Positions 1 to 64,000 of a stretch of DNA of 64,000 nucleotides are shown piece after piece. Every line of letters begins with the position of its first letter. Position 1 is the first letter of the stretch. The notes beneath the pieces are model-generated. The model made no database searches. It worked only from the letters and a program-made list of their open reading frames with translations, and was not told where the DNA came from. This stretch comes from an uncultured Clostridia bacterium. Lineage in GTDB: Bacteria > Bacillota > Clostridia > TANB77 > CAG-465. The position numbers and the translations under genes were made by a program. The stretch lies in assembly GCA_947627255.1 (NCBI GenBank), contig CANQVI010000002.1, positions 47-64,046 of the forward strand, given 5' to 3'.

Positions 1-1085
1 CAACACTTGGAAATGTAGTATTAGATGGTGACGAACTAGATGTAGAAGGAAAAGATGAAAAAATAGCTCAAATATTAGATGAAATTAAAAATATGACAGA
101 TGAAGAAATAAGAACATATTTAGCATCACAGGACGTAGAATATGTAGCAGGTGCAGAATATAGTGTATATAAAGATTATGAATGCACAAGACCATTATAT
201 AAGAAAAATCAAGTAACTGGTGAAATGGAAAAAGTAAAACTTGTAACAGATGACTCTGGAATGGTGAAATTAGAAGATTTACCAGTAGGTAAATACTATC
301 TAAAAGAAACTTATGCACCGGCAAAATATCAAATGTCTGAAGAAGTAATAGAGATAGAGCTAACAAGAGAGCAAAGAGATTCAACAGTATATAATGCATT
401 AGTAGATGATAGTGTACATGGTGAAGTAATTACAAAAACAGACATATTTACAGGAGATGTAGTACCAGATTGTACATTTGAAATAACAGATAAAAATGGT
501 GAAGTATTATTACATTCAGTAACAGATGAAAATGGTATTGGATATATACCAGTAGATATGTTTACAGATGGTGAAAAATATTACTTCCAAGAAATTGAGG
601 CACCAGAAATATATGACTTAAATCCAGATAAACACGAATTTACAGCTAAATTTAACGAAGAAGGAAAATGGGCAACTGAAAAATTAGAAGTAACAAATAC
701 AAGAAAAGATTCAACAGTAACATTTGAAAAATTAGATGTTGCAGATTCAACAAGAATACCAAATTGTAAATTTGAATTAAGAAGTCTAGAGACAGATTTC
801 GTAGTAGAAGGTGTAACAGATAAAGATGGAATATATGTATTTGAAGATATACCATATGGTAGATATACTTATACAGAGTTAGAAGCACCAGATGAATATA
901 TCTTAGATACAGAGCCACATGAGTTAGTAGTAGACGCAGAAGAAGTAAAAGTAAAAATTACTAACGAAAAGGCACCAGAATTACCAGATACAGCAGACAT
1001 ACAAGTTGTAACACTAGTTGGTGTTTTAATAGTAAGTGTACTTGGAATAGTATACATATTAAAAAAGAATGCAAAGCTAAATTAA
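1..1085 (+). CDS. C-terminal part of a Cna-B/SpaA-type repeat, sortase-anchored surface protein (5' end outside the window)
   Basis: Frame 3 is open from nt 3 with no stop, so the listed ATG at 93 is probably internal. Repeated stalk-domain motifs are present: VGKYYLKETYAPAKY, GEKYYFQEIEAPEIY, YGRYTYTELEAPDEY. The C-terminus is LPDTA (981-995), then a hydrophobic helix, then KKNAKLN, which is a sorting signal. Confidence 0.8.
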   Translation, partial: TLGNVVLDGDELDVEGKDEKIAQILDEIKNMTDEEIRTYLASQDVEYVAGAEYSVYKDYECTRPLYKKNQVTGEMEKVKLVTDDSGMVKLEDLPVGKYYLKETYAPAKYQMSEEVIEIELTREQRDSTVYNALVDDSVHGEVITKTDIFTGDVVPDCTFEITDKNGEVLLHSVTDENGIGYIPVDMFTDGEKYYFQEIEAPEIYDLNPDKHEFTAKFNEEGKWATEKLEVTNTRKDSTVTFEKLDVADSTRIPNCKFELRSLETDFVVEGVTDKDGIYVFEDIPYGRYTYTELEAPDEYILDTEPHELVVDAEEVKVKITNEKAPELPDTADIQVVTLVGVLIVSVLGIVYILKKNAKLN

Positions 1086-1108
1086 TTTATTTTTTCTAAT
1101 ATACGGTA

Positions 1109-1139
1109 AATAACAGAGAGAAATCTCTGTTATTTTTTG
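1109..1139 (+). terminator. Rho-independent terminator after the surface protein gene
   Basis: Hairpin AATAACAGAGA-gaaa-TCTCTGTTATT followed by a T-run. Confidence 0.75.
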
Positions 1140-1186
1140 TGTGAAAAAATTTTCACATTTTTTTTGAAAATAATATGAAAAAATAG

Positions 1187-1215
1187 TTGACAACTTAAAT
1201 TCTTAGGTGTATTAT
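1187..1215 (+). promoter_or_regulatory. Sigma-A type promoter of the hrcA operon
   Basis: TTGACA (1187-1192), 17-nt spacer, TATTAT (1210-1215), immediately upstream of CIRCE. Confidence 0.7.
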
Positions 1216-1225
1216 ATAGATGCAT

Positions 1226-1252
1226 TTAGCACTTGAAACTTTTGAGTGCTAA
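1226..1252 (+). promoter_or_regulatory. CIRCE operator (HrcA binding site)
   Basis: TTAGCACTT-N9-GAGTGCTAA, against the consensus TTAGCACTC-N9-GAGTGCTAA. It lies between the promoter and hrcA. Confidence 0.95.
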
Positions 1253-1265
1253 AAATGGTGATAGT

Positions 1266-2324
1266 ATGAATTTAGATGAAAGAAAAAAAAGAATTCTTTC
1301 TTCTGTAGTAGAGGACTATATAGAGTCTGCTGAACCTGTAGGTTCAAAGACACTTGTTGAAAAAAATCATTTAGATTATAGCAGTGCTACAATAAGAAGT
1401 GAAATGAAGCTACTTGAAGAAGAAGGATATTTAGAGCAACCGCATATATCAGCTGGAAGAGTACCATCAACCAAAGGCTATAGATACTATGTAGATAACT
1501 TAATGAAAGAAAGCAAACTATCTATGCTAGATATAGATTATATAAATAATACTATTAATGGTTTTGGTGATACTGATGCTATATTTGAACAAATTGCAAA
1601 TGTAGTTTCAAAAATTCTTTCTACGCCAACAGTTATAACAAGAAATAATACAGATACTATTGAAAATATAAAGGTTGTAAAAATTTCAGAAAAGCTACTT
1701 TTAATTGTTCTTATGTCTAAAAATGGTACTGTAAAAGATTGCATTGCGAAACTTACAGATACGGTTGAAGATAATGTAATAGAACAGATGACAAGTATAT
1801 TAAATGAAAATTTATCTGGAACACCTTTAAAAGAATTACATTTAGCATTAAATAAAGTAATTCAAAAAGATTTACAACTATTTTCTGGCATTATGAATGA
1901 TGTAATAAATAGTATCAAATACGAAATGTCAAAAGATTTAAAAAAACTAAATAGTGGTGTGGAAAAAATATTAGAAAATCCTGAATTTACTGATATTGAA
2001 AAGGTTAAAAATTTTATAAATATGATTTCAACAAAAGAGATAATCGATTCTGCTTTACAAAAGACGGAAAACGATAAATTAAGTATAGTAATTGGATCAG
2101 AAAATAAAGAAGTTTTATTAAATGATTATACTGTTATCTCTTTAGACCTTAAACAGGATGACAAATATTTAGGAAAATTGTCGGTAATAGGTCCAAAACG
2201 AATGGATTATTCAAAGACAATATCAACATTAAAATATATAAAAGAAAAGTTTAGTACATCATTAATTATTAATAAAAATAATGATAAAGTAAAGGGGGAT
2301 AATAGTGAAGAAGGAAGAAAATAA
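1266..2324 (+). CDS. hrcA: Heat-inducible transcription repressor HrcA
   Basis: MNLDERKKRILSSVVEDYIESAEPVGSKTL is a typical HrcA N-terminus, and the gene is first in the grpE-dnaK-dnaJ operon. The TTG at 1233 in the ORF track lies inside CIRCE, so the ATG at 1266 is preferred. Confidence 0.93.
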   Translation: MNLDERKKRILSSVVEDYIESAEPVGSKTLVEKNHLDYSSATIRSEMKLLEEEGYLEQPHISAGRVPSTKGYRYYVDNLMKESKLSMLDIDYINNTINGFGDTDAIFEQIANVVSKILSTPTVITRNNTDTIENIKVVKISEKLLLIVLMSKNGTVKDCIAKLTDTVEDNVIEQMTSILNENLSGTPLKELHLALNKVIQKDLQLFSGIMNDVINSIKYEMSKDLKKLNSGVEKILENPEFTDIEKVKNFINMISTKEIIDSALQKTENDKLSIVIGSENKEVLLNDYTVISLDLKQDDKYLGKLSVIGPKRMDYSKTISTLKYIKEKFSTSLIINKNNDKVKGDNSEEGRK

Positions 2325-2856
2325 TGTTGAACAGCAAAATGAAGAAAATGTAAATGATACTGTTCAAGAAGAAGTTAAAGATGAAAAAAAGCCAAGTGAT
2401 ATAGTTGAAGAACTAAAGGCTAAATTAAAAGCTGAAAAAGAAAAATCTGATGAATATTATGATCATTTAAAACGTAATATGGCAGAGTTTGATAATTTTA
2501 AAAAACGTATATCTAAAGAAAAAGATATGATGTATAATTCAATTTCAGCTAATATAGTTTCTGAATTATTGCCAATAATTGATAATTTTGAAAAAGCATT
2601 AAATGCAGAAACTTCAGATGAATCATATAAAAATGGTATGGTTATGATATATAATCAATTAATTGAATCTCTACAAAAAATAGGAGTAGAAGAAATTAAT
2701 GCACTAAATACAACTTTTGATCCAAATTTTCATGAAGCAGTTATGCATGTAGAAGATGAAAATTTTGGAGAAAAAGAAGTAATAGAAGTATTTAGAAAAG
2801 GTTATAAAATAGGCGACAAAATAGTTCGTCATGCTATGGTTAAAGTAGCAAATTAA
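2305..2856 (+). CDS. grpE: Nucleotide exchange factor GrpE
   Basis: GTG start 5 nt after the AAGGGGGA RBS. Acidic N-terminus, then RNMAEFDNFKKR and FDPNFHEAV motifs. Overlaps the hrcA end by 20 nt. Confidence 0.93.
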   Translation: MKKEENNVEQQNEENVNDTVQEEVKDEKKPSDIVEELKAKLKAEKEKSDEYYDHLKRNMAEFDNFKKRISKEKDMMYNSISANIVSELLPIIDNFEKALNAETSDESYKNGMVMIYNQLIESLQKIGVEEINALNTTFDPNFHEAVMHVEDENFGEKEVIEVFRKGYKIGDKIVRHAMVKVAN

Positions 2857-2940
2857 TTTTGGTAGTTACTTACTCTAGTATTTAATTGCTAGTTTAAGTA
2901 TATAATATAAGTAACTTTGTATTTTAGGAGGTAATTTAAT

Positions 2941-4782
2941 ATGTCAAAAGTTATAGGTATAGACTTAGGTACTACAAATTCATGTGTTGCCGTTATTGAA
3001 AACGGTGAACCAACAGTAATTCCAAATGCAGAAGGAGCAAGAACAACTCCATCAATAGTTGCATTTGCAAAAAATGGTGAAAGACTAGTAGGTCAAGTAG
3101 CAAAAAGACAGGCGGTTACTAACCACGATAGAACAGTTATTTCTATTAAAAGAGATATGGGTTCAGATAAAAAAATAAAGATTGATAATAAGGAATATAC
3201 ACCACAAGAAATATCTGCCATGATATTACAAAAATTAAAAAGTGATGCTGAAAATTACTTAGGAGAAAAAGTAACACAAGCTGTTATAACAGTTCCAGCA
3301 TACTTTACAGACTCTCAAAGACAAGCAACAAAAGATGCTGGTAGAATAGCAGGACTTGAAGTATTAAGAATTGTTAACGAACCAACAGCTGCTTCACTTG
3401 CTCATGGTTTTGATAAAGATGCAGAACAAAAAATAATGGTATATGACCTTGGTGGTGGTACATTTGATGTATCAATACTAGATATTGCTGATGGTGTTTT
3501 TGAAGTTATGGCTACAGCTGGTAACAACAGACTTGGTGGTGATGACTTCGACCAAAGAATAATAGATTATTTAGTAAGTGAATTCAAAAAAGAAAATGGC
3601 ATAGATTTATCAACAGATAGTATGGCAATGCAAAGATTAAAAGAAGCTGCTGAAAAAGCTAAAATTGAGCTTTCTGGTGTTATGCAAGCACAAATTAACT
3701 TACCATTTATAACTGCAGATTCAACAGGACCAAAACATATGGATGTTACTCTTACAAGATCTAAATTTGAAGAATTAATTGCAGATTTAGTTGAGTCAAC
3801 TGTTGGACCAGTAAATCAAGCATTAAAAGATTCAGGACTTACTTTTGATAAATTAGATAAAATATTATTAGTAGGTGGTTCTACACGTGTACCTTTAGTA
3901 CAAGATACAGTTAAAAAGATTACTGGAAAAGAACCATATAAAGGAATTAACCCTGATGAATGTGTTGCCATCGGTGCTGCAATTCAAGGTGGTGTTTTAA
4001 CTGGAGAAGTTAAAGATCTTGTATTACTAGATGTTACTCCATTATCACTAGGAATTGAAACTTATGGTGGTGTATTTACAAAATTAATTGAAAGAAATAC
4101 AACAATACCAACTAAAAAATCTCAAATATTCAGTACAGCTGCAGATGGTCAAACTTCTGTTGAAGTACATGTTCTACAAGGTGAAAGAGAAATGGCTTCA
4201 TACAACAAGACATTAGGAAGATTTAGTTTAACTGGAATTCCTGCTGCACCTCGTGGAGTACCACAAATTGAAGTTACATTTGATATTGATGCAAATGGTA
4301 TAGTTCACGTATCTGCAAAAGATATGGCAACTAACAATGAACAAAAAATAGCTATAACAGCTAGTACAAACTTAACAGAAGATGAAATTCAAAATGCTGT
4401 TAAAGAAGCTGAAGCACATGCTGCAGAAGATAAGAAGAAGAAAGAAGAAGTTGAAATTAGAAATAATGCAGATTCTTTAGTATATAATACAGAAAAAACA
4501 TTAAAAGAATTAGAAGGTAAAGTATCTGAAGAAGAAAAATCTAAAGTAGAATCTGAACTTGAAAACTTAAAGAAAACTCTTGAAGGAACAGATACAGAAG
4601 CTATTAAGAGTGCAACAGATAAACTTACTCAAGTATTCTATGATTTAACTTCAAAATTATATTCACAAGCTCAACAACAAAATCCAGGAGCAACAGGAGA
4701 TAATACTGAAAATACAAATAATGCACAAGATAATGTTGTTCATGATGCAGATTATAAAGTAGAAGACGATAATAATAAATAG
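2941..4782 (+). CDS. dnaK: Molecular chaperone DnaK (Hsp70)
   Basis: [34 protein letters not shown] and other Hsp70 signatures. AGGAGG RBS. Confidence 0.99.
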
Positions 4783-4808
4783 TTAAGTGATGAATATATA
4801 AAGTATAT

Positions 4809-4836
4809 GGGTGGTTGTTCTACCACCCTATATTTT
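4809..4836 (+). terminator. Stem-loop between dnaK and dnaJ (partial terminator/attenuator)
   Basis: GGGTGGT-tgttct-ACCACCC followed by TATATTTT. Confidence 0.5.
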
Positions 4837-4856
4837 AGATATAGGAGGAATATTTA

Positions 4857-6002
4857 GTGGCAGAATCAAAAGATTATTATAGCATTTTAGGTGTTTCTAA
4901 AGATGCAACTGCTGATGATTTAAAAAAAGCCTATAGAAAACTTGCTAAGCAATATCATCCAGATGCTCAGCATACAGAAGAAGATAAGAAAAATGCTGAG
5001 GCAAAATTTAAAGAAATTAATGAAGCATATTCTGTACTTTCAGATGAAAATAAAAGGGCACAATATGACAGATTTGGTTCTAATTTTGAACAAGCTGGAT
5101 TTGGTGGAGGATATGGCTCATATGGTGGAGCATATGACTTTAGTGGATTTGGCGGAATGGATATTGACTTAGAAGATATCTTAGGAAGTGTTTTTGGTGG
5201 AGGATTTTCATCTTCTAAGAAAACGCAAGGACCAACTAGAGGTGCAGACATTAGAACAAATGTATCTTTAAAATTTGAAGAAGCTGCGTTTGGTATTAAA
5301 AAAGAAATTAATGTTACAAGAAATGAGAAATGTGATGTTTGTAACGGAAGTGGGGCAAAACCAGGAAGCAAAATAATTACATGTGATAAATGTGGTGGTA
5401 GAGGAAAAATACAAATGACTCAAAATACAATAATGGGCTCTTTTTCTACTGTTAAAACATGTGATAAATGCGGTGGTAGCGGTAAAGTAATAGAAATACC
5501 TTGTGAAAGATGTAGTGGAAAAGGTATAGTAAGAAAATCTAGAAAAATTGAAATAAATGTACCAGCAGGAATTGATGATGGTCAAGCTATATCACTAAGA
5601 GGAGAAGGAGATGCTGGGCTAAAAGGTGGACCTAATGGTGATTTATATATAATCATGAAAGTTTTACCTCATAAATATTTTAAAAGAAACGGCTTTGATA
5701 TTTCTGCTAATGTAAGAGTACCATTTGCAAAGATGGCACTTGGCGGAGATATAAAAATACCTACTCTTGAAGGTGAAATGGAATTTAATATACCTGAAGG
5801 TACAACAACTGGTACAAAATTTAGAGTTAAAGAACAAGGAATACCAATTTTAAATGGAAAAGGTAGAGGAAACCTTGAATTTGTTGTAGATGTTGATGTT
5901 CCAAAGAAACTTACAGATAGACAAAGAGAACTTTTAACTGAATTTGCAAAAACTTTTGGTGAAGAAGTTAACTCTAAGAAAAAAAATATATTTGGTAGAT
6001 AA
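4857..6002 (+). CDS. dnaJ: Co-chaperone DnaJ
   Basis: J domain with the HPD motif (KQYHPDA), a G/F-rich linker and four CxxCxGxG zinc motifs (CDVCNGSG, CDKCGGRG, CDKCGGSG, CERCSGKG). GTG start after AGGAGG. Confidence 0.97.
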   Translation: MAESKDYYSILGVSKDATADDLKKAYRKLAKQYHPDAQHTEEDKKNAEAKFKEINEAYSVLSDENKRAQYDRFGSNFEQAGFGGGYGSYGGAYDFSGFGGMDIDLEDILGSVFGGGFSSSKKTQGPTRGADIRTNVSLKFEEAAFGIKKEINVTRNEKCDVCNGSGAKPGSKIITCDKCGGRGKIQMTQNTIMGSFSTVKTCDKCGGSGKVIEIPCERCSGKGIVRKSRKIEINVPAGIDDGQAISLRGEGDAGLKGGPNGDLYIIMKVLPHKYFKRNGFDISANVRVPFAKMALGGDIKIPTLEGEMEFNIPEGTTTGTKFRVKEQGIPILNGKGRGNLEFVVDVDVPKKLTDRQRELLTEFAKTFGEEVNSKKKNIFGR

Positions 6003-6005
6003 TGT

Positions 6006-6043
6006 AAAGAAGTGGCTATTTTTCCACTTCTTTCTTTATTTAT
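6006..6043 (+). terminator. Rho-independent terminator of the hrcA-dnaJ operon
   Basis: AAAGAAGTGG-ctattttt-CCACTTCTTT followed by a T-rich tail. Confidence 0.8.
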
Positions 6044-6044
6044 A

Positions 6045-6073
6045 TTGCAAAATTGTTGCTAATATGTTACAAT
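6045..6073 (+). promoter_or_regulatory. Candidate sigma-A promoter of the adhesin gene
   Basis: TTGCAA (6045-6050), 17 nt, TACAAT (6068-6073). AT-rich DNA produces chance matches. Confidence 0.4.
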
Positions 6074-6126
6074 TATATTGCTTAGGCTTTATTATGAGTT
6101 AAAGCAATATTTTTAGGAGCGATGTT

Positions 6127-9100
6127 ATGAAGAAGATAAAAAGATTAAAAGCAAAAATTATTAGTATTATACTATTAGTAGCACTTTTAACATTAGAATT
6201 TGGACCTTTTGCTGTTAAAGCTACAGCTCAAAGATTACAATTCTATTCACCAGGTTCAGTATCAGTAGGATACGATTCATACAATGGAAAAAATGTATTC
6301 TATGGTAATGCAACTTTAGGTGGTGCTACTGCATATTGTATAGACTATACTTGTGGATTACCAAGTGGAACAATGACATTTAGAGATTACTTATCTGATC
6401 AAGGTATGGCTATCTTAATACATGGTTATCCAAATTGTACAGCTGCATCATTAGGATGTGCAAATAATGAAGAAGCATATATGGCAACACAAATGGCTTT
6501 ATGGGAAGTACTAAATAGAACAGGTGAATCTCATAAATCAGGATTAATATTTAGAGTTGAAAATATTACACCAAAAAGTGGAATGGAAGGATTTTATAGT
6601 AGATCAGTATCTGCAGCTAAAAAGTTAGTTGCAATGGCTGAAGCAGATCCATATACTGATGTTCCAACTTTAGTTGTTAACACACAAAGTGCTGTTTTAA
6701 ATCATATTGGTGAAGATGCATTGATGGGACCATACATAGTAAGAGTTGATGGTGCATCAAAATCTACAATAAAATCAATAACAGCTGAATTAGAAGGAGC
6801 ACCAGCTAGTGCTAAAATAACAGATGCTAGTGGAAATCCTAAAACTTCTGTTGGAAATGGTGATTCTGTATATGTAAGAATAAGTGCATCAGAAGATTCT
6901 GCTAAATTTACTTTAAAATTTAAAGCAGATGTAGACAGAAAAGTTGGATGTATTTATCAAGCTACTGGTTATGTACAAGACTATGTAAGACTTGATACAG
7001 TACCAAATAATATGGAACAACCAATTACAATAGAATGGACTAAATCTTCTACAAATGGTAGAATTGAACTTACAAAAGTAGACCAAGACGATTTACCTGT
7101 TGTAGGTGCAAAATTTAGATTAGAAAGAGTTGACGGAACTGTAATAGGTGACGTTGAAACTGGTACAGATGGTAAAATAACATATTATAATGTACCAGAA
7201 GGCGAGTACAGATTAGTAGAATTATCTGCACCAGAGGGATATTCAATAAAAACAAAATCTACAAATGTAACTGTAGTTGCAAATGAAACTTCAAAAGTAA
7301 AAGTTGAAAATGAAAGAATAACAGGAAAACTTGTTATAACAAAAATAGATGATGCCAACAAACCACTAGCAAACGTAACTTTCAATATATATGATAGTGA
7401 AGGATATCTTGTTACATCTGTAAAAACAAACGATGAAGGTAAAGCTTCTGTAAATGTAGGATATGGTACATATTACTTTAAAGAAGCTGAAGCTCCAGAA
7501 GGTTATATAATGGACGATACAATGTACAAATTTACAGTTGATGCAGAAAACAGAACATTCTATAAAACTGTAACTAACATTAGATATAAAGGTACATTAT
7601 TAATAGTAAAAACAGATGACGCAAACACACCAATTGAAGGTGTAGAATTTGAAATTACAGATGAAAATGGAAATGTTGTAACAACATTAACAACTAACAA
7701 TTTAGGTAGAGCTGGTGTAGCAAATCTACCATATGGTAAATATTACTATCAAGAAACAAAAGCACCAGATAACGTTATAATGGATACACAAAAACATGAA
7801 TTTAGTATTACTGAGAACAATCAAGTAATTAGAAAAGATATTGTAAATGAAAGAATAAATGGATATCTAAAAATAATAAAAGTAGATGAAAATAGTAAAC
7901 CAATAGCAAATGTTAAATTTAATATTTTAGATTCAAATAAAAAAGTTATTGAAACTATAACTACTGATGCGCAAGGTATAGCTAAATCTGGAAAATTACC
8001 TAAAGGAACATATTACTATAAAGAAATTAGTGTTCCAAATGGTTATGTTTTAGATTCAAAAGAATATGAATTTAGCATAGATAGTAAAAACAAAGTTATA
8101 GAAAAAACAGTTGTTAATAATCTAGCTAAAGGCTCATTAAAAATAATTAAATTTAATAATGCAGGTGAAAATATTGCTAATGTTAAATTTAATGTTTTAG
8201 ATGAAAATAAAAAGGTAGTAGATACTATAATTACCAATGCACAAGGTATTGCTACATCTAAAAAATTACCTTTAGGTACATATTACTATCAAGAAGTTGA
8301 AGTTCCTGATGGATATGTTATAGATAATGAACTTCATGCATTTATTTTAACAGAAAACAATCAAGTTGTTACTAAAAATGTTGTTAATAAATATATAAAT
8401 GGAAAATTAAAAATAATAAAAGTGGATGAAAACAGTAAGCCACTTGCAGGAGTTAAATTTAATATATTAGATAAAAATAATAATGTAATCGATACAATGG
8501 TAACAGACAAAGATGGTATTGCAACATCAAAAGATCTTGAAAAAGGTACATATTATTTCCAAGAAATTGAAGCTCCAGAAGGAATAATAGTAGATAATAC
8601 AAAATATGAATTTACTATTGAATATGACGGTCAAAACGTTGTAAAGAAAATTGTTAATAATTATGCTAAAGGAAACTTAGTAATAACAAAATATGATAGT
8701 GCAGGAAGATTACTTGAAAATGTAAAATTCCAAATATTAAATGAAGCAAAACAAGTAGTAGATGAAATTGTAACAGATAAAAATGGTGTTGCTACATCTA
8801 AGAAATTAGCTTTTGGAAAATATTACTATCGTGAAGTATCTGGACCAGATAATGTTATTATAGATAAAGAATTACATGAATTCTATATAACTGAAAATGA
8901 ACAAGTTATTCATAAAACAGTTGTAAATGAATTAATTGAAGGAAAATTAAAAATAATAAAAGTAGATGAAAGCGATAGCCCTATTGCAGGAGTTAAATTT
9001 AATATATTAGATAAAAATAATAAAGTAATAGATACAATAGTAACAGATAAAGATGGTATTGCTATATCTAAAGAACTTGAAAAAGGAACATATTACTATC

Positions 9101-10413
9101 AAGAAGTAGAAGCTCCAGACAATGTTGTAATGGATACACAAAAATATGAATTTAGTTTAACAGAAAATAATCAAGTTGTTATTAAGAAAGTAATAAACAA
9201 ATTAATTGAAGGAAAATTAAAAATAATAAAAGTAGATGAAAATGATAAACCACTTGCAGGAGTAAAATTTAATATATTAGACAAAGATGGTAATATAATA
9301 GATACAATAGTAACAGATGAAAATGGTATTGCAGAATCTAAAGAACTTGAAAAAGGAACATATTACTATCAAGAAATAGAAGCTCCAGAAGGAATAATAG
9401 TAGATAATACAAAATATGAATTTACTATTGAAGAAGATGGACAAAATGTAATTAAAAACATGATTAACTATTATGAAAAAGGAAGTCTAGAAATCAAAAA
9501 ATATGATAGCAATAACAGAACACTTGCTAACGTTAAATTTAATATATTAAATAGTAATAATGAAGTAGTAGATATAATAGTAACAAATGAAAATGGTGTT
9601 GCTACATCTAAAAAGTTACCACTTGGAACTTACTATTATCAAGAAGTTGAAGCTCCAGATAATGTTGTAATGGATACACAAAAACATGAATTTAATTTAA
9701 CTGAAAATAATCAAGTTATTACAAAAACAGTAATAAATGAATTAATTGAAGGAAAATTAAAAATAATAAAAGTAGATGAAAATGATAAACCACTTGCAGG
9801 AGTAAAATTTAATATATTAGACAAAGATGGTAATATAATAGATACAATAGTAACAGATGAAAATGGTATTGCAGAATCTAAAGAACTTGAAAAAGGAACA
9901 TATTACTATCAAGAAATAGAAGCTCCAGAAGGAATAATAGTAGATAATACAAAATATGAATTTACTATTGAAGAAGACGGACAAAATGTAATTAAAAACA
10001 TGATTAACTATTATATTAAAGGTGCTTTAAGAATAACAAAATTAGTAGAGGGAACAGGAAGCCCACTTGCTAATGTTAAATTTGCAATATTAAATGAAAA
10101 TAGAGAAGTTATTGAAACTATAGTAACTAACGAAGAAGGAATTGCTGATACAAGTAATCTACCTTATGGAACATATTATTATAAAGAAGTAGAAGCTCCA
10201 GAAGGATATATTATGGATAGCAAAGAGCATAAATTTAATATAGTTGAAAATAATGTATTACTAGATGCAGTTGTATATAACAAAAAGGAAGAATTACCAA
10301 AAACAGGTGGATTATTAAGTGAAGATGCACAAATAATAATGCTTGTTTCAGTATTTGCTATATTTGCATATGCAGTAAAAATGTTATTATCAGCATCTAA
10401 GGAAAATAAATAA
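6127..10413 (+). CDS. Large LPXTG-anchored adhesin: signal peptide, thioester-type (TQXA) domain, 12 Cna-B/SpaA-type repeats, LPKTG sorting signal
   Basis: N-terminal signal peptide (MKKIKRLKAKIISIILLVALL...AVKA). Thioester-type motifs AYCID (Cys71, nt 6337-6339), HGYPN and ATQMALW (Gln122, nt 6490-6492). Twelve ~90-aa repeats of the form G-x-L-x-I-x-K-x-D...G-x-YY-x-x-E-x-x-AP-x-G-Y. LPKTG at 10294-10308, then a TM helix and basic tail. Confidence 0.9.
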   Translation: MKKIKRLKAKIISIILLVALLTLEFGPFAVKATAQRLQFYSPGSVSVGYDSYNGKNVFYGNATLGGATAYCIDYTCGLPSGTMTFRDYLSDQGMAILIHGYPNCTAASLGCANNEEAYMATQMALWEVLNRTGESHKSGLIFRVENITPKSGMEGFYSRSVSAAKKLVAMAEADPYTDVPTLVVNTQSAVLNHIGEDALMGPYIVRVDGASKSTIKSITAELEGAPASAKITDASGNPKTSVGNGDSVYVRISASEDSAKFTLKFKADVDRKVGCIYQATGYVQDYVRLDTVPNNMEQPITIEWTKSSTNGRIELTKVDQDDLPVVGAKFRLERVDGTVIGDVETGTDGKITYYNVPEGEYRLVELSAPEGYSIKTKSTNVTVVANETSKVKVENERITGKLVITKIDDANKPLANVTFNIYDSEGYLVTSVKTNDEGKASVNVGYGTYYFKEAEAPEGYIMDDTMYKFTVDAENRTFYKTVTNIRYKGTLLIVKTDDANTPIEGVEFEITDENGNVVTTLTTNNLGRAGVANLPYGKYYYQETKAPDNVIMDTQKHEFSITENNQVIRKDIVNERINGYLKIIKVDENSKPIANVKFNILDSNKKVIETITTDAQGIAKSGKLPKGTYYYKEISVPNGYVLDSKEYEFSIDSKNKVIEKTVVNNLAKGSLKIIKFNNAGENIANVKFNVLDENKKVVDTIITNAQGIATSKKLPLGTYYYQEVEVPDGYVIDNELHAFILTENNQVVTKNVVNKYINGKLKIIKVDENSKPLAGVKFNILDKNNNVIDTMVTDKDGIATSKDLEKGTYYFQEIEAPEGIIVDNTKYEFTIEYDGQNVVKKIVNNYAKGNLVITKYDSAGRLLENVKFQILNEAKQVVDEIVTDKNGVATSKKLAFGKYYYREVSGPDNVIIDKELHEFYITENEQVIHKTVVNELIEGKLKIIKVDESDSPIAGVKFNILDKNNKVIDTIVTDKDGIAISKELEKGTYYYQEVEAPDNVVMDTQKYEFSLTENNQVVIKKVINKLIEGKLKIIKVDENDKPLAGVKFNILDKDGNIIDTIVTDENGIAESKELEKGTYYYQEIEAPEGIIVDNTKYEFTIEEDGQNVIKNMINYYEKGSLEIKKYDSNNRTLANVKFNILNSNNEVVDIIVTNENGVATSKKLPLGTYYYQEVEAPDNVVMDTQKHEFNLTENNQVITKTVINELIEGKLKIIKVDENDKPLAGVKFNILDKDGNIIDTIVTDENGIAESKELEKGTYYYQEIEAPEGIIVDNTKYEFTIEEDGQNVIKNMINYYIKGALRITKLVEGTGSPLANVKFAILNENREVIETIVTNEEGIADTSNLPYGTYYYKEVEAPEGYIMDSKEHKFNIVENNVLLDAVVYNKKEELPKTGGLLSEDAQIIMLVSVFAIFAYAVKMLLSASKENK
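7054..10290 (+). repeat. Array of 12 tandem Cna-B-type domain-coding repeats (~270 bp each) inside the adhesin gene
   Basis: Repeat starts read from the translation: GRIELTKVD, GKLVITKID, GTLLIVKTD, GYLKIIKVD, GSLKIIKFN, GKLKIIKVD, GNLVITKYD, GKLKIIKVD, GKLKIIKVD, GSLEIKKYD, GKLKIIKVD, GALRITKLV. Confidence 0.9.
9201..10014 (+). repeat. Near-identical direct duplication with a 540-bp offset (two-domain unit)
   Basis: 9201-9474 matches 9741-10014 with one mismatch seen (9438 T vs 9978 C). The flanking ~80 bp upstream is also highly similar. Confidence 0.9.
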
Positions 10414-10417
10414 AAAT

Positions 10418-10461
10418 AAAGACGCTTATTTACGATTTATTTCGTAAAAGCGTCTTTTTTT
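10418..10461 (+). terminator. Rho-independent terminator after the adhesin gene
   Basis: Long hairpin AAAGACGCTTATTTACGA-ttta-TTTCGTAAAAGCGTCTTT followed by a T7 run. Confidence 0.85.
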
Positions 10462-10467
10462 ATATAT

Positions 10468-10510
10468 AAAAAAATACTGTAAATTTTATAATAATTACAG
10501 TATTTTTTAA
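10468..10510. terminator. Second hairpin, A-run/T-run flanked. Likely terminator for the minus-strand 67-aa gene (bidirectional).
   Basis: AAAAAATACTGTAAATT...AATTACAGTATTTTTT, abutting the stop codon (10507-10509) of the - strand ORF. Confidence 0.6.
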
Positions 10511-10710
10511 TTAGAGCCATAGCTTACAATATCTGACTTAGAAATAGTTCTTACATCACTAAAGAGGCCAGTAAAATCTAAAACTTTGACTGTAATTGTA
10601 GACTTACTATCGTTAATCATAGATTTTAAAGTTGAATAGCTTTCTTCAATGTATATTCTACCAGAGTATTTTAAGTCGATATAAGCATTAGCAAAAATAA
10701 AATCTAACAT
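10507..10710 (-). CDS. Small hypothetical protein (67 aa), no family recognised
   Basis: Strong RBS on the - strand (AAAGGAGGTTTAACAT-ATG), its own consensus-like promoter and its own terminator. No TM segment. Confidence 0.65.
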   Translation of the reverse strand: MLDFIFANAYIDLKYSGRIYIEESYSTLKSMINDSKSTITVKVLDFTGLFSDVRTISKSDIVSYGSN

Positions 10711-10764
10711 ATGTTAAACCTCCTTTAAAATTTATTGAAGTTAATAAATATAAAATGTATAAAT

Positions 10765-10793
10765 ATTATATCATTTAATTTACATAAGTTCAA
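10765..10793 (-). promoter_or_regulatory. Sigma-A promoter for the 67-aa gene
   Basis: On the - strand: TTGAAC, 17 nt, TATAAT with TG at -15/-14 (TGaTATAAT). Confidence 0.6.
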
Positions 10794-10856
10794 CTGTTTT
10801 TATATAACATTCCACTTTTATTTACATTATTTTTAAATAAAAAAATAATAAATGGG

Positions 10857-10885
10857 TTGCTTTTTTTTTCTTTATTTTATATAAT
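10857..10885 (+). promoter_or_regulatory. Candidate promoter of spoVS
   Basis: TTGCTT, 17 nt (contains a T9 run), TATAAT (10880-10885). Confidence 0.35.
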
Positions 10886-10944
10886 CAAATTAGTTAAGTG
10901 AAAACTTAGCTAAGCAAAAGATAAAATATCATAGGAGGTAGAAA

Positions 10945-11208
10945 ATGGATATATTAAAAATTTCAGCAAAATCTAGCCCTAATTCTGTAGCAGGAGCTAT
11001 TGCAGGTCTTGTAAAAGAAAACGGTAGAGCAGAGATGCAAGCAATTGGAGCAGGGGCTATAAATCAAGCAGTAAAGGCAGTAGCAATCGCAAGAGGATTT
11101 GTTGCACCAACAGGGGTAGAACTAGTATGTTCTCCAGCATTCACAGAGGTTACAATTGATAATGAAGACAAAACAGGTATCAAGTTTGTTGTAGAACCTA
11201 AAGTTTAA
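10945..11208 (+). CDS. spoVS: Stage V sporulation protein S
   Basis: MDILKISAKSSPNSVAGAIAG...AIGAGAINQAVKAVAIARGFVAP is near-identical in pattern to Bacillus SpoVS. 87 aa. AGGAGG RBS. Confidence 0.95.
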   Translation: MDILKISAKSSPNSVAGAIAGLVKENGRAEMQAIGAGAINQAVKAVAIARGFVAPTGVELVCSPAFTEVTIDNEDKTGIKFVVEPKV

Positions 11209-11233
11209 AATAATATAATTTGAAAAATATGAG

Positions 11234-11270
11234 CTCAAAAAGATAAAAAACTATCTTTTTGAGTCTTTTT
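11234..11270 (+). terminator. Rho-independent terminator after spoVS
   Basis: CTCAAAAAGATA-aaaaac-TATCTTTTTGAG followed by TCTTTTT. Confidence 0.8.
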
Positions 11271-11326
11271 ATGATATAATCAGCACAAGATAATAGTAAT
11301 GGTTTGAGAAAAGTAGGTGTAGATAT

Positions 11327-13096
11327 TTGAGTGCTAAGATTATAGATTCACGTAGGTATAAAACTATTACAAAAACACAATTAGATAAGAAAAGAAAAAA
11401 GATAGACAAGGAATTAAAATCTCCTAAAAAAAGCTATCATAAATCTAATAAAAGTTCTTTTGCATCTGAAAGTAGCAATTTTATAACTAATCTAAGAATA
11501 AAGAAGCATAGAGAAAGAAAACTAGAACGAGAAATGCTTTTATATTCAAGACCGCAAAGAACAGTAATAAAAGAACCAAAACAAAAAATATACATTCCTA
11601 AGCCTTTTATTATTACGTGTTGTGTAATAGTTGCCATATTGCTTATATATGTATCTGCTAAAATTATGAAATTTGATGAAAAAATATCAGTAAATGTATT
11701 TAGCAATAATGATGATACACAAAATACAGATGTTAAATTAGAAGCAAATTATAATATGAAAATTGGACTAACTTCATTTAATAATAAGGATGTATATACT
11801 TCAAATAATTTAATTCTTAATGACTTATATAAAAATTCTTCGTTAAGTTTAGTAAAAGTTAAGAAAAACTACGAAATAAATTATCAAGTAGCTAAATCTA
11901 TTACTAAAAATTCTAACGCAGAATACATCATTAATTTAAATGATAAATACAAATTAGATAGTCAAGATATATTATATTCTATTAATAAGATTAAAGAGGC
12001 TGGAAATTCATCAGTATATTATGATAGAATTAAAAATATAAAATCTATAGAAAATGATAATGAAGCACTTAAAATAACTCTAAATGAGGATGATCCGTAT
12101 TTTATATATACTTTAGATTTCCCTATAATAGATGATGAATCTAAAGTTTATGGCAAATATGTATATAGCATAGATAATGATATAGCTACTTTTAAAAAAG
12201 CACCTAAAAATGAAAATAACAATATTAATAGCATTGAAATAAAAAATTATAGTAATATAAATGAAATTGTAAATGATTTTGCAAGTGATAAACTTGACGT
12301 ATTTTTTGCGTCATCAAATAATGATATGCAACTTATTGGAAAAAAGGAATACAATGTAAAAAAATATAAAGATGGTGAAACATTATTTATATTTGGAAAT
12401 AAAAACTCAAATATATTTTCAAAAAAAGAGGTAAGAACTTCTTTAATGTATTCATTAAATAGAGAAGAAATAGTAAAAAATAGTGATAATAATTTCATTG
12501 AGATAATTGATCTTCCATATTTATATTCCACTATAAAATATAAGTATGATATTGTAGGCTCAAATAATTTAATGACTGCAAATGATTGGAATAAAAATGT
12601 AAATGGAATATATGAAAAATATGAAAATGGAAATTATTATAGTGCAACTTTAAGACTACTTGTAAATGAGCAAGATACAACCAAAATCAATGTTGCAAAC
12701 AATATAAAAAATATGGCACAAAATGCAGGTATAAATATACAGATTGAGACAACTTCTACTGAAAATATTGAGCAGAAAATAAATTCTGGAGATTATGATC
12801 TTGTTTTAGCAAGTGTATATTTAAATGAAATGCCTAATGTTGAGTTCTTAAGGAACTATCTAGATATAAATGATAAAACATCTCAAGCATTTAAGCAGGT
12901 TGAACAAAGTAGTTGTGAAGAACTTCCAAGTAATATACAAAATCTAGAATATGTTCTTTCAGATGAAGTAGCATGTATTGGAATATATGCTAGAAATATA
13001 AACTTAGTATATCAAAAATATATTTATGGTTTTGATGATTTAAATTATATGAATATTTTTAATAATTTTGAAAGATTAGGTAAAATTGTAGAATAG
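11327..13096 (+). CDS. Membrane-anchored solute-binding-protein family 5 (OppA/DppA-like) protein with a basic N-terminal tail
   Basis: TTG start after an AGTAGGTG RBS. ~90 aa K/R-rich tail, one TM (FIITCCVIVAILLIYVSAKIM), then SBP5-like motifs (KEVRTSLMYSLNREEIV; GDYDLVLASVYLNEMPNVEFL). The start codon is uncertain. Confidence 0.5.
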   Translation: MSAKIIDSRRYKTITKTQLDKKRKKIDKELKSPKKSYHKSNKSSFASESSNFITNLRIKKHRERKLEREMLLYSRPQRTVIKEPKQKIYIPKPFIITCCVIVAILLIYVSAKIMKFDEKISVNVFSNNDDTQNTDVKLEANYNMKIGLTSFNNKDVYTSNNLILNDLYKNSSLSLVKVKKNYEINYQVAKSITKNSNAEYIINLNDKYKLDSQDILYSINKIKEAGNSSVYYDRIKNIKSIENDNEALKITLNEDDPYFIYTLDFPIIDDESKVYGKYVYSIDNDIATFKKAPKNENNNINSIEIKNYSNINEIVNDFASDKLDVFFASSNNDMQLIGKKEYNVKKYKDGETLFIFGNKNSNIFSKKEVRTSLMYSLNREEIVKNSDNNFIEIIDLPYLYSTIKYKYDIVGSNNLMTANDWNKNVNGIYEKYENGNYYSATLRLLVNEQDTTKINVANNIKNMAQNAGINIQIETTSTENIEQKINSGDYDLVLASVYLNEMPNVEFLRNYLDINDKTSQAFKQVEQSSCEELPSNIQNLEYVLSDEVACIGIYARNINLVYQKYIYGFDDLNYMNIFNNFERLGKIVE

Positions 13097-13108
13097 GAGG
13101 AATAATAT

Positions 13109-14116
13109 ATGAATTTTACTGGTGTAGTTTCTAAAATGGCAGAGCAAGTAAAACAAGATAAAAAGAAAATTGTTTTGCCAGAAAGTGAAGATGCAAGAGT
13201 TTTAAAAGCTGCAAGCATTGTTGCAAACGAAGGATTTGCAGATATTGTACTTATTGGAAAAGAAGATGAAATTTTAAAAAAATGCAATGAGGAAAATATA
13301 GATTTCCCTAAATCAAAGATAGAAATAATAGATAATATTACTTCACCAAAAAAAGATTATTATGATAATATGCTATATGAACTTAGAAAAGCTAAGGGAA
13401 TAACATTAGAAGATGCAAAGAAAATGAATGAAGACAAAGTGTATTTTGCAACAATGATGGTAAAAGCAAATGATGCAGATGGACTTGTAAGTGGTGCAAT
13501 ACATTCTACAGCAAATACATTAAGACCAGCGCTTCAAATAATAAAAGCAGCTGAGGGAGTAAAAAATGTATCATCATTTTTCTTAATGGAAACACCAAAA
13601 AAAGAATTGGGAGAAGATGGAGTGTTAGTCTTTTCAGATTGTGGACTTATAGAGTTTCCTACTGTTGAACAACTTGTAGATATAACTATTGAATCTGCTA
13701 ATAGTTATAGAATGCTTACTGGGAATGAGCCTAAGGTTGCACTTCTTTCTTATTCAACAAAAGGAAGTGCTAAAAATGAGGCAATAGACAAGCTAAATGA
13801 AGTATTAAAAATATTAAATACAATGAATTTAGATTTTGAATTTGATGGTGAATTTCAATTAGATGCAGCTTTAATACCAGAAGTTGCCAAATTAAAAGCA
13901 CCAGATAGCAAAGTTGCAGGACATGCTAATGTTTTAATATTTCCTAATTTGGAAGCTGGAAATATTGGATATAAAATGGCACAAAGATTTGGTGATGCTT
14001 TAGCTATAGGACCAGTTACTCAAGGACTAAAAAAGCCTGTTAATGACCTATCTAGAGGTAGTAGTGTAGAAGATATTATTGGTACTATAATTGTTACTTG
14101 TATGCAATCAAAATAG
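13109..14116 (+). CDS. pta: Phosphate acetyltransferase
   Basis: KIVLPESEDARVLKAA, DGLVSGAIHSTANTLRPALQIIK, SYSTKGSAK. Directly upstream of ackA. Confidence 0.9.
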   Translation: MNFTGVVSKMAEQVKQDKKKIVLPESEDARVLKAASIVANEGFADIVLIGKEDEILKKCNEENIDFPKSKIEIIDNITSPKKDYYDNMLYELRKAKGITLEDAKKMNEDKVYFATMMVKANDADGLVSGAIHSTANTLRPALQIIKAAEGVKNVSSFFLMETPKKELGEDGVLVFSDCGLIEFPTVEQLVDITIESANSYRMLTGNEPKVALLSYSTKGSAKNEAIDKLNEVLKILNTMNLDFEFDGEFQLDAALIPEVAKLKAPDSKVAGHANVLIFPNLEAGNIGYKMAQRFGDALAIGPVTQGLKKPVNDLSRGSSVEDIIGTIIVTCMQSK

Positions 14117-14169
14117 ATAATTACTTGGATAAAAATACCAAGTTAATATATAAATAAGGAGGATTTAAA

Positions 14170-15375
14170 ATGAAAGTTTTAGTTATAAATTGTGGTAGTT
14201 CTACAATTAAGTTTCAACTTATAGATGTTGAAAATAATAACCAAGTTATTGCAAAAGGAAGATGCGATATGGTTGGATATAAGGAGTCTAATATTATATA
14301 TAATAATGTTAGAGATAATTACAAAATGAATGAAGAAAGAGATATGCCAACACATAAAGAAGGTATGGAAGTTTTACTTGATACTCTTATGGATAAGGAA
14401 CATGGTGTTATTGAATCTTTAGATGAAATATATGCTATTGGACATAGAGTAGTTCATGGTGGTGAAAAATTTAGTTCTTCTGTTTTAGTAGATGACAATG
14501 TATTAAAAGCTATTGAAGAATTAACAGACCTTGCACCTTTACATAATCCTGGTGCGGTTATGGGAATAAAAGCTATGCTAGAAGTAGCACCAGATAAGAA
14601 AAATGTAGTTGTTTTTGACACTGCTTTTCATCAAACTCTACCAAATTACAATTATCTATATGCTATAGATTATAAATATTATACTAATAATAAAATAAGA
14701 AGATATGGATTTCATGGAACATCATATCAATATATATTAGGTCGTCTAGAAGAAATATTAAATAAGAAAAAAGAAGATATAAATGCAATAGTATGTCATC
14801 TTGGTGGTGGTGCATCAATTTGTGCTATTAAAAATGGTAAATCATATGACACTTCAATGGGATTTACTCCACTAGAAGGATTAGTTATGGAGACTAGATG
14901 TGGAGATATTGATGCTTCAATAGTTACTCGTATAATGAAAGATGAAAATTTAACACCAGAACAAATGGAAGAAATATTAAATAAAAAATCTGGAAGACTT
15001 GGACTTTGTGGTATTGGAGACCAAAGACAAATGATTCAAGCTGAAAGAGACGGAAATGAAATGGCAAAACTTGCTAGAAAAATACAAACTAATAGAAACA
15101 AAAAATATATCGGTGCTTATATAGCTGAGTTAAATAGAGTTGATGCCATTGTATTTACAGGTGGAAATGGAGAAAATAATGCCTGTGAAAGAGAAGATAT
15201 GGTTTCAGACATGGAATGCTTAGGAATTGAACTAGATAAAGAGTTAAACAATAATGCTTCTGGTAAAGAGGCTAAAATATCTAAAGATTCATCTAAAATT
15301 GGAATGTATGTAATACCAACAAATGAAGAGCTAGAAATAGCAAGACAAACAGTTGAAATAGTATCTAAATGCTAA
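14170..15375 (+). CDS. ackA: Acetate kinase
   Basis: MKVLVINCGSSTIKFQL, GHRVVHGG, FDTAFHQT, RYGFHGTS, VFTGGNGEN. Confidence 0.97.
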   Translation: MKVLVINCGSSTIKFQLIDVENNNQVIAKGRCDMVGYKESNIIYNNVRDNYKMNEERDMPTHKEGMEVLLDTLMDKEHGVIESLDEIYAIGHRVVHGGEKFSSSVLVDDNVLKAIEELTDLAPLHNPGAVMGIKAMLEVAPDKKNVVVFDTAFHQTLPNYNYLYAIDYKYYTNNKIRRYGFHGTSYQYILGRLEEILNKKKEDINAIVCHLGGGASICAIKNGKSYDTSMGFTPLEGLVMETRCGDIDASIVTRIMKDENLTPEQMEEILNKKSGRLGLCGIGDQRQMIQAERDGNEMAKLARKIQTNRNKKYIGAYIAELNRVDAIVFTGGNGENNACEREDMVSDMECLGIELDKELNNNASGKEAKISKDSSKIGMYVIPTNEELEIARQTVEIVSKC

Positions 15376-16577
15376 AAGATTTAGTTAGTACAATTAAAGA
15401 TAATGATACTATATGGGTAATGGAAAATAGGGAGAATTCTGATAGCTTTTTTAAAACTAATGTTACAGATAAGCTATTTTCCTCTACCTATGTAATAGTA
15501 TCGAAAAGTATTGCATATGTTTTCGTACATAAATTAGATGAAGGAAATATAAAATTAATTAGTAATGATAATTGTAAAATATATGTATATGATTCGAGTA
15601 ATCTATTGTATAGATATATAAATGATGTACTAAAAGAGTTGAACTATCCATATAATATGTTATTATCATATACTACTATGTCAGATGAAAATACAGATAT
15701 TATATCTCATAGTGCATATTTAAGATTATCTAGAATGTTTAGAAAAATATATAGAGAAAATGAAAAAAAGCTAAAAATAAAATCTGCTGAAATGAATATT
15801 TATGAAATAATTTCAAAATATAATAGTGATGAAATAAATAAATTAAAAAATCTAGCAGATATTACTAATACTATTTTAGAAAAATCGTTTAAAAGTATTA
15901 AATGTGGTCAATCTGAAGTAGATATTGCAAATAATACTATAAACATAACTAAAGATTATTTAGAAAAAGTTAAAGATAAATATGGTATAATAGACTATGA
16001 TATGGCATGGGATATATGTCCAATAGTTTTAATTGGAGATAATTTAAAAAAAGGCGGTCATGCACTTCCAAGTGATTTAAAAATTAAACCAGGAGATACT
16101 ATATATTATGACTTTGGTATAAAAGCTACATTTAAAGATGGAAAAGTTCTTTACACAGATATGCAAAGAATGGGATATTATTTAAAAGAAAATGAAAGTA
16201 ATGCTCCAAAGGAAGTAATTAAAGTATTTAATACTCTTGTTAATTCAATAACGCTTGGAATAAATAAGATGAAGCCAAATACTCATGCATATGTTGTAGA
16301 TAATGTTGTAAGAGGAAAAATTCTTGAGAATAATTATCCAGATTATCCTCATGCTACAGGGCATCCTGTTGGAAGACAAGTACATGGAGCAGGAGCATTA
16401 ATATCATATAAAACTGGTAAAAGAGCGAAATTAAAATTAGTAGAAAATGGAATATATACTTTAGAGCCTCGTGTAAATATACCAAATGGAGGCTCAATCG
16501 AAGAAATGATTTTAGTAACTAAAGATGGTGCTATACCACTTAGTGATAGACAATTAGAATTATATCTAATAAAATAG
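15369..16577 (+). CDS. M24 family metallopeptidase (Xaa-Pro peptidase-like)
   Basis: Candidate pita-bread metal ligands are present: YYDFG, YTDMQR, HATGHPVG, YTLEPR, IEEMILVT. The ATG overlaps the ackA stop (ATGCTAA). Confidence 0.75.
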   Translation: MLKDLVSTIKDNDTIWVMENRENSDSFFKTNVTDKLFSSTYVIVSKSIAYVFVHKLDEGNIKLISNDNCKIYVYDSSNLLYRYINDVLKELNYPYNMLLSYTTMSDENTDIISHSAYLRLSRMFRKIYRENEKKLKIKSAEMNIYEIISKYNSDEINKLKNLADITNTILEKSFKSIKCGQSEVDIANNTINITKDYLEKVKDKYGIIDYDMAWDICPIVLIGDNLKKGGHALPSDLKIKPGDTIYYDFGIKATFKDGKVLYTDMQRMGYYLKENESNAPKEVIKVFNTLVNSITLGINKMKPNTHAYVVDNVVRGKILENNYPDYPHATGHPVGRQVHGAGALISYKTGKRAKLKLVENGIYTLEPRVNIPNGGSIEEMILVTKDGAIPLSDRQLELYLIK

Positions 16578-16593
16578 AAAAGAGGTAGAGAAT

Positions 16594-17988
16594 ATGAGTT
16601 TAAAATATGAGAAAAAAGATATTTATTCTTCTATTACAGAAGAAGAAATTTTTAATGCTGATGGTTATGCAAAAAGCTATATGGAGTTTTTAGATAAAGC
16701 AAGAACAGAGTATCTTGCTGTTGAAGAAGCAGTTAAAATTTTGGAAATGAATGGTTTTGTATCACTTGATGAAAGACCTGCTTTAGAAATAGGAGATAGA
16801 GTTTATTTTATAAATAAAAATAAATCATTATATGTAGCTGTAATTGGAAGTGAAGAACTAGTAAAAGGTGTAAATATAGTTGGTGCTCATATTGATAGTC
16901 CAAGACTAGATTTAAAACCTATGCCATTAATTGAAAAAAGTGGTGCAGCACTACTAAAAACACAATATTATGGTGGTATCAAAAAATATCAATGGATGTC
17001 TATACCTCTTGCTATGTATGGAGTTGTATATAATAAAGATGGAGAAATGATTAAAGTAGCTATTGGAGAAGAAGATGATGACCCTGTATTTACTATAGCT
17101 GATTTGTTACCTCATCTTGCTAAAGACCAACTAAAACTTAATGCAAATGATTTTATTGACCCTGAAAAAATGAGTGTATTAGTTGGCTCAATAAAAGATA
17201 GAGATGCAGAAAGTAAAGAGACAGAAAAAGTTAAAGCTAACATATTAAAAATATTAAATGAAAAATATAATATAGAAGAAATAGATTTTGCAAGAAGTGA
17301 GATTTCTTTTGTTCCAGCATTTAAAACTAAATTTATCGGTTTAGACAAAGGATTAATTGGTGGTTATGGTCAAGATGATAGAGTATGTGCATATGCAACA
17401 ATAAGAGCAATTATTGATGCAGCAGATGAGGCACAAGATGTATCTAAAACAATGATAGCCATGATAGTAGATAAAGAGGAAATAGGAAGTATTGGAACAA
17501 CATCTATGAGTTCTCGTGCTTTTGATATGTTTATAAATAAAATAATTGAAAAAACAAATAGTATGGGAATAGATAAACTAGAAGTTTTCTATAATTCTAA
17601 AGTTTTATCTGCTGATGTAACAGCTGGTGTATCACCAGAATATGAAGAAGTTTCAGATATACAAAATGGTAGTATGTTAGGTTGCGGTGTATCTTTAGAA
17701 AAATATACTGGCTCTGGCGGTAAATATAATGCAAGTGATGCAAATGCAAGTTATATGTCTGAAATAATGGGATTATTTGAGAGAAATAACGTAATGTTCC
17801 AAGTTGGTACACTAGGAAAAATTGGAAAAGGTGGCGGTGGTACTATCGCATACATACTTGCAGATAAAGGATGTGAAGTTGTAGATTGTGGTACACCTGT
17901 ACTTGCTATGCATTCACCATTTGAAGTTACATCAAAATATGATGTTTATATGACATATCTTGCATATAAAGCATTTTATAAGGAGTAG
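16594..17988 (+). CDS. M18 family aminopeptidase
   Basis: GAHIDSPRLDLKP, GYGQDDRVCAY, DKEEIGS, MHSPFEV motifs. Confidence 0.8.
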   Translation: MSLKYEKKDIYSSITEEEIFNADGYAKSYMEFLDKARTEYLAVEEAVKILEMNGFVSLDERPALEIGDRVYFINKNKSLYVAVIGSEELVKGVNIVGAHIDSPRLDLKPMPLIEKSGAALLKTQYYGGIKKYQWMSIPLAMYGVVYNKDGEMIKVAIGEEDDDPVFTIADLLPHLAKDQLKLNANDFIDPEKMSVLVGSIKDRDAESKETEKVKANILKILNEKYNIEEIDFARSEISFVPAFKTKFIGLDKGLIGGYGQDDRVCAYATIRAIIDAADEAQDVSKTMIAMIVDKEEIGSIGTTSMSSRAFDMFINKIIEKTNSMGIDKLEVFYNSKVLSADVTAGVSPEYEEVSDIQNGSMLGCGVSLEKYTGSGGKYNASDANASYMSEIMGLFERNNVMFQVGTLGKIGKGGGGTIAYILADKGCEVVDCGTPVLAMHSPFEVTSKYDVYMTYLAYKAFYKE

Positions 17989-17994
17989 ACTATA

Positions 17995-19113
17995 GTGTTT
18001 AAAACATTATTAAAAAATACAGATTATATATTGATTATAACTGTACTAGCGTTATTTGTTATAGGTGTATTTGGCATATATAGTGCTGGTCATAATGATG
18101 CAGATAATACTGAATATATAAAACAAATAGCATGGTTTTCAGCTGTTTTTGTTGTTGCAATATTTTTATGGGCAATAGATACATCAATGTTTGAAATATT
18201 TGGCTATATACTATATGCAGTAAGCTTAGTGTTATTAATAGTAGTATTAGCCATGCCGTCAATTTATGGTGCTAGTAGCTGGTTTAGAATTGGAGGCTTT
18301 TCATATCAACCATCTGAGCTTATGAAAATTGGATTTATCATTTGTACAGCTAAGGTTATGTCAATGTATATAGAAAACAGAGAGTCACCACAGCCTAATA
18401 ATAAGAAAAAAATAATATTACTTTTGGTAATTGCTACACTATTTGCAGTGCCAATGCTTTTAATAATTCTTCAACCAGACTTTGGAACTGCGTTAGTATA
18501 TATCATGATACTTGCTTTTATGGTGTTTAAATTAGGCTTAAAATATAGATACATTATTGTAGGTATACTTTTACTTGCAGTTTTATTACCAACAGTATAT
18601 AACTTTTTACCAGAACATGCTAAAACAAGAATAGATGTATTTTTAAATCCAGAATTAGATCCATTAGGTGATGGATATAATGCTATACAATCTAAAATTG
18701 CAGTTGGCGCAGGAATGTTTTTAGGAACTGGATTTCTTAAAGGCTCACAAACTCAGTATGATTATTTACCAGTTCAGTCTTCAGATTTTATATTTTCGGT
18801 TATTTCGGAAGAAATGGGCTTTGTAGTATCTGCACTTGTTGTAATATTATATTTAGTAATGCTTTTAAGAATATTAAAAATATCATCTGATGCTAGAGAT
18901 AATTTTTCATCATTTATTGCAATAGGTATTGCTGGTATGTTTACATTTCATTTTATTGAAAATATAGGAATGACAATAGGCTTACTTCCAATAACTGGAG
19001 TTCCATTACCATTTGTAAGCTATGGTGGAAGTAACTTGCTTACATCAGGGGTTGCAATAGGATTGTTATTAAATATTTCGGCAAGAAAAACACAAAATAC
19101 ATTTTTTGGATAA
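17995..19113 (+). CDS. FtsW/RodA/SpoVE (SEDS) family peptidoglycan polymerase
   Basis: ~10 TM segments. QPSELMKI, LQPDFGTAL, SDFIFSVISEE, PITGVPLPFVSYGGSN. GTG start after AAGGAG. Confidence 0.88.
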   Translation: MFKTLLKNTDYILIITVLALFVIGVFGIYSAGHNDADNTEYIKQIAWFSAVFVVAIFLWAIDTSMFEIFGYILYAVSLVLLIVVLAMPSIYGASSWFRIGGFSYQPSELMKIGFIICTAKVMSMYIENRESPQPNNKKKIILLLVIATLFAVPMLLIILQPDFGTALVYIMILAFMVFKLGLKYRYIIVGILLLAVLLPTVYNFLPEHAKTRIDVFLNPELDPLGDGYNAIQSKIAVGAGMFLGTGFLKGSQTQYDYLPVQSSDFIFSVISEEMGFVVSALVVILYLVMLLRILKISSDARDNFSSFIAIGIAGMFTFHFIENIGMTIGLLPITGVPLPFVSYGGSNLLTSGVAIGLLLNISARKTQNTFFG

Positions 19114-19120
19114 AATTAGA

Positions 19121-19150
19121 AAGAGGACATATGAAAATATGTCTTCTTTT
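19121..19150 (+). terminator. Rho-independent terminator after the SEDS gene
   Basis: AGAGGACATAT-gaaa-ATATGTCTTCT followed by TTT. Confidence 0.7.
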
Positions 19151-19242
19151 GAGTTGTGCTTGTTTTTTTTACATAATTGTGATATACTTCTTTGCACATA
19201 CAAAAAAGATAAAACCTCAGTAGATTTAAGGAGGGATGAAAT

Positions 19243-19410
19243 ATGATTATTAAAATTATTATTATCGCAATAGTAATTTACATAGCAGTTTTAGCATTAT
19301 TTTGTATTTTTTTGAAAGGTGCAACAAAGAATGGAAACGAGTATGACGAACGAAGGGAAATTGATAAGGTGTTTAAGAAAATATATGGTGATCAGTACAA
19401 AAGCAAATAG
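19243..19410 (+). CDS. Small membrane protein, 55 aa, below the ORF-track size cut-off
   Basis: AAGGAGGG RBS 7 nt before the ATG. Sequence: MIIKIIIIAIVIYIAVLALFCIFLKGATKNGNEYDERREIDKVFKKIYGDQYKSK. Extended -10 TGaTATACT at 19180-19188. A terminator hairpin starts immediately after the stop. Confidence 0.6.
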   Translation: MIIKIIIIAIVIYIAVLALFCIFLKGATKNGNEYDERREIDKVFKKIYGDQYKSK

Positions 19411-19438
19411 GAGAAGTATTAATATACTTCTCTTTAAT
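19411..19438 (+). terminator. Terminator hairpin after the 55-aa ORF
   Basis: GAGAAGTAT-taat-ATACTTCTC followed by TTTAATT. Confidence 0.6.
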
Positions 19439-19440
19439 TC

Positions 19441-19469
19441 TTGCAATTTATGTAGAATTGTAGTATTAT
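19441..19469 (+). promoter_or_regulatory. Candidate sigma-A promoter for dus
   Basis: TTGCAA, 17 nt, TATTAT. Confidence 0.45.
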
Positions 19470-19494
19470 ATTATAGAGAAAAAGGAAATTTGAA

Positions 19495-20490
19495 ATGTTA
19501 GAAAATTACATAAAACCAATAAAAATAGGAAATATTGAAATAAAAAATAATGTATTTTTAGCTCCAATGGCTGGTGTTACAGATATACCATTTAGAAAAA
19601 TATGTAGAAAATTTAATCCTGGACTTACATATACTGAAATGGCAAGCACAAAAGCTATGGAGTTTAATAGTGATAAAACAGAAAAAATACTACAGATAAT
19701 GGAAGATGAAAGACCATCTATTGTTCAAATATTTGGAAATGATAAAGAAGTAATAAAAAACACAATAGAAAAATTAAATAATGATGATACAATAGATATT
19801 ATAGATATAAATATGGGATGCCCTGCTCCTAAACTAGTAAAAAATGGTGATGGAGCTGGTTTACTTTTAGATTTAAAAAAAGTTGAAGAAATTATTAAGA
19901 TGGCAACATCAGTATCTAAAAAACCAATAACTGTAAAAACTAGAAAAGGCTTTAATGATAATATAATTACCGCTGTTGAAGTGGCTAAAATATGTGAAAA
20001 ATATGGGGTTTCTATGATAACTATCCATGGAAGAACACGTGAAGAATATTATAGTGGTAAAGCAGATTTAGATATTATAAAAAAAGTTAAAGAAGAAGTA
20101 AAGATTCCTGTAATTGGAAATGGAGATATAGTAGATTTAGAGAGTGCTAAGAGAATGTTTGAATATACAGGATGTGACGGAATAATGATTGCAAGAGGTG
20201 CACAAGGTAATCCATGGATATTTAAAAGTATATTAGATTCTAAAGAATATACTCCAACTTTAAAAGAAAGATTAGATATAATTTTAGAACATATAAATTA
20301 TGCATATGAAAATGAAGTAAATAAAAAACAAGCTGTATTAAAGATGAGAAAGCATATTGCTTGGTATTTGAAAGGACTTCCTAATAGTTCATATGTTAAA
20401 GATAAAATAAACAAAGAAGAAAATATTGAAAGTGTAATTAATATGCTTAAACAATATTTTAAGGAGTTGGAAATTTCTAGTGATAAGTAA
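19495..20490 (+). CDS. dus: tRNA-dihydrouridine synthase
   Basis: LAPMAGVTDIPFR, DINMGCPAPK, TIHGRTR, GNGDI, IARGAQGNPWIF. Confidence 0.9.
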   Translation: MLENYIKPIKIGNIEIKNNVFLAPMAGVTDIPFRKICRKFNPGLTYTEMASTKAMEFNSDKTEKILQIMEDERPSIVQIFGNDKEVIKNTIEKLNNDDTIDIIDINMGCPAPKLVKNGDGAGLLLDLKKVEEIIKMATSVSKKPITVKTRKGFNDNIITAVEVAKICEKYGVSMITIHGRTREEYYSGKADLDIIKKVKEEVKIPVIGNGDIVDLESAKRMFEYTGCDGIMIARGAQGNPWIFKSILDSKEYTPTLKERLDIILEHINYAYENEVNKKQAVLKMRKHIAWYLKGLPNSSYVKDKINKEENIESVINMLKQYFKELEISSDK

Positions 20491-21283
20491 AAATAGTAAG
20501 CAAATAATACTATCTAATATGCCAAATAAAGAAGAAAGAATGAAAGTATCTAATATAATAGATAAAGCAAATAAATGTGATGCTCTTTCAAAAATAACTA
20601 GTACAACATTTTTAGATTTAAATGAAGTAAAAATAATAAAGGCAATATTAAATAGAGAAAACGTAAAATATGAAATATTTTATCCAAATGAATATTGCGA
20701 AAAAGCTATTATATATTTTTTGCCAGACTATATGTCAAAAAGTGAAATAAATAATAGTGATTTTATTTCTTGTATAAAGATAAAAGCAAAAGATATGCCA
20801 AAATTAAGACATAAAGATTTTATGGGTAGTATTTACTCACTTGGAATAAAAAATGACGTTATAGGGGATATATTTCTCACACAGGAGGGTTGCTATTTAC
20901 ACATATGCAAATCAATAGAGAAATTTATCTTAGATAATCTATTTAAAGTAGCAAATCAAGAAGTAGCTTGTTATGATATAGATATTGATTCAAAAGAGGC
21001 AAAGAAGCTTAAAATTGAATATATAACTAAAAGCTATATTATACCATCAAGAAGAATAGATGTATTACTTTCAGAAGTTTATTCTTTAAGTAGAAAAGAA
21101 ACTAAGGATAAAATAGTATCAGGTGATTTATATATTAACGCTAAAGAATGTATAAATCCATCTGAGGAATTTGAATATAATGATATTGTTTCATTTAGAA
21201 AGTGCGGAAAATTAAAAGTTGGTAATGAAATTAGGAAAACTAAGAGTGGTAATATCTGTATAGATATATATAAATATAAGTAA
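20480..21283 (+). CDS. YlmH-like S4-domain RNA-binding protein
   Basis: C-terminal S4-type segment RRIDVLLSEVYSLSRKETKDKIVSGDLYINAKE. The size (267 aa) fits YlmH-like proteins. GTG start overlaps the dus end. Confidence 0.55.
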   Translation: MISKNSKQIILSNMPNKEERMKVSNIIDKANKCDALSKITSTTFLDLNEVKIIKAILNRENVKYEIFYPNEYCEKAIIYFLPDYMSKSEINNSDFISCIKIKAKDMPKLRHKDFMGSIYSLGIKNDVIGDIFLTQEGCYLHICKSIEKFILDNLFKVANQEVACYDIDIDSKEAKKLKIEYITKSYIIPSRRIDVLLSEVYSLSRKETKDKIVSGDLYINAKECINPSEEFEYNDIVSFRKCGKLKVGNEIRKTKSGNICIDIYKYK

Positions 21284-21293
21284 AGGAGATAAA

Positions 21294-22589
21294 ATGAAAG
21301 TAGCTTTTTTTACACTTGGATGTAAAGTAAATCAGTATGAAACTGATTTAATGATGAAGAAATTTGTAGATAAAAATTATGAAATTTGTGATTTTAAAGA
21401 AAAAGCAGATGTCTATGTTATTAATTCATGTAGTGTAACTAACCTTTCTACTAGAAAAACAAGACAATATTTAAGTAGAGCTAAAAAAATGGGTGGAATA
21501 GTTATACTAGCTGGATGCTATGCTCAAGAGATAAATGATGAGAAAGAATTACAAAATGTAGATATAATAATAGGAAATCAAGAAAAAAATGATATAGTTA
21601 ATATATTAGAAGACTATATTAAAAATAATACCAAAAAAGTATCATATAAAGTAAGTAAAATTGGAAATGTAAAAAGATATATTCAAGATGAGAATTTAAA
21701 AAAAGGAAGAGAAATAAGAGAAAGTGTAAAAATCGAAGATGGATGTAATAATTTTTGTTCATATTGTATTATTCCATATGTTAGAGGCAGAGTAAGAAGT
21801 AGAAACATAGATGATATTATTTCAGAAGTAAAATCTCTTGTAAAAAGTGGTGTAGGAGAAGTTGTACTTGTTGGAATAGAAATTGCCTCATATGGAAAAG
21901 ATAATAATGATGAGAATATTAATTTAATTGACGTTATAGAAAAGGTAGCTCAAATCGAAGATTTAAAAAGAATAAGATTAGGTTCATTAGAGCCAAGAAT
22001 TCTTACAGAAGAAAATATAAAAAGAATGGCAAAAATAAATAAATTGTGTCCACATTTTCATATATCAGTTCAAAGTTTAGATAATAATGTATTAAAAAGA
22101 ATGAATAGAAAATATACAAGAGAAGATATATTTAAAATAGTAGAGCTAATAAGAAATAATTTTGAAAATCCAGCTTTTACTTGTGATATAATAGTTGGAT
22201 TTCCGGGTGAAACAAATGAGGAATTTAAAAATACCATTGATGGAGTAAAAAAAGTAGGCTTTTATGAAGTACATGCATTTAAATATTCTAAAAGAAAATG
22301 GACTTTAGCTGCAAATATGGAAAATCAAGTAGATGGAAATATTGCTCAAGCAAGAAGTGAAGAATTAATAGCACTTGCAAATAAACAAAAAAGTGAATAT
22401 ATTAAAAACTCTCTAAATAGAAAAACAAATATTTTAGTAGAATCTCAAGATGAAAAGTATGCATATGGATATACACCAAATTATATAATGGCAAAAATAG
22501 ATAAAAAGGAAAATATAGTAGGTAAAGAAATACAAGTAATTTTACAAGAAATAGACAAAGATTATGTAATAGCAAAGGAAATAGAATAA
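21294..22589 (+). CDS. mtaB: Radical-SAM methylthiotransferase, MtaB-like (MiaB family)
   Basis: UPF0004 N-domain (FFTLGCKVNQYE), radical SAM CNNFCSYCIIPYVRG, C-terminal TRAM-like segment. The 431-aa size fits MtaB rather than MiaB. Confidence 0.75.
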   Translation: MKVAFFTLGCKVNQYETDLMMKKFVDKNYEICDFKEKADVYVINSCSVTNLSTRKTRQYLSRAKKMGGIVILAGCYAQEINDEKELQNVDIIIGNQEKNDIVNILEDYIKNNTKKVSYKVSKIGNVKRYIQDENLKKGREIRESVKIEDGCNNFCSYCIIPYVRGRVRSRNIDDIISEVKSLVKSGVGEVVLVGIEIASYGKDNNDENINLIDVIEKVAQIEDLKRIRLGSLEPRILTEENIKRMAKINKLCPHFHISVQSLDNNVLKRMNRKYTREDIFKIVELIRNNFENPAFTCDIIVGFPGETNEEFKNTIDGVKKVGFYEVHAFKYSKRKWTLAANMENQVDGNIAQARSEELIALANKQKSEYIKNSLNRKTNILVESQDEKYAYGYTPNYIMAKIDKKENIVGKEIQVILQEIDKDYVIAKEIE

Positions 22590-22613
22590 GAAGCAATTTT
22601 TTGCTTCTTTTTC
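22588..22613 (+). terminator. Rho-independent terminator after mtaB
   Basis: AAGAAGCAA-tttt-TTGCTTCTT followed by TTTC. Confidence 0.75.
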
Positions 22614-22696
22614 ATTTTCGTATTATGTATATATTACTTGAAAAAAAATAAAAAAAGTTATATAATCTGATAGAGGTTAATAGGGGGATAAGATAT

Positions 22697-22951
22697 ATGA
22701 GAAGATTATTTATACTTATATTTTGTATACTAGGGTTGATTGTTGGTGTAATTATTGGTGAACAAATGACTGGAGCCCTAAGTTGGTTAGGACTTGGCGG
22801 TACAATAGGTTTTACAGATCCGTTGGTATTAGATTTAAAAGTAATTGTCTTAACTTTAGGATTTTGGTGCAAAATTAATGTTGGTGGTGTAATTGGACTT
22901 GTAATCTTTGCACTTTTATCAAAATGGATAACAGGATGGTTAAGAATATAA
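22697..22951 (+). CDS. Small membrane protein upstream of mreB (DUF4321-like)
   Basis: 84 aa, hydrophobic, GGGGGA RBS. Position immediately 5' of mreB, as for DUF4321 proteins in Clostridia (recalled, not searched). Confidence 0.6.
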   Translation: MRRLFILIFCILGLIVGVIIGEQMTGALSWLGLGGTIGFTDPLVLDLKVIVLTLGFWCKINVGGVIGLVIFALLSKWITGWLRI

Positions 22952-22982
22952 AAAATAGCACAATATAAGAAGGAGAAGTAAT

Positions 22983-23999
22983 ATGAAATCGATGTCAAAA
23001 GAAATAGGAATAGATTTAGGAACATCTTATACTAGAATCAGTGTAAGAGGGAGAGGCTTAGTATTAACTGAGCCTACAGTAGTAGCAATAAATAAAATAA
23101 CAGGTGAAATATTAGCAGTTGGCAATCAAGCAAAAGAAATGCTTGGAAGAACTCCAGAAAATATAGTTGCGGTAAAGCCTTTAAAAGATGGTATTATTGC
23201 AGATTTTGAAGCTACTAGAATGTTGATTCAAAATTTAGTATATAGAGTAATGCCAAGAAGCCTTTTTTATAAGCCAAAGATAGTAATAACTATTCCATCT
23301 GCTATAACAGATGTTGAAGAAAGAGCAGTAGAAGGAGTAGGATATAAAGCTGGTGCTAAAGCTGTATACTTAATGGAAGAAGTTATGGCAGGAGCAATAG
23401 GTGCTGGGCTTGAAATTGAAAAACCAGAAGGCTGTATGATAGTAGATATAGGTGGCGGTACTTCTGAGATGGCAGTACTATCTTTAGGTGGTGTTGTTAT
23501 TGAAAACTCTGTTAAAGTTGCAGGAGATAAATTAGATAAAGATATAGTTGAATATATAAGGGCAAAATTTAATGTATTAATAGGTGAAACAGAAGCAGAA
23601 GAAATAAAAAAGCAAATTGGTACAGCAAGTGCAGCTATGACTGAAGAAAAAGTAAGTGTTAAGGGAAGAAACTTATCTACTGGTCTTCCAGAAACTGTAA
23701 CAGTTACTACTTTTGACATCAATCAAGCAATGAAAGATTCACTAGAAATAATTTTAAAAACTATTAAAACAACATTAGAAAAAACACCTCCAGAACTTGC
23801 ATCTGACGTTATGGGAAAAGGAATAGTGTTATGTGGAGGAGGCTCACATCTTAAAAATATAGATAGATATATATCTGAGCAAACAGGAATACCAGTATTT
23901 ATTGCTGAATCTGCATCAGAATGTGTTGCTAGAGGACTTTCTCTTGCTTTAGATAATATAGAAGTATTAAAAAAATCAGTTAAAACAAAAAAAGGATAG
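22983..23999 (+). CDS. mreB: Rod shape-determining protein MreB
   Basis: IGIDLGTS, VKPLKDGIIADF, DIGGGTSE, GIVLCGGGSHL. Confidence 0.96.
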   Translation: MKSMSKEIGIDLGTSYTRISVRGRGLVLTEPTVVAINKITGEILAVGNQAKEMLGRTPENIVAVKPLKDGIIADFEATRMLIQNLVYRVMPRSLFYKPKIVITIPSAITDVEERAVEGVGYKAGAKAVYLMEEVMAGAIGAGLEIEKPEGCMIVDIGGGTSEMAVLSLGGVVIENSVKVAGDKLDKDIVEYIRAKFNVLIGETEAEEIKKQIGTASAAMTEEKVSVKGRNLSTGLPETVTVTTFDINQAMKDSLEIILKTIKTTLEKTPPELASDVMGKGIVLCGGGSHLKNIDRYISEQTGIPVFIAESASECVARGLSLALDNIEVLKKSVKTKKG

Positions 24000-24004
24000 A
24001 ATAA

Positions 24005-24850
24005 ATGGATTATAGATATGATTTTTCAAATAATAAAGAAAGAAACAGAAAAAAGATAATTTTTATAGTTATATTTTCTATACTAGTTATAATGTTTGTT
24101 GCATTTTTCTTTAGAAATAGTAACAATAAACTTGTATCTTCAATATCAAGTGTGGTATCTTCGCCTATAAATTGGGTATATTCTATTTTTAATAAAACAT
24201 CTAATGGTATATCTGATTCTTTTACAAATGTAGATGAATTAAGAGCTGAAAATGAAAGATTATCACAGGAAAATGAACAGCTAAAATTAGAGATTTTAGA
24301 GTCTCAAAAAATATTAGATGAAAATGCTACATTAAAGCAGATGCTAAATATTCAAAAAGAATATCAGCATTTTAAACTAGTTATGGGAAATATTATATAT
24401 CGTGAACACGATAATTGGACTCAGACTTTTACAATTAATGTAGGTAAGAATGATGGAATAGAATTAAATCAGACTGTTGTTCATGAAAAAGGACTTGTAG
24501 GATATATATCAGGTGTTACAGATAATACTGCTGTTGTTACTACACTTCTTGATCCATCATCTTCTGTTAGTGTTAATATAAGCACAGTAAATGAGCCAGC
24601 AGTTGTAAATGGAGATTTAGAATTAAAATCACAAAATAAATTAAAATTAACATATATTCCATTAGATACAGAAATAGCAGTTTCAGATATGCTATATACT
24701 TCTGGAATAGGTTTGATGTATCCAAGTTCAATTCCAGTGGGAAAAATTATAAGTATTGTAAATAACAAAAATGATGTAAATAGATATGCTTTAGTTGAAC
24801 CATCTGTAGATATAAGTAAAATTTCTGAAGTTGCAGTAATAATAAATTAG
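24005..24850 (+). CDS. mreC: Rod shape-determining protein MreC
   Basis: N-terminal TM, coiled-coil (LRAENERLSQENEQLKLE), beta-rich C-domain (GLVGYISGV, YTSGIGLMYPSSIPVGKI). Position after mreB. Confidence 0.88.
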   Translation: MDYRYDFSNNKERNRKKIIFIVIFSILVIMFVAFFFRNSNNKLVSSISSVVSSPINWVYSIFNKTSNGISDSFTNVDELRAENERLSQENEQLKLEILESQKILDENATLKQMLNIQKEYQHFKLVMGNIIYREHDNWTQTFTINVGKNDGIELNQTVVHEKGLVGYISGVTDNTAVVTTLLDPSSSVSVNISTVNEPAVVNGDLELKSQNKLKLTYIPLDTEIAVSDMLYTSGIGLMYPSSIPVGKIISIVNNKNDVNRYALVEPSVDISKISEVAVIIN

Positions 24851-24858
24851 GTGATAAT

Positions 24859-25374
24859 ATGAAGAATATTTTAAAGACATTTTATATTTTAATTTTATTT
24901 ATATTTTCACTAGTTATTCAATTATTTGTATTTAACAATATAAATCTATTTGGAGTTAAACCAAATATTTTATTTATATCATGTATTGTTATGGGATTAT
25001 ATACTAATATCTATTTAAGTACAATATACTCTTTTACATTAGGAGTAGTTGTTGATTTGCTATTTGGTAGTTTGGGTATGTTTACTATATCTTATACTGC
25101 TGTAGGAATGCTTATTGGATTTGTTGGACAAAATTATATAAAGGAAAATTATGTATCAATACTAATTTTAACAGCAATAAGTGTAACACTATTTGAAATT
25201 ATACAATATGTTCAGACTATGATAAAAATATCTAAATATATAAGTTTCATATTTTTATTTAAAGAATTAATAATAAGTATAATGTTAAATGTTGTATTGG
25301 TATTTATATTATGCTTTACATTTGGAAAATTAATGGAATATATAGATAAAAAACAAAACAAATTATATTGGTAG
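24859..25374 (+). CDS. mreD: Rod shape-determining protein MreD
   Basis: 171-aa polytopic membrane protein directly after mreC. Confidence 0.75.
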   Translation: MKNILKTFYILILFIFSLVIQLFVFNNINLFGVKPNILFISCIVMGLYTNIYLSTIYSFTLGVVVDLLFGSLGMFTISYTAVGMLIGFVGQNYIKENYVSILILTAISVTLFEIIQYVQTMIKISKYISFIFLFKELIISIMLNVVLVFILCFTFGKLMEYIDKKQNKLYW

Positions 25375-25392
25375 TTGAGAGGGGGCACAAGT

Positions 25393-27507
25393 TTGGAAAA
25401 TATTAAAGCAAAATTTCAAAAGCTGTTTGATATTTTAGAAAATAGAGAACTTGTACTCTCTATTATTTTAGTCATAATAGCTTTTGTATTCTTAATTCAA
25501 CTATTTAATATTCAAATAATAAATGGAGCAACATATAGAGAACAAGCTGAAAATAAAATTGTAAGAACTGAAAGTATTTCTGCTTCCAGAGGAGAAATAT
25601 ACGACAGAAATGGTGTATTACTTGCTACAAATAAACTTACATACAATGTTGAACTTTATAGAACAAAAGTTGATGCAGAAATTACAAATGATTCTATAAG
25701 AGATTTGGTAGATATATTAAATTCAAATAATGACAAAATTTATTCGACTTTCCCAGTAAATGAGAATGGAACAGATTTTTCAAATGAATATATAAATGAT
25801 GAAAATTTAAGAAAAGATTTTTTAAAAAGTATTAACTTAGAAGAAAATGCTACTTTTGATGATGTAATACAATATTATTCAGAACTCTATGCTATAGAAG
25901 ACTATAGTTATGAAGATAAACTTAAAATAATAAAAGTAAAATATGAAGCTAATTATAGTGGCTATTCATTATTTAATAGTGCTATAATTGCTAAAAATAT
26001 TTCTAAAAATTCTGTTGCTCAAATAGAGGAAATGAAAAGTAAATTACATGGGATAAATATTGTTTCTGTTCCTCAAAGATACTATTTATCTAACGACTTT
26101 GCATGTCATATTTTAGGATATGTAAGTAAGATAGGAAATGCAGAATATAATTCTTTAAAAGATTCTGGCTATACTATTAATAGTGTTATTGGTAAGTCAG
26201 GAATAGAAGAATCTATGGAAAAATATTTAAAAGGTGAAAATGGTACTAAAAAGGTAGTAACTGATTCATTAGGAAATGTTACCTCAGAGCTTGTAACTAA
26301 AGAGGCTACATCTGGTAATAATGTTACTTTAACTATAGATTATAGAATACAACAAGTTGTTGAAAATGCTTTAAAGACAACATTAAATAATTTACAAAGT
26401 GGTGCTTCAACAGGAACTCCTATTCCAGAAGCTCAAGCTGGAAGCTGTGTTGTACTTGATGTTGAAACAGGAGAAGTTCTTGCTATGGCAAGTTATCCTA
26501 CTTATAATATAAATAATTTTGTTGATGGAATATCTAATGAAGAATGGAATTCAATAAATAATAATTCTCAAAAGCCAATGTTTAATAGAGCTATTTCTGG
26601 TACATATTCACCAGGTTCTACATATAAAATGCTTGTAGGAATAGCTGGTCTTGAGTCAAAAGGTATAACTGTAGATGAATATTACACAGATCCAGGTATT
26701 TATCCATATTCATATAATCCAAAATGCTGGATATATACAGCACATAATATAACACATGGTAGTATTAATTTATCTGGTGCTATAAAAGGATCTTGTAACT
26801 GCTTCTTTTATGAAGTAGGAAGAAGAATAGGAATAGATGCTGTTGTTAATTGGGCTAAAAATTTTGGACTTGGACAAAAAACAGGAATTGAGCTATCTGG
26901 TGAAGCAGTAGGAAAAATTGCTGGGGATAATGCTCAAGGATGGTCTTTAGGTGATACACTTTCTGCATCTATTGGTCAGTCTACTAATTTATTTACACCA
27001 CTACAGCTTTCAAACTATATAGCAACTATTGCAAATGGTGGAACATTAAATAAAATTTCATTAGTAAAAAATGTTGAAAGTAATGTAAAATCAATACCAC
27101 TTAGTGAAATAGTTGAGTATTCAAAGAACTTTACAGGTGTAGATTTTAATACAAGAGAACTTAATATTAGCAGTGAATATATAAATGCTATTAAAGAGGG
27201 AATGTATGCTGTTACAACAGAAACTGGAGGAACTGCTGCAGATATATTTAGAGATAGTAAAGTAGAAGTTGCAGGAAAAACAGGTACAGCTCAAGTGGCA
27301 AATGGAGCAAATAACGCAATATTTGTAGGATTTGCACCATATAATAATCCTAAAATTGCTGTTGTTGCAGTAGTAGAACATGGTGAAGAAGGATATTATT
27401 TAGCACCTATGGTAAAAGAAATAACTAATGAGTATTTTAATATATATACAAACGATGCTCAAAAGGAAAAAACACAAGAAATAGTTAAAAATAGCATTGT
27501 ATTTTAA
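25393..27507 (+). CDS. mrdA: Class B penicillin-binding protein 2 (elongation transpeptidase)
   Basis: SxxK (SPGSTYK), SxN (GSCNCF), KTG (GKTGTAQ). The preferred start is the TTG at 25393, 7 nt after GAGAGGGGG. The ORF track's start at 25375 abuts the mreD stop. Confidence 0.88.
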   Translation: MENIKAKFQKLFDILENRELVLSIILVIIAFVFLIQLFNIQIINGATYREQAENKIVRTESISASRGEIYDRNGVLLATNKLTYNVELYRTKVDAEITNDSIRDLVDILNSNNDKIYSTFPVNENGTDFSNEYINDENLRKDFLKSINLEENATFDDVIQYYSELYAIEDYSYEDKLKIIKVKYEANYSGYSLFNSAIIAKNISKNSVAQIEEMKSKLHGINIVSVPQRYYLSNDFACHILGYVSKIGNAEYNSLKDSGYTINSVIGKSGIEESMEKYLKGENGTKKVVTDSLGNVTSELVTKEATSGNNVTLTIDYRIQQVVENALKTTLNNLQSGASTGTPIPEAQAGSCVVLDVETGEVLAMASYPTYNINNFVDGISNEEWNSINNNSQKPMFNRAISGTYSPGSTYKMLVGIAGLESKGITVDEYYTDPGIYPYSYNPKCWIYTAHNITHGSINLSGAIKGSCNCFFYEVGRRIGIDAVVNWAKNFGLGQKTGIELSGEAVGKIAGDNAQGWSLGDTLSASIGQSTNLFTPLQLSNYIATIANGGTLNKISLVKNVESNVKSIPLSEIVEYSKNFTGVDFNTRELNISSEYINAIKEGMYAVTTETGGTAADIFRDSKVEVAGKTGTAQVANGANNAIFVGFAPYNNPKIAVVAVVEHGEEGYYLAPMVKEITNEYFNIYTNDAQKEKTQEIVKNSIVF

Positions 27508-27536
27508 AAAACAACCTTTAAAAGGTTGTTTTTTTA
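27508..27536 (+). terminator. Rho-independent terminator after PBP2
   Basis: AAAACAACCTTT-aa-AAGGTTGTTTTT. Confidence 0.85.
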
Positions 27537-27695
27537 CTTTATCACCAAAATTTCACTTTACTATTATGTGAAATTCACCATTTATGATTATTATAATAGC
27601 GTAATTATTATTGTTACACACTTTTTTAGAAATTAATTTTATAAAAAAAACTATGCAAAAAAAAAGTGATATGATATAATCATTGTGGGGTGATA

Positions 27696-29078
27696 ATGCT
27701 TATGAGCAAATATAATATTTACAAAAATATAAGCCCGAATATATTTAGAGGATATGATATTAGAGCTATATATGGTCAAGATTTAAATGAAGATATTGCA
27801 TATACAATCGGTCTATCTTTCGGTTCATATATTCAGGAGAAAGGATATGATAAATGTTTAGTAGGACATGATAATAGAAAATCATCTGATCCACTTGCTG
27901 ATGCCTTAATAGAAGGAATAACAAGTACAGGTGTTAATGTTGTATATTTAGGATTATGTACTACACCAATGTATTATTATGCACAAAAATATTTAAAAAT
28001 TGATCCTGGTATCATGATTACTGCGTCACATAATCCAAAAGAATATAATGGCTTTAAAGTGGCATTTGACGATTTTGGAAATGCATGTGGACAAATGATA
28101 CAAGATTTCAGAGTATATACTGAAGAAGGCAATTTTAAATCAGGAAAAGGTAGTATTGAAACATATGATATTAAACAAAACTATCTTGATGGTATAAAGG
28201 CTTCTATAAAACTTGGAAACAGAAAAATAAAAGTTGTACTTGATACAGCAAATGGTACAGCTTCAATTATTGCAAAAGAAGTATATAATATGTTTCCAAA
28301 TATTGAACTTATACCTTTAAATATTGAATCTGATCCAGATTTTCCAAATCATCATCCAGATCCAAGTGTTGAGGCTAATAATCAAATGCTAAAAGATAAA
28401 GTCTTAGCAGAAAAAGCAGATTTAGGTGTTGGAATTGATGGTGATGGCGATAGAGTTGGTATAATAGATGAAAATGGAAAAATGATTTTCATTGATTTTT
28501 ATGCTATCATTATATGGAGAGATATAATGAAAGAGGTAGAAAATAAGAAAGCTCTATTTGATGTTAAATGTACAAAGTCATTAGCTGATGAAGTAGTAAA
28601 ACTTGGTGGAACACCAGTATGCTACAGAACAGGAAATTCATATATGAAAGCTAAAATGAGAGAAGGAGATTTTGCTTTTGGTTCTGAATTATCTGGTCAT
28701 GTATTCTTTAGAAATCATAACTGGGATAATATAGATGATGGACTATATGCAGGATTAAGATTAATTGAAATTCTTTCTAAAACAGATAAAAGTGTATCAC
28801 AGCTTTTAGACGGAGTTGTTAGATATTATGCAAGTCCAGAAATTATAATTAAATCTACTGATGAGGAAAAATTTAATGTAATTGATGGTATAAAGAAATA
28901 TTGCATTGAAAAAGGATATAAAATTAATGATATAGATGGTGTAAGAGCTGAATTTAATAATGGTTGGGCACTAGTTAGAGCTTCTAACACAGGACCTAAT
29001 ATTACAGCTAGATTTGAAGGTGTAACACCTGAAGATGAAAAAGCAATAGAAGAAGAATTTATGGCACTTATAAAATAA
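27696..29078 (+). CDS. Phosphoglucomutase/phosphomannomutase (alpha-D-phosphohexomutase)
   Basis: Active-site TASHNP, metal loop GIDGDGDR, GSELSGH. Start ambiguous (GTG 27690, ATG 27696, ATG 27702). Confidence 0.88.
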   Translation: MLMSKYNIYKNISPNIFRGYDIRAIYGQDLNEDIAYTIGLSFGSYIQEKGYDKCLVGHDNRKSSDPLADALIEGITSTGVNVVYLGLCTTPMYYYAQKYLKIDPGIMITASHNPKEYNGFKVAFDDFGNACGQMIQDFRVYTEEGNFKSGKGSIETYDIKQNYLDGIKASIKLGNRKIKVVLDTANGTASIIAKEVYNMFPNIELIPLNIESDPDFPNHHPDPSVEANNQMLKDKVLAEKADLGVGIDGDGDRVGIIDENGKMIFIDFYAIIIWRDIMKEVENKKALFDVKCTKSLADEVVKLGGTPVCYRTGNSYMKAKMREGDFAFGSELSGHVFFRNHNWDNIDDGLYAGLRLIEILSKTDKSVSQLLDGVVRYYASPEIIIKSTDEEKFNVIDGIKKYCIEKGYKINDIDGVRAEFNNGWALVRASNTGPNITARFEGVTPEDEKAIEEEFMALIK

Positions 29079-29091
29079 GGAGGAAAAAAAG

Positions 29092-29952
29092 ATGAAAAAA
29101 GTTCTATTAATCGGTCAAGATGGAATGCTTGGTGGAGAGCTTTATAATAGATTAAATTTATATAAAGATGAATATGAAGTATATGGAACAACATTACAAA
29201 CATTAGATATTTGTGATGAAAATGCAGTATTAAATAAAGTTGAAGAAATAAAACCATACTACATTATTAATTGTGCTGCTTATACTAATGTGGATGCTTG
29301 TGAGACTAATTATAGCTTAGCAGAAGCAGTAAATGGTATAGCAGTTGGTAATATTGCAAGAAGTGCTAAAAAAGTTGGTGCAACATTTATTCAAATAAGT
29401 ACAGACTATGTTTTTGATGGAAATCTAGACGTAGATAAGGCTTATACAGAAGATATGAAGCCAAATCCTGTAAGTAGTTATGGAAAAACAAAATTAATGG
29501 GAGAAGAAAATGCAAAACTTGCAGAAAAATATTACATTTTAAGAACAGCTTGGCTATATGGTCAAGGTAAAAACTTTGCAAGAACTATGATTGCTGCTTC
29601 ACAAAAAAGAGATGAAGTTACAGTTGTATGCGACCAACATGGAAGCCCAACTTCTACAACAACTCTTTGTGAAATAATCGAACAAATTATGAAAAAAGAA
29701 CCAAACTATGGAATATATCACTCAACTAATGAGGGATTTACTACATGGTATGATTTTACAAAAACAATATATGAAATAAAAGGAATTACTACTACTGTAA
29801 AACCAATTACATCAGAAGAATATGCTAAAATGAACCCACAATCTAGTAAAAGACCTTTTAATTCAAAATTATCTAAAGAAAAACTACATAGTGTTGGAAT
29901 ATATCCATCAGATTATGTAGACGCATTAAAAGAATATTTAAAGGGGGAATAA
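29092..29952 (+). CDS. rmlD: dTDP-4-dehydrorhamnose reductase
   Basis: LLIGQDGMLG, INCAAYTNVDACE, STDYVFDG, YGKTK. Context with rmlA/C/B. Confidence 0.92.
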   Translation: MKKVLLIGQDGMLGGELYNRLNLYKDEYEVYGTTLQTLDICDENAVLNKVEEIKPYYIINCAAYTNVDACETNYSLAEAVNGIAVGNIARSAKKVGATFIQISTDYVFDGNLDVDKAYTEDMKPNPVSSYGKTKLMGEENAKLAEKYYILRTAWLYGQGKNFARTMIAASQKRDEVTVVCDQHGSPTSTTTLCEIIEQIMKKEPNYGIYHSTNEGFTTWYDFTKTIYEIKGITTTVKPITSEEYAKMNPQSSKRPFNSKLSKEKLHSVGIYPSDYVDALKEYLKGE

Positions 29953-29955
29953 ATA

Positions 29956-30897
29956 ATGAAAGGAATTATTTTAGCAGGGGGTAGTGGAACAAGACTATAT
30001 CCAATAACTATAGCAGTATCTAAGCAATTATTACCAGTTTATGATAAGCCAATGATATATTATCCATTATCTACATTAATGTTAGCGGGTATTAAAGAGG
30101 TATTAATTATATCTACACCTGTACATTTACCAATGTTTGAATCTTTACTTGGAGATGGAAGTAGTCTAGGAATGAAGATCGAATATAAGGTACAAGAAAA
30201 ACCAGTTGGACTTGCTGATGCATTTAGAATTGGTGAAGATTTTATAGGAGATGATAGTGTTTGCTTAATTTTAGGAGATAACATGATATATGGACCAGGA
30301 GTTGAAAAAATCTTAAAACAAGCAAGTAAATTAAAAGAAGGAGGAATTATCTTTGGATATAAAGTAGCCGATCCTACTTCTTATGGTGTTGTTGAAATTG
30401 ATAATAAAGGAAATGCTATATCTATAGAGGAAAAACCTAATTTTCCTAAATCTAATTTAGCAGTACCAGGATTATATTTTTATGATAATTCTGTAATAGA
30501 AATAGCTAAAAATATACAACCATCTGCAAGAGGAGAACTAGAAATTACAGATGTAAATAGAGTATATATGGAAAGAGGAAAACTTAAAGTTATACCTTTA
30601 GGAAATGGATTTGCATGGTTTGATACAGGAACTGCTGATAGATTAAATGATGCGTCAGACTTTGTAAAAGCAATAGAGATAAGACAAGGAATACAAATAG
30701 GATGTATTGAAGAAATTGCATATAAAAATAATTGGATTACAGATAATCAATTAATTAGTCTTGCAGAAAAACATGGAAAAACAGACTATGGAAGATACAT
30801 GTATAAATTATTAGAACATGACTATGACTATTACGAGGATGTTTTAGATTCTGTAGATTATATTCAAAATGAAGGACCAAGAGAAATAGGAAAATAG
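29956..30897 (+). CDS. rmlA: Glucose-1-phosphate thymidylyltransferase
   Basis: [18 protein letters not shown]...[32 protein letters not shown]. Confidence 0.96.
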
Positions 30898-30928
30898 AAT
30901 ATAGATAGCAAGGAAGGAGCTATTTAAA

Positions 30929-31510
30929 ATGGGAAAATTTAAAAAAATTGAAACATCTATAGATGGTGTATATATAATAGAACCTACTGTTTTTGGAGAT
31001 GATAGAGGATATTTTATGGAAACTTATAGTGAAGCCGAATTTGCTGAAATTGGTATAACTAATAAGTTTGTACAAGATAATCAATCAAAGTCTAAAAAAG
31101 GTGTGTTAAGAGGACTACATTTTCAAAAACAAAATTCACAAGCAAAGCTTGTTAGAGTTTTAAAAGGTGAAGTTTATGACGTAGCTGTAGACTTAAGACC
31201 AGGAAGTCCTACATATGGAAAATATGAAGGTGTGCTTCTAACTGAGGAAAATAAAAAGATGTTTATGATTCCTCGAGGATTTGCACATGGATTTTTAGTT
31301 GTATCTGATGAAGCTGAATTTGCATATAAATGTGACGATATATATAATCACGAAGCTGAAGGTGGACTTAGATGGGATGATCCAGATGTAAATATTAAAT
31401 GGCCAATGGAAAATATCAGTAAAGACGAACTTTTAACTTCAGAAAAAGATGGTAAATGGCCTTCTTTAAAAGAATTAAGACAAACTGATTTATTTAAAGA
31501 TTTAAAATAG
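30929..31510 (+). CDS. rmlC: dTDP-4-dehydrorhamnose 3,5-epimerase
   Basis: FGDDRGYFMETY, QDNQSKS, GVLRGLHFQ, KLVRVLKGEVYDVAVDLR, RGFAHGF. Confidence 0.95.
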   Translation: MGKFKKIETSIDGVYIIEPTVFGDDRGYFMETYSEAEFAEIGITNKFVQDNQSKSKKGVLRGLHFQKQNSQAKLVRVLKGEVYDVAVDLRPGSPTYGKYEGVLLTEENKKMFMIPRGFAHGFLVVSDEAEFAYKCDDIYNHEAEGGLRWDDPDVNIKWPMENISKDELLTSEKDGKWPSLKELRQTDLFKDLK

Positions 31511-31521
31511 GAGGAAATGAA

Positions 31522-32493
31522 ATGAAAAATATTTTAATAACAGGTGGAGCTGGTTTTATAGGTTCTAACTTTGTTAACTTAATGGTAAAAAAATATGGTG
31601 ACGAATATACATATGTTGTATATGATAAATTAACATATGCAGCAAATATGAAAAATTTAGAGCCTAGTGAAGGAAAATATATATTTGTAAAGGGAGATAT
31701 TTGTGATTTAGATCAAAATATTGAAACTCTAAAAAAATATAATATTGATGCAGTAGTACATTTTGCAGCTGAATCACATGTAGATAATAGTATAAAAAGA
31801 CCATTAACATTTACAGAGACTAATGTATTAGGTACACATGCACTACTTGAAGCTTGTAAACAAGTATGGGGAGAAGGCTCAAATAATAAATTTGTACATG
31901 TTTCTACTGATGAAGTCTACGGCTCTTTAGGAGATGAAGGATATTTTACAGAAAAATCTCCTATTAAACCTAATAGCCCATATAGTGCTTCTAAAGCAGC
32001 TTCTGATTTAATAGCATTTGCTTATGCAGAAACATTTAAAATGAATGTATCTGTAACAAACTGTTCAAATAATTATGGACCAAATCAACATCATGAAAAA
32101 TTAATACCTCATATGATTTCTATGGCTATGCAAGATAAAGAGCTACCTGTATATGGAGAAGGATTAAATATTCGTGATTGGTTATATGTTGACGATCATT
32201 GTGAAGCAATAGATATAATTTTACATAAAGGTAGAAAAGGCGAAAGATATAATATTGGTGGACATAATGAAAAGAGAAACATTGAAATTGTTAAATTAAT
32301 ACTTGAAAGATTAGGAAAACCAGAAAGCCTAATTAAACATGTAGAAGATAGAAAAGGTCATGATTTTAGATATGCTATTGATCCTACTAAGTTAAGAGAA
32401 GAATTTGGTTGGGAACCACATACTATGTTTAAAGATGGAATAGTAAAAACTATTGATTGGTATATAGCACATCCAGAATACTTAGAAAAATAA
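31522..32493 (+). CDS. rmlB: dTDP-glucose 4,6-dehydratase
   Basis: ITGGAGFIGSNF, HFAAESHVDNS, STDEVYG, YSASKAASD, NCSNNYGP. Confidence 0.95.
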   Translation: MKNILITGGAGFIGSNFVNLMVKKYGDEYTYVVYDKLTYAANMKNLEPSEGKYIFVKGDICDLDQNIETLKKYNIDAVVHFAAESHVDNSIKRPLTFTETNVLGTHALLEACKQVWGEGSNNKFVHVSTDEVYGSLGDEGYFTEKSPIKPNSPYSASKAASDLIAFAYAETFKMNVSVTNCSNNYGPNQHHEKLIPHMISMAMQDKELPVYGEGLNIRDWLYVDDHCEAIDIILHKGRKGERYNIGGHNEKRNIEIVKLILERLGKPESLIKHVEDRKGHDFRYAIDPTKLREEFGWEPHTMFKDGIVKTIDWYIAHPEYLEK

Positions 32494-32497
32494 TAAA

Positions 32498-32536
32498 AAA
32501 GCACACCATATTTTTTATGGCGTGCTCTTTTATTTT
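32498..32536 (+). terminator. Rho-independent terminator after rmlB
   Basis: GCACACCATA-ttttt-TATGGCGTGC followed by TCTTTTATTTT. Confidence 0.75.
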
Positions 32537-32573
32537 AATCTAATTTTAAGCATAATTTATGCTTTTTCTTATG

Positions 32574-32602
32574 TTGAAATTTGTTATTATTAATGATATA
32601 AT
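32574..32602 (+). promoter_or_regulatory. Sigma-A promoter for the exporter/glycosyltransferase genes
   Basis: TTGAAA (32574-32579), 17 nt, TATAAT (32597-32602) with an upstream TG (TGaTATAAT). Confidence 0.55.
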
Positions 32603-32629
32603 AACTTCGTGAAAAAAAGGAGAATTTAA

Positions 32630-33424
32630 ATGGGATTTATAAAAGAAATTATAAAAAATAGAAAAATGATTTTTAGACTTGGAAAAAGTGATTTTAAAAA
32701 CAGATTTGCTGGTACAAGCTTAGGTGCCTTATGGGGATTTATATCACCATTTGTATTTATGTCTATGTATGTAATTGTCTTTCAATACATTCTTAAGACA
32801 AAAAGTGCAGGAAATCATCCTTTTATAGTATGGTATCTTCCTGGCATGTGTATGTGGACATTTTTAAATGATTCTATCATAACAGCAAGTAATTCAATAA
32901 GAAGCTATTCTTATCTTGTAAAAAAAGTTATATTCCCAGTTGATATAATACCTGTTATTTCTCTTTCATCATCAAGTATAATAGGAGCCTTTTTATTTTT
33001 AATAGCTATTATTGTAGATATGTGTTTTGGATATATGGCTAATTTTTTACAAGTCATATACATGGTAGTAGCGGCAATAATATTTATTATATCAATTACA
33101 AGGCTTACATCTGCACTTGCAACATTAATACCAGATATAGTTCAACTTATTAGTGTTTGTATGCAACTTTTCTTTTGGCTTACACCTGTAATTTGGAACT
33201 TATCTATGTTAGAAGCTCATCCTGGAATACTAAATGCAGCTAAATGTTTACCATTTACTTATTTAATATCTGGATTTAGGGATGCTTTTATAACAGATTC
33301 TAATATAGTTACAGAAGCAAATTGTATGTATACAATTGTATTTTGGGTTGTAACACTATTAATATTCATGTGGGGAAATGCAGTATTTAAAAAATCTAAA
33401 AAAGATTTTGCTGACGTATTATAA
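32630..33424 (+). CDS. ABC-2 type polysaccharide/teichoic-acid export permease (Wzm/TagG/RgpC-like)
   Basis: 264 aa, six TM segments. N-terminal FKNRFAGTSLGALWGFISP signature of ABC-2 glycan exporters. Located with the ATPase two genes away. Confidence 0.85.
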   Translation: MGFIKEIIKNRKMIFRLGKSDFKNRFAGTSLGALWGFISPFVFMSMYVIVFQYILKTKSAGNHPFIVWYLPGMCMWTFLNDSIITASNSIRSYSYLVKKVIFPVDIIPVISLSSSSIIGAFLFLIAIIVDMCFGYMANFLQVIYMVVAAIIFIISITRLTSALATLIPDIVQLISVCMQLFFWLTPVIWNLSMLEAHPGILNAAKCLPFTYLISGFRDAFITDSNIVTEANCMYTIVFWVVTLLIFMWGNAVFKKSKKDFADVL

Positions 33425-33437
33425 GATGGAGGAAAAT

Positions 33438-34415
33438 ATGCAGGAAAAAAAGGTTGATATATTATTAGCTACATATAATGGAGAAAAATATTTAAAAGAG
33501 CAACTTGATTCAATTTTAAATCAAACATATGGTAATTTTAAATTAATTATATCAGATGATTGCTCTAAAGATTCTACTCGTGAGATACTTAGAGAATATG
33601 AAAAAAAGGATGATAGAATTGAACTTCATTTTCAAGAAAAGAATTTGGGCTCAAATAAAAATTTCGAATATTTATTATCCAAAGTTACAGCTGAATATTA
33701 TATGTTCTCTGATCAAGATGATGTTTGGTTACCAAATAAAGTAGAAATTTGTATGAATAAAATACAAGAAGAAGATTCAGATTTAGTTTTTACAGATTTG
33801 GAAGTAGTAGACCAAGATTTAAATACAATAAATAAATCATTTAATAAAAAAATGAAAGTTTATAGAAAAGCTAAAAAATATAAAGATTTTAGAATGGAAT
33901 ATTTATATAACTGTGTTACTGGATGTACTATACTTGCCAAAACTAGTATGATTAAAGAATATTTACCTTTGCCTGAAAATAAGGATATATTACATGATTA
34001 TTGGATAGCTCTTGTAACTTCATTAAAAGGAAGAATAAGTTATGTTGATGTAGCTACTATAAAATATAGACAACATGGTTCAAATCAAGTTGGAACAAAA
34101 AGATATACAGAAAAATTTAATGAATTTAATCAAAAAAGAGATTACATTATAGATTTAAAAATAAATAAATTTAAAACCTATTTGAAAAGGTCAGAAATCT
34201 TTTCGGACAAGCTAAATAAGTTAAATAGTGAAGCATTAGAGTATTTTGAAAGAGTTAAAAATTGTAATAATATAAATTTTAAAGGTTGGAAAACATATCA
34301 CGATATATTTAAATATGATTCTATAGGATATTATATATTTTATTTCATTTTTTATAATATACCTTGCATATTTAGATTTGGATATAATATATGGAAATTT
34401 ATAAAAAACAAATAA
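33438..34415 (+). CDS. GT2 glycosyltransferase, RgpB/GacC-like (probable rhamnosyltransferase)
   Basis: VDILLATYNGEKYLKEQLDSILNQTY, ISDDCSKDST, FSDQDDVWLPNK. The ATG at 33438 follows GGAGG. The upstream extension in the ORF track overlaps the permease. Confidence 0.7.
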   Translation: MQEKKVDILLATYNGEKYLKEQLDSILNQTYGNFKLIISDDCSKDSTREILREYEKKDDRIELHFQEKNLGSNKNFEYLLSKVTAEYYMFSDQDDVWLPNKVEICMNKIQEEDSDLVFTDLEVVDQDLNTINKSFNKKMKVYRKAKKYKDFRMEYLYNCVTGCTILAKTSMIKEYLPLPENKDILHDYWIALVTSLKGRISYVDVATIKYRQHGSNQVGTKRYTEKFNEFNQKRDYIIDLKINKFKTYLKRSEIFSDKLNKLNSEALEYFERVKNCNNINFKGWKTYHDIFKYDSIGYYIFYFIFYNIPCIFRFGYNIWKFIKNK

Positions 34416-34429
34416 GGATGTGTTAGTTA

Positions 34430-35758
34430 ATGAATGATGAAAATGTTATTGTTGTTGAGAATTTAGTTAAAGAGTATAAAATGTTTAACAGCAAAAAAGA
34501 TAGATTACTTGAAAGTATGGTACCAGGGTATCAAAAACATGATGTGTTTAGGGCAATGAATGATGTTAGCTTTACTGTAAAAAAAGGTGAAGTTCTTGGC
34601 GTACTTGGAAAAAATGGTGCTGGTAAATCTACACTTTTAAAGATGATTACAGGCGTTGTTACACCAACAAGTGGTAAATTAGAAGTTAAGGGTAAAATCA
34701 GTTCTTTACTTGAACTTGGTGCTGCATTTAATGCAGAACTTACAGGCTATGAAAATATATATCAACATGGTCAAATAATGGGCCTTACAAAAGCAGAAAT
34801 AAAGGCAAAAGAAAAAGAAATAATAGAATTTGCAGATATAGGCGAACATATTAGCCAACCTGTAAAGACATACTCTTCAGGTATGTTTGCAAGACTGGCT
34901 TTTGCTTGTGCTATAAATGTTGATCCAGATATTTTAATTGTTGATGAAGTATTGTCTGTAGGTGATATGGCATTTCAATTAAAATGTTTTAAAAAATTTG
35001 AGGAATTTAAAAAGAGAGGAAAAACTATATTATTTGTTACTCATAGCATAACAGATATTTTAAGAAATTGTACTAGAACTATAATAATAGATTCTGGAAA
35101 TAAAATATTTGATGGTGGAGTAAAAGATGGTGTTGAACTATATAAGAAAATAATAGTAGGACTAAAACCAGGTGATTTGAAAAAACAAACAGCTCTTGAA
35201 AAAGAAACAGAAAAAATTGAAGATGATGTAGAACTAAAAGATGAACAATTTAAAATTATAGATGATCCTGAAAATGAAACTTGGAAAGAGCATTTAATTC
35301 AAAACGATAAAGTAATAGATTATGGTAATGGTAAAGCTGAAGTTTTTGATTATGGTATTTTTAATGAAAAGGGAGAATATATGTCTTCAATAGAAAATGA
35401 TAAAGAGGTATATTTAAAATCTAGAATAAGATTTAATGAAGATGTTTTAGATCCTATTTTTACCATGACAATTAAAGACTTTAAAGGACTTGAAATGTGT
35501 GGTACAAATACATTAATTGAAAATGTATTAACAGGAAGTTTTAAAAAAGGTGATGTAGTCGAAGTTACATTTAAGCAAATGATAAAACTTGGACCTGGTA
35601 AATATACATTATCATTTAGTTGTACACATATTAGTGGTAATGGTGAACTTGAAGTTTTAAATAGAAAATATGATGCATTACTTGTAGAGGTAATTTCAAA
35701 TAAAGAATGTGTTGGATTTATAAGACTAGATTCTGAAATAACATTTGAAAAAAAATAG
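34430..35758 (+). CDS. ABC exporter ATP-binding protein (Wzt/TagH/RgpD-like) with a ~190-aa C-terminal extension
   Basis: Walker A GKNGAGKST, signature YSSGMFARLAFA, Walker B ILIVDEVLSVGD. The extension starts around aa 250, is beta-rich and resembles the Wzt C-terminal glycan-binding domain. Confidence 0.85.
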   Translation: MNDENVIVVENLVKEYKMFNSKKDRLLESMVPGYQKHDVFRAMNDVSFTVKKGEVLGVLGKNGAGKSTLLKMITGVVTPTSGKLEVKGKISSLLELGAAFNAELTGYENIYQHGQIMGLTKAEIKAKEKEIIEFADIGEHISQPVKTYSSGMFARLAFACAINVDPDILIVDEVLSVGDMAFQLKCFKKFEEFKKRGKTILFVTHSITDILRNCTRTIIIDSGNKIFDGGVKDGVELYKKIIVGLKPGDLKKQTALEKETEKIEDDVELKDEQFKIIDDPENETWKEHLIQNDKVIDYGNGKAEVFDYGIFNEKGEYMSSIENDKEVYLKSRIRFNEDVLDPIFTMTIKDFKGLEMCGTNTLIENVLTGSFKKGDVVEVTFKQMIKLGPGKYTLSFSCTHISGNGELEVLNRKYDALLVEVISNKECVGFIRLDSEITFEKK

Positions 35759-35817
35759 TGATAGAAGTGGCTTTTTTAGTGTATTTTTTGTGAAAAATAA
35801 TAAATTTTGTATTTAGC

Positions 35818-35850
35818 TATGTTATAATGTATGAGAAACATTATAGCATA
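35818..35850 (+). promoter_or_regulatory. 13-bp inverted repeat overlapping a TATAAT box in the gap between the ATPase gene and the methyltransferase gene
   Basis: TATGTTATAATGT-atgagaa-ACATTATAGCATA with one mismatch. It lies 32 nt upstream of the ATG at 35882. Confidence 0.45.
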
Positions 35851-35881
35851 ACTTTTATTACAATAAAGGGGAGTTGTTTAT

Positions 35882-37714
35882 ATGGATGTTTTGTATGAGC
35901 TATATGATAAGGATATACAATATGACAATTTATATGGAACTCAAGATGAAAAAGAAATAATAGATTTCATAAATACTCATAAAGATAAGGAAAAATTTAA
36001 AGAAGACGTATCTAAAATGTGTAATTCGTCTTTTCAAAATGAATTGTCAATTCGACATATTAATATGATAAATTGGTATCCTTTAGTACAAGGGAAAAAA
36101 GTATTAGAAGTACTTGGAAGATTTGGTGCTATAACTGAGTGGCTATTGAGTAAAGATATGGAAGTTACATGTATTGAAACTGTAAAGGAAAGAGCAGAAG
36201 CAAACAATGCAAGAAATAACTGCAAAAATCTACAGATTATATGTACTTCGGCTTTAATGGATATTGAGCTTAATGAAAAATATGATTATATTATATTACC
36301 TAATGTTATAGAGAATATAAAATCTTTTATGAATGTTAAGGATATATCACCTAAGTCTGCTGTAAAACTTCTTATAACTAAAATTTCTAAATATCTAAAT
36401 GACGATGGTAAAATATTAATATATACAGATAATAAATTTGCTATTAGAAATTTTGCTGGATATAAATCATCTAGTGAGGAAGTATCATATTCAAATATTA
36501 CAGGAAGTAATAAGGGAAGCAATAATAGATATTTTTCTAAAAAGGAATTGTGTGATATATTCTCAGAGTTAGGAATTAATGATTATAAGTTTTATTATTT
36601 ATTACCAGATTGTAAAAATACATCTGTAATATATTCAGATGATTATTTGCCAAGTATTAGCTCATCTAAACTAAAATATAATATTTGTTATAATAAATTT
36701 AATACAATTATTTTTAATGAAACAGATGCTATTTTGCAAGTTACAAATAGTGGCTATTTTGATATATTTGCTAATTCATATATGATTGAAATAGCAAAGG
36801 AAAAATGTGATATTAATTTTGTTAGTTTTAATAATTTTAGAGAAAATAAGTACCAACTTATTACAACTATGAAAAAAGAGGAAATTGTAAAAATACCAGT
36901 AAATGAAAATGAACAATTTCAAATAGCAAATATTAAGAAGAATATTGATTTATTAAAAGAATTGAAAATTAATACTGTTGATACATACGATGATGAATGT
37001 ATTAAGAGTAAATATACCAATGCTAGAACTTTGGACAAAATAATTGCTGACAAATTACTAAACGAAGGAGAAAAAGAATTTGTTAATGAAATAAAGAAAT
37101 GGTATGAGTATGTAGATAAAAAGCTAATTAAAGTTGATAACAATGAAAATTTACTTGAAAATAGCATATTTAAAAAATATAATATTGAAATTGAAGATGA
37201 AGTAATCCAAAAATTTAATTTTGTAAAAACAGGATTAATTGATATTATCTTTGAAAATGTTTTTGTTATAAATGATGAATATTATGTCTATGATCAAGAG
37301 TGGTATGAAGAAAACGTACCATTAGAATATATACTTTATAGAGCAATTCAAAGTCTATATTTTCATAATAAAAAAATACATAATGAATTTGATAAAGAAG
37401 AATTATTTAAACTATTTGGCATAGACGAATATATAAAATTATTTGACTTATTAGAACAAAATTGGCAAAATGCTATAATTGATAGAGATGTTTTAAGCTA
37501 TTTTGAAAGTACATATGAAGCTACAACAACTCTTGAAGAATTAAAAAATACTTGCAATGATGCAGATTTTTATCGCAGAATAATGAATGAACAAGCAAGT
37601 CAAATAAAAACACTTACTGAAGAAAATAACAATCTTAAAGTACAATTAAGAGATTTACAAGAAAATGTATTTCAAAAAATGCATAGAAAAATTTTTAGGA
37701 GAAAAGATGATTAA
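35882..37714 (+). CDS. Methyltransferase + kinase-like + C-terminal coiled-coil protein (WbdD-like architecture; putative glycan chain terminator)
   Basis: Class I SAM-MT motifs: KKVLEVLGRFGAI, VTCIE, YDYIILPNVIENI, DDGKILIY. A D-x4-N loop DIIFEN (aa 454-459) plus D471 (YVYDQEW), with kinase-fold spacing. C-terminal heptad-like RRIMNEQASQIKTLTEENNNLKVQLRDLQENVFQKM. Confidence 0.6.
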   Translation: MDVLYELYDKDIQYDNLYGTQDEKEIIDFINTHKDKEKFKEDVSKMCNSSFQNELSIRHINMINWYPLVQGKKVLEVLGRFGAITEWLLSKDMEVTCIETVKERAEANNARNNCKNLQIICTSALMDIELNEKYDYIILPNVIENIKSFMNVKDISPKSAVKLLITKISKYLNDDGKILIYTDNKFAIRNFAGYKSSSEEVSYSNITGSNKGSNNRYFSKKELCDIFSELGINDYKFYYLLPDCKNTSVIYSDDYLPSISSSKLKYNICYNKFNTIIFNETDAILQVTNSGYFDIFANSYMIEIAKEKCDINFVSFNNFRENKYQLITTMKKEEIVKIPVNENEQFQIANIKKNIDLLKELKINTVDTYDDECIKSKYTNARTLDKIIADKLLNEGEKEFVNEIKKWYEYVDKKLIKVDNNENLLENSIFKKYNIEIEDEVIQKFNFVKTGLIDIIFENVFVINDEYYVYDQEWYEENVPLEYILYRAIQSLYFHNKKIHNEFDKEELFKLFGIDEYIKLFDLLEQNWQNAIIDRDVLSYFESTYEATTTLEELKNTCNDADFYRRIMNEQASQIKTLTEENNNLKVQLRDLQENVFQKMHRKIFRRKDD

Positions 37715-39458
37715 TTTGGAAAAAGAAAAATTAAAAAGATTATATTATTTTAAAAGAAATAATTATTATATTAATAAAAATTATAAAAAATGGATACAAA
37801 AAAACGAGCCTAATGGGGATGAATTAGAAAAGCAAAGAGAAGAAAAATTTGCTAATTCTCCATTAATTAGTGTAGTTATTCCTATGTATAATACTGATGT
37901 GGAATATTTTAAGATATTAATTGACTCATTAACTGCACAAACTTATAGTAATATAGAGATTTGTATAGCAGATGGTTCACCTTATGAAAATCCACAAATA
38001 TTAGATATTATTAATAATGATAATAGAATTATATATAAGCATTTAGAAGAAAATGGTGGAATATCTTTTAACACAAATGAGGCAATAAAAATGGCAAAGG
38101 GTGAATATATAGCATTTGTAGATCATGATGATGTATTACCTCTATTTGCTTTTTATGAAGTAGTTAATGCGATTAACCAAAATCCAAATGTTGAATTTAT
38201 ATATTCAGATGAGGATATAATTATTGGAAATAAAAGATGTAATCCAAGCTTTAAACCAGATTTTTCTATTGATACATTAAGAAGTTATAATTATATTTCT
38301 CATTTATCTGTTGTAAAAAAAGAGCTACTAAATAGAATAGGTGGTCTTGATAGTGAATTTGATGGAGCGCAAGATTATGAGCTTATATTTAGAATTATAG
38401 AAAATACTTCTAATATAGTTCATATTTCAAAAATATTATATCATTGGAGGTTTCATAGAAATTCTACTTCTGCAAATTCTAATTCTAAGACTTATGCATT
38501 TGAGTCTGGAAGAAGGGCTATACAGAAACATTTAGAAAGATTAAATATACCAGCAACTGTTACTAGCGAAAAAGAAGTAGGAAGATATAGAGTTAAATAT
38601 AATATAATATCAGAAGATAAAGTAAGCATATTAATACCTAATAAAGATAATGTAGAAGATTTGAAAAAATGTATAAACTCAATTTTAAAATCTACATATA
38701 GTAACTATGAAATAATTGTAATTGAAAATAATAGCACTTCAAAAGAGATTTTTGATTACTATGATGAAATAAATAAAATAGAAAATATTAAGGTAGTAAA
38801 GTTAGAGATTAATGAATTTAATTATTCTAAAATAAATAATTATGGCGTAAAATTTGCTGAAGGAAAATACTTATTATTTTTAAATAATGATACAGAAGTG
38901 ATTGAAAGCGGATGGATTGAAGAAATGTTAGGCTTGGCTCAAAGAGAAGATGTTGGAATAGTTGGAGCTAAATTATTATATCCAGATAATACTGTTCAAC
39001 ATGCAGGAGTTATTATTGGCATGGGCGGAGTAGCAGGACATATTAATAAAGATATTTCATGTGATGACCCTGGTTATTTTTCTAGAGCATCAGTAATTAA
39101 TAATTATTCTGCTGTAACGGCGGCATGTCTTATGACTAAAAAAGAAATTTTTGAAAAAATAAATGGATTTGACGAAAATTTAAAAGTTGCTTTTAATGAT
39201 GTAGATTTATGTTTGAAAATAAGAAGTTTAGGATATTTATGTGTATTTACACCATATGCTAAACTATATCATTTTGAATCTAAAACAAGAGGATATGAAG
39301 ATACTAAAGAAAAAAAAGCAAGATTTGCTGGAGAAATAGAGCTATTTAAAAAGAAATGGAAAGATGTTTTAGATAGTGGTGATCCATGTTTTAATAAAAA
39401 TTTAAGTTTAAATTCTGCTAAATTTATTATAGATAAAAAGGGTAGAATTAATCATTAA
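37707..39458 (+). CDS. Bi-domain GT2 glycosyltransferase (two GT-A modules in one chain)
   Basis: Module 1: ISVVIPMYNTDVEYFKILIDSLTAQTY...FVDHDD. Module 2: VSILIPNKDNVEDLKKCINSILKSTY...FLNNDTEV...GAKLLYP. The ATG at 37707 follows AGGAG and overlaps the previous stop (ATGATTAA). Confidence 0.8.
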   Translation: MINLEKEKLKRLYYFKRNNYYINKNYKKWIQKNEPNGDELEKQREEKFANSPLISVVIPMYNTDVEYFKILIDSLTAQTYSNIEICIADGSPYENPQILDIINNDNRIIYKHLEENGGISFNTNEAIKMAKGEYIAFVDHDDVLPLFAFYEVVNAINQNPNVEFIYSDEDIIIGNKRCNPSFKPDFSIDTLRSYNYISHLSVVKKELLNRIGGLDSEFDGAQDYELIFRIIENTSNIVHISKILYHWRFHRNSTSANSNSKTYAFESGRRAIQKHLERLNIPATVTSEKEVGRYRVKYNIISEDKVSILIPNKDNVEDLKKCINSILKSTYSNYEIIVIENNSTSKEIFDYYDEINKIENIKVVKLEINEFNYSKINNYGVKFAEGKYLLFLNNDTEVIESGWIEEMLGLAQREDVGIVGAKLLYPDNTVQHAGVIIGMGGVAGHINKDISCDDPGYFSRASVINNYSAVTAACLMTKKEIFEKINGFDENLKVAFNDVDLCLKIRSLGYLCVFTPYAKLYHFESKTRGYEDTKEKKARFAGEIELFKKKWKDVLDSGDPCFNKNLSLNSAKFIIDKKGRINH

Positions 39459-39477
39459 TATAAAGGAGTGATAATAA

Positions 39478-41448
39478 ATGAAAAACGATGTTGAAAATAA
39501 ATTAATTACTGTAATCGTTCCATGTTACAATGTAGAAAAATATATTGAAAAATCGATAGATTCAATTATGTCACAGTCATATAAAAATATAGAAACTATA
39601 TTAATTGATGATTGTTCTACTGATGGAACTTATGATAAGATAGTAAAATTAAAAGAAAAGTATAATGATAAAATAATAGTTATAAAAAATGAGAAAAATA
39701 GTGGAGCAGCATATTCTAGAAATCAGGCTTTAAAAATTGCTAAAGGTGATTACATAGGATTTGTTGATCCAGATGATTATATTGATGAAGATTATTATTT
39801 AAAACTATATGAGAGTATACAAAATAATAATGCTTGGATTGCAATTACAGATATATTTTTAGTTGAAGAAAACGGAAATCCAATACTTGGACCAATCAAA
39901 TGCTATGAAGGTGATAAGTTAAATATAGAATCTGTACTTAATTGTGGTCTAAGTGCATCTCCATGTAACAAGTTGATAAGAGCAGATATAATTAAAAATT
40001 ATCCGTTTTTAGAAGGAAAAATGAATGAGGATGTTGCCTCTATAATTCCTACTCTTGTTATGTGTAAAGATAATTTATCTTATGCACATGATATAAAATA
40101 CTATTATGTGCAAAGAAAAAACTCAATGCAAAATTCAGAATTTTCTGAAAAAAGATTTGATATGTTTGAGGCTTTAAACGTTTGTTTAGAAAGAATAAAG
40201 AACGAAAAAAACTATAAAAAATATTTAGATATTGTTTTATATCATCAAGTTTTAATGTTGTATACTTGCGTTATAATAGAAATTGATGATGAAGAAAAAA
40301 GAAAAGAAATAATAAGTAAATTTATAAAAATGCAAGAACAATATGAATTATATAAGAATCCATATGCCAAAATATATGTAAGATCACAAAGAAAAGTATT
40401 AAGATTATATTATTATATGATTATTAAATTATTAAGATTTAAATCTGCTAATTTAATTAATAACGTAATAAAATTAAAAGACTCAATATATGAATTTTGC
40501 AGACTTACAAAAAGAGTATATAAAAGAATGATAGGTAAAAATGTTTTAAAATATAATATTGGACTAAAAGATGTTATAAAAGCAGCTAAAAAGCAAAATA
40601 AATTACCAGAAAGTGAAGTAAAGATATCTGTAGTAATTCCTAATTATAACTATGCAAATTTTATGTATCAAAGATTATATAGTATTTTAAGTCAGAAAGT
40701 AAAATTAAAAGAAATTATAATTCTTGACGATTGTTCAAAAGATAATAGTAGAGAAGTTATAGATAAAATTGTAGATAAAATTTCTAATTATATTTCTATA
40801 AAGAAAATATATAATGAACAAAATAGTGGCTCTCCATTTAAACAATGGAAAAAAGGCTTTAAAGAGGCAACAGGAGATTATGTATGGATTGCCGAAGCAG
40901 ATGACTATTGTTCAAATAAAATGCTTACTAAATTAACAGAAAAAATGAAAGAAAATAAGAATATACAGATTGCATATGTAGATACTGCTTTTATTGATAA
41001 ATATGGAAATATTATATTAAAAACTATAAAAAATGAAATAGACATAAGACATACAGGTCATTGGGATAGCTCTTTTGTTGAAAATGGAATGTATGAAATT
41101 GAAAAATATTGTTTCTTAAATTGTATTATAGCAAATGTATCATCATGTTTAATAAAAAGAGATAATTATGATGATGTGTTTGAAAAAATTTCTTCTTACA
41201 GGCAAGCTGGAGACTGGTTATTTTATAATTTAGTTATGAAAAGAGGAGATATTTGCTTTATTGCAGACCCTATAAATTATTATAGAGTTCATGGAAATAA
41301 CGTAACTAGTCTTACAAAAAAACAAAAACATTTTGATGAAATTGTTAGAATTCATGATGAAAATAGAAAAATAGTAGATTTTACACCATGGCATGAAGAA
41401 GAAGTACAAAAGAGATATGAGTTCTTAAAGAAAGTATGGAAATTGTAA
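39478..41448 (+). CDS. Second bi-domain GT2 glycosyltransferase
   Basis: Module 1: ITVIVPCYNVEKYIEKSIDSIMSQSY...IDDCSTDGT...FVDPDD. Module 2: ISVVIPNYNYANFMYQRLYSILSQ...LDDCSKDNS...IAEADD. Confidence 0.8.
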   Translation: MKNDVENKLITVIVPCYNVEKYIEKSIDSIMSQSYKNIETILIDDCSTDGTYDKIVKLKEKYNDKIIVIKNEKNSGAAYSRNQALKIAKGDYIGFVDPDDYIDEDYYLKLYESIQNNNAWIAITDIFLVEENGNPILGPIKCYEGDKLNIESVLNCGLSASPCNKLIRADIIKNYPFLEGKMNEDVASIIPTLVMCKDNLSYAHDIKYYYVQRKNSMQNSEFSEKRFDMFEALNVCLERIKNEKNYKKYLDIVLYHQVLMLYTCVIIEIDDEEKRKEIISKFIKMQEQYELYKNPYAKIYVRSQRKVLRLYYYMIIKLLRFKSANLINNVIKLKDSIYEFCRLTKRVYKRMIGKNVLKYNIGLKDVIKAAKKQNKLPESEVKISVVIPNYNYANFMYQRLYSILSQKVKLKEIIILDDCSKDNSREVIDKIVDKISNYISIKKIYNEQNSGSPFKQWKKGFKEATGDYVWIAEADDYCSNKMLTKLTEKMKENKNIQIAYVDTAFIDKYGNIILKTIKNEIDIRHTGHWDSSFVENGMYEIEKYCFLNCIIANVSSCLIKRDNYDDVFEKISSYRQAGDWLFYNLVMKRGDICFIADPINYYRVHGNNVTSLTKKQKHFDEIVRIHDENRKIVDFTPWHEEEVQKRYEFLKKVWKL

Positions 41449-41481
41449 TTTGTAGCAATAAATATAGCATAAGGAGTAGAA

Positions 41482-44292
41482 ATGAAAAAATTAAATGTAG
41501 CTTTTAAAGACATTATATTTTTAATTATTAATCTAATATTAATTCTTTTAATAGGGCTATCTATAGTAAATATTTTTATTTTTAAGGATAATTTACCAAT
41601 ATTATTTAATTATAAAATTGTTATTGGATTTATTTTATTATATATAGGTCTAATAGCTGGTAGCATTATTGCTTTTCAAAAACTAGAGAATAAACTTTCA
41701 AAAAAGACTAAAAAAATAGTAAAATTTGTAAGTGCTATTATAGTTTTGGTATTACAAGTAATTATCACTATTTGTATTATTAGAAAAGCTGGATGGGATT
41801 ACAATGAAATTATGTACTCAGCTTTAGACCTATTAAATGGAAATCCACCTAGTATAGAATATTTTTCTAGATATCCAAACAATTCATTTTTGTTACTGGC
41901 AAAAGAATTGCTATTTAGAATATCATACTTATTTAATATAAAAGCGATATTAGTTGTAGATGTTATTTTTAACGTAATAGCTATTGATGTAGCAATAATA
42001 TATATTTATAAAATTTGTAAAAAATTATTAGGAAATAAATTAGCTTATTTATCATTTTTATTTTCAGTTCCAGTGCTTGGATTTACACCATATATTACAG
42101 TACCTTATTCTGATACATTATCTTTAGCTTTTCCTATATTAGTTTTGTATAATTATATTTTATACAAAAAATCTGAAGTAGATAAGGTTAAGTATATAGT
42201 TTTAATGGGAGTATTTTCTACTATTGGACTATTAATAAAACCTACAAATATTATAATATTAATTGCTATTTCAATAATTGAAATAATTAATTTGATTCAA
42301 AAAGCAATAAATAAAAATAAAGAAACTTTTAGAAAAGAAAATATTAAAAGATATTTACGAAATATATGTATTATAGTAATATTACTATTAGTAATTTATA
42401 GTTCATTTAATGCATATAAGAGAATAAGATTTGGTGAAAGCATTACTGGAGAATTAGAAAAGGAAAATGAATTTCCACTTACGCACTTTATGATGATGGG
42501 ACTTAAACCTACTGACGTAGATGGTAAATATTATGGATACTATTTTGAAGAAGATGTAAATGCTACAGCATCACATATAGGCACTTCTGAAAAAGTTAAA
42601 TACAATATATCTGAAATAAAAGCTAGACTTAAAAAAATGGGTGTTAGTGGATATTTAAAATTTTTATATGATAAATATACTGTTAGTTCATGTGATGGAT
42701 CTTTCTTTTATGGAAATGAAGGAACTTTCTTTATTGAGGAGCCATTATTAAATAATAATTTTGCAAAGAATATCCAACAATATATGTATATAGATGGAGA
42801 TAAGTATTATTCTGTTACTATCCAAATTATGCAATCATATTGGATTATGATTTTGATAGGTATATTAATATGTTGTATAAAAAATATATTTAAAAAATGT
42901 GATGAAACTAATTATATATTAAAACTATCAATAATAGGAATTATATTGTTTATTTTACTATTTGAAGGAAGATCTAGATATTTATTTAATTATCTACCTA
43001 TATTCATAATATTATGTATATATGGTATATATGAACTAATTGCTATTATTAAAAATAGTAATTTTAATAAAGAAAAAATAAAAGATATATATTTAAAAAT
43101 AAATAAATTTGAAAATAAAGTAAAAGATAGAATTTTAGATAAAAAGAATATAAAAATAATATTTTTAGCTATTGTTGTATTACTAGCTATTGTAGCAAGA
43201 GTATTAATGATAAAATATGTATCAGGTGACTATGTAAGTTTTTTGGAAAAATGGTTCGAACAAATAAAAGAACAGGGAGGATTTACTGCATTAAAAAATA
43301 ATATAGGTGACTATAATGTACCTTATTTAACAATACTTGCAATATTAACTTATCTTCCTATACCATCATTAATTTCTATAAAATTAGTATCAATTATTTT
43401 TGATTTTGTTTGTGCCTTTTTTGCAGGATTATTAGTATATGATATTTTAGGTAAAAATGAAAATGCAAAGTTTACATCAATTATTACATTTGCTGTAATG
43501 TTGTTTTTACCAACAATATTAATGAATTCAAGCCTATGGGCTCAATGTGATACAATTTACGTATCATTTATATTAATTAGTTTATATTTGATAAGAAAAA
43601 ATAAAGTAGTTTTATCATTTGTATCCTTAGGTTTGGCTTTTGCATTTAAGCTACAATTTATTTTTATTATGCCTTTATATGTTTTACTTTACTTAAAAGA
43701 TAAGAATATAAGTTTATTACACTTTTTAATTATTCCTATAGTGAATTTTATTTTGTGTATGCCAGCTATTATTCAAGGTAGAGGGATAATAGATTGCATG
43801 ACTATATATTTTAGGCAAACAGAAACATACCATATGTTAACATTAAATTACACTAATTTATACAATATTTTTGGAAAATTTTTTGATTATCAATCAGGAG
43901 TTTGTATAATTTTTACAATAATAGTATTAGGAATTGTATCAATTTATCTTTTATATAAAAATGTGGATATAAAAAATAACATTATTCCTATTGCATTATT
44001 GTATTCAATACTCATCGTATTCTTTTTGCCAAAAATGCATGATAGATATGCATTTTTAGCTGAAATACTAGCAGTTATATATGTTATGATATATAAGAAA
44101 TCATATTATTTTCCAATTACACTTTTAACGTGTGCTGTATATGGGTATTATTGTTTCTTAGCACCAAATGTTATAAATGGAGATTATATTTCTTTATTCT
44201 CAATTGTTGAATTTATTGCTATTGCTAAATTTACATGGGATACATTAAAAGATTTAAAAAATAATAATTATAATATAAAATATATAGAATAA
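41482..44292 (+). CDS. 936-aa fusion of two polytopic GT-C-type membrane glycosyltransferase modules
   Basis: The N-half (aa 1 to ~535) is paralogous to the next gene: YPNN, Y(S/T)DTLS, and RSRY near the end. A ~35-aa charged linker follows. The C-half starts VSGDYVSFLEKWFEQIKEQGGFTALKNNIGDYNVPYL and has ~10 more TM segments (PIG-V/Gpi18-like or DUF2029-like pattern). Confidence 0.65.
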   Translation: MKKLNVAFKDIIFLIINLILILLIGLSIVNIFIFKDNLPILFNYKIVIGFILLYIGLIAGSIIAFQKLENKLSKKTKKIVKFVSAIIVLVLQVIITICIIRKAGWDYNEIMYSALDLLNGNPPSIEYFSRYPNNSFLLLAKELLFRISYLFNIKAILVVDVIFNVIAIDVAIIYIYKICKKLLGNKLAYLSFLFSVPVLGFTPYITVPYSDTLSLAFPILVLYNYILYKKSEVDKVKYIVLMGVFSTIGLLIKPTNIIILIAISIIEIINLIQKAINKNKETFRKENIKRYLRNICIIVILLLVIYSSFNAYKRIRFGESITGELEKENEFPLTHFMMMGLKPTDVDGKYYGYYFEEDVNATASHIGTSEKVKYNISEIKARLKKMGVSGYLKFLYDKYTVSSCDGSFFYGNEGTFFIEEPLLNNNFAKNIQQYMYIDGDKYYSVTIQIMQSYWIMILIGILICCIKNIFKKCDETNYILKLSIIGIILFILLFEGRSRYLFNYLPIFIILCIYGIYELIAIIKNSNFNKEKIKDIYLKINKFENKVKDRILDKKNIKIIFLAIVVLLAIVARVLMIKYVSGDYVSFLEKWFEQIKEQGGFTALKNNIGDYNVPYLTILAILTYLPIPSLISIKLVSIIFDFVCAFFAGLLVYDILGKNENAKFTSIITFAVMLFLPTILMNSSLWAQCDTIYVSFILISLYLIRKNKVVLSFVSLGLAFAFKLQFIFIMPLYVLLYLKDKNISLLHFLIIPIVNFILCMPAIIQGRGIIDCMTIYFRQTETYHMLTLNYTNLYNIFGKFFDYQSGVCIIFTIIVLGIVSIYLLYKNVDIKNNIIPIALLYSILIVFFLPKMHDRYAFLAEILAVIYVMIYKKSYYFPITLLTCAVYGYYCFLAPNVINGDYISLFSIVEFIAIAKFTWDTLKDLKNNNYNIKYIE

Positions 44293-44326
44293 TTTAAAAA
44301 TTCATTTATAGGAGTTGACAGTTATT

Positions 44327-45919
44327 ATGGAAGATAAGAGCAGTAAATTTTATAAAATTACTGGTAAATTAATAGATGTTTTTAAATTATTTTTTGTAGT
44401 AATATTTAGTATAATTGTTTTTAAAACTTTTTTTAATAATAATAGAGTAAAAATGTATGATTATAATCCATTGCTACTTATATTGTTAGTAATAGGCTAT
44501 TTAATTATAGTTCTATTTCTTTATAAAGTTATTACAAGAATTTCTTTTAAACATAAAAAAAGTATAGTTGCCATTATATTTGGAATTACAGTATTATTGC
44601 AATTAGTATTTTCATATTTTTTTATGGTAATTCCAAGTTGGGATGTAGGCTTTGTATATGATATTGTTACTAATTTTGATATGTCAATTTCATCTAAGAT
44701 TACAACCTCATATCTATATCAATATCCTAACAATATAGGTATAACTGTATTATTATCTGTTGTATTTAATTTTTTTAAATTAATAAATATTGATTCTTAT
44801 ACTGTTATAGGTATTGGTTTAAATATATTATTTATAGATTTGGCAATATTATTTTTATATAAAGCAGCAAAAGAATTATTTGGATATAATAGAGCAATAT
44901 TTGTATTAATCTTGATGTGTACAATGATACCAATCTATACGTATGCACCAATATTTTATACTGATACATTATCAATGCTGTACCCTATATTATTACTGTA
45001 TTTGTATATTTTATTAAGTAAAAAGAGTAATGAAAATAGCAGTAAAAAAATAAATAAAGAAATTATATTTCTTAGTATTGCTATGGGGATAACAGTAGCT
45101 ATTGGTATACAAATTAAAGTGACAATCGTTATACTATTTGTTGCGTTAATAATTATAGAATTACTTTTTTTAAAATCTAAATACATTTTTAAAGTAGCTG
45201 GAATTGTTGTATCAACAATTTTACTTCTATTATTTGCTAAAAATACTTACTTAAAAAATATAAAAGACCCAATTGTACAATATTTAAATGAATTTCCGTA
45301 TACTCACTGGGTAATGATGGGATTAAATGATAATCCGGACAATGGCACAATAGGTGGATTTTATGGAAATGATAATATATATACAGATTTATTACCAGAC
45401 GGAAAAAATGGTAGAAAGGAAGGAAATATAAAAGTTATAAAAGAAAGATTATCGAATTTTATAGCAAAGCATGATTTATTAAGATTTGAGTTATCTAAGA
45501 TGGTGTACACTTGGGGAGATGGCACATATTATGCACCAGAAAAATTAAGAAGAAGTCCTGTAAGGGAAGGAATTCAACATCAGTTTGTATTACAAAATGG
45601 TAAATATTCATATGTATATATGTACTATTCTCAAATTCAGCATATAAGTTTATTAATATTTATGATTATTTCTATGATAATAAATTATAGAAATAGGAAA
45701 GAGTTTAATGATATTTTGAAAGATAAAGTTAATCTTATTATTACTTTAAGCATTTTTGGATTACTAATTTTCTTAATTATTTGGGAGACTCGATCTAGAT
45801 ACATTGTAAATTTTATACCTATAATGGTTTTCGCTAAATTTTATGGTATAGATAAATTATATGATTATATATTAATAAAAAGAAAAAAATTATTACCAAA
45901 AAGTGATAATATTCAATAA
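44327..45919 (+). CDS. Polytopic GT-C-type membrane glycosyltransferase (ArnT/PMT/GacL-like), paralog of the N-half of the preceding gene
   Basis: ~12 TM segments. Shared motifs YQYPNN, FYTDTLSMLYPILLLY, WETRSRYIVNFIP. Start ambiguous (TTG 44315 or ATG 44327). Confidence 0.65.
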   Translation: MEDKSSKFYKITGKLIDVFKLFFVVIFSIIVFKTFFNNNRVKMYDYNPLLLILLVIGYLIIVLFLYKVITRISFKHKKSIVAIIFGITVLLQLVFSYFFMVIPSWDVGFVYDIVTNFDMSISSKITTSYLYQYPNNIGITVLLSVVFNFFKLINIDSYTVIGIGLNILFIDLAILFLYKAAKELFGYNRAIFVLILMCTMIPIYTYAPIFYTDTLSMLYPILLLYLYILLSKKSNENSSKKINKEIIFLSIAMGITVAIGIQIKVTIVILFVALIIIELLFLKSKYIFKVAGIVVSTILLLLFAKNTYLKNIKDPIVQYLNEFPYTHWVMMGLNDNPDNGTIGGFYGNDNIYTDLLPDGKNGRKEGNIKVIKERLSNFIAKHDLLRFELSKMVYTWGDGTYYAPEKLRRSPVREGIQHQFVLQNGKYSYVYMYYSQIQHISLLIFMIISMIINYRNRKEFNDILKDKVNLIITLSIFGLLIFLIIWETRSRYIVNFIPIMVFAKFYGIDKLYDYILIKRKKLLPKSDNIQ

Positions 45920-45971
45920 AAAAATATGATATAAAGAAAAATATGTTATAATATATTAGGGAGGGAGATAG

Positions 45972-46388
45972 GTGAATAAGATAAAAGACTTATTTATAAA
46001 ATACAAAGAGATAATAAACTACGGTATATTTGGTGTATTAACAACAATAGTAAATTATGTATCTTATATTATATTTACAAGATTATTTAGTGTTGATATG
46101 CTTATAAGTAATTTAATAGCTTGGTTTTTATCTGTTGTCTTTGCATTTATAACTAATAAACTTATTGTATTTAATAGTAAAGATTTATCTTTAAAAGTAA
46201 TTACTAGCGAAGGAGCTAAGTTTATGATGGCTAGAGTCTTTTCATTATTCTTAGATATGGCTATACTATTTGTTATGGCAGATATTATGAAGATGAATGA
46301 CTTAATTGTTAAAATAATTTCTAACGTTATTGTTATAATAGTAAATTATGTATTGAGCAAATTTTTAATTTTTAAAAATAATAAATAA
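45972..46388 (+). CDS. GtrA family membrane protein (polyprenyl-phosphate-sugar handling/flippase-like)
   Basis: 138 aa, 4 TM. YGIFGVLTTIVNYVSYIIF...NYVLSKFLIF pattern of the GtrA family. GTG start after GGGAGGGAG. Confidence 0.8.
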   Translation: MNKIKDLFIKYKEIINYGIFGVLTTIVNYVSYIIFTRLFSVDMLISNLIAWFLSVVFAFITNKLIVFNSKDLSLKVITSEGAKFMMARVFSLFLDMAILFVMADIMKMNDLIVKIISNVIVIIVNYVLSKFLIFKNNK

Positions 46389-46414
46389 TATAATAAAAAG
46401 GGGAGAAATTGACG

Positions 46415-47359
46415 ATGAAAGATAAAAAGATATCTGTTGTAATACCTATGTATTATGAAGAAGAAGTAGCAAGAGAATGTTATACTAGAATGAAAAAAGT
46501 TTTAACTGATTTAAAAAATTATGAATATGAAATGATTTTTGTAAATGATGGTAGTAAAGATAAAACATTAGAAATATTAGAAGAAATAGCAAAAGAAGAT
46601 AAAAATGTAAAAGTTATATCTTTTGCTAGAAACTTCGGACATCAATGTGCTGTAACAGCAGGGTTAAAGTATGTTACAGGTGATGCAGTATGCATAATTG
46701 ATGCAGATTTACAAGATCCACCAGAATTAATAGGGGACATGCTAAAGAAGTGGGAAGAAGGATATGAAGTAATATATGGAAAAAGAAAGAAAAGAGATGG
46801 AGAATCTTTCTTTAAACTATTTACTGCTAAGATGTTTTATAAAACACTAAACTTTTTCTCTGAAGTAGATATTCCAAAAGATACAGGTGACTTTAGATTA
46901 GTAGACAGAAAAGTTGTTGATACTATAAATTCAATGCCTGAGCATAATAAATTTTTAAGAGGATTATTTAGCTGGGTTGGATATAAACAATATGCTTTTG
47001 AATATGAAAGAAAAGAAAGATTTGCAGGTAAGACAAAATATCCACTTAAGAAAATGTTAAAATTAGCTTCTGATGGAATAATAAGTTTTTCAACTAAACC
47101 ATTAAAAGTAATTGGATGTTTAGGAATTATTAGTATATTTCTATCATTCTGCATTTTAGTTTATGCTTTAGTAGCATATATATTTAAATTTAATGGACTT
47201 ACAGCTGGATGGACATCAATTATGGTATGTGTTACTTTCTTTTCTGGTGTACAACTTACATCATTATGGATTTTATCTGAATATATAGGTAGAATATATG
47301 ATGAAAGTAAAGCCAGACCACAATATATTATTGCAAAAACTATAAATATAGATGAATAA
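46415..47359 (+). CDS. GtrB/ArnC/CsbB-like GT2 polyprenyl-phosphate glycosyltransferase
   Basis: ISVVIPMYYEE, VNDGSKD, RNFGHQ, IDADLQDPPE, and two C-terminal TM helices. Confidence 0.88.
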   Translation: MKDKKISVVIPMYYEEEVARECYTRMKKVLTDLKNYEYEMIFVNDGSKDKTLEILEEIAKEDKNVKVISFARNFGHQCAVTAGLKYVTGDAVCIIDADLQDPPELIGDMLKKWEEGYEVIYGKRKKRDGESFFKLFTAKMFYKTLNFFSEVDIPKDTGDFRLVDRKVVDTINSMPEHNKFLRGLFSWVGYKQYAFEYERKERFAGKTKYPLKKMLKLASDGIISFSTKPLKVIGCLGIISIFLSFCILVYALVAYIFKFNGLTAGWTSIMVCVTFFSGVQLTSLWILSEYIGRIYDESKARPQYIIAKTINIDE

Positions 47360-47379
47360 TAAAAATTTGGGGTGTATAT

Positions 47380-48246
47380 ATGAAAAAAAGGGATTATTTA
47401 TTATATATTTTAATAGCAATTATATGCATATTAGTAATTTTAATTTTTGCAAAAGAAGTATTATCAATGAAAAGACTTAATCCAGTAGCAGCAAAAGTAG
47501 AAGAAAACAAAATTAATATAGATACAAATAATGTTAAAATAGAAGAATTATCAGATTACTCTGTAAGAGCTAATGTGCCAATTTTCATGTATCATTGGAT
47601 AAAAGATGATACAGGAGACTATGCTTATCCTGAAAATATGGTTAAGCCTGATGAATTGAAAAAGCAAATGGACTATTTACATGAAAATAACTATGATGTT
47701 ATATTTGTATCAGAACTAAATTCTTTACAACATTATGAAAAGCCAGTTATTTTAACTTTTGATGATGGTTGGGAAGATGTATATAGAATTGCTTTCCCTT
47801 ATGCTAAAGAGCTAAATATGAAGTTTTGTATGTATATTATAACTGATTTAGTTGGAACACCTGGATATTGTACTATAGAAGAACTAAAAGAAATGAAAGA
47901 GAGTGGACTTGTAGAGTTAGACTCACATACATTATCTCATCCATATCTAAATGAGTTATCTGCAGAAGAAGTAGAAAATGAACTTGTTGGTTCTAAGAAT
48001 TACTTAAAAGAAAATTTAGGTGTTGATTCTAAAGTAATTTGCTATCCATCAGGAAGGCAAAATGCTACAGTGCTTAATATAGTATCTGAAAACTATAATT
48101 ATGGACTTCTTATGGATGGAGGAGTTTTTAGGTATAATAGTGATTTTTCTAATTTATATTTAATACCAAGAATTTATGCAATGCGTAGTATGACTCTAGA
48201 TACTTTCATAAATTATTGTGAAACATCACTAGTAAATGTAATTTAA
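47380..48246 (+). CDS. Membrane-anchored polysaccharide deacetylase (CE4 / NodB homology domain)
   Basis: N-terminal TM. LTFDDGWEDVY (the TFDD motif), DSHTLSHPYL (HxxxH), and a YPSGR motif. Confidence 0.85.
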   Translation: MKKRDYLLYILIAIICILVILIFAKEVLSMKRLNPVAAKVEENKINIDTNNVKIEELSDYSVRANVPIFMYHWIKDDTGDYAYPENMVKPDELKKQMDYLHENNYDVIFVSELNSLQHYEKPVILTFDDGWEDVYRIAFPYAKELNMKFCMYIITDLVGTPGYCTIEELKEMKESGLVELDSHTLSHPYLNELSAEEVENELVGSKNYLKENLGVDSKVICYPSGRQNATVLNIVSENYNYGLLMDGGVFRYNSDFSNLYLIPRIYAMRSMTLDTFINYCETSLVNVI

Positions 48247-48257
48247 AGGAGAAAAGA

Positions 48258-49151
48258 ATGAAATTTGCAGTTATAGTACTTAATTATAATGACCATGAAA
48301 ATACAATTAAATACATAAATGTGATAAAAAATTATAATATCATAGATAAAATAGTAATTGTAGATAATAATTCCACATTTAAAGATGAAGTTAAAATTCT
48401 AAAAGAGTTAGAAGATGATAAAGTAGAAGTCATTTCTTCAGATAAGAATGGTGGATATGCGTATGGTAATAATATAGGGCTAAAATACTTAGAAAAAATA
48501 GATAATTATGATTATGTTGCAATATCTAATCCAGATGTTTTTGTTGATGAAGATACAATAAAAAAATGTATAGAGCATCTTGAAAATAGCAAAAAGGTTG
48601 CAATTGTTGCACCTAGAATGTGGTTTACTAGTGGCCCTGCTAGAAGGGCTGCATGGAAAAAGAGAACTCCAATTATTGATATTGCAAATTCAACTAGACT
48701 TACTGAATTAGTATTATTTCCTTTTTTTAAGAAGGGCGAATATACAAAAAAAGACTATGAAAATGAAGTATTAAAGGTTGACTGTACAGCTGGTTCATTT
48801 TTTATTGCAAAATATGATTCTCTAAAGAAAATAGACTTTTTAGATGAAAATACTTTTCTATTTTATGAAGAAGATATTTTAGGTAGTATGTTAAAAAAAG
48901 CAGGACTTGAAATACATTTACTACCACAACTTAAATTTATGCATTATGATAGTCAGACAATTGGAAAATTGATGAACATGTTTAAAAAAATAGACATTTT
49001 ATTTGATAGTAAAATATATTATCAAAAAAATTATAATAACGCTAACATATTTGTTATAATTATATTGTATATATTAAAATATTGGAGAAAAGTAGAACTT
49101 ATATTTGAAATTCCAATTAGAAAAATATATCAAAAAATTAAAAAAGTATAG
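48258..49151 (+). CDS. GT2 glycosyltransferase (WbbL/rhamnosyltransferase-like)
   Basis: [40 protein letters not shown]. Confidence 0.7.
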
Positions 49152-49164
49152 AGGAGAGAAGAAA

Positions 49165-50169
49165 ATGGGAAAAATTTTAGTAACAGGTGGAGCTGGATAT
49201 ATTGGTACACATACTAGTGTTGAACTACTAAATGCTGGTAAAGATATTGTTGTATTAGATAATTTTTCAAACAGTAACCCACAAGCATTAGAAAATGTAA
49301 AAAAGATTACAGGCAAAGATTTTAAATTTTATGAAGGAAATATGATAGATAAAAATATTCTAGAAAAAATATTTTCTGAAAATGAAATAGACGCTGTTAT
49401 AGATTTTGCAGCATATAAAGCAGTAGGTGAATCTGTACAAAAACCAGTTGAATACTATACTAATAACGTTTCAACAGTGCTTGTATTACTTGACGAAATG
49501 AAAAAACATAATGTAAAAACTTTAGTTTTTTCATCTTCTGCAACTGTATATGGAGATCCAGAAGTTATTCCAATAACAGAAGAATGTAAAGTTGGAGGTA
49601 CTACTAATCCTTATGGTACATCAAAATTAATGGTAGAACAAATATTACAAGATTTATATAAATCAGACAATGATTGGAATATTGCAATACTTAGATATTT
49701 TAATCCAGTAGGAGCTCATGAAAGTGGTCTTATTGGTGAAGATCCAAAAGGTGTACCTGCAAATCTAATGCCATATATTTCTAAAGTAGCAGCAGGAAAA
49801 TTAAAAGAATTATCTGTATTTGGAAATGATTATGACACAAAAGATGGAACAGGTGTAAGAGACTATATCCATGTAGTAGATTTAGCTGTTGGACATTTAA
49901 AAGCATTAGAAAAATTAAATGCAGATAAAAGAGGAATGCATATATATAATCTTGGAACTGGTACTGGATACAGTGTTCTTGATATGGTTAAAGCATTTGA
50001 AACAGCAAATAATATAAAAATACCATATAAAATAGCACCAAGAAGACCAGGAGATATTGCAACATGTTATTCTGATCCTAAAAAAGCTAAAGAAGAATTA
50101 GGATTTGAAACTAAGAAAAGTTTAGAAGATATGTGTAGAGATAGCTGGAATTTTGAAAGCAATCATTAG
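49165..50169 (+). CDS. galE: UDP-glucose 4-epimerase
   Basis: [50 protein letters not shown]. The ATG at 49165 follows GAGGAGAG; the upstream ORF-track extension overlaps the previous gene. Confidence 0.93.
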
Positions 50170-50200
50170 AATGTAACATAAATGTTATGTAAAATATGTA

Positions 50201-50232
50201 AATAAAGTCAATTTCGTTGACTTTATTTTTTT
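50201..50232 (+). terminator. Rho-independent terminator ending the glycan locus
   Basis: AATAAAGTCAA-tttcg-TTGACTTTATT followed by a T-run. Confidence 0.85.
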
Positions 50233-50245
50233 TATATTATATAAT
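50217..50245 (+). promoter_or_regulatory. Sigma-A promoter whose -35 box is the descending arm of the galE terminator
   Basis: TTGACT (50217-50222), 17 nt, TATAAT (50240-50245). Confidence 0.55.
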
Positions 50246-50278
50246 TTTATTATAAGGGTTGTATAGGAGGAGAGATAT

Positions 50279-50410
50279 ATGACAGTAGATGAAATAGAAG
50301 CACAATTCAATGCTTTACAAAGTGAAGTAAAGGAAATAAAAGAGGAAATAGAGTCAGACGCTCATTTGGACTTTATTAATTCTTTAAAACAATATGTTAA
50401 TAAATATTAA
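50279..50410 (+). CDS. Small acidic helical protein, 43 aa, below the ORF-track cut-off
   Basis: TAGGAGGAGAG RBS. Sequence: MTVDEIEAQFNALQSEVKEIKEEIESDAHLDFINSLKQYVNKY. It ends 22 nt before the next gene. Confidence 0.5.
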   Translation: MTVDEIEAQFNALQSEVKEIKEEIESDAHLDFINSLKQYVNKY

Positions 50411-50432
50411 TATAGTATAGGGAGGTAGAAAA

Positions 50433-52430
50433 ATGGCAGAGGGCGAAAAAAGAAATTTAGAAAATGTTGCTGATATTGAAAAAGAGTATAGTGAAGTAAG
50501 CGGTGGTGTAGCAGGACAAGATGAAAATAAATACTATCATAATGCAAATAATGTAGAAGAAAAAAGTGAGAATGGTAAACCTGAAATTAACATTAAAGGT
50601 GTACTACAAAATGCAGAGGAGCAAATATTTTCTGAATTTATTAGTGCTAATAGCGATATAGAAGCTAAAAGTAAAAGTGAACTTACAGGGGACGCTTTAG
50701 CAAAATATGAAGAATTCTTAAAAAGTGAAAGAGTTGGAGAAATATACTCTGAGACTGATGAGAAGATAAAAGGTATAAATAAAAGCAGAAACTACAACTT
50801 AAAAGACTTAGGAGAAAGAATAGATGAACTAAGAACTGCTGTAGATCAAAAATTAGAAAGTACTAATAAGGATATTGAAGAAATAGAAAAAAGCACACAA
50901 GAAGAAATAGCAAGGTTAAAAGCTGAGAAAGAAAAGGAAATTAGTGCAAAAGAAGCTGAAATTAATGCATTAGATTCAAATGATCCAGAATATTCTGAAA
51001 AACTTGCGCAATTAAATAAAGAAAAAGCTACTCTTAGTAATGAGCTTTCAGAATTAAGTAAAGATATAGCAGAAAATAGCGAATATAAAAAATTGCTTGA
51101 TGGAAATTCAAAATATGTTGATTTACTAAAAGATAAAGAAAAATTACAAGAAATTAGAAAAAATATAGGACCATCTAGAGAAGAACGTCAAACATTAGCA
51201 GAGCAAGAAGGAAAAAAAGAATCTGAGGTAGATTATGGACTTTCTAAAGATTTAAGAAAATCTTTAAGTAACCAAAAAGACCTTAGAGAAAAAGCACAAG
51301 AAAAAGCTAAAGAGATTTTTGGTGAAGATAGAGTAAAAGATGATTTTGGAATTAATCAAGAAGAAAAAGATAAAAAAGATAAAGATAAAGAGGGAGAAAA
51401 TTTAGAAGAAAATGCCCCTGAACAAGAACAGCAAGGACAGACTAAAGCACAAGCTGGTCAAATAGATCCAAAAACTCTAGCTGCCATTCAACAAGCTATG
51501 AAAAATGCAGGAGTGACACCACAACAAGCAGGAGCAAATGTGGTAGGAGAACAAGTAGCAGGTGAACAAGTCGAAGCTCCCGAACCTACAGGTATGGATT
51601 ATCTTTCTTCACTTGGATATAATGGTGGAGATGTATTAAATGCTAAAAGTTCTATAGCTTTACTTAGTGCATTTGTAAGTGTTGGAGATAAAAATAAAAT
51701 TGCTATATTAAGTGATGATCAAGCTAAATCTGTAATTTTTGAAGCTATGAAACAAGCTAATAGCAGAAAAACACCATTAACAGCTATTAAGTTTAATAAA
51801 ACAAGACGTGAACTTATTAAAATGGCAAATGGACCTATGATGAGAAAAGCTCTTGAAAGTGTTGGTAAGGATGTAGATTATAATAATCTTGAAGATGTAA
51901 ATAAACAATTTAATAATGTAATGAGAGATTATGACTATATTAGACAACAAAAAGAAAATGAAATTGCTAAATTACCTGATGGCGAAGAAAAAGATAGATT
52001 ACAAGCTGAACTTGCTGAATATGATAAAAAATATAGCGCTATGAAAGGTGTAAAAGATTTTAGAAATATAACTAATAAAGATTTAGCAAGATTTAGAGAT
52101 AAAGTTGTTGATAAAGTATCAAGTATTTTTGATAGAAATAAAGTTGATAGGTTAAATCCTCCTTCTGCTAAAGAAATGGAAGCACAAGATTCAAGAAATA
52201 ATATGTATAATAGAACTAGAACTGTAATTGAACAAAATAAAGAGAAAAATGAATTCCAAGCGAGAAATCAATCTGCAGTAAATTCTCCTGAGGTAGCTGA
52301 TGAGTCAGAAAAGCAAAGAGCAGAGGCGGAGAAAATAGAAGAAAAGCAAAAAATTCAACAAGCTGATGAAATAGCAAAGAAAGGAGCAGCTCAGCGTGTT
52401 GCAAATGAACAAAAAGAAGTAGGAGAATAA
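50433..52430 (+). CDS. 665-aa E/K-rich, coiled-coil-prone hypothetical protein with no signal peptide or TM segment
   Basis: GGGAGG RBS. Long charged helical stretches (EEIARLKAEKEKEISAKEAEINAL...). A Q/G/E low-complexity linker (GEQVAGEQVEAPEP). One less biased region at aa ~385-590. Confidence 0.7.
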   Translation: MAEGEKRNLENVADIEKEYSEVSGGVAGQDENKYYHNANNVEEKSENGKPEINIKGVLQNAEEQIFSEFISANSDIEAKSKSELTGDALAKYEEFLKSERVGEIYSETDEKIKGINKSRNYNLKDLGERIDELRTAVDQKLESTNKDIEEIEKSTQEEIARLKAEKEKEISAKEAEINALDSNDPEYSEKLAQLNKEKATLSNELSELSKDIAENSEYKKLLDGNSKYVDLLKDKEKLQEIRKNIGPSREERQTLAEQEGKKESEVDYGLSKDLRKSLSNQKDLREKAQEKAKEIFGEDRVKDDFGINQEEKDKKDKDKEGENLEENAPEQEQQGQTKAQAGQIDPKTLAAIQQAMKNAGVTPQQAGANVVGEQVAGEQVEAPEPTGMDYLSSLGYNGGDVLNAKSSIALLSAFVSVGDKNKIAILSDDQAKSVIFEAMKQANSRKTPLTAIKFNKTRRELIKMANGPMMRKALESVGKDVDYNNLEDVNKQFNNVMRDYDYIRQQKENEIAKLPDGEEKDRLQAELAEYDKKYSAMKGVKDFRNITNKDLARFRDKVVDKVSSIFDRNKVDRLNPPSAKEMEAQDSRNNMYNRTRTVIEQNKEKNEFQARNQSAVNSPEVADESEKQRAEAEKIEEKQKIQQADEIAKKGAAQRVANEQKEVGE

Positions 52431-52437
52431 TAAAAAC

Positions 52438-52470
52438 AAAAGTACATACTAGATGTATGTACTTTTTATA
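52438..52470 (+). terminator. Rho-independent terminator
   Basis: AAAGTACATAC-tagat-GTATGTACTTT followed by TTAT. Confidence 0.8.
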
Positions 52471-52505
52471 TAATTTTGTGATACAATATAAGCGAGGGAT
52501 GTAAT

Positions 52506-53243
52506 ATGAATAAAACAGCTATAATAACAGGTGCTGCCAAAGGAATAGGAAGTGCAATAGCAAAAGATTTTGCATATGCTGGATATAATGTATGTATAAA
52601 TTATAATACATCAGAAGAAGCAGCAAAAAAACTATGTGAGCAACTTGCTAAAGACGGATGTAGTGTTATAATATATAAAGCTGATGTTACTAATAGAGAA
52701 GAAGTAGATAAGATGGTAGACTATGTTATCGGCACTTTTGGAAAAGTAGATGTATTAGTAAATAATGCTGGAATAAGTGAATATAAACTATTTATAGATG
52801 TAGATCAAGAAGAAATGCAAAAGATGTTAAATGTTAATATATTAGGTGTCTTTAATACAACACAGTCTGTACTGAAAAAATCTATGATTTCAAGAAAAGA
52901 TGGAACAATCATAAATATATCTTCAATTTGGGGAATGGTTGGAGCATCATTAGAAGTAGCTTATTCTACAACAAAAGCTGCGATAATTGGCATGAGTAAA
53001 GCTTTAGCTAAAGAATTAGCTCCATCAAATATTACAGTAAATGTTGTGGCACCAGGTGCTATATCCACAGATATGCTAGGAGCTTTATCTAAAGATGATT
53101 TAGATGTTTTAAAAGAGGAAATACCTCTTGGAAAAATTGGCACTGTAGAAGATGTTGCAGCAGCAGTTAAATTTTTAGCTTCATATGAAGCAAGATATAT
53201 AACAGGTCAAGTAATAAGTCCAAATGGTGGATTAGTTATATAA
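52506..53243 (+). CDS. SDR family oxidoreductase, 3-oxoacyl-ACP reductase (FabG)-like
   Basis: TGAAKGIGSAIA, NNAG, catalytic S...YSTTKAA, PGAIST. Confidence 0.8.
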   Translation: MNKTAIITGAAKGIGSAIAKDFAYAGYNVCINYNTSEEAAKKLCEQLAKDGCSVIIYKADVTNREEVDKMVDYVIGTFGKVDVLVNNAGISEYKLFIDVDQEEMQKMLNVNILGVFNTTQSVLKKSMISRKDGTIINISSIWGMVGASLEVAYSTTKAAIIGMSKALAKELAPSNITVNVVAPGAISTDMLGALSKDDLDVLKEEIPLGKIGTVEDVAAAVKFLASYEARYITGQVISPNGGLVI

Positions 53244-53274
53244 AAAGCAAGGAGATATGCTCTCCTTGCTTTAA
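53242..53274. terminator. Bidirectional terminator shared by convergent genes
   Basis: AAAGCAAGGAGA-tatgc-TCTCCTTGCTTT with flanking A and T runs. Confidence 0.8.
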
Positions 53275-53498
53275 TTATTATTAGAATTATTATTCATTTT
53301 TTCCCATTCTTTTAATTTTATTTTATATTCTAATAATTGTGTTAAGTACCTATAATACATATATTGTTGCTCATAATATATCATAGGATTAGCTAAATTA
53401 TCTAAACCATTAAGTGTTGGATCCATTTGATTATTTTGTTGTATAGGAGACTGCATATTAAAATTATACGGATCGAAAAATGGCTGATTTTTATCCAT
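53271..53498 (-). CDS. Small Q/N/Y-rich hypothetical protein (75 aa)
   Basis: AAAGGAGGTGATTAA-ATG RBS on the - strand. Composition: QQNNQMDP, YYEQQYMYYRY, C-terminal NNNSNNN. Confidence 0.6.
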   Translation of the reverse strand: MDKNQPFFDPYNFNMQSPIQQNNQMDPTLNGLDNLANPMIYYEQQYMYYRYLTQLLEYKIKLKEWEKMNNNSNNN

Positions 53499-53611
53499 TT
53501 AATCACCTCCTTTAAATTTATGAATAAAATATAAATTAATGTATATAATATTAGTGTAGACTTAAAGTTTACCCCCCTTCTTTAATTTATATAAGTAACT
53601 TAAAAATATTG

Positions 53612-54676
53612 TTATTTTTGAGTTACTTTTTTTATTGCATATATTATTAAAAATAATAAACATGCAAATATAATAAAGTATGAGGAAGAATTATATTTTT
53701 TAAGTGATAATACATTTTCACTAATAGTAATATTATTTTTTACATTTAAAATAATAAAGGTAATGATAAAGGATAGAATACCTTGTAAAAATTTAAATTT
53801 AATTATATGAAATACTTTTATTTTACTTTTATAAATAAAAGAATATATTTGAAAAATAATTGAAAGTCCACTAAATCCTAAAGCAAAAGATATAAATGAG
53901 AGCAATATATTAAAATTAAAAGTAGAATTTAAATATAAAAGTCTACACCCATCTGTTACTTCAAACATACAGGAGAGTATATAAATTATATTTTTTGAAA
54001 TATTAAACTTTAATAATATTTTTTCTATTATTTTAAATATCATGTTAAAAATTGCAATAAAAGCAAAAATATTTCCAATTACTAAAAAAGAATTTTTAAT
54101 TGAATCATCTACTATTTCAAATATACTCTTATGTAACTTTTTGATACAATTATTGCTAAAACTATTTGATTTTTCTATATTTTTGTGTATAATATTATGT
54201 GTAAAATATATGATACCAATTAATATTGAACTTAGATAATGACTTATACATAGAATAATTCCAATATTTATATTTTTAAAAACACATACACCGATGGTAG
54301 ATAAAATAAATATTGGATTACAATTATTAGTAAAAGACATAAGAAAATCCACTTGTTTTTTGCTTAAAAAGCCTTCTTGATAATATTTATATGAAATTTT
54401 AGCTGCCATAGGGTAGCCACATAGAAAGCCTATTATTATTACACTGATTAGGTAGCTATTTTTCTTAAAAATACTTGTAATATTAGTTATTAATTCACTA
54501 TTTATTATAATATTTGTAAATATAATGAAAGGAAATAAAGAAGGCAAAACTGATTCTAAAAAGATTTTTATTGTATTACTTATAGTCTTAATATTAGTTT
54601 CTTGAAAAGCAAATAAAAATATAAGACCAAATATAAGTATTACAAAGTTAATTGTTCTTTTACTTATTTTAATCAT
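53612..54676 (-). CDS. ylbJ: Sporulation integral membrane protein YlbJ-like (nucleoside-recognition/gate-domain family)
   Basis: 354 aa, polytopic. ESVLPSLFPFIIFTNII and GFLCGYPMAAKI motifs typical of YlbJ. Confidence 0.65.
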   Translation of the reverse strand: MIKISKRTINFVILIFGLIFLFAFQETNIKTISNTIKIFLESVLPSLFPFIIFTNIIINSELITNITSIFKKNSYLISVIIIGFLCGYPMAAKISYKYYQEGFLSKKQVDFLMSFTNNCNPIFILSTIGVCVFKNINIGIILCISHYLSSILIGIIYFTHNIIHKNIEKSNSFSNNCIKKLHKSIFEIVDDSIKNSFLVIGNIFAFIAIFNMIFKIIEKILLKFNISKNIIYILSCMFEVTDGCRLLYLNSTFNFNILLSFISFALGFSGLSIIFQIYSFIYKSKIKVFHIIKFKFLQGILSFIITFIILNVKNNITISENVLSLKKYNSSSYFIIFACLLFLIIYAIKKVTQK

Positions 54677-54706
54677 AATAAATACTATGAAAAAGGAGAA
54701 AAGATT

Positions 54707-55576
54707 ATGCGTTATAGTAAAGATTTAACTGAATATGAATTACTAGATATGGCAGATGGCGAAAAACTAGAAAGATGGGGAAAATATATATTAATTAGAC
54801 CAGACCCTCAAATTATTTGGAAAGATAAATCTAATGAAGAATTATGGAAAAAGGCACATGCAAGATATATCCGTAGCTCTACAGGTGGCGGACATTGGGA
54901 AAAATTAAAAAAAATGGATGATAGCTGGGCTATAAAATATAAAGATTTAACTTTTAATTTAAAACCTATGGGTTTTAAACATACAGGACTTTTTCCAGAG
55001 CAGAGCGTAAATTGGGATTATATGATAGAAAAAATATCTCAAAGAACTAATAATAATTTAAAAACAAAAGTCTTAAACTTGTTTGCCTATACTGGTGGTG
55101 CAACTGTTGCTTGTGCATATGCTGGAGCAAGTGTATGCCATGTAGATTCATCACAAGGTATGACAAATTGGGCTAAAGAAAACTTAGCTTCAAGTGGGCT
55201 TAAAGATAAACCTGTTAGATTTTTAGTAGATGATGTTGTAAAATTTGTAAAAAGAGAAATTAGACGTGGCAATAAATATGATGCTATAATTATGGACCCA
55301 CCATCATATGGAAGAGGAAAAAATGGTGAAGTATGGAGCATCGAAAAAAATTTATATGAATTAGTTGAGTTGTGTTCTAATTTATTATCTGATAATCCTT
55401 TATTTATGATAATTAATACATATACAGGTGGATTATCTGGTACAATTATTTCAAATGTTGTAAAACATGCTATAAAAGATAAAGAAATTAAAGTTTCATT
55501 TGATGAGATAGGATTAAAGCAAAAAGACTCAGAAGAATTTTTACCATGTGGAATAACTACAATTTGTGAATTTTAG
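54707..55576 (+). CDS. Class I SAM-dependent (rRNA-type, COG1092-like) methyltransferase
   Basis: VLNLFAYTGGATVACAYAGA (motif I), VDSS, IIMDPPSYGRG (motif IV). Confidence 0.7.
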   Translation: MRYSKDLTEYELLDMADGEKLERWGKYILIRPDPQIIWKDKSNEELWKKAHARYIRSSTGGGHWEKLKKMDDSWAIKYKDLTFNLKPMGFKHTGLFPEQSVNWDYMIEKISQRTNNNLKTKVLNLFAYTGGATVACAYAGASVCHVDSSQGMTNWAKENLASSGLKDKPVRFLVDDVVKFVKREIRRGNKYDAIIMDPPSYGRGKNGEVWSIEKNLYELVELCSNLLSDNPLFMIINTYTGGLSGTIISNVVKHAIKDKEIKVSFDEIGLKQKDSEEFLPCGITTICEF

Positions 55577-55649
55577 TTTAAATATATATATTTACAAATT
55601 AGTAAAATTATTATATAATATATATTATAGTTTTGAAGGGGGAAATAAA

Positions 55650-55976
55650 ATGTTATCAAAACCAAACGTTAAAGAAATTATACCTAGAGTTGGAAACAGA
55701 TATCAATCAGTTTTAGCTTTAGCTAAAAGAGCAAGACAAATTGAGGCAGATAGATTAGTTAAAATTGCTGAATTAAAAGAAAAAAATAAAGATTTAAAAG
55801 ACGAAGCAAAAGAATTTGTATATGATGCAGTAAATAAAGCAGCAGAAGAAATTGCAGACGGAAAAATATATATAAAAATTAATGGTGAATATACAATAAC
55901 ACCAGAATCAGAAATGGAAAAAGAAATAAGAAAAGCACAAGAAGAAGCAGGAATAAGACCAGAAAGCAAGGAGTAA
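55650..55976 (+). CDS. rpoZ: DNA-directed RNA polymerase subunit omega (long form, 108 aa)
   Basis: GNRYQSVLALAKRARQI core motif. The ATG at 55650 follows GGGGGA; the ORF-track start at 55566 overlaps the previous gene. Confidence 0.8.
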   Translation: MLSKPNVKEIIPRVGNRYQSVLALAKRARQIEADRLVKIAELKEKNKDLKDEAKEFVYDAVNKAAEEIADGKIYIKINGEYTITPESEMEKEIRKAQEEAGIRPESKE

Positions 55977-55980
55977 TTTT

Positions 55981-56550
55981 ATGAATATACATATTATAAC
56001 TATAACTGGAGATATAGCAAGTGGTAAAGGAACTGTTACATCTCTATTAAAAAAAGAGTTGGGATATGAAATTTATAAAAATGGCGAATACGTAAGAAAA
56101 CTTGCTAAAGAAATGAATATGTCTATTGTAGAGTTTCAAGAAGTATTAAATAATAACGAAGAAATAGATAAACAAGTAGAAAAAAGTGCTCAGCAATATG
56201 CAAAGGAACATGATAATTTAATTATTGATGCAAGACTTGGCTTTTATGCTGTGCCACATTCTTTTAAAGTATATTTAAAAGTAGAGTTAGAAGAAGCTGC
56301 TAAAAGAGCATATGCTGATGCTTTAAGAAAAGATACAGAGCAATATGAGTCTATTGAAGTAGCTATGAAAGATATAAAATATAGATATGAGCAAGAAAAT
56401 ATGAGATACTTAAAAACATATGGTGTAAAAAGAGATGATATGTCAAATTATGACTTAGTTATCGATACTACAAATAAGACACCTGAGGAAGTGTCTAATA
56501 TTATATTAGATGAATATAAAAAATGGTTAGAAAATAAAGTTGAAGGTTAG
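55981..56550 (+). CDS. Cytidylate-kinase-like P-loop NMP kinase family protein
   Basis: ITITGDIASGKGTV P-loop at the N-terminus. 189 aa. Confidence 0.6.
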   Translation: MNIHIITITGDIASGKGTVTSLLKKELGYEIYKNGEYVRKLAKEMNMSIVEFQEVLNNNEEIDKQVEKSAQQYAKEHDNLIIDARLGFYAVPHSFKVYLKVELEEAAKRAYADALRKDTEQYESIEVAMKDIKYRYEQENMRYLKTYGVKRDDMSNYDLVIDTTNKTPEEVSNIILDEYKKWLENKVEG

Positions 56551-56570
56551 TCTAGACCTTCAATTTTTTT
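56540..56570 (+). terminator. Rho-independent terminator overlapping the stop codon
   Basis: TTGAAGGT-tagtctag-ACCTTCAA followed by a T7 run. Confidence 0.8.
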
Positions 56571-56641
56571 GACTAAAAAAAACATATGTTTTATTATTGA
56601 CTATAAAATCTAAGTAATATATAATATTAAAGAGGTGTAAA

Positions 56642-58885
56642 ATGATAGCTAAAATTTTAATTAACACATCTGTTAATTCTCTAAATAAAGTGTATGATTA
56701 TATAGTACCAGAACATTTAATAAATGAAGTAGAAATAGGAAAAAGAGTACATGTAAGTTTTGGACGTGGCAAAAATTTAGAGGAAGGACTAATCGTAAAA
56801 TTAGAAGATGATGTAGAAAATCCTAAATATAAACTTAAAGAAATAGATAGTATTTTAGATGATATATCATATATAAGTCCAGAGAGATTAAAACTTGCAA
56901 AATACATAGCTTATGTATATTTTTGCAATGTATATGATGCAATAAAGTTAATGTTACCACCTGGAACAAAATCTAAAAATAGTAGTAAAAGTTTAGATAC
57001 AAGAAAAGATAGTCTTGTAACACTTGCAAAATCAAATGAACAAATTATGCAAGATATCGAAACTAATGTAATAAAAAGTGCTAAGCAAATACAACTTTTA
57101 ACATTTTTAATGTATAATGAATATGTATTAATAAATGATATTATCGATGGATTATCAATATCAAGAAGCGTTATTAATACAGCAGAAAAAAATGGATATA
57201 TAAAAATAGATAAAGTAGAAAAAGAAGTGGATTTTTTAAAAGATTTAGAAGTAGAGAAATCTTTTCCACTTAAACCTACAGATGAGCAAAAATATATAAT
57301 TGATAGTATAAGTCAATACATATATGACGAAGAATATAAACAGTGTTTAATTCATGGAGTTACTGGAAGTGGAAAAACAGAAGTATATTTGCAATTAATT
57401 GAAAGAGTATTAACTCAAGGTAGAAAAGCAATAGTGCTTGTTCCAGAAATTTCTCTTACATACCAAACAGTGGAAAGATTTGTATCAAGATTTGGAAATG
57501 ATATAGCAATACTTCATAGTAAAATGACTATTGCAAAAAGAAAAGAAGAATATAAAAGAATAAAATCGGGAAAAGTAAATATAGTAATTGGTGCAAGATC
57601 TGCTATTTTTGCTCCTTTAGATAATATAGGCCTTATCATTATTGATGAGGAACATGATACAAGTTACTATTCGCAAACGAAACCTAAATATTCTACCAAA
57701 GATATAGCAGCATATATTTGCAAAGAATCGAATGCTGTTTTAGTACTTGGAAGTGCAACTCCAGAAATTAGTACATATAATAAAGCTATAAATGGACAAA
57801 TAGAATTATTTGAGATGAAAAATAGAGCTGCAAATGCTAAACTGCCTAAAATAGAGCTTATAGATTTAAAAGATGATAGAATAATGGGAAATACATCTAG
57901 TATTTCTATTGCTCTTAAAGAGACAATAAAAAATAATATAGAAAATAAAGAACAAACAATGTTATTTTTAAATAAAAGAGGATATAATTCATATCTTACT
58001 TGTAAAACTTGTGGCTATGTATTTAATTGTCCTAATTGTGATGTAGCTATGACTTATCATAAGTCAAATAATTTACTGCTTTGCCATTATTGTTCTCATG
58101 TAGAAAAAAATATAAAAATATGTCCTAAATGTGGTGGAGAAGACATATCAAGTTATCAATTAGGTACAGAAAAATTGGAAGAAGAACTAAAAGAAGCATT
58201 TCCAAATGCGTCAATACTTAGAATGGATGCAGATACAACTGTTGCAAGAGATTCTCAGCAAAAAATACTAGATAAATTTAAAAATGAAAATATAGATATC
58301 CTAATAGGAACACAAATGATTAGTAAGGGACATGATATGCCAAATGTAACACTTGTTGGAATAATTGGTACTGATGCGTTACTTGCTATGAATGATTTTT
58401 CTTCTTCAGAAAGAGCTTTTTCCAATATATATCAAGTATCTGGAAGGGCTGGTAGAAGTACAAAAGAGGGAAAGGTGCTAATACAAACTAGTGATCCTAG
58501 TAATTACATATTAGAAGCTGTAGAAAATAATAGCTATATTGAATTTTTTAACAAAGAAATTGAGTATAGAAAAACTTTTGGATACCCACCATTTATTGAT
58601 ATTTTACTTTTTGAAATTAGTGGTCAAAATTTACAAGATGTAAAAAAAGATGCAGAAAAACTATATGATATATTAAATTTAAATAATCAAAATGAATATA
58701 GAGTTTTTTCGCCTAAATCACCATATATTCAAAAATTAAATAATAGATTTAGAATAAATGTAATGATAAAGGCAAGGCTTAATACGAAAATATATAATGA
58801 TGTATATAGTAAAATAAAAATTTTTAATACTAAAAAACTTAAAAATACATCTTTGTCAATTACAAAAAATCCCATTTTTATATAA
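56642..58885 (+). CDS. priA: Primosomal replication-restart helicase PriA
   Basis: Walker A GVTGSGKT, DEEH box, Cys-rich zinc region CKTCGYVFNCPNCDVAMTYH...CHYCSH...CPKCG, QVSGRAGR. Confidence 0.95.
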   Translation: MIAKILINTSVNSLNKVYDYIVPEHLINEVEIGKRVHVSFGRGKNLEEGLIVKLEDDVENPKYKLKEIDSILDDISYISPERLKLAKYIAYVYFCNVYDAIKLMLPPGTKSKNSSKSLDTRKDSLVTLAKSNEQIMQDIETNVIKSAKQIQLLTFLMYNEYVLINDIIDGLSISRSVINTAEKNGYIKIDKVEKEVDFLKDLEVEKSFPLKPTDEQKYIIDSISQYIYDEEYKQCLIHGVTGSGKTEVYLQLIERVLTQGRKAIVLVPEISLTYQTVERFVSRFGNDIAILHSKMTIAKRKEEYKRIKSGKVNIVIGARSAIFAPLDNIGLIIIDEEHDTSYYSQTKPKYSTKDIAAYICKESNAVLVLGSATPEISTYNKAINGQIELFEMKNRAANAKLPKIELIDLKDDRIMGNTSSISIALKETIKNNIENKEQTMLFLNKRGYNSYLTCKTCGYVFNCPNCDVAMTYHKSNNLLLCHYCSHVEKNIKICPKCGGEDISSYQLGTEKLEEELKEAFPNASILRMDADTTVARDSQQKILDKFKNENIDILIGTQMISKGHDMPNVTLVGIIGTDALLAMNDFSSSERAFSNIYQVSGRAGRSTKEGKVLIQTSDPSNYILEAVENNSYIEFFNKEIEYRKTFGYPPFIDILLFEISGQNLQDVKKDAEKLYDILNLNNQNEYRVFSPKSPYIQKLNNRFRINVMIKARLNTKIYNDVYSKIKIFNTKKLKNTSLSITKNPIFI

Positions 58886-58944
58886 GTGTTGTTGAAAAAA
58901 GTTTCTAAATGTAATAATATAAATATATTGAAAGGTTGATGAAT

Positions 58945-60561
58945 ATGAATATAACATTTTATGGTGCAGCGCAAGGTGTTACTGGATCTTGCCATATGGT
59001 AGAAATTGGAAATACCAAATTTTTAGTTGATTGTGGATTGTTTCAAGGTTCACTAACTGATCAAATGTTAAACTATGAAGATTTTCCATTTGACATAAAT
59101 GAAATAGATTTTGTTATTCTAACACATGCACATATTGATCATAGTGGTAGAATTCCTAAGCTATATAAAGCTGGATATAGAAATCCAATATACTGTACTA
59201 GTGCAACAAGAGAACTTTGTAAAATAATGCTACCTGATAGTGGTCATATACAAGAAAAAGAAATTGAATGGGTTAATAGAAAAAGAATGCGTGCTGGTAA
59301 AGCACCAAATGATCCAATATATACACAACAAGATGGTATTGATTGTTTAGAAATTTTTAAAGGATTAGAATATGATAATAAAATAAAAATAAATGATAAT
59401 GTATCTTTTGTATTAAAAGATGCAGGACATATGTTAGGGTCTGCTATTATTGAAGTATATTTAACAGAGGATGATACTGAAAAGAAAGTAGTATTTACAG
59501 GAGATTTAGGTAATACAAATTTACCTATAATTAATGATCCTACAACTGTTGAATCTGCTGATGTTCTTGTTATGGAGTCTACTTATGGTGATAGATTACA
59601 TAGTAGTATAAAGGACCAATCTAGTAAATTTATACAAATAATACTTGATACTATTGAAAGAGGAGGAAATGTAATTATACCTTCATTTGCAGTAGGAAGA
59701 ACTCAAGATATACTATATGAAATAAATAAATATTTATCTGATGATAAAATTAGGGAAAAACTTGAACATATTCCTGTATATGTAGATAGTCCATTAGCTG
59801 TTAATGCAACAAAGATATTTGAATCACAACATGCATATTATGATGATGAGGCATTACAATATTTACTAAAAGGAGATAATCCTTTAGTTTTTGATAATTT
59901 ACATTTTGTTGAAACAGCTGAAGAATCACAAGCATTAAATACAGATGAAACACCTAAGATTATAATATCTGCTAGTGGTATGTGTGAAGTAGGAAGAATA
60001 AAACATCATTTAAAACATAACTTATATAGATCAGAATGTACTATATTATTTGTTGGATATCAAGCAGAAGGAACATTAGGTAAGAAAATATTATCTGGTG
60101 AGCCACTTGTAAAAATATTTGGAGAAGAAATTGCAGTAAAAGCTGAAATTAAATCATTAGATGCTTTTTCAGGTCATGCTGATAGAGATGGACTTTTAAA
60201 CTGGATAGCAGCTATTAAGAAAAAACCTGAACAAATATATTTAGTACATGGTGAAAAAGAAGCACAGCATGTACTAAAGGAATATATAGAACAAGGCTTT
60301 AGAATAAAATGTGCAATACCAGCATATCAAGAAGAATATGATATGAATGGAACATTAATTGCTGATGGTAAAAATTCATATAAAGCTACTAGATTTAACA
60401 TATTAGAATTAATGTCATCATTAAAAGAAGAAGTAGACAATATGACAAATGTAGTAAAGAGAAATTTAAAAAGCGATGTTGCTCCAGAGTATTTACAAAA
60501 TATTGTAGATAAATTAAAAGAAGTTCAATATGCTATTAATGCAGTTAACGAGGAAGAATAG
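58945..60561 (+). CDS. MBL-fold beta-CASP family RNA-metabolising hydrolase
   Basis: MNITFYGAAQGVTGSCH, HAHIDHSG, beta-CASP motifs (ESTYGD, FSGHAD, LVHGE). Start chosen at the ATG at 58945, after AAAGG. Confidence 0.82.
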   Translation: MNITFYGAAQGVTGSCHMVEIGNTKFLVDCGLFQGSLTDQMLNYEDFPFDINEIDFVILTHAHIDHSGRIPKLYKAGYRNPIYCTSATRELCKIMLPDSGHIQEKEIEWVNRKRMRAGKAPNDPIYTQQDGIDCLEIFKGLEYDNKIKINDNVSFVLKDAGHMLGSAIIEVYLTEDDTEKKVVFTGDLGNTNLPIINDPTTVESADVLVMESTYGDRLHSSIKDQSSKFIQIILDTIERGGNVIIPSFAVGRTQDILYEINKYLSDDKIREKLEHIPVYVDSPLAVNATKIFESQHAYYDDEALQYLLKGDNPLVFDNLHFVETAEESQALNTDETPKIIISASGMCEVGRIKHHLKHNLYRSECTILFVGYQAEGTLGKKILSGEPLVKIFGEEIAVKAEIKSLDAFSGHADRDGLLNWIAAIKKKPEQIYLVHGEKEAQHVLKEYIEQGFRIKCAIPAYQEEYDMNGTLIADGKNSYKATRFNILELMSSLKEEVDNMTNVVKRNLKSDVAPEYLQNIVDKLKEVQYAINAVNEEE

Positions 60562-60566
60562 ATGGA

Positions 60567-60603
60567 AAATAACTAATACTTTTATGTATTAGTTATTTTT
60601 TTT
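60567..60603 (+). terminator. Rho-independent terminator
   Basis: ATAACTAATAC-ttttat-GTATTAGTTAT followed by a T-run. Confidence 0.8.
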
Positions 60604-60639
60604 ACTTTGATTAATATAATTTATTAAAAAGGTGAAAAA

Positions 60640-61284
60640 ATGAAAAAAATTAATATAGTTAATTTGAGTTTTGATAAAAAAACTAAAATTGTTATGCTAA
60701 TATGTATAATTATAGCAATTTGTATAATAATCTATTCTTTTTATTACATATGTATAGAAAATGGAATAAAGACAAATGTTTTAAATTCGATTGAAAATTT
60801 AGCTAATATATGTGAGTATAATATAGAATTTAATGTAAAAGTATATAGCAATAAAAATGAAGATGAATATAAAGTAATAGAAAATTCTAATATATTAGAA
60901 AACAGATATAGTTTTTTAATAGATGATGAACTAAACATACAAATAAATAGTAATGAAATAAAAATATCAAAAAAGAATATTGATTATCAATATTTAATAG
61001 AAAGAGGAGAATATAAAAACAATAATTTTATTTCTTTTTCTAGTATTATAAATATAATTAAAGGTATAAATAATCAAAGTATTTCTGGAAATATTAAAAA
61101 AGTTGAATCAGATGGTAAAATAAAATATAAAATTTGTACGGATGCGGAATATATAAATAAAATTAAATGTATAGAGTTAATTATGTCAGATAATGAAGAA
61201 AAAGTAGAAATTATAAATATGTATGATAGTGAAAATAAAGAAAAATATGTAATAACTATAAATAATTTTATACTAAAAAAATAA
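60640..61284 (+). CDS. Membrane-anchored hypothetical protein (214 aa), possibly a LolA-fold YdcC/GerS-like sporulation protein
   Basis: N-terminal TM (IVMLICIIIAICIIIYSFYYI) and a beta-rich N/K/I-rich ectodomain. The YdcC/GerS assignment rests only on its position upstream of mazF (Bacillus order ydcC-alr-ndoAI-ndoA). Confidence 0.3.
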   Translation: MKKINIVNLSFDKKTKIVMLICIIIAICIIIYSFYYICIENGIKTNVLNSIENLANICEYNIEFNVKVYSNKNEDEYKVIENSNILENRYSFLIDDELNIQINSNEIKISKKNIDYQYLIERGEYKNNNFISFSSIINIIKGINNQSISGNIKKVESDGKIKYKICTDAEYINKIKCIELIMSDNEEKVEIINMYDSENKEKYVITINNFILKK

Positions 61285-61297
61285 CTATTAAATATAT

Positions 61298-61326
61298 TTG
61301 ACTAAAAAAGTATAATAGTGTATAAT
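61298..61326 (+). promoter_or_regulatory. Consensus-like sigma-A elements directly upstream of mazF
   Basis: TTGACT (61298-61303), 17 nt, TATAAT (61321-26). A second TATAAT lies at 61311-16. The distal -10 box abuts the RBS, so which box is used is unclear. Confidence 0.4.
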
Positions 61327-61344
61327 AAAGGAGGTAAAGTATAT

Positions 61345-61704
61345 TTGAAAATAAGATTAGGCGACATTTTTTATGCAAATCTAAATCCTACTATTGGATG
61401 TGAGCAGGATGGAATAAGACCCGTTCTTGTTGTACAGAACAATAAAGGAAATAGATTTAGCCCAACTATTGTTATTATACCAATTACCTCAAATATTAAT
61501 AAAACTAGTCTACCCACACATGTGGTTTTAGAAAATACTAAAGGACTAGAAAAAAAGTCTGTAGCACTTGTAGAGCAGATTCGAACACTAGACAAAAAGC
61601 GACTTATACGAAAAATAGCACAAATTGAAGAAAGTGATTTAGAAAATGTAAAACAAGCTATAAAGGATAATTTAAATATAAGAGGAATGATTGATATATT
61701 TTAA
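61345..61704 (+). CDS. mazF: MazF/PemK/EndoA family endoribonuclease toxin
   Basis: LGDIFYANLNPTIGCEQDGIRPVLVVQNNKGNRFSPTIVIIPITS...LPTHV...VEQIRTLDKKRL aligns by eye with B. subtilis EndoA (NdoA). Its catalytic Arg (GIRPV) and Thr (PITS) positions are conserved. TTG start 8 nt after AAGGAGG. Confidence 0.9.
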   Translation: MKIRLGDIFYANLNPTIGCEQDGIRPVLVVQNNKGNRFSPTIVIIPITSNINKTSLPTHVVLENTKGLEKKSVALVEQIRTLDKKRLIRKIAQIEESDLENVKQAIKDNLNIRGMIDIF

Positions 61705-61737
61705 CATAGTTTTATTTATTATATACGGGAGGATAAA

Positions 61738-64000
61738 ATGGATAATAATAAACCCTTAAATGTACGATTAAGATCAAGTGCACAAAAGAAAAAATCAAGT
61801 AGTATAAAAAAAGTAAATAAAAAAGAAATTAATAAAGCAAACAATAATGATAGCAATAAAAAGAATCCAAAAAAGAAAAATAAGAAACTAGGATGGAAAA
61901 TCTTTAGAGTTTTTCTATTTGTTTTCTTAGCATTAGGAATAGTAGGTACAGGTGTTGTTTTAGGTGTTATATCTGGAATTGTTGATGATACAGATAGTAT
62001 AAGCCTAGACGAATTAGAATTATTGCCACAAACATCTTTTGTATATGATCAAGATGGAAACGAAATTGCATCTTTATATGATAGTCAAAACAGAATTATG
62101 GTTAAATATGATAATATACCACAACATACTGTAGATGCTGTTGTAGCAATAGAAGATGAAAGATTTTTTTCACATCATGGAATAGATATTAAAAGAACTC
62201 TTGCCGCTATTGTAACATATGTAGCTAATCGTGGAGAATCATCATATGGTGGTAGTACATTAACGCAACAACTTGTTAAAAATATAACTGATGATGATAA
62301 AAGAACATGGCAAAGAAAGATAAGAGAATGGTATAGAGCTATATCATTGGAAAACAAGCTAAATAAAGACCAAATATTTGAATCATATGTAAATACTATA
62401 TATTATGGTGACGGAGCATATGGTATTGAAGTTGCGTCAAACCATTTCTTCGGTAAGTCAGTTAGTGAATTAAATCTTCCTGAATCAGCTGCAATAGCTG
62501 CTATGATTCAATCACCTGAGATTACAAATCCATATAAAAGTGATGAAGCAAAACAACAGTTATTAGAAAGAAAAGATTTGGTACTTTCAAAGATGTTACA
62601 ATTAGGTAAAATTACTCAAGAAGAATATGATGAAGCAAAGTCATATGAACTTGAATTTAAAAAGAATGATGTAACTTCAGAAAGTACACAAACATATTTT
62701 GTTGATGCAGTTGTAGAAGCTGTAATTTCCGACTTAATGGAACAAAAAAATGTATCTAGAGGTATTGCAATGAAAATGATTTATACTGATGGATATAAAA
62801 TATATTCTACAGAAGATCAAGGTGTACAAAAAGCTATAGATGATGCTTTCGCAAATCCTGGTATCTTCTACTATGACACATACAAAGATAAAGGATATAT
62901 GCAAGGTTCTATGGTAGTTATGGATCAAAAGACAGGTGAAGTTAAAGGCTTAATTGGTGGTGCTTATGAAAAAGATGGAGCATTGACATTAAATAGAGCT
63001 ACACAAACATATAGACAGCCTGGATCTTGTATGAAACCATTTGGTGCTTATGGTCCTGCATTTGAACAAGGATTATTATCTCCTGGTGCTGGACTTGATG
63101 ATACACAATTTTCTATTGGAAACTGGACACCTAAAAACTGGTATGGCGGATACAATGGATATGTAACAGTAAGAGAAGCAATTTACGACTCTAAAAATAT
63201 TCCTGCTTGTAGAGCTAACATGTTAGTAGAAAGCGCAACAGGAAGTCAAGATTTTGCATTAAACTTTGCTAGAAATTGTGGACTTGATACTTTAAGTGCA
63301 GAAAACTCAGATAATAATATACCAGCACTTGCTCTTGGTGGTAATAGTGGTGTTACAGTATTACAACTTGCAAATGCTTATGCAACAATTGCAAATAATG
63401 GTTACCATGTAAATCCAAAATTATATACTAAAGTTTTAGATAGAAATGGTGAAATAGTATTAGATAATACAGCAGTTGAGCCAAAACAAGTTATGAGTGA
63501 TTCTACTGCATTTATGCTTACAAGTTGTCTTGCAAGTGTTGTTGAAACACCAGGTGGTACTGCATATGGTGCTGTTAGTATTAATAATGGTGCTGTTCAA
63601 TGTGCAGGTAAAACTGGTAATACAGATGATGATAAAGATAGATGGTTCTGTGGATTTACACCATATTATACAATAGCTTGTTGGACTGGATATGATAATC
63701 CAACTCCAATAGAAAGAGGATATCCTTATCCATCAACAATGTTATTTAACACTGTTATGAATTCAATATGTTCAGGAAAAGATTCTGCTAGATTCCCAGA
63801 TGCTCCTTCTTCTGTAACAAGAGTAGAGCTATGTAGAGATTCAGGAAAAATAGCAACAGATGCTTGTAAATCTGACCCAAGAGGTTCAAGAGTTTTATCT
63901 GATTATGTAGCGGTATCTAGTATTCCTAAGGATGAATGTACTGTTCATAAATTTGTAAATGTATGTGCTCGTTCAGGAAAATTAGCTTCACCAAGCTGTA
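61738..64000 (+). CDS. Class A penicillin-binding protein (GT51 glycosyltransferase + transpeptidase), 3' end outside the window
   Basis: Not in the ORF track because there is no stop before the window end. GGGAGG RBS. K-rich tail and TM. GT51 motifs AIEDERFFSHHGID, GGSTLTQQ, RKIREW. TP motifs SCMK, SKN, KTGNT. Confidence 0.92.
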   Translation, partial: MDNNKPLNVRLRSSAQKKKSSSIKKVNKKEINKANNNDSNKKNPKKKNKKLGWKIFRVFLFVFLALGIVGTGVVLGVISGIVDDTDSISLDELELLPQTSFVYDQDGNEIASLYDSQNRIMVKYDNIPQHTVDAVVAIEDERFFSHHGIDIKRTLAAIVTYVANRGESSYGGSTLTQQLVKNITDDDKRTWQRKIREWYRAISLENKLNKDQIFESYVNTIYYGDGAYGIEVASNHFFGKSVSELNLPESAAIAAMIQSPEITNPYKSDEAKQQLLERKDLVLSKMLQLGKITQEEYDEAKSYELEFKKNDVTSESTQTYFVDAVVEAVISDLMEQKNVSRGIAMKMIYTDGYKIYSTEDQGVQKAIDDAFANPGIFYYDTYKDKGYMQGSMVVMDQKTGEVKGLIGGAYEKDGALTLNRATQTYRQPGSCMKPFGAYGPAFEQGLLSPGAGLDDTQFSIGNWTPKNWYGGYNGYVTVREAIYDSKNIPACRANMLVESATGSQDFALNFARNCGLDTLSAENSDNNIPALALGGNSGVTVLQLANAYATIANNGYHVNPKLYTKVLDRNGEIVLDNTAVEPKQVMSDSTAFMLTSCLASVVETPGGTAYGAVSINNGAVQCAGKTGNTDDDKDRWFCGFTPYYTIACWTGYDNPTPIERGYPYPSTMLFNTVMNSICSGKDSARFPDAPSSVTRVELCRDSGKIATDACKSDPRGSRVLSDYVAVSSIPKDECTVHKFVNVCARSGKLASPSC

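What the first reader, a model, noticed from the sequence alone, without database searches (positions are those of the whole stretch)
34430..37714. WbdD-like methyltransferase + kinase-like + coiled-coil protein next to an extended Wzt-type ATPase: possible cap-and-ruler chain termination in a Gram-positive rhamnan locus
Seen in sequence: the 610-aa ORF at 35882-37714 has three parts. (a) An N-terminal class I SAM-methyltransferase fold with motifs VLEVLGRFGAI, VTCIE, YDYIILPNVIENI and DDGKILIY. (b) A central region with DIIFEN (D454-x4-N459, nt 37241-37258) and D471 (YVYDQEW, nt 37292-37294). This D-x4-N ... D spacing matches the catalytic loop and metal-binding Asp of the protein-kinase/aminoglycoside-phosphotransferase fold. 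(c) A C-terminal heptad-like helix (aa ~560-600). The ATPase at 34430-35758 has a normal NBD plus a ~190-aa beta-rich extension. Established knowledge: in E. coli O9a, WbdD (methyltransferase + kinase + coiled coil) caps the polymannan with methyl-phosphate. Its coiled coil sets chain length, and the Wzt C-terminal domain binds the cap to license export. Terminal methylation also terminates the Geobacillus stearothermophilus S-layer rhamnan. Inference: this locus may encode an equivalent phospho-methyl capping and export-gating system for a wall polysaccharide. To my knowledge a methyltransferase-kinase-coiled-coil terminator has not been characterised in Firmicutes.
Basis: partly seen in the sequence, partly recalled or inferred. 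Interest (0 to 1): 0.78.

Follow-up and report, generated by a model that had tools for sequence, protein, structure and literature searches.

The report
WbdD-like glycan chain terminator in Clostridia
In the rhamnose-polysaccharide operon of an uncultured gut Clostridium, an unannotated methyltransferase / kinase-fold / coiled-coil protein sits next to an exporter with a cap-reading domain and most likely caps finished sugar chains as WbdD does in E. coli, a control step not yet described for Gram-positive wall polysaccharides.

Summary
ORF 35882-37714 (610 aa) has three parts:
- a class I methyltransferase fold;
- a central domain that matches no Pfam or PDB sequence, but whose AlphaFold model hits only protein-kinase-like small-molecule kinases. 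K337, D454-x4-N459 and D471-Q-E-W are invariant across more than 60 homologues;
- a short C-terminal heptad helix.

The neighbouring ATPase is a true Wzt with a Wzt_C cap-binding domain. It is 35% identical over its full length to E. coli O9 Wzt, and its cap-binding domain is closest to the O9a domain (2R5O).

The family is unannotated and sits in gut Clostridia MAGs. It has about 590 clusters at 50% identity. It lies beside wzm and a Wzt_C-bearing wzt in 69 of 80 species loci. In many genomes it is fused to polymerase-type glycosyltransferases (GT2-GT2, RgpF, WbsX). In the window it overlaps the next GT2-GT2 gene by 8 nt. Many members carry, after the helix, the same S-x-S-W-K/R-x-T-K motif as WbdD.

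Caveats:
- The kinase domain shows no sequence homology to WbdD's.
- This copy's SAM motif I is atypical.
- The coiled coil spans only about 40 residues.
- The cap chemistry is untested.

Verdict: a WbdD-like terminator, a new variant of a known kind.

The parts
29092..32493 (+). rmlD, rmlA, rmlC, rmlB: dTDP-L-rhamnose synthesis. A PgmG-like phosphoglucomutase lies just upstream at 27690-29078.
   Evidence: All four pass the NCBIfam equivalog cut-offs.
32630..33424 (+). wzm, the ABC-2 permease of the glycan exporter. It is the probable first gene of the operon.
   Evidence: Pfam ABC2_membrane 1e-11. A promoter-like site with an extended -10 lies at 32574-32602, and a terminator-like hairpin at 32492-32534 after rmlB.
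33438..34415 (+). Single-domain GT2 glycosyltransferase between wzm and wzt. An adaptor or primer-extending role is inferred.
   Evidence: Pfam Glycos_transf_2 3.8e-31. The start is taken from the called gene on the identical contig L001.
34430..35758 (+). wzt: the ABC ATPase (NBD, residues about 1-250) plus a C-terminal cap-binding domain.
   Evidence: ABC_tran 2.9e-23 and Wzt_C 2.4e-34. 35% identity over the full length to E. coli HS O9 Wzt, E=1e-84. Best PDB match is the Aquifex WzmWzt ATPase at 8e-68.
35318..35728 (+). Wzt_C carbohydrate (cap)-binding domain, residues 297-433.
   Evidence: Pfam PF14524. On its own its best solved match is 2R5O, the E. coli O9a C-Wzt, at 1.6e-9 over the whole domain; the Aquifex domain scores 5e-6.
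35882..37714 (+). The 610-aa methyltransferase / kinase-like / coiled-coil protein, the proposed chain terminator.
   Evidence: A Shine-Dalgarno sequence (AAAGGGGAG) precedes the ATG. The AF2 model has pLDDT 90.7. WbdD structures rank 6-15 in Foldseek, with 480-600 aligned columns. 91 homologues were found, none with a functional name.
36062..36637 (+). Class I SAM-methyltransferase fold, residues about 61-252. Motif I is LEVLGRFG (75-82). E99 closes beta-2 and D135 lies in beta-4.
   Evidence: Motif I deviates from the family consensus at G78 (L here; G in 45 of 63).
36674..37531 (+). Protein-kinase-like domain, residues 265-550. It belongs to no Pfam family.
   Evidence: Every top Foldseek hit of the domain-only model is a protein-kinase-like kinase. 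There is no sequence hit in the PDB. The domain forms 593/236/91 clusters at E up to 1e-3/1e-10/1e-30 among 1.84 billion representatives.
36890..36892 (+). K337, an invariant lysine in the N-lobe strand just before the long helix. It is the inferred ATP-binding lysine.
   Evidence: Invariant in 63 of 63 and 67 of 67 sequences. Strand 334-339 is followed by helix 342-360.
37241..37258 (+). D454-I-I-F-E-N459, the inferred catalytic loop (catalytic base and metal-binding Asn).
   Evidence: D454 and N459 are invariant. WbdD has the same spacing, D351-x4-N356.
37292..37303 (+). D471-Q-E-W, an invariant metal-binding Asp motif. It is the inferred counterpart of DFG in protein kinases and ID(F/W)E in choline kinases.
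   Evidence: All four residues are invariant. N459 to D471 is 12 residues; WbdD's N356 to D369 is 13.
37532..37711 (+). C-terminal helix (residues 551-608) with a heptad register over about 562-602, then a basic tail, HRKIFRRKDD.
   Evidence: AF2 predicts a single helix. Heptad analysis: 23 of 2000 shuffles reach the observed score. Family tails range from 51 to 122 aa.
37707..39458 (+). Two-domain GT2-GT2 glycosyltransferase, the putative polymerase. Its start overlaps the terminator's stop by 8 nt.
   Evidence: Pfam finds two GT2 stretches. AGGAG lies 5 nt before the ATG at 37707. In L064, L033 and L077 the orthologous genes are fused into one ORF.
39478..41448 (+). A second two-domain GT2-GT2 glycosyltransferase.
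   Evidence: Pfam Glycos_transf_2 2.4e-60, two stretches.
41482..47359 (+). Module for extracytoplasmic side-chain addition: two GT-C-type membrane proteins (936 and 534 aa), a GtrA-like protein and a polyprenyl-phosphate-type GT2.
   Evidence: PMT_2 hits. GtrA_DPMS_TM 1e-23 and Glycos_transf_2 3e-36. Their role is inferred from the known three-component systems.

Best explanation
The 610-aa protein is a cytoplasmic chain terminator for a rhamnose-containing polysaccharide made by the ABC-transporter-dependent pathway.

Proposed sequence of events:
2. The terminator is made in step with the first GT2-GT2 polymerase and probably docks to it.
3. Its kinase-like domain phosphorylates the non-reducing terminal sugar. 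The methyltransferase domain may then methylate that phosphate or the sugar.
4. This blocks further extension.
5. The Wzt C-terminal domain recognises the cap and licenses export through Wzm-Wzt.
6. Outside the membrane, GT-C enzymes add side chains.

Shown here: the domain folds, the invariant catalytic residues, the synteny and the gene fusions. Inferred: the substrate, the cap chemistry, and any ruler role for the helix.
For: - Fold. The methyltransferase fold is supported, and the protein-kinase-like fold. Full-length WbdD structures are among the top hits, with 480-600 aligned columns.
- Catalytic residues. K337, D454-x4-N459 and D471QEW are invariant. Their spacing matches WbdD's D351-x4-N356...D369.
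- Exporter. Wzt carries Wzt_C. It is 35% identical to O9 Wzt, and its cap-binding domain is closest to O9a's 2R5O. In the characterised systems, exporters with this domain need a capped substrate (PMC9445017).
- Gene order matches the E. coli O9 cluster.
- Synteny. 69 of 80 species-level loci carry wzt with Wzt_C next to the gene. Of the 11 without, 6 have under 1.4 kb of upstream sequence.
- Fusions. The module is fused to GT2-GT2, GT2+GT1, RgpF or WbsX+RgpF glycosyltransferases in many genomes. In the window it overlaps the next GT2-GT2 gene by 8 nt.
- Shared motif. 28 of 63 members carry I-x-N-S-x-S-W-K-I-T-K-P-L-R after the helix. WbdD has SRSWRMTKG at 592-600, just after its coiled coil, and the motif HMM finds exactly that site (E=2e-5).
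- Paired activities. Of 22 members whose methyltransferase core is truncated, six have a separate methyltransferase gene beside wzt.
- No other candidate terminator is present in the operon.
Against: - The kinase-like domain has no detectable sequence similarity to WbdD's kinase or to any Pfam or PDB kinase.
- The fold assignment rests on a predicted structure with modest TM-scores (0.3-0.44).
- There is no conserved alpha-C glutamate. Position 347 is H in most of the family and Q here.
- This copy's methyltransferase motif I lacks two of the three consensus glycine positions, and its Pfam score is below threshold. Methyl transfer is therefore doubtful for this particular protein.
- The heptad region is only about 40 residues long. 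The window protein also lacks the SWK motif.
- No initiating transferase or LCP ligase is in the window, so the final acceptor is unknown.
- No chemistry exists for any member.
Confidence: 0.66

Rival explanations
1. It is the same kind of terminator, but in this copy the methyltransferase domain is catalytically dead. The cap would then be a bare (or cyclic) phosphate rather than methyl-phosphate, and the methyltransferase fold would serve only as a scaffold.
For: - Motif I reads LEVLGRFG instead of LEIGAGxG, and several other consensus glycines are lost.
- The Pfam methyltransferase score is below the gathering threshold.
- 22 of 85 relatives have lost the SAM-binding half of the methyltransferase entirely but keep every kinase-domain invariant.
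- A phosphate-only (2,3-cyclophosphoryl-rhamnose) cap exists on the C. difficile SLCT-11 S-layer glycan (PMC6254364).
Against: - The methyltransferase fold is predicted with high confidence.
- E99, D135, G176 and N184 are retained.
- G79 and G82 could still form a SAM-binding loop.
Confidence: 0.2
2. It is a decorating enzyme. It would phosphorylate and/or methylate internal or side-chain residues of the polymer, without terminating growth or gating export.
For: Both domains are generic modifying folds. The chemistry is untested.
Against: - Tight linkage to a Wzt_C-bearing wzt. This domain is known only from cap-dependent exporters (PMC9445017).
- Fusion to polymerases.
- The WbdD-type C-terminal helix plus motif.
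- The operon has no other candidate terminator.
Confidence: 0.08
3. It is a small-molecule pathway enzyme: an ethanolamine or choline kinase fused to a phospho-base N-methyltransferase. It would make phosphocholine to decorate the wall polymer.
For: The best structural hits of the kinase domain are LicA choline kinase and ethanolamine kinase. Plasmodium phosphoethanolamine methyltransferases are among the methyltransferase hits.
Against: - No LicC-type cytidylyltransferase or LicD-type transferase is in the window or in the four related loci read in full.
- No Pfam Choline_kinase or APH hit for any of 63 members.
- A coiled-coil tail and fusion to polymerases make no sense for a soluble precursor enzyme.
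Confidence: 0.04
4. It is a non-catalytic scaffold (pseudokinase) that only organises the polymerase-exporter complex.
For: No canonical glycine-rich loop or alpha-C glutamate is recognisable. There is no sequence similarity to any active kinase.
Against: The Lys, Asp-x4-Asn and Asp that do the chemistry in this fold are absolutely invariant across about 590 clusters' worth of divergence. Pseudokinases typically lose them.
Confidence: 0.03

Closest known systems
WbdD of E. coli O9a/O9 (methyltransferase-kinase-coiled-coil terminator; PDB 4AZS, 4AX8, 4UW0)
   Same: - The domain order is the same: methyltransferase, kinase fold, helical tail.
- The gene position is the same: after wzm-wzt and before the polymerase.
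- The partner Wzt has a cap-binding domain closest to O9a's.
- The D-x4-N...D spacing is the same.
- The family shares the S-x-S-W-K/R-x-T-K motif that follows WbdD's coiled coil.
- WbdD is among the top structural hits over both catalytic domains.
   Different: - There is no sequence homology in the kinase domain. Its structural neighbours are APH and choline-kinase types rather than WbdD or Src-type kinases.
- The helix is about 40-60 residues here. In WbdD the C-terminal region spans residues 460-708 (PMC3482155).
- The host is Gram-positive, and the polymer is rhamnose-based, not polymannose.
- The window copy lacks the SWK motif and has an atypical SAM loop.
WbbB of Klebsiella pneumoniae O12 / Raoultella terrigena (polymerase, terminator and coiled-coil ruler in one protein; recalled from my own knowledge, Williams et al. 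2017)
   Same: Many relatives of the window protein are single polypeptides that join the terminator module and helix to polymerase glycosyltransferases.
   Different: WbbB terminates by adding beta-Kdo, not by kinase or methyltransferase chemistry. In the window the two functions are separate, overlapping genes.
WsaE of Geobacillus stearothermophilus NRS 2004/3a (S-layer rhamnan; methyltransferase plus rhamnosyltransferases; recalled from my own knowledge)
   Same: A Gram-positive, ABC-transporter-dependent rhamnan terminated by a modification at the non-reducing end. The methyltransferase is joined to glycosyltransferases.
   Different: No kinase-like domain has been described for it, and the cap is 2-O-methyl-rhamnose. 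I did not compare sequences here.
C. difficile SLCT-11 S-layer glycan locus (PMC6254364)
   Same: A clostridial, rhamnose-rich, Wzm/Wzt(Wzt_C-like)-exported glycan with a phosphate-bearing cap (2,3-cyclophosphoryl-rhamnose). A methyltransferase/glycosyltransferase gene (orf10) lies next to wzt.
   Different: No enzyme has been assigned to the phosphate.
APH / choline-kinase branch of the protein-kinase-like superfamily (LicA 4R77, APH(3'), Mph)
   Same: These are the best structural matches of the central domain. The D-x4-N and D-x-E motif logic is the same.
   Different: There is no Pfam or PDB sequence hit, even with a profile. The genomic context is entirely different.

Membership tests
WbdD (O9a-type bifunctional terminator) | N-terminal class I SAM-dependent methyltransferase domain | tested here: met
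   The family profile hits solved methyltransferases at 2e-9. Methyltransferases are the top Foldseek hits. hhalign aligns motif I through post-II to WbdD residues 54-132 at 40% probability. Caveat: motif I is atypical in this copy.
WbdD (O9a-type bifunctional terminator) | Central kinase domain of the protein-kinase fold with catalytic Asp-x4-Asn and metal-binding Asp | tested here: met
   The domain-only model hits only protein-kinase-like kinases. K337, D454, N459 and D471 are invariant. The spacing matches WbdD's D351, N356 and D369.
WbdD (O9a-type bifunctional terminator) | Sequence homology of the kinase domain to WbdD's kinase domain | tested here: not met
   The family HMM scores -2.4 bits against E. 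coli HS WbdD. hhalign aligns only the methyltransferase region. WbdD is absent from the top 50 hits of the domain-only fold search.
WbdD (O9a-type bifunctional terminator) | Extended C-terminal coiled coil that trimerises and sets chain length | tested here: inconclusive
   There is a single predicted helix over 551-608, with one heptad register across about 40 residues. Family tails range from 51 to 122 aa. The oligomeric state and any ruler function are not testable here.
WbdD (O9a-type bifunctional terminator) | C-terminal region after the coiled coil that mediates membrane and polymerase association (contains SRSWRMTKG in WbdD) | tested here: not met
   The window protein ends ...FQKMHRKIFRRKDD and has no such motif. 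However, 28 of 63 family members carry it, and the motif HMM finds WbdD residues 592-600.
WbdD (O9a-type bifunctional terminator) | Encoded with wzm, a wzt carrying a cap-binding domain, and the polymerase | tested here: met
   Window gene order against the E. coli HS order. 69 of 80 species loci show the linkage.
WbdD (O9a-type bifunctional terminator) | Transfers phosphate, then methyl, to the non-reducing terminal sugar | not testable with these tools
   This needs enzymology or NMR of the polymer.
Wzt with carbohydrate-binding domain (PF14524) | ABC nucleotide-binding domain followed by a Wzt_C beta-sandwich | tested here: met
   ABC_tran 2.9e-23 and Wzt_C 2.4e-34. 35% identity to O9 Wzt over 443 columns. 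2R5O at 1.6e-9.
Wzt with carbohydrate-binding domain (PF14524) | Binds the capped terminus and is required for export | not testable with these tools
   Inferred from the characterised O9a, O12 and Aquifex systems (PMC9445017).
APH / Choline_kinase Pfam families (PF01636, PF01633) | Significant match to the family HMM | tested here: not met
   None of 63 members hits any kinase family, even at E up to 1. The 67-sequence profile finds no kinase in the PDB.

The most novel reading that the evidence does not exclude
The Clostridia module would be an independently assembled counterpart of WbdD, not its orthologue. It would be built on a previously unrecognised branch of the protein-kinase-like superfamily. 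It would make phosphate-based caps on Gram-positive wall or S-layer rhamnans. These could include the unexplained cyclic-phosphate cap of C. difficile SLCT-11, perhaps with help from the metallo-beta-lactamase-fold partner found in 34 related loci. The variable helix (51-122 aa), or direct fusion to the polymerase, would set chain length.
Probability: 0.25. Interest if true: 0.8.

Novelty: new variant of a known kind. Interest (0 to 1): 0.62.

Why it matters
How Gram-positive bacteria stop and measure their ABC-transporter-made wall polysaccharides is an open question. A 2022 review says a cap is only suspected and that no experimental evidence exists for any terminator (PMC9574508). The enzyme behind the phosphate cap of the C. 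difficile S-layer glycan is also unassigned (PMC6254364).

This family gives a concrete, testable candidate. It has invariant catalytic residues to mutate. Its natural variants include forms with an intact, truncated or separate methyltransferase, helices of different lengths, and fusions to polymerases. It is widespread in gut Clostridia.

It also defines a sizeable kinase-fold family that no domain database recognises. And it suggests that cap-and-gate quality control is shared, or was reinvented, across the Gram divide.

Tried and rejected
- Sequence routes to a kinase assignment all failed: Pfam and NCBIfam on the protein, Pfam on all 63 members at E up to 1, the PDB with the single sequence and with two profiles, hhalign and hmmsearch against E. 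coli HS WbdD.
- The phosphocholine-precursor idea was considered because of the LicA and PfPMT structural hits. I rejected it because no LicC or LicD is present and because of the fusions to polymerases.
- I tried to link the family to C. difficile SLCT-11 orf10. Three protein searches and one cluster look-up returned only unnamed or 'hypothetical protein [Clostridia bacterium]' entries. The link is neither shown nor excluded.
- The metallo-beta-lactamase-fold partner gave no informative solved relative.
- The plasmid collection had no match.
- The promoter and terminator scan was uninformative apart from the sites before wzm.
- The distant relatives P0090 and P0091 (cytidylyltransferase fusions in a teichoic-acid-like locus) were judged a different family.

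Full report
**What is there**

The window is AT-rich (about 26% G+C). It comes from an uncultured gut Clostridia genome: identical contigs occur in ENA and Logan assemblies, and all relatives sit in Clostridia or Bacilli MAGs.

After mreBCD and a PBP2 gene, one co-directional block carries the following genes:

| Coordinates | Gene |
|---|---|
| 27690-29078 | PgmG-like mutase |
| 29092-32493 | rmlD, rmlA, rmlC, rmlB (all above NCBIfam equivalog cut-offs) |
| 32630-33424 | wzm |
| 33438-34415 | GT2 |
| 34430-35758 | wzt |
| 35882-37714 | the 610-aa ORF |
| 37707-39458 and 39478-41448 | two double-GT2 proteins |
| 41482-47359 | two GT-C membrane proteins, GtrA and a polyprenyl-phosphate-type GT2 |
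| 47380-50169 | a deacetylase, another GT2 and GalE |

A terminator-like hairpin after rmlB and an extended -10 promoter-like site precede wzm.

**Checking the observation**

- *The ATPase is a real Wzt.* It has ABC_tran plus Wzt_C (E=2.4e-34, residues 297-433). It is 35% identical over its whole length to the O9 Wzt of E. coli HS (E=1e-84). On its own, its C-terminal domain is closest to 2R5O, the O9a cap-binding domain (1.6e-9). The methyl-cap-binding Aquifex domain comes next (5e-6).
- *The methyltransferase fold is real, but this copy is atypical.* The N-terminal third of the 610-aa protein is only a sub-threshold methyltransferase hit by itself. A 63-sequence family profile hits solved class I methyltransferases at 2e-9, and 45 of 63 members hit Methyltransf_23. 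However, this copy's motif I reads LEVLGRFG where the family has LEIGAGxG.
- *The kinase-like domain is visible only by structure.* It is invisible to sequence methods. No member hits any Pfam kinase family. A 67-sequence domain profile finds nothing in the PDB. The profile scores nothing against WbdD.
- *The structure prediction decides it.* The full-length model has pLDDT 90.7. WbdD entries rank 6-15 in Foldseek, with 480-600 aligned columns, which span both catalytic domains. A model of residues 265-550 alone (pLDDT 88.9) returns only protein-kinase-like folds: LicA choline kinase (3e-5), ethanolamine kinase, macrolide and aminoglycoside phosphotransferases, MTR kinase and Rio kinases. The TM-scores are modest (0.3-0.44), so this is a fold-level call.
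- *Conservation backs the fold call.* K337, D454, N459, D471, Q472, E473 and W474 are invariant in 63-67 sequences that are about 35% identical. They lie where the fold expects the ATP lysine, the catalytic loop and the metal-binding Asp. The spacing, D-x4-N-x11-D, compares with WbdD's D351-x4-N356-x12-D369.
- *The C-terminus is a short coiled-coil-like helix.* It is one predicted helix (551-608) with a single heptad register over about 562-602. Only 23 of 2000 shuffles reach that score.

**Evidence from relatives**

The kinase-like domain defines a family of 593, 236 and 91 clusters (50% identity) at E up to 1e-3, 1e-10 and 1e-30. The domain always follows an N-terminal region of roughly 170-290 aa. 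Every named member is a 'hypothetical protein', a generic methyltransferase or a generic glycosyltransferase.

- *Synteny.* Among 80 loci from species-representative genomes, 69 carry a wzt with both the nucleotide-binding domain and Wzt_C near the gene. Six of the 11 exceptions have almost no upstream sequence. Four loci read in full repeat the window's order: (GT2)-wzm-(GT2)-wzt-...-terminator-GT2x2.
- *Fusion to polymerases.* The module is often fused to polymerase-type glycosyltransferases. GT2-GT2 fusions are the commonest (dozens of proteins of 1150-1290 aa). GT2+GT1, RgpF and WbsX+RgpF fusions also occur. In the window, the terminator's stop overlaps the start of the orthologous GT2-GT2 gene by 8 nt, behind an AGGAG.
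- *The tail.* Its length after the kinase domain varies from 51 to 122 aa. In 28 of 63 members it ends in I-x-N-S-x-S-W-K-I-T-K-P-L-R. E. coli WbdD has SRSWRMTKG at 592-600, immediately after its coiled coil, and an HMM of the motif finds precisely that site. The window protein lacks this motif and ends in a basic patch.
- *Variation in the methyltransferase.* 22 of 85 members have lost the SAM-binding half of the methyltransferase but keep all kinase invariants. Six of those have a separate methyltransferase gene beside wzt, which itself carries the SWK motif.

**Mechanism**

The simplest reading is a WbdD-like cap-and-gate system. The kinase-like domain phosphorylates the non-reducing terminal sugar of the growing undecaprenyl-linked rhamnan. 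The methyltransferase may methylate the phosphate or the sugar. The modification stops the GT2 polymerases. The Wzt cap-binding domain recognises it and licenses export.

Domain identity, catalytic conservation, synteny and fusion are shown here. Substrate, cap chemistry, oligomeric state and ruler function are inferred. In this particular copy methyl transfer is the weakest link, so a phosphate-only cap is a serious variant.

**Rivals**

- A decorating enzyme with no role in termination. This is disfavoured by the Wzt_C linkage, the polymerase fusions and the WbdD-type tail.
- A phosphocholine precursor enzyme, suggested by the LicA and PfPMT structural hits. This is disfavoured because no LicC or LicD is present and because of the tail and fusions.
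- A pseudokinase scaffold. This is disfavoured by the invariant catalytic residues.

**Comparison and novelty**

The protein works like WbdD. It meets WbdD's architectural and contextual criteria. It fails the test of sequence homology in the kinase domain, and its structural neighbours are APH and choline-kinase types. I therefore do not file it as a WbdD orthologue. The architecture may be convergent or very deeply diverged.

The fused relatives resemble WbbB-type all-in-one assembly proteins. That comparison rests on my own recall of the literature.

In Gram-positives, terminal methylation by WsaE is known (again from my own recall). A phosphate-bearing cap is documented on the C. difficile SLCT-11 S-layer glycan, whose locus has a methyltransferase/glycosyltransferase gene next to a Wzt_C-type wzt but no assigned kinase (PMC6254364). 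I could not obtain that sequence to test membership.

The 2022 review of Gram-positive rhamnans states that termination is unresolved (PMC9574508). Literature searches found no WbdD-like protein described outside Gram-negatives.

Verdict: a real, well-supported finding, and a new variant of a known kind. It is of solid interest to glycobiologists, and the chemistry still has to be shown.

Noticed in passing
Related loci, e.g. L089:9079-9981 and L006:9071-9985; absent from the window: A metallo-beta-lactamase-fold gene of about 300 aa sits between wzt and the terminator gene in 34 of 85 loci, mostly those with an intact methyltransferase core. Its function is unknown. A phosphodiesterase acting on the cap is conceivable.
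   Followed up: partly
L064:9968-13465, L033:9917-13363, L077:9962-13576; proteins P0237, P0395, P0380, P0383: The methyltransferase/kinase-like/helix module is fused in one polypeptide to GT2-GT2, RgpF, WbsX+RgpF or GT2+GT1 glycosyltransferases. The SWK motif lies at the junction.
   Followed up: yes
L090:7853-8962, L016:6603-7796 and 11 other loci: Separate class I methyltransferase genes beside wzt carry the same C-terminal S-x-S-W-K-I-T-K-P motif as the terminator family and WbdD. So do unannotated ORFs of about 440 aa (e.g. L043:8644-9969). The motif looks like a shared targeting tag.
   Followed up: partly
window 41482-44292: A 936-aa membrane protein has a PMT_2/GT-C hit only in its N-terminal third, followed by a second multi-span half. 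It may be a tandem or fused GT-C. It is followed by a 534-aa GT-C, GtrA and a Dpm1-like GT2, i.e. a three-component side-chain system.
   Followed up: no
window 6127-10413 and 93-1085: A 1428-aa surface protein has a thioester domain and 12 SpaA-type prealbumin-fold repeats. A smaller SpaA-repeat ORF lies at the window's start.
   Followed up: no
window 50433-52430 (+) and 53612-54676 (-): ORFs of 665 aa and 354 aa just downstream of the polysaccharide block have no Pfam match at all.
   Followed up: no
L087:10001-12250 (P0090): Distant relatives (about 22% identity) combine the homologous region with a cytidylyltransferase domain (PF01467) and C2185-like_N. They sit in a teichoic-acid-like locus with Glyphos_transf and RgpF genes.
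   Followed up: partly
window 32492-32534 and 32574-32602: A 19-bp-stem terminator-like hairpin follows rmlB, and a TG-extended -10 promoter-like site precedes wzm. The export, termination and polymerase genes may therefore form their own transcription unit.
   Followed up: no

Follow-up and report, generated by a model that had tools for sequence, protein, structure and literature searches.

GT-C enzymes add rhamnan side chains from undecaprenyl phosphate (Und-P)-linked sugars, inverting the anomeric configuration (PMC11754754). We compared the window, meaning the whole 64,000-nucleotide stretch of DNA analysed here, with the three-component wall-polymer systems (CsbB/GtcA/YfhO, GtlA/GtlB, SccN/SccM, GacI/GacL and lactococcal Csd). 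Common to both are an Und-P-sugar synthase of the GtrB type, a flippase of the GtrA type and polytopic GT-C transferases, set in a rhamnose-polysaccharide cluster with an ABC exporter; the window differs in that its GT-C enzymes are of CHIM and GT87-like rather than YfhO or GacL types, and in having three GT-C modules per synthase, two of them fused. The S. mutans Pgf system (PgfS, PgfE, PgfM1 and PgfM2) is alike in combining one GtrB-type synthase, an epimerase and two GT-C enzymes in one locus; the single synthase PgfS works with both PgfM1 and PgfM2 (10.1101/2024.05.05.592596), and PgfM2 adds to the PgfM1-dependent product. Its targets, however, are proteins, and both GT-C enzymes are YfhO-type and separate. 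Sharing of a donor or flippase among GT-C enzymes is already known, not only from Pgf but also from S. mutans, where SccM and another transferase draw on the SccN product, from GttA, which serves WTA and LTA, and from the shared flippase GtcA. No characterised Firmicute member of either CHIM/PF27792/TIGR03766 or the GT87-like family was found in the literature searched.

The gene cluster belongs to an uncultured low-GC Gram-positive bacterium of gut type; all features given below are on the + strand. It contains rmlD, rmlA, rmlC and rmlB of the dTDP-L-rhamnose pathway (29092..32493), all four exceeding their NCBIfam equivalog cutoffs, and then genes for backbone synthesis and export (32630..41448; Pfam, NCBIfam and the gene calls in L005) that encode a Wzm permease, a GT2, a Wzt ATPase with a Wzt_C glycan-binding domain, a 610-aa methyltransferase-like protein and two double-GT2 enzymes (583/597 aa and 656 aa). 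Downstream of the GT-C, GtrA and GtrB genes lie a membrane-anchored polysaccharide deacetylase of family CE4 (47380..48246; Polysacc_deac_1 E 6e-26, PgaB/IcaB matches weak), found directly 3′ of GtrB in L001, L005 and L091 too, and a 297-aa GT2 glycosyltransferase (48258..49151; Glycos_transf_2 E 3e-13), which matches a rhamnosyltransferase subfamily weakly and has no C-terminal hydrophobic segments, hence no GtrB-type transmembrane (TM) pair. The final cluster gene encodes the UDP-glucose 4-epimerase GalE (49165..50169, 334 aa; TIGR01179 451 bits against a cutoff of 262, NF007956 455 bits against 394). We found no convincing + strand terminator from wzm to galE, and in four syntenic relatives the GT-C genes are embedded in a polysaccharide synthesis and export cluster, apparently co-transcribed. 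An LPxTG adhesin is also encoded in the window, 31 kb from the GT-C genes.

The fused ORF (41482-44292) encodes 936 aa. The original prediction had described it as two polytopic halves joined by a linker of ~35 aa at nt 43070-43160, which was right as to the halves, two unrelated modules, and approximately right as to the linker, which we place at aa 527-557 (43060..43152), 31 aa. This lysine-rich, predicted cytoplasmic segment (K+R = 10, D+E = 5) contains no in-frame start codon by a start-codon scan of aa 527-557 and no Shine-Dalgarno sequence within nt 43060-43152. In alignment A1, where the fusion is set against three pairs of split orthologues (P0010/P0070, P0006/P0080 and P0002/P0074), the linker corresponds to the tail that ends a standalone CHIM protein, joined to the tail that begins a standalone GT87-like one. 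Twenty-four TM helices are predicted, 12 per module, and K+R amount to 27 per 97 inside residues vs 29 per 328 outside, a bias consistent with a linker in the cytoplasm and catalytic loops that face outward. Catalytic residues were placed from helix boundaries and charge bias rather than from coordinates; by this placement and the family alignments, each of the three modules has an invariant Asp within its predicted first outside loop.

The N-terminal module (aa 1-526, 41482..43059) has 12 predicted TM helices and a large extracytoplasmic domain at aa 318-439. It matches the CHIM HMM (E 1e-180), PMT_2 (34.7 bits, cutoff 26.1), Glyco_transf_22 and, under the cutoff of 500, TIGR03766 (205 bits). 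Its AF2 model (pLDDT 92.8) retrieved ArnT, AglB, STT3, Pmt1/2 and PglB with Foldseek. Invariant in alignment A3 are D106, N133, N134, Y209, D211, K253, R497, R499 and Y500. The following gene, ORF2 (44327..45919, 530 aa from ATG; an alternative TTG at 44315 would give 534 aa), has a PMT_2 match of 26.5 bits and, as a row of A3, keeps all the family-invariant residues. The paralogy suspected between the two is borne out by BLASTP (28% identity over 505 columns, E = 1e-36), as are the three shared motifs: YPNN starts at residue 131 in the N-half and 133 in ORF2, YSDTLS at 209 corresponds to YTDTLS at 211, and RSRYLFNYLP at 497 to RSRYIVNFIP at 489. By sequence ORF2 is an old paralogue from a different subfamily; no homologue of the N-half is more than about 30% identical to it, and it has orthologues of its own (P0188, 98%; P0189, 60%). 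Both proteins belong to the PF27792/TIGR03766 'CHIM' family, whose modelled fold resembles ArnT, PMT and OST (GT-C_A), enzymes with which they also share the PMT_2 Pfam signature; CHIM proteins differ, judging from the AF2 model, in an extra N-terminal helical hairpin that precedes the first catalytic loop.

The C-terminal module (aa 558-936 plus linker tail, 43153..44292) is of another type, as had been proposed: BLASTP gave no relationship with the N-half or ORF2 (E 0.14 and 0.49), and its fold matches are GT-C_B rather than GT-C_A. It belongs to a separate family of ~400 aa, GT87-like or 'Gpi18-like' (GT87L HMM E 2e-160), with 496 standalone homologues 385-410 aa long. Only 13.4 bits were obtained against Pfam GT87, under that family's threshold, but 38 of 72 family members match GT87. 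Twelve TM helices are predicted. The first loop carries DY at residues 583 and 610, in agreement with the DY...DY pattern first noticed; D583, the invariant SGDY aspartate, lies in the first outside loop, and D610 is conserved though absent from the list of invariant columns. The further invariants of alignment A2 are W591, the GDYN block at 609-612, Q688, D690, H853, R855 and Y856. The AF2 model (pLDDT 93.4, pTM 0.92) resembles PIG-M (GPI-MT-I 9wno, TM 0.62), ALG6 (6snh, 0.66), PimE (9dm5, 0.61/0.64) and ALG3, so that models and PDB fold matches agree on three GT-C modules, of ArnT/AglB/STT3/PMT type for the N-half and PIG-M/ALG6/PimE/ALG3 type for the C-half. In these last enzymes (TM-scores 0.61-0.66), too, the first outside loop carries a conserved Asp; their donors are polyprenyl-phosphate monosaccharides, and they typically lengthen a glycan that is already there. 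The C-half is only 11-16% identical to them, and its surroundings suggest that it takes an Und-P-sugar made by GtrB and acts on a wall polysaccharide rather than on precursors of PIM, GPI or N-glycans.

As claimed at the outset, the window has a single GtrA and a single GtrB-type synthase, beside one GT87-like and two CHIM modules. The GtrA-family small membrane protein, a putative flippase (45972..46388, 138 aa), matches PF04138 (E 1.1e-23, 84 bits). The GtrB-type polyprenyl-phosphate sugar synthase (46415..47359, 314 aa from the gene-caller ATG; longest ORF 46409-47359, 316 aa) has a GT2 (GT-A) domain (Glycos_transf_2 E 3e-36) followed by two C-terminal TM helices, and matches the Synechocystis GtrB structure 5ekp over its full length (residues 7-310, E 8.5e-92). 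Its best NCBIfam matches are PgfS (336 bits, cutoff 500) and ArnC (172 bits); the former, a protein-glycosylation synthase, is its best curated match although below cutoff, and counts against a polysaccharide role.

The fusion is real. Six contigs from other strains carry it intact, at 99.5-99.7% nucleotide identity and with 35-78 SNPs against the window, and an identical or near-identical 936-aa ORF with SNP-level differences is present on 11 or more contigs drawn from several samples, all of them short-read metagenome assemblies. A related species (P0308, L091) keeps it, with identities of 45% for the N-half, 48% for the linker and 77% for the C-half; this fused orthologue, 58% identical overall, aligns end to end. 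There the ORF2 orthologue is broken by a frameshift, which suggests that the third module may be dispensable. A third fused protein, P0302, probably of independent origin, adjoins an ABC transporter and a GtrB-like gene. Such fused GT-C/GT-C proteins are rare: the database search turned up one other fused representative among the best 150 matches (1.84 billion cluster representatives searched).

Among relatives the cassette of CHIM, GT87-like, GtrA and GtrB recurs as separate genes (L001, L002 and L096). The CHIM and GT87-like genes are parted by a stop codon and 17 nt containing GGAG in L001, and by 6 nt in L002; in both, the closest relatives, GtrA and GtrB follow the GT87-like gene at once. 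They lie about 4 kb apart in L096, so physical coupling is not obligatory. In a Lactobacillaceae MAG (L087) a single GtrB accompanies the same set of three GT-C genes (GT87-like, CHIM, CHIM, GtrB), and L013, L015, L033, L038, L052 and L058, like L087, have a GT87-like gene near CHIM and GtrB. These multi-GT-C cassettes (L001, L002, L096 and L087), together with the published shared donors and flippases, show that a normal ratio of 1:1:1 was overstated. CHIM modules are also found fused to GtrB, to GT2 and to GtrA (CHIM-GtrB, GT2-CHIM and CHIM-GtrA), and these Rosetta-stone proteins link the family to the GtrA/GtrB pathway. Each family also occurs alone with a GtrB-like gene (CHIM with a GT2 in E. 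faecalis, L095; GT87L without CHIM, flanked by GtrB-like genes, in L097), which indicates that both are autonomous transferases.

The locus probably serves extracytoplasmic decoration of an ABC-transporter-dependent, rhamnose-containing wall polysaccharide, with one GtrB and one GtrA for three GT-C modules. The GtrB-type synthase would transfer one sugar residue of a UDP-sugar to undecaprenyl phosphate on the cytoplasmic side of the membrane; the neighbouring GalE suggests that this is a hexose or HexNAc of galacto or gluco configuration. GtrA would flip the lipid-linked sugar to the outer face, where three GT-C modules, predicted to be catalytically competent, would transfer it onto the exported polymer. 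We infer the donor's identity, its common use by all three modules, the acceptor and the order of steps. Loss of a stop codon and intergenic spacer would have joined neighbouring CHIM and GT87-like genes, leaving the linker cytoplasmic and both active-site loops outward. By analogy, and from the unequal divergence of the halves, we favour two coupled, sequential transfers by the fused pair: the faster-evolving CHIM module may prime the backbone and the conserved GT87-like module extend or flank that sugar, while the separate ORF2 may decorate another site.

A tentative alternative is that each module adds the same sugar at a different backbone position or to a different polymer (LTA vs wall polysaccharide), without ordered coupling, the fusion merely securing co-expression and 1:1 stoichiometry. 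Both families, found alone with a GtrB-like partner, could act directly on a primary acceptor; SccM and the other S. mutans transferase share a donor at different rhamnose positions, Listeria GttA serves two polymers, and the genes are non-adjacent in L096. Two or more lineages, however, probably three, acquired or retained the fusion, and it was kept over deep divergence. Genes side by side in an operon are co-expressed anyway, so this points to a functional coupling that goes further than co-expression.

It is rather unlikely that one or more of the modules, with the GT87-like one as the likeliest candidate, would use a lipid-linked donor made elsewhere (another Und-P-sugar or an Und-PP-linked oligosaccharide), in which case one donor feeding three steps would be wrong. 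A strong GtrB match lies near the GT87-like gene in 22 of 80 reference-genome loci, and the other 58 have none within 7 kb; the donors of the most similar solved structures are Dol-P-Man, Dol-P-Glc or polyprenyl-P-Man, and the count of one GtrB covers 64 kb, so that a synthase elsewhere could feed one module. Against this stand the GtrA and GtrB genes right after the GT87-like gene in the closest relatives, the GT87L gene between GtrB-like genes in L097 and the GtrB-like gene following P0302.

Protein O-glycosylation by a Pgf-like machine acting on surface or membrane proteins is unlikely. The PgfS match, the epimerase in the cluster as in Pgf, the PMT_2 matches and PMT- and OST-like folds of the CHIM modules and the adhesin in the window would suit it, but the PgfS score is under cutoff, PgfM1/PgfM2 are YfhO-type and no YfhO match was found here with Pfam, the genes sit in a polysaccharide cluster in the four syntenic relatives, and the adhesin is distant, with no adjacent Ser/Thr-rich substrate. 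Very unlikely is a non-catalytic half acting as acceptor-binding or scaffold partner of the other: the speculation has been made in a review that, to recognise their acceptors, GT-C enzymes of small size could depend on a second protein (PMC8035078), PIG-U, a GT-C-like fold without transferase activity, is among the C-half fold matches, and the 120-residue outside domain of the N-half is absent from the C-half, but invariant acidic and basic residues lie in predicted outside loops of both families, each of which is also found without the other beside a GtrB-like gene. That the fusion is a decaying pseudogene, or an artefact of assembly, sequencing or a frameshift, is scarcely credible, despite the short-read assemblies and the frameshifted ORF2 orthologue in L091, given the many contigs, the end-to-end fused orthologue and an in-frame, partly conserved linker without an internal start site.

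The fused pair has a physical analogue in the Pmt1-Pmt2 and EmbA-EmbB heterodimers, in which two GT-C subunits form a pair that fusion would make covalent; those are unfused paralogues of one family, whereas here GT-C_A is fused to GT-C_B. Of the arrangement first called unusual, the use of several GT-C enzymes per GtrB was already known, and the covalent fusion of two GT-C modules is the sole unusual trait: the fused protein is a rare covalent form of a cassette that relatives carry as separate genes.

The fusion gene (41482-44292, + strand) encodes a 936-aa protein and is followed on the same strand by ORF2 (44327-45919, 530 aa from its ATG), a GtrA gene for a putative flippase (45972-46388, 138 aa) and a gene for a GtrB-type Und-P-sugar synthase (46409-47359, started by gene callers at the ATG at 46415). 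These four plus-strand ORFs were found as the original prediction had described them, together with the motifs that it named: YPNN (residues 131/133), Y(S/T)DTLS (209/211) and RSRY..N(Y/F).P (497/489) are common to the two CHIM paralogues, the N-half of the fusion and ORF2, while DY occurs at 583 and 610 in the C-half. Paralogy of the N-half and ORF2 was borne out by pairwise alignment: over 505 columns the first 533 residues of the fusion share 28% identity with ORF2 (E = 1e-36). For the last 403 residues there is no significant match to the N-half or to ORF2 (E 0.14 and 0.49), in keeping with the claim that the C-half is of another type. ORF2 is not a recent duplicate of the N-half: no N-half homologue exceeds about 30% identity to it, and it has orthologues of its own. 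The linker (residues 527-557, nt 43060-43152, + strand) has 10 K+R and five D+E residues. Across the whole 64-kb window the N-half type occurs twice, and the C-half type, GtrA and the GtrB-type synthase once each; the GtrA/GtrB pair is indeed single. A polytopic 354-aa protein is encoded on the minus strand at 53612-54676, and its orthologue in a syntenic relative (locus L096) adjoins a GT87-like gene; it was tried as a fourth GT-C related to the GT87-like module and rejected (hhalign probability 0.5%, no Pfam match).

Both CHIM modules carry the precomputed annotation PF27792 (CHIM_prot). PMT_2 (PF13231) scores 32.9-34.7 bits for the N-half, above the cutoff of 26.1, and a marginal 26.5 for ORF2. 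Against TIGR03766 (XrtG-associated glycosyltransferase) the scores of 205 bits (N-half) and 69 bits (ORF2) fall below the equivalog cutoff of 500 bits, and by sequence score we class the two as relatives of that family that fall short of equivalog status. The window genes that were annotated, a part of the ORFs, include no recognised exosortase. The C-half has no significant Pfam match; GT87 (PF09594) gives 13.4 bits (E 0.067), under the threshold of 25 bits. Its family consists of standalone proteins of 385-410 aa (496 matches), labelled 'Gpi18-like mannosyltransferase' or 'glycosyltransferase 87 family' in some sources, and the closest reference-genome match to the C-half is 46% identical. 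Because the score of the C-half is below threshold while 38 of 72 aligned family members reach GT87 at E <= 0.01, this family is a sister to GT87 rather than a clear member.

Profile searches with both family alignments against PDB sequences yielded nothing useful, so fold comparison was needed. The N-half and C-half were modelled separately, and ORF2 is placed in the GT-C fold through its membership in the CHIM family alignment. The AlphaFold2 model of the N-half (mean pLDDT 92.8, 61-sequence alignment as input) best matches ArnT, AglB, STT3, Pmt1/Pmt2, PglB and AftA, that is, the GT-C_A class. The C-half model (pLDDT 93.4, pTM 0.92) matches GPI mannosyltransferase I, ALG6, PIG-U, PimE and ALG3, of the GT-C_B class, at TM about 0.6; Foldseek aligned it with PimE (9dm5) at TM 0.61/0.64 and E 2.3e-3, with PIG-M, ALG6 and ALG3 comparable. 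A non-glycosyltransferase fold, which the original prediction had named as a refutation of the GT-C assignment, did not come up: the top PDB matches of both modelled halves were exclusively GT-C proteins (probability 1.00).

Topology was taken from model helices combined with charge counts. Each half is predicted to have 12 TM helices and both termini inside. The invariant D106 (both CHIM modules) and D583 (SGDY, GT87-like), candidates for the catalytic acidic residue, directly follow a predicted outward-going helix, the RSRY loop and a 120-residue domain (318-439) are predicted outside, and the lysine-rich linker inside. Positive-inside counts (K+R 13/47 inside versus 20/209 outside for the N-half, 14/50 versus 9/119 for the C-half) agree with the placement of both aspartates in first outside loops. 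With termini and linker inside and these loops outside in both predicted halves, the fusion appears topologically sound, both GT-C modules being complete and facing the same way.

The weakest of the rival explanations, that the fusion is an assembly or frameshift artefact, is dismissed by its recurrence: several ENA and Logan samples yield at least 11 contigs that encode the 936-aa protein (two residues different from the window copy), and in six retrieved contigs the junction is intact at 99.5-99.7% identity to the window (35-78 SNPs). When 1.84 billion cluster representatives were searched exhaustively with HMMER (E <= 0.001), 6423 matched, and among the best 150 of these was one further full-length fused protein, P0308 (931 aa, 58% identity, window residues 8-936 aligned to its 8-931), again with an intact junction. 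Its gene belongs to a syntenic cluster in another, related species (L091, about 79% nucleotide identity). Identity between the two fusions is 45% in the N-half, 48% in the linker and 77% in the C-half, from which we conclude that the fusion has been kept through long divergence. In L091 (12837-14407) a frameshift near 13481 breaks the ORF2 orthologue into two ORFs (246 aa and 280 aa); the site is an A-rich tract and the contig has 6.8x coverage, and the break reflects either a sequencing error or a third module in decay. One more fusion, P0302 (905 aa), has a CHIM part of the ORF2-like subfamily and probably arose independently; its neighbours in L092 are a GtrB-like gene and genes for an ABC transporter and a GT2/GT1 enzyme.

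Internal restart is excluded as a source of a separate C-half, as the linker offers neither a Shine-Dalgarno sequence nor an in-frame start codon before residue 576, inside the first C-half helix. Two loci of relatives keep the modules as separate neighbouring genes: in L001 the stop codon of a 535-aa CHIM gene and a GGAG-containing spacer of 17 nt precede a 409-aa GT87-like gene, then come GtrA, GtrB, deacetylase, GT2 and GalE in an order identical to that of the window, and L002 has 551-aa and 399-aa genes 6 nt apart, then GtrA and GtrB. By protein alignment, the window linker is a short CHIM C-terminal tail run into a cytoplasmic GT87-like N-terminal tail.

The GT-C genes lie at the 3′ end of a polysaccharide cluster in the order phosphoglucomutase-type gene, rmlD/A/C/B, wzm, GT2, wzt, 610-aa methyltransferase-like gene, two double-GT2 enzymes, the GT-C genes, gtrA, gtrB, membrane-anchored CE4 deacetylase, GT2 and a bona fide galE. 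All of rmlA-D score above equivalog cutoffs, and ABC2_membrane, ABC_tran and Wzt_C are present with four GT2-containing proteins; with dTDP-rhamnose genes, Wzm/Wzt and cytoplasmic GT2 enzymes together, this is an ABC-transporter-dependent rhamnose wall polysaccharide cluster. Neither an initiating transferase nor an LCP ligase was found among the annotated genes. A terminator-like hairpin with a 19-bp stem lies between rmlB and wzm (32492-32602), and 3′ of it is the best promoter-like site in the region (11/12 matches, with TG); no convincing plus-strand terminator follows until after galE. The hairpin and promoter-like site suggest a single long transcription unit from wzm to galE. As a whole the promoter scan does no better than chance in DNA this rich in AT (170 found versus 167 expected), and the rmlB/wzm pair alone is noted. 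Scans of the window for tRNA genes and Rfam families found nothing.

Upstream are mreBCD, PBP2, rodA and a SpoVS homologue. The GC content is about 26%, and the host is an uncultured low-GC Gram-positive. The 87-aa SpoVS homologue (10945-11208, +) was identified by eye, is also annotated in L001, and suggests a host of spore-former lineage. The 610-aa protein (35882-37714, +) matches methyltransferases weakly at its N-terminus and ends in a tail that looks like a coiled coil; locus L097 has a 609-aa counterpart. 5′ of the 610-aa gene is the Wzt ATPase with a Wzt_C glycan-binding domain (34430-35758, +). The two resemble the WbdD-type chain terminator and cap-reading exporter of E. coli O9a, here in a Gram-positive cluster. 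The CE4 deacetylase (47380-48246, +) directly follows gtrB in L001, L005 and L091. One possible role is de-N-acetylation of a linkage unit or of a HexNAc side chain, and this would be a hint of a HexNAc donor. A putative covalent adhesin is encoded elsewhere in the window (6127-10413, +); this 1428-aa surface protein has an N-terminal thioester (TED) domain, 12 SpaA-type repeats and a sorting signal, LPKTG. The product of 50433-52430 (+), 665 aa long and rich in glutamate and lysine, matches no family; a 43-aa ORF lies just 5′ of its gene, and the protein is kept right after galE in L005 and, at 751 aa and 631 aa, in L091 and L096.

We surveyed 80 reference-genome loci with a GT87-like gene (Clostridia, Bacilli, Saccharibacteria, Bacteroidales, Anaerolineae and Actinobacteria). 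A strong GtrB match lies within 7 kb in 22 of the 80, and about seven of those 22 also have a CHIM gene. Locus L087 of a Lactobacillaceae MAG (CAWUZD010000053.1, 266-5552) has GT87-like, CHIM, CHIM and GtrB-like genes consecutively, and is by gene content an unfused equivalent, in an unrelated lineage, of three GT-Cs with one synthase. CHIM and GT87-like genes are 4 kb apart with one GtrB in L096. Each type also occurs without the other: CHIM with GT2 beside leuS in E. faecalis (L095), and GT87-like with a GtrB-like gene in L097. Other CHIM fusions are CHIM-GtrB, GT2-CHIM, CHIM-GtrA and acyltransferase_3-CHIM (one from Turicibacter sanguinis), and the GT87-like family has tandem GT87-like-GT87-like fusions (for all of these fusion types together: P0251, P0259, P0262, P0271, P0209, P0214, P0215, P0222, P0004, P0212, P0282, P0294, P0304, P0311, P0320, P0322, P0336 and P0393). 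Taken together, these loci and fusions mark both GT-C types as putative autonomous Und-P-sugar-dependent transferases that often share a locus with one synthase. Fusion among partners of the GtrA/GtrB/GT-C pathway is recurrent, and the CHIM::GT87-like combination is rare.

GtrB matches the Synechocystis GtrB structure 5ekp over its full length (E 8.5e-92) and Pfam GT2 (E 3e-36), and has two C-terminal hydrophobic helices; GtrA matches PF04138 at 84 bits (cutoff 26.1). With a GtrB-type synthase, GtrA and GT-C folds, the cassette is like the three-component GtrA/GtrB/GT-C systems. The premise that such systems are normally 1:1:1 proved too strict, because several GT-C enzymes are already documented to share a synthase or flippase: Pgf has one synthase with two GT-C enzymes, the YfhO-type PgfM1 and PgfM2 (10.1101/2024.05.05.592596), the SccN product is used by SccM and a further transferase, and GttA and GtcA are shared synthase/flippase precedents.

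On the model of characterised systems (PMC8035078, PMC11754754), GtrB would make an Und-P-monosaccharide, GtrA would flip it to the outer face, and the GT-C modules would transfer the sugar, with inversion, onto the polymer exported by Wzm/Wzt. For the fused pair we favour coupled action, in which the CHIM module would prime and the GT87-like module extend. GT-C_B enzymes typically extend an existing sugar, and the greater conservation of the C-half (77% versus 45%) is as expected if its acceptor is the new sugar and not the variable backbone. The main rival is parallel decoration, with the modules acting at different sites. Among lesser rivals, the modules might use different donors; gene context suggests that the donor of the GT87-like module is the GtrB product, and among the annotated genes no mannose-activating gene was seen except a PGM/PMM-type mutase (27690-29078). 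One half might instead be a non-catalytic partner of the other. A Pgf-like role in protein glycosylation is set apart by scores, GtrB reaching 335.9 bits against the 500-bit cutoff of the PgfS equivalog NF047588 and none of the three GT-C modules matching the YfhO family.

Returning to coupled action, we propose, tentatively and with some doubt, that the 936-aa protein could be a two-active-site machine (GT-C_A plus GT-C_B) that draws on one flipped Und-P-sugar donor and builds a channelled two-sugar branch on the wall polysaccharide. If so, the protein would parallel the Pmt1-Pmt2 or EmbA-EmbB heterodimers in covalent form, and both the CHIM/TIGR03766 family and the GT87-like family of Firmicutes would for the first time be given a function. 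Should all three modules use one donor, the glycan would be expected to contain as many as three residues of one sugar, linked differently but all in the same anomeric configuration.

On the wall polysaccharides of Gram-positives, side chains determine phage receptors, antigenic type and envelope properties, and the GT-C enzymes responsible are, to our knowledge, poorly catalogued. Our literature search, which covered tandem as well as fused GT-C enzymes, turned up neither a GT-C/GT-C fusion nor a characterised CHIM/TIGR03766 or Gpi18-like/DUF2029/GT87 member in Firmicutes. Three independent lines link these two uncharacterised families to the GtrA/GtrB pathway: their gene neighbourhood is conserved, they occur in Rosetta-stone fusions with GtrB and GtrA, and they are fused to each other. 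The general picture of three-component systems is unchanged by the finding, which is mainly of use as this linkage clue and as a starting point for work on structure and mechanism. The fused protein may serve as a ready-made stable complex for structure determination, and one gene with two active sites would give a clean genetic handle on donor sharing among extracytoplasmic transferases.

What the first reader, a model, noticed from the sequence alone, without database searches (positions are those of the whole stretch)
60640..61737. MazF/EndoA toxin with apparently intact catalytic residues but no adjacent antitoxin gene
Seen in sequence: mazF (61345-61704) follows a 214-aa membrane protein after a 60-nt gap. 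A class A PBP gene follows it after 33 nt. The ORF track shows no other + strand ORF of 60 aa or more that could encode a MazE/RHH/AbrB-type antitoxin in 60.6-61.8 kb. The gap contains only promoter-like boxes (TTGACT, 2 x TATAAT) and the RBS. The residues matching B. subtilis EndoA Arg25 and Thr48 are conserved (GIRPV, PITS). Established knowledge: in B. subtilis the order is ydcC-alr-ndoAI(antitoxin)-ndoA(toxin). As I recall it, C. difficile has the same order: gerS-alr-mazE-mazF. Inference: alr and the antitoxin appear to have been lost or relocated here. That leaves a solo toxin possibly co-transcribed with a PBP gene. It may be neutralised in trans, by an unrecognised partner (the 214-aa protein or an RNA), or it may be domesticated.
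Basis: partly seen in the sequence, partly recalled or inferred. Interest (0 to 1): 0.62.

Follow-up and report, generated by a model that had tools for sequence, protein, structure and literature searches.

The report
Antitoxin-less MazF RNase beside cell-wall genes
An uncultured rabbit-gut Clostridia bacterium, and every relative I sampled, keeps an intact MazF/EndoA "toxin" ribonuclease gene with no antitoxin gene beside it, which suggests the enzyme is used as an ordinary low-dose RNase rather than as half of a toxin-antitoxin pair.

Summary
mazF (61345-61704, TTG start) is a full-length EndoA-type MazF with Arg25 and Thr48 intact. It lies 60 nt after a 214-aa membrane protein and 33 nt before a class A PBP gene. 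No antitoxin ORF exists in any frame nearby. A MazE profile built from relatives finds nothing in the 64-kb window.

The 214-aa protein is a membrane-anchored protein with a LolA fold, related to YdcC/GerS. The locus is therefore the ancestral ydcC-alr-mazE-mazF cluster (seen intact in Clostridium pasteurianum) with alr and mazE removed.

The solo arrangement is not a recent accident. All 12 sampled relatives, down to 51% MazF identity, have it. Eleven keep ydcC-like-mazF-PBP1A, and one has recG downstream instead. mazF is under purifying selection as strong as priA. The TTG start and a promoter in the spacer are conserved in all 11.

Best reading: a domesticated, dose-limited endoribonuclease co-transcribed with PBP1A. 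I could not exclude an unlinked antitoxin, because whole genomes could not be scanned. The ectodomain of the 214-aa protein lies on the wrong side of the membrane to act as an antitoxin.

Solo toxins are common in general, so this is a new variant of a known kind and moderately interesting.

The parts
60566..60607 (+). AT-rich intrinsic terminator after the beta-CASP RNase gene: 14-nt perfect arms, 6-nt loop, then a T-run. It sets the upstream limit of the ydcC-like/mazF/PBP unit.
   Evidence: Inverted repeat I6. The hairpin is kept by compensatory changes or replaced by different hairpins in 9 related loci. The terminator scan missed it because it requires 3 G-C pairs.
60640..61284 (+). 214-aa membrane-anchored YdcC/GerS-related protein with a LolA fold. 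It has a short basic cytoplasmic tail of about 12-16 aa, one TM helix (13-40), and a beta-rich domain predicted to lie outside the cell.
   Evidence: AF2 model, pLDDT 72.7. Foldseek against PDB: LolA, E 2.6e-8, prob 1.0; also RseB, LolB and C. difficile GerS 7RAG_A. NCBIfam lipo_GerS_rel E 0.031 over the full length; 8 of 19 family members match it. Orthologues lie directly upstream of mazF in all sampled relatives. It evolves fast: pN/pS 0.65.
61298..61326 (+). Sigma-70-type promoter TTGACT-17-TATAAT in the ydcC-like/mazF spacer.
   Evidence: Best match in the region, 11 of 12. The -10 box AGTGTATAAT, 18-21 nt upstream of the start, and a -35 box at 17 nt are conserved in 11 of 11 loci, although synonymous sites are near saturation.
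61330..61335 (+). Shine-Dalgarno sequence AGGAGG, 9 nt before the TTG start.
   Evidence: Read directly from the sequence. Invariant in the close clade.
61345..61704 (+). mazF/endoA-type endoribonuclease gene, 119 aa, TTG start, with no cognate antitoxin gene.
   Evidence: family and homology. (Arg25, Thr48 and RNA-groove residues conserved). (pN/pS 0.23, against priA 0.20). (TTG start in 11 of 11).
61705..61737 (+). 33-nt spacer with the PBP ribosome-binding site GGGAGG (61727-61732). It has no terminator.
   Evidence: Spacers of 17-36 nt in ten relatives; mazF and the PBP gene overlap by 13 nt in L011.
61738..64000 (+). Class A (bifunctional) penicillin-binding protein PBP1A, cut off by the window end (805 aa in full). 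It has a long Lys-rich cytoplasmic N-terminus.
   Evidence: Pfam Transgly 1.5e-59 and Transpeptidase 8e-31; TIGR02074 2.3e-149. Full length in L001. Low-depth RNA contigs from a metatranscriptome map here.

Best explanation
This is an EndoA/MazF-family sequence-specific endoribonuclease that has lost its cis-encoded MazE antitoxin and is kept as a chromosomal RNase rather than as a toxin-antitoxin module.

Shown:
- The gene is intact and its catalytic Arg25 and Thr48 and RNA-groove residues are conserved.
- It evolves under purifying selection equal to that on priA.
- It sits where ydcC-alr-mazE-mazF stood in the ancestor, with alr and mazE gone.
- Every sampled relative, down to 51% MazF identity, has the same arrangement.

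Inferred:
- The protein forms the usual dimer and cuts single-stranded RNA at a UACAU-like motif.
- It is transcribed from the conserved promoter in the spacer as the first cistron of a mazF-PBP1A(-NAGPA) message, and possibly also by read-through from the ydcC-like gene.
- Its dose is kept low by the conserved TTG start codon and a very short leader. At that dose it trims or regulates transcripts, perhaps cell-envelope ones, without stopping growth, so no dedicated antitoxin is needed.
For: - Family and active site. Arg25 and Thr48 were shown by mutagenesis to be essential (PMC7354611).
- No antitoxin ORF.
- Ancestral arrangement with YdcC-alr-mazE-mazF in C. pasteurianum.
- Solo arrangement in 12 of 12 sampled relatives: L007-L011, L035, L136-L139, L141, L142.
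- Purifying selection: mazF pN/pS 0.23, priA 0.20, beta-CASP 0.23, ydcC-like 0.65.
- TTG start and the -10 box conserved in 11 of 11.
- No terminator before the PBP gene, and the two genes overlap in L011.
- Precedent: in S. aureus, mazF expressed from its native promoter with mazE knocked out by a stop codon still cleaves UACAU, and the strains carrying it were grown and assayed. Loss of mazEF changes beta-lactam susceptibility (PMC4428803).
- B. subtilis NdoA overexpressed without ndoAI inhibits growth, an effect described as bacteriostatic rather than bactericidal (PMC6562991).
Against: - Only about 74 kb of a genome whose size I do not know (probably one to a few Mb) could be searched, so an unlinked antitoxin cannot be excluded.
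- UACAU is not depleted in the window (119 observed, 121 expected) or in the operon genes of 10 species. A fully active, unneutralised UACAU-cutter would have many targets.
- Non-ATG starts (mostly GTG) are also common in canonical mazF genes, so TTG alone is weak evidence for dose limitation.
- There is no expression data for mazF. The one RNA run has contigs only on the PBP gene.
- Activity, specificity and tolerated dose are untested.
Confidence: 0.55

Rival explanations
1. It is still a working toxin-antitoxin pair, but the antitoxin (a MazE or an unrelated protein) is encoded elsewhere in the genome and neutralises MazF in trans.
For: Trans-acting and non-cognate antitoxins are documented. 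M. xanthus has a solitary MazF with MrpC as surrogate antitoxin (PMC4803016). Makarova et al. propose trans regulation to explain the many solo toxins (PMC2701414). The RNA/antitoxin-binding groove of this MazF is conserved. UACAU sites are not avoided, so some control is expected.
Against: No MazE-like ORF in the 64-kb window, in the 10 kb beyond it, or in about 12 kb around each relative's mazF. No antitoxin-type domain in the window's small ORFs. A scan of 185,579 genomes for an AT-codon NRSxFxREA motif gave 60 hits, none in the clade's MAGs; that pattern is very narrow, so this is weak evidence. The M. xanthus case is itself disputed.
Confidence: 0.28
2. The upstream YdcC-like membrane protein is the regulator. 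Its short cytoplasmic tail or TM segment tethers or inhibits MazF at the membrane, while its LolA/RseB-like ectodomain senses the envelope, much as an anti-sigma factor does.
For: The ydcC-like/mazF pair stays adjacent where flanks differ: upstream in L138, both sides in L139, where only 6 nt separate the genes. The N-terminal tail and TM helix are the best conserved part of an otherwise fast-evolving protein within the close clade. The fold resembles RseB/MucB envelope-stress sensors.
Against: The folded domain is predicted to lie outside the cell and MazF is cytoplasmic. Only about 12-16 residues face the cytoplasm, and that tail is basic, unlike acidic MazE C-termini. The tail is not conserved in the more distant orthologues L138 and L139. 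ydcC lies near mazEF in canonical loci too, so adjacency may simply be inherited.
Confidence: 0.07
3. MazF is attenuated or has changed function in this lineage, for example weak catalysis or altered specificity. It would then be harmless without an antitoxin and act mainly as an RNA-binding or very narrow-specificity RNase.
For: Lineage-specific substitutions occur at positions invariant in 34 canonical MazFs: G22 to D/S in the beta1-beta2 gate loop next to Arg25, A45-A46 to (I/V)-P next to Thr48, and loss of K52/K55. Some of these (N33-K34, P46, K72) are shared with an independent group of solo MazFs in Erysipelotrichales.
Against: Arg25, Thr48, E20, Q21, H59, S73, E78, Q79, R81, T82, D84, K85 and R87 are all retained. 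The canonical comparison set is phylogenetically narrow, so many of the differences may be plain divergence. No biochemical data.
Confidence: 0.1

Closest known systems
B. subtilis EndoA/NdoA (MazF-bs) with EndoAI/NdoAI; S. aureus and C. pasteurianum mazEF (the alr-mazE-mazF locus of Firmicutes)
   Same: About 50-56% identical toxin with the same length and the same catalytic Arg25/Thr48 and RNA-groove residues. The ancestral neighbourhood next to a ydcC/gerS-type gene is the same.
   Different: There is no RHH MazE gene and no alr between ydcC-like and mazF. mazF has its own promoter and a TTG start and is followed by PBP1A rather than rsb/sigB or unrelated genes.
Solitary MazF-mx of Myxococcus xanthus (MrpC as proposed surrogate antitoxin)
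   Same: A chromosomal mazF with no cognate mazE that is kept by the host (PMC4803016).
   Different: It comes from a different MazF subfamily and phylum. No candidate surrogate is known here. The present case is shared by every relative sampled and has fixed synteny to cell-wall genes.
Solo toxins in general (Makarova, Wolf and Koonin 2009)
   Same: [quoted passage not shown] They are interpreted as regulated in trans or exapted (PMC2701414).
   Different: Here the ancestral state, the deletion that produced the solo gene, and selection on the survivor can each be documented for the conserved chromosomal EndoA orthologue.
YdcC (B. subtilis) and GerS (C. difficile) LolA-fold lipoproteins
   Same: LolA-like fold, similar size, and position upstream of the mazF locus.
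   Different: The sequence match is far below the family cut-off (14 bits against 100). There is no lipobox; the protein has an uncleaved-looking TM anchor instead.

Membership tests
MazF/PemK endoribonuclease (PF02452) | Domain match above the curated cut-off over the full length | tested here: met
   114.8 bits against a cut-off of 23.1, residues 6-108.
MazF/PemK endoribonuclease (PF02452) | Catalytic Arg25 and Thr48 (B. subtilis numbering) present | tested here: met
   R25 and T48 align with 4ME7/4MDX. R25 is invariant in every sequence I aligned; position 48 is Thr in all aligned window-clade members and Ser in P0055 (read from its sequence) and in the Erysipelotrichales solos. Their role is established in PMC7354611.
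MazF/PemK endoribonuclease (PF02452) | Sequence-specific, metal-independent RNA cleavage | not testable with these tools
   Needs a biochemical assay.
Type II mazEF toxin-antitoxin module | Antitoxin gene adjacent to and co-transcribed with the toxin | tested here: not met
   No ORF of 20 aa or more with antitoxin character in 60.5-61.8 kb. The MazE HMM is negative. Pfam is negative on antisense and small ORFs. The same holds in 12 relatives.
Type II mazEF toxin-antitoxin module | An antitoxin encoded anywhere in the genome | not testable with these tools
   Only the window plus about 10 kb, and about 12 kb per relative, could be read. A narrow motif scan was negative.
Type II mazEF toxin-antitoxin module | Growth arrest on expression, relieved by the antitoxin | not testable with these tools
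   Needs an experiment.
Type II mazEF toxin-antitoxin module | Autoregulated promoter with an operator palindrome | tested here: inconclusive
   A strong conserved promoter is present, but no palindrome overlaps it.
YdcC / GerS-related lipoprotein (NF041287, PF27667) | HMM score above the curated cut-off | tested here: not met
   14 bits against 100, E 0.031, although the match covers the full length. 8 of 19 aligned family members match at E<=1. The L141 orthologue has a faint PF27667 hit. hhalign against C. pasteurianum YdcC is weak, E 0.04.
YdcC / GerS-related lipoprotein (NF041287, PF27667) | LolA-like unclosed beta-barrel fold | tested here: met
   AF2 pLDDT 72.7. Foldseek finds LolA at E 2.6e-8 and GerS 7RAG_A at E 1e-4.
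YdcC / GerS-related lipoprotein (NF041287, PF27667) | Lipoprotein signal peptide with a lipobox cysteine | tested here: not met
   No L-[AS]-[GA]-C motif in residues 1-45. The predicted helix 13-40 looks like a signal anchor.
Class A penicillin-binding protein | Transglycosylase plus transpeptidase domains | tested here: met
   PF00912 1.5e-59 and PF00905 8e-31. TIGR02074 scores 498.6 bits on the truncated protein.

The most novel reading that the evidence does not exclude
The conserved trio of YdcC-like membrane sensor, MazF and PBP1A is a new kind of envelope-coupled RNase switch. MazF is not neutralised by a soluble antitoxin. Instead it is controlled through the membrane-anchored LolA/RseB-like protein, or through sporulation-specific read-through from its gene. 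That would link mRNA cleavage to the state of peptidoglycan synthesis or to the fate of the mother cell.
Probability: 0.08. Interest if true: 0.75.

Novelty: new variant of a known kind. Interest (0 to 1): 0.45.

Why it matters
Whether chromosomal MazF/EndoA proteins are really "toxins" or ordinary regulatory RNases is a long-standing argument. Here evolution has done the experiment: the antitoxin gene beside the toxin was deleted, and the RNase was then kept under strong selection across a set of related gut Clostridia, always next to a major peptidoglycan synthase gene.

If whole-genome scans confirm that no antitoxin exists, these organisms show that an EndoA-type MazF can be a stand-alone housekeeping enzyme. 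They would also offer a clean system for asking what it does, and the S. aureus link between mazEF and beta-lactam susceptibility suggests where to look. In practical terms, it warns annotators not to infer a toxin-antitoxin system from a PemK/MazF hit alone.

Tried and rejected
- Small or overlapping antitoxin ORF. The six-frame list down to 20 aa and alternative-frame checks in six species found none. The 74-aa antisense ORF inside mazF has no family hit. It is open in all species, but antisense ORFs of 80-150 aa occur about every 3.5 kb in this window, so I treat it as a by-product.
- RNA antitoxin (type III repeats or a known RNA family). There are no tandem arrays apart from one 29-nt duplication, and Rfam found nothing credible.
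- Transcriptome adaptation. UACAU is neither depleted in the window nor in operon genes across 10 species under a synonymous-codon shuffle.
- Unlinked mazE via an AT-codon motif scan of 185,579 genomes. There were no hits in the clade's MAGs, but the pattern is too narrow to be decisive.
- Metatranscriptome evidence. The only RNA run has sparse contigs on the PBP gene and none on mazF, which is uninformative.
- AF2 model of MazF fused to the N-terminal tail of the 214-aa protein.
- A TSS from the internal promoter that removes the mazF Shine-Dalgarno sequence. This is possible in the close clade, but the geometry does not hold in L138, L141 or L142, so I dropped it.
- A sigma-E-type promoter upstream of the ydcC-like gene. 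A conserved (C/T)ATATAAT-like box is present, but the evidence is too weak to call.
- Assembly artefact. Rejected: the same MazF sits on at least 23 contigs, and every context shown or grouped has the same neighbours.

Full report
**Observation.** The region reads as the first stage described it. ORF 60640-61284 encodes a 214-aa protein. After 60 nt, an ORF with a TTG start at 61345 and an AGGAGG 9 nt upstream runs to 61704. After a further 33 nt a long ORF starts at 61738 and runs off the window. The middle ORF matches Pfam PemK_toxin at 2.9e-33 over nearly its whole length. It aligns with B. subtilis EndoA/MazF structures 4ME7 and 4MDX at about 1e-31, with Arg25 and Thr48 in register. Mutagenesis has shown both residues to be essential for catalysis (PMC7354611). 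The downstream ORF is a class A PBP (Transgly plus Transpeptidase).

**No adjacent antitoxin.** The six-frame list of ORFs of 20 aa or more shows only short, low-complexity fragments between 60.5 and 61.8 kb. The two longest antisense ORFs have no Pfam hit. I built an HMM from 14 EndoAI-type RHH MazE proteins found upstream of mazF in more distant relatives. I ran it without filters against every stop-to-stop fragment of the window and of 75 fetched loci. It recovered 35 MazE genes elsewhere but nothing in the window or in the close relatives. Small intergenic ORFs across the whole window carry no antitoxin-type domain. There are no ToxI-like repeat arrays and no credible Rfam match.

**Not an artefact.** The identical MazF is found on at least 23 metagenome contigs from many samples. 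In every context shown or grouped, the neighbours are the same: rpoZ, a kinase, priA, a beta-CASP RNase, the 214-aa gene, mazF, PBP1A, NAGPA. The source is a rabbit-gut organism with about 27% G+C.

**The upstream protein.** It has only nine sequence homologues in 5.8 billion proteins, all from the same clade. The AlphaFold model (pLDDT 72.7) has an N-terminal helix at residues 13-40 followed by a beta-rich domain. Foldseek places that domain in the LolA superfamily (E 2.6e-8, probability 1.0). RseB, LolB and C. difficile GerS (7RAG_A) are also among the hits. NCBIfam gives a weak but full-length match to "GerS-related lipoprotein" (E 0.031). Eight of 19 aligned orthologues match that model, and one orthologue carries a faint Pfam YdcC hit. 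It is therefore a YdcC/GerS-type protein, anchored by a TM segment rather than a lipobox. Lys residues before the helix put the tail in the cytoplasm and the folded domain outside. That topology makes the protein an unlikely binder of cytoplasmic MazF.

**Ancestral state.** In Clostridium pasteurianum the closest canonical homologue lies in acpS-yjeF-YdcC-alr-mazE-mazF. C. difficile has gerS-alr2 (PMC4619724). B. subtilis has alr-ndoAI-ndoA (PMC6562991). The window locus is this cluster with alr and mazE removed.

**Distribution.** In the genome collection, five MAG species with 64-80% identical MazF all show priA, beta-CASP, ydcC-like, mazF, PBP1A, NAGPA, with 49-58 nt (L011, and L007-L009/L035) between the ydcC-like gene and mazF. 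I looked up six further relatives with 51-71% identity:
- Five again have a ydcC-like gene directly upstream and PBP1A directly downstream, one of them with a different upstream flank.
- The sixth has sleB, ypeB, ydcC-like, mazF, recG, with a 6-nt gap before mazF.

The upstream proteins share a V-x-S-N-K-N-x-N-x-Y motif. A separate group of solo mazF genes occurs in Erysipelotrichales. There mazF follows a terminator, has its own promoter, and is followed by two membrane proteins. In a neighbour-joining tree the MazE-linked MazFs cluster together and the solo ones lie outside them. That tree is midpoint-rooted, has no bootstrap support and rests on only about 115 residues, so it is weak.

**Selection and expression signals.** Pairwise pN/pS for mazF has a median of 0.23. 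That matches priA (0.20) and the beta-CASP gene (0.23) and is far below the ydcC-like gene (0.65). Residues of the RNA-binding groove are retained. Lineage-specific changes include G22 to D/S, A45-A46 to (I/V)-P, and loss of K52/K55.

The spacer holds the best promoter match in the region, TTGACT-17-TATAAT. The -10 box, the 17-nt spacing and the TTG start are kept in all 11 ydcC-like/mazF/PBP loci, although synonymous sites are near saturation. No terminator separates mazF from the PBP gene, and the two genes overlap in L011. A conserved terminator follows the beta-CASP gene. The unit is therefore ydcC-like, mazF, PBP1A and onward, with an internal promoter.

**Mechanism.** I conclude that this is an active-looking EndoA-type RNase kept without a cis antitoxin. 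It is probably expressed at a low dose as the leader cistron of a cell-wall operon. The S. aureus precedent makes this physiologically plausible. There, mazF expressed from its native promoter with mazE knocked out still cleaves UACAU in strains that were grown and assayed, and loss of mazEF alters beta-lactam susceptibility (PMC4428803). Against a completely uncontrolled enzyme, UACAU is not avoided in the window or in the operon genes of ten species.

**What remains open.** An unlinked antitoxin is the main rival. A narrow motif scan was negative. No RNA data cover mazF.

**Comparison and novelty.** Solo toxins are common in large surveys (PMC2701414), and a solitary MazF is known in M. xanthus (PMC4803016), so the category is known. 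What is new here:
- documented loss of MazE from the conserved chromosomal EndoA locus;
- retention of the toxin under selection in every relative sampled;
- fixed linkage to a YdcC-like protein and PBP1A.

I rate it a new variant of a known kind, with interest 0.45.

Noticed in passing
window 58936-60561: A 541-aa beta-CASP metallo-beta-lactamase RNase lies directly after priA. Its best NCBIfam hits are type VII CRISPR Cas14 (450 bits, below the 800 cut-off) and archaeal aCPSF1, not RNase J. The priA/beta-CASP pairing is conserved across the clade.
   Followed up: no
window 61251-61308: A 29-nt tandem duplication (79% identity) spans the last codons and stop of the ydcC-like gene. Its second copy supplies the TTGACT -35 box of the mazF promoter. 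It is not obvious in the relatives.
   Followed up: partly
window 61371-61595 (minus strand): An antisense reading frame inside mazF stays open for 79-109 codons in all six species examined. It has no family hit. Long antisense ORFs are frequent in this window, so I treat it as a by-product.
   Followed up: partly
L012, L015, L017, L031, L033 (Erysipelotrichales, including Faecalibacillus faecis): A second, separate group of antitoxin-less EndoA-type mazF genes. Each follows a terminator, has a CATATAGTA-like -10 box about 20 nt upstream, and has Ser in place of Thr48. In four of the five loci (L015 ends too soon to tell) mazF is followed by two membrane proteins; the second, checked in L012, is an Rce1-like CPBP protease.
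   Followed up: partly
L139 4001-4408 (protein P0108, on 68 contigs): A 135-aa MazF with a C-terminal extension of about 20 aa lies between sleB-ypeB-ydcC-like and recG, only 6 nt after the ydcC-like gene. Related solo MazFs (P0073, P0078, P0093) end in acidic or aromatic tails such as DELFKDW. These could be cis-inhibitory tails.
   Followed up: no
L058, L061, L062, L063: MazF homologues of 45-51% identity with no MazE upstream. Their context looks like a mobile element, with small conserved ORFs typical of conjugative transposons.
   Followed up: no
window 10945-11208: A SpoVS gene (7e-37). Together with sleB-ypeB in relative L139, it suggests the lineage forms spores. That matters because ydcC and gerS are sporulation genes in the model organisms.
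   Followed up: no
window 50279-50410: A 43-aa, strongly acidic, helical-looking ORF in an intergenic gap upstream of a 665-aa protein with no Pfam hit. It has no family match of its own.
   Followed up: partly
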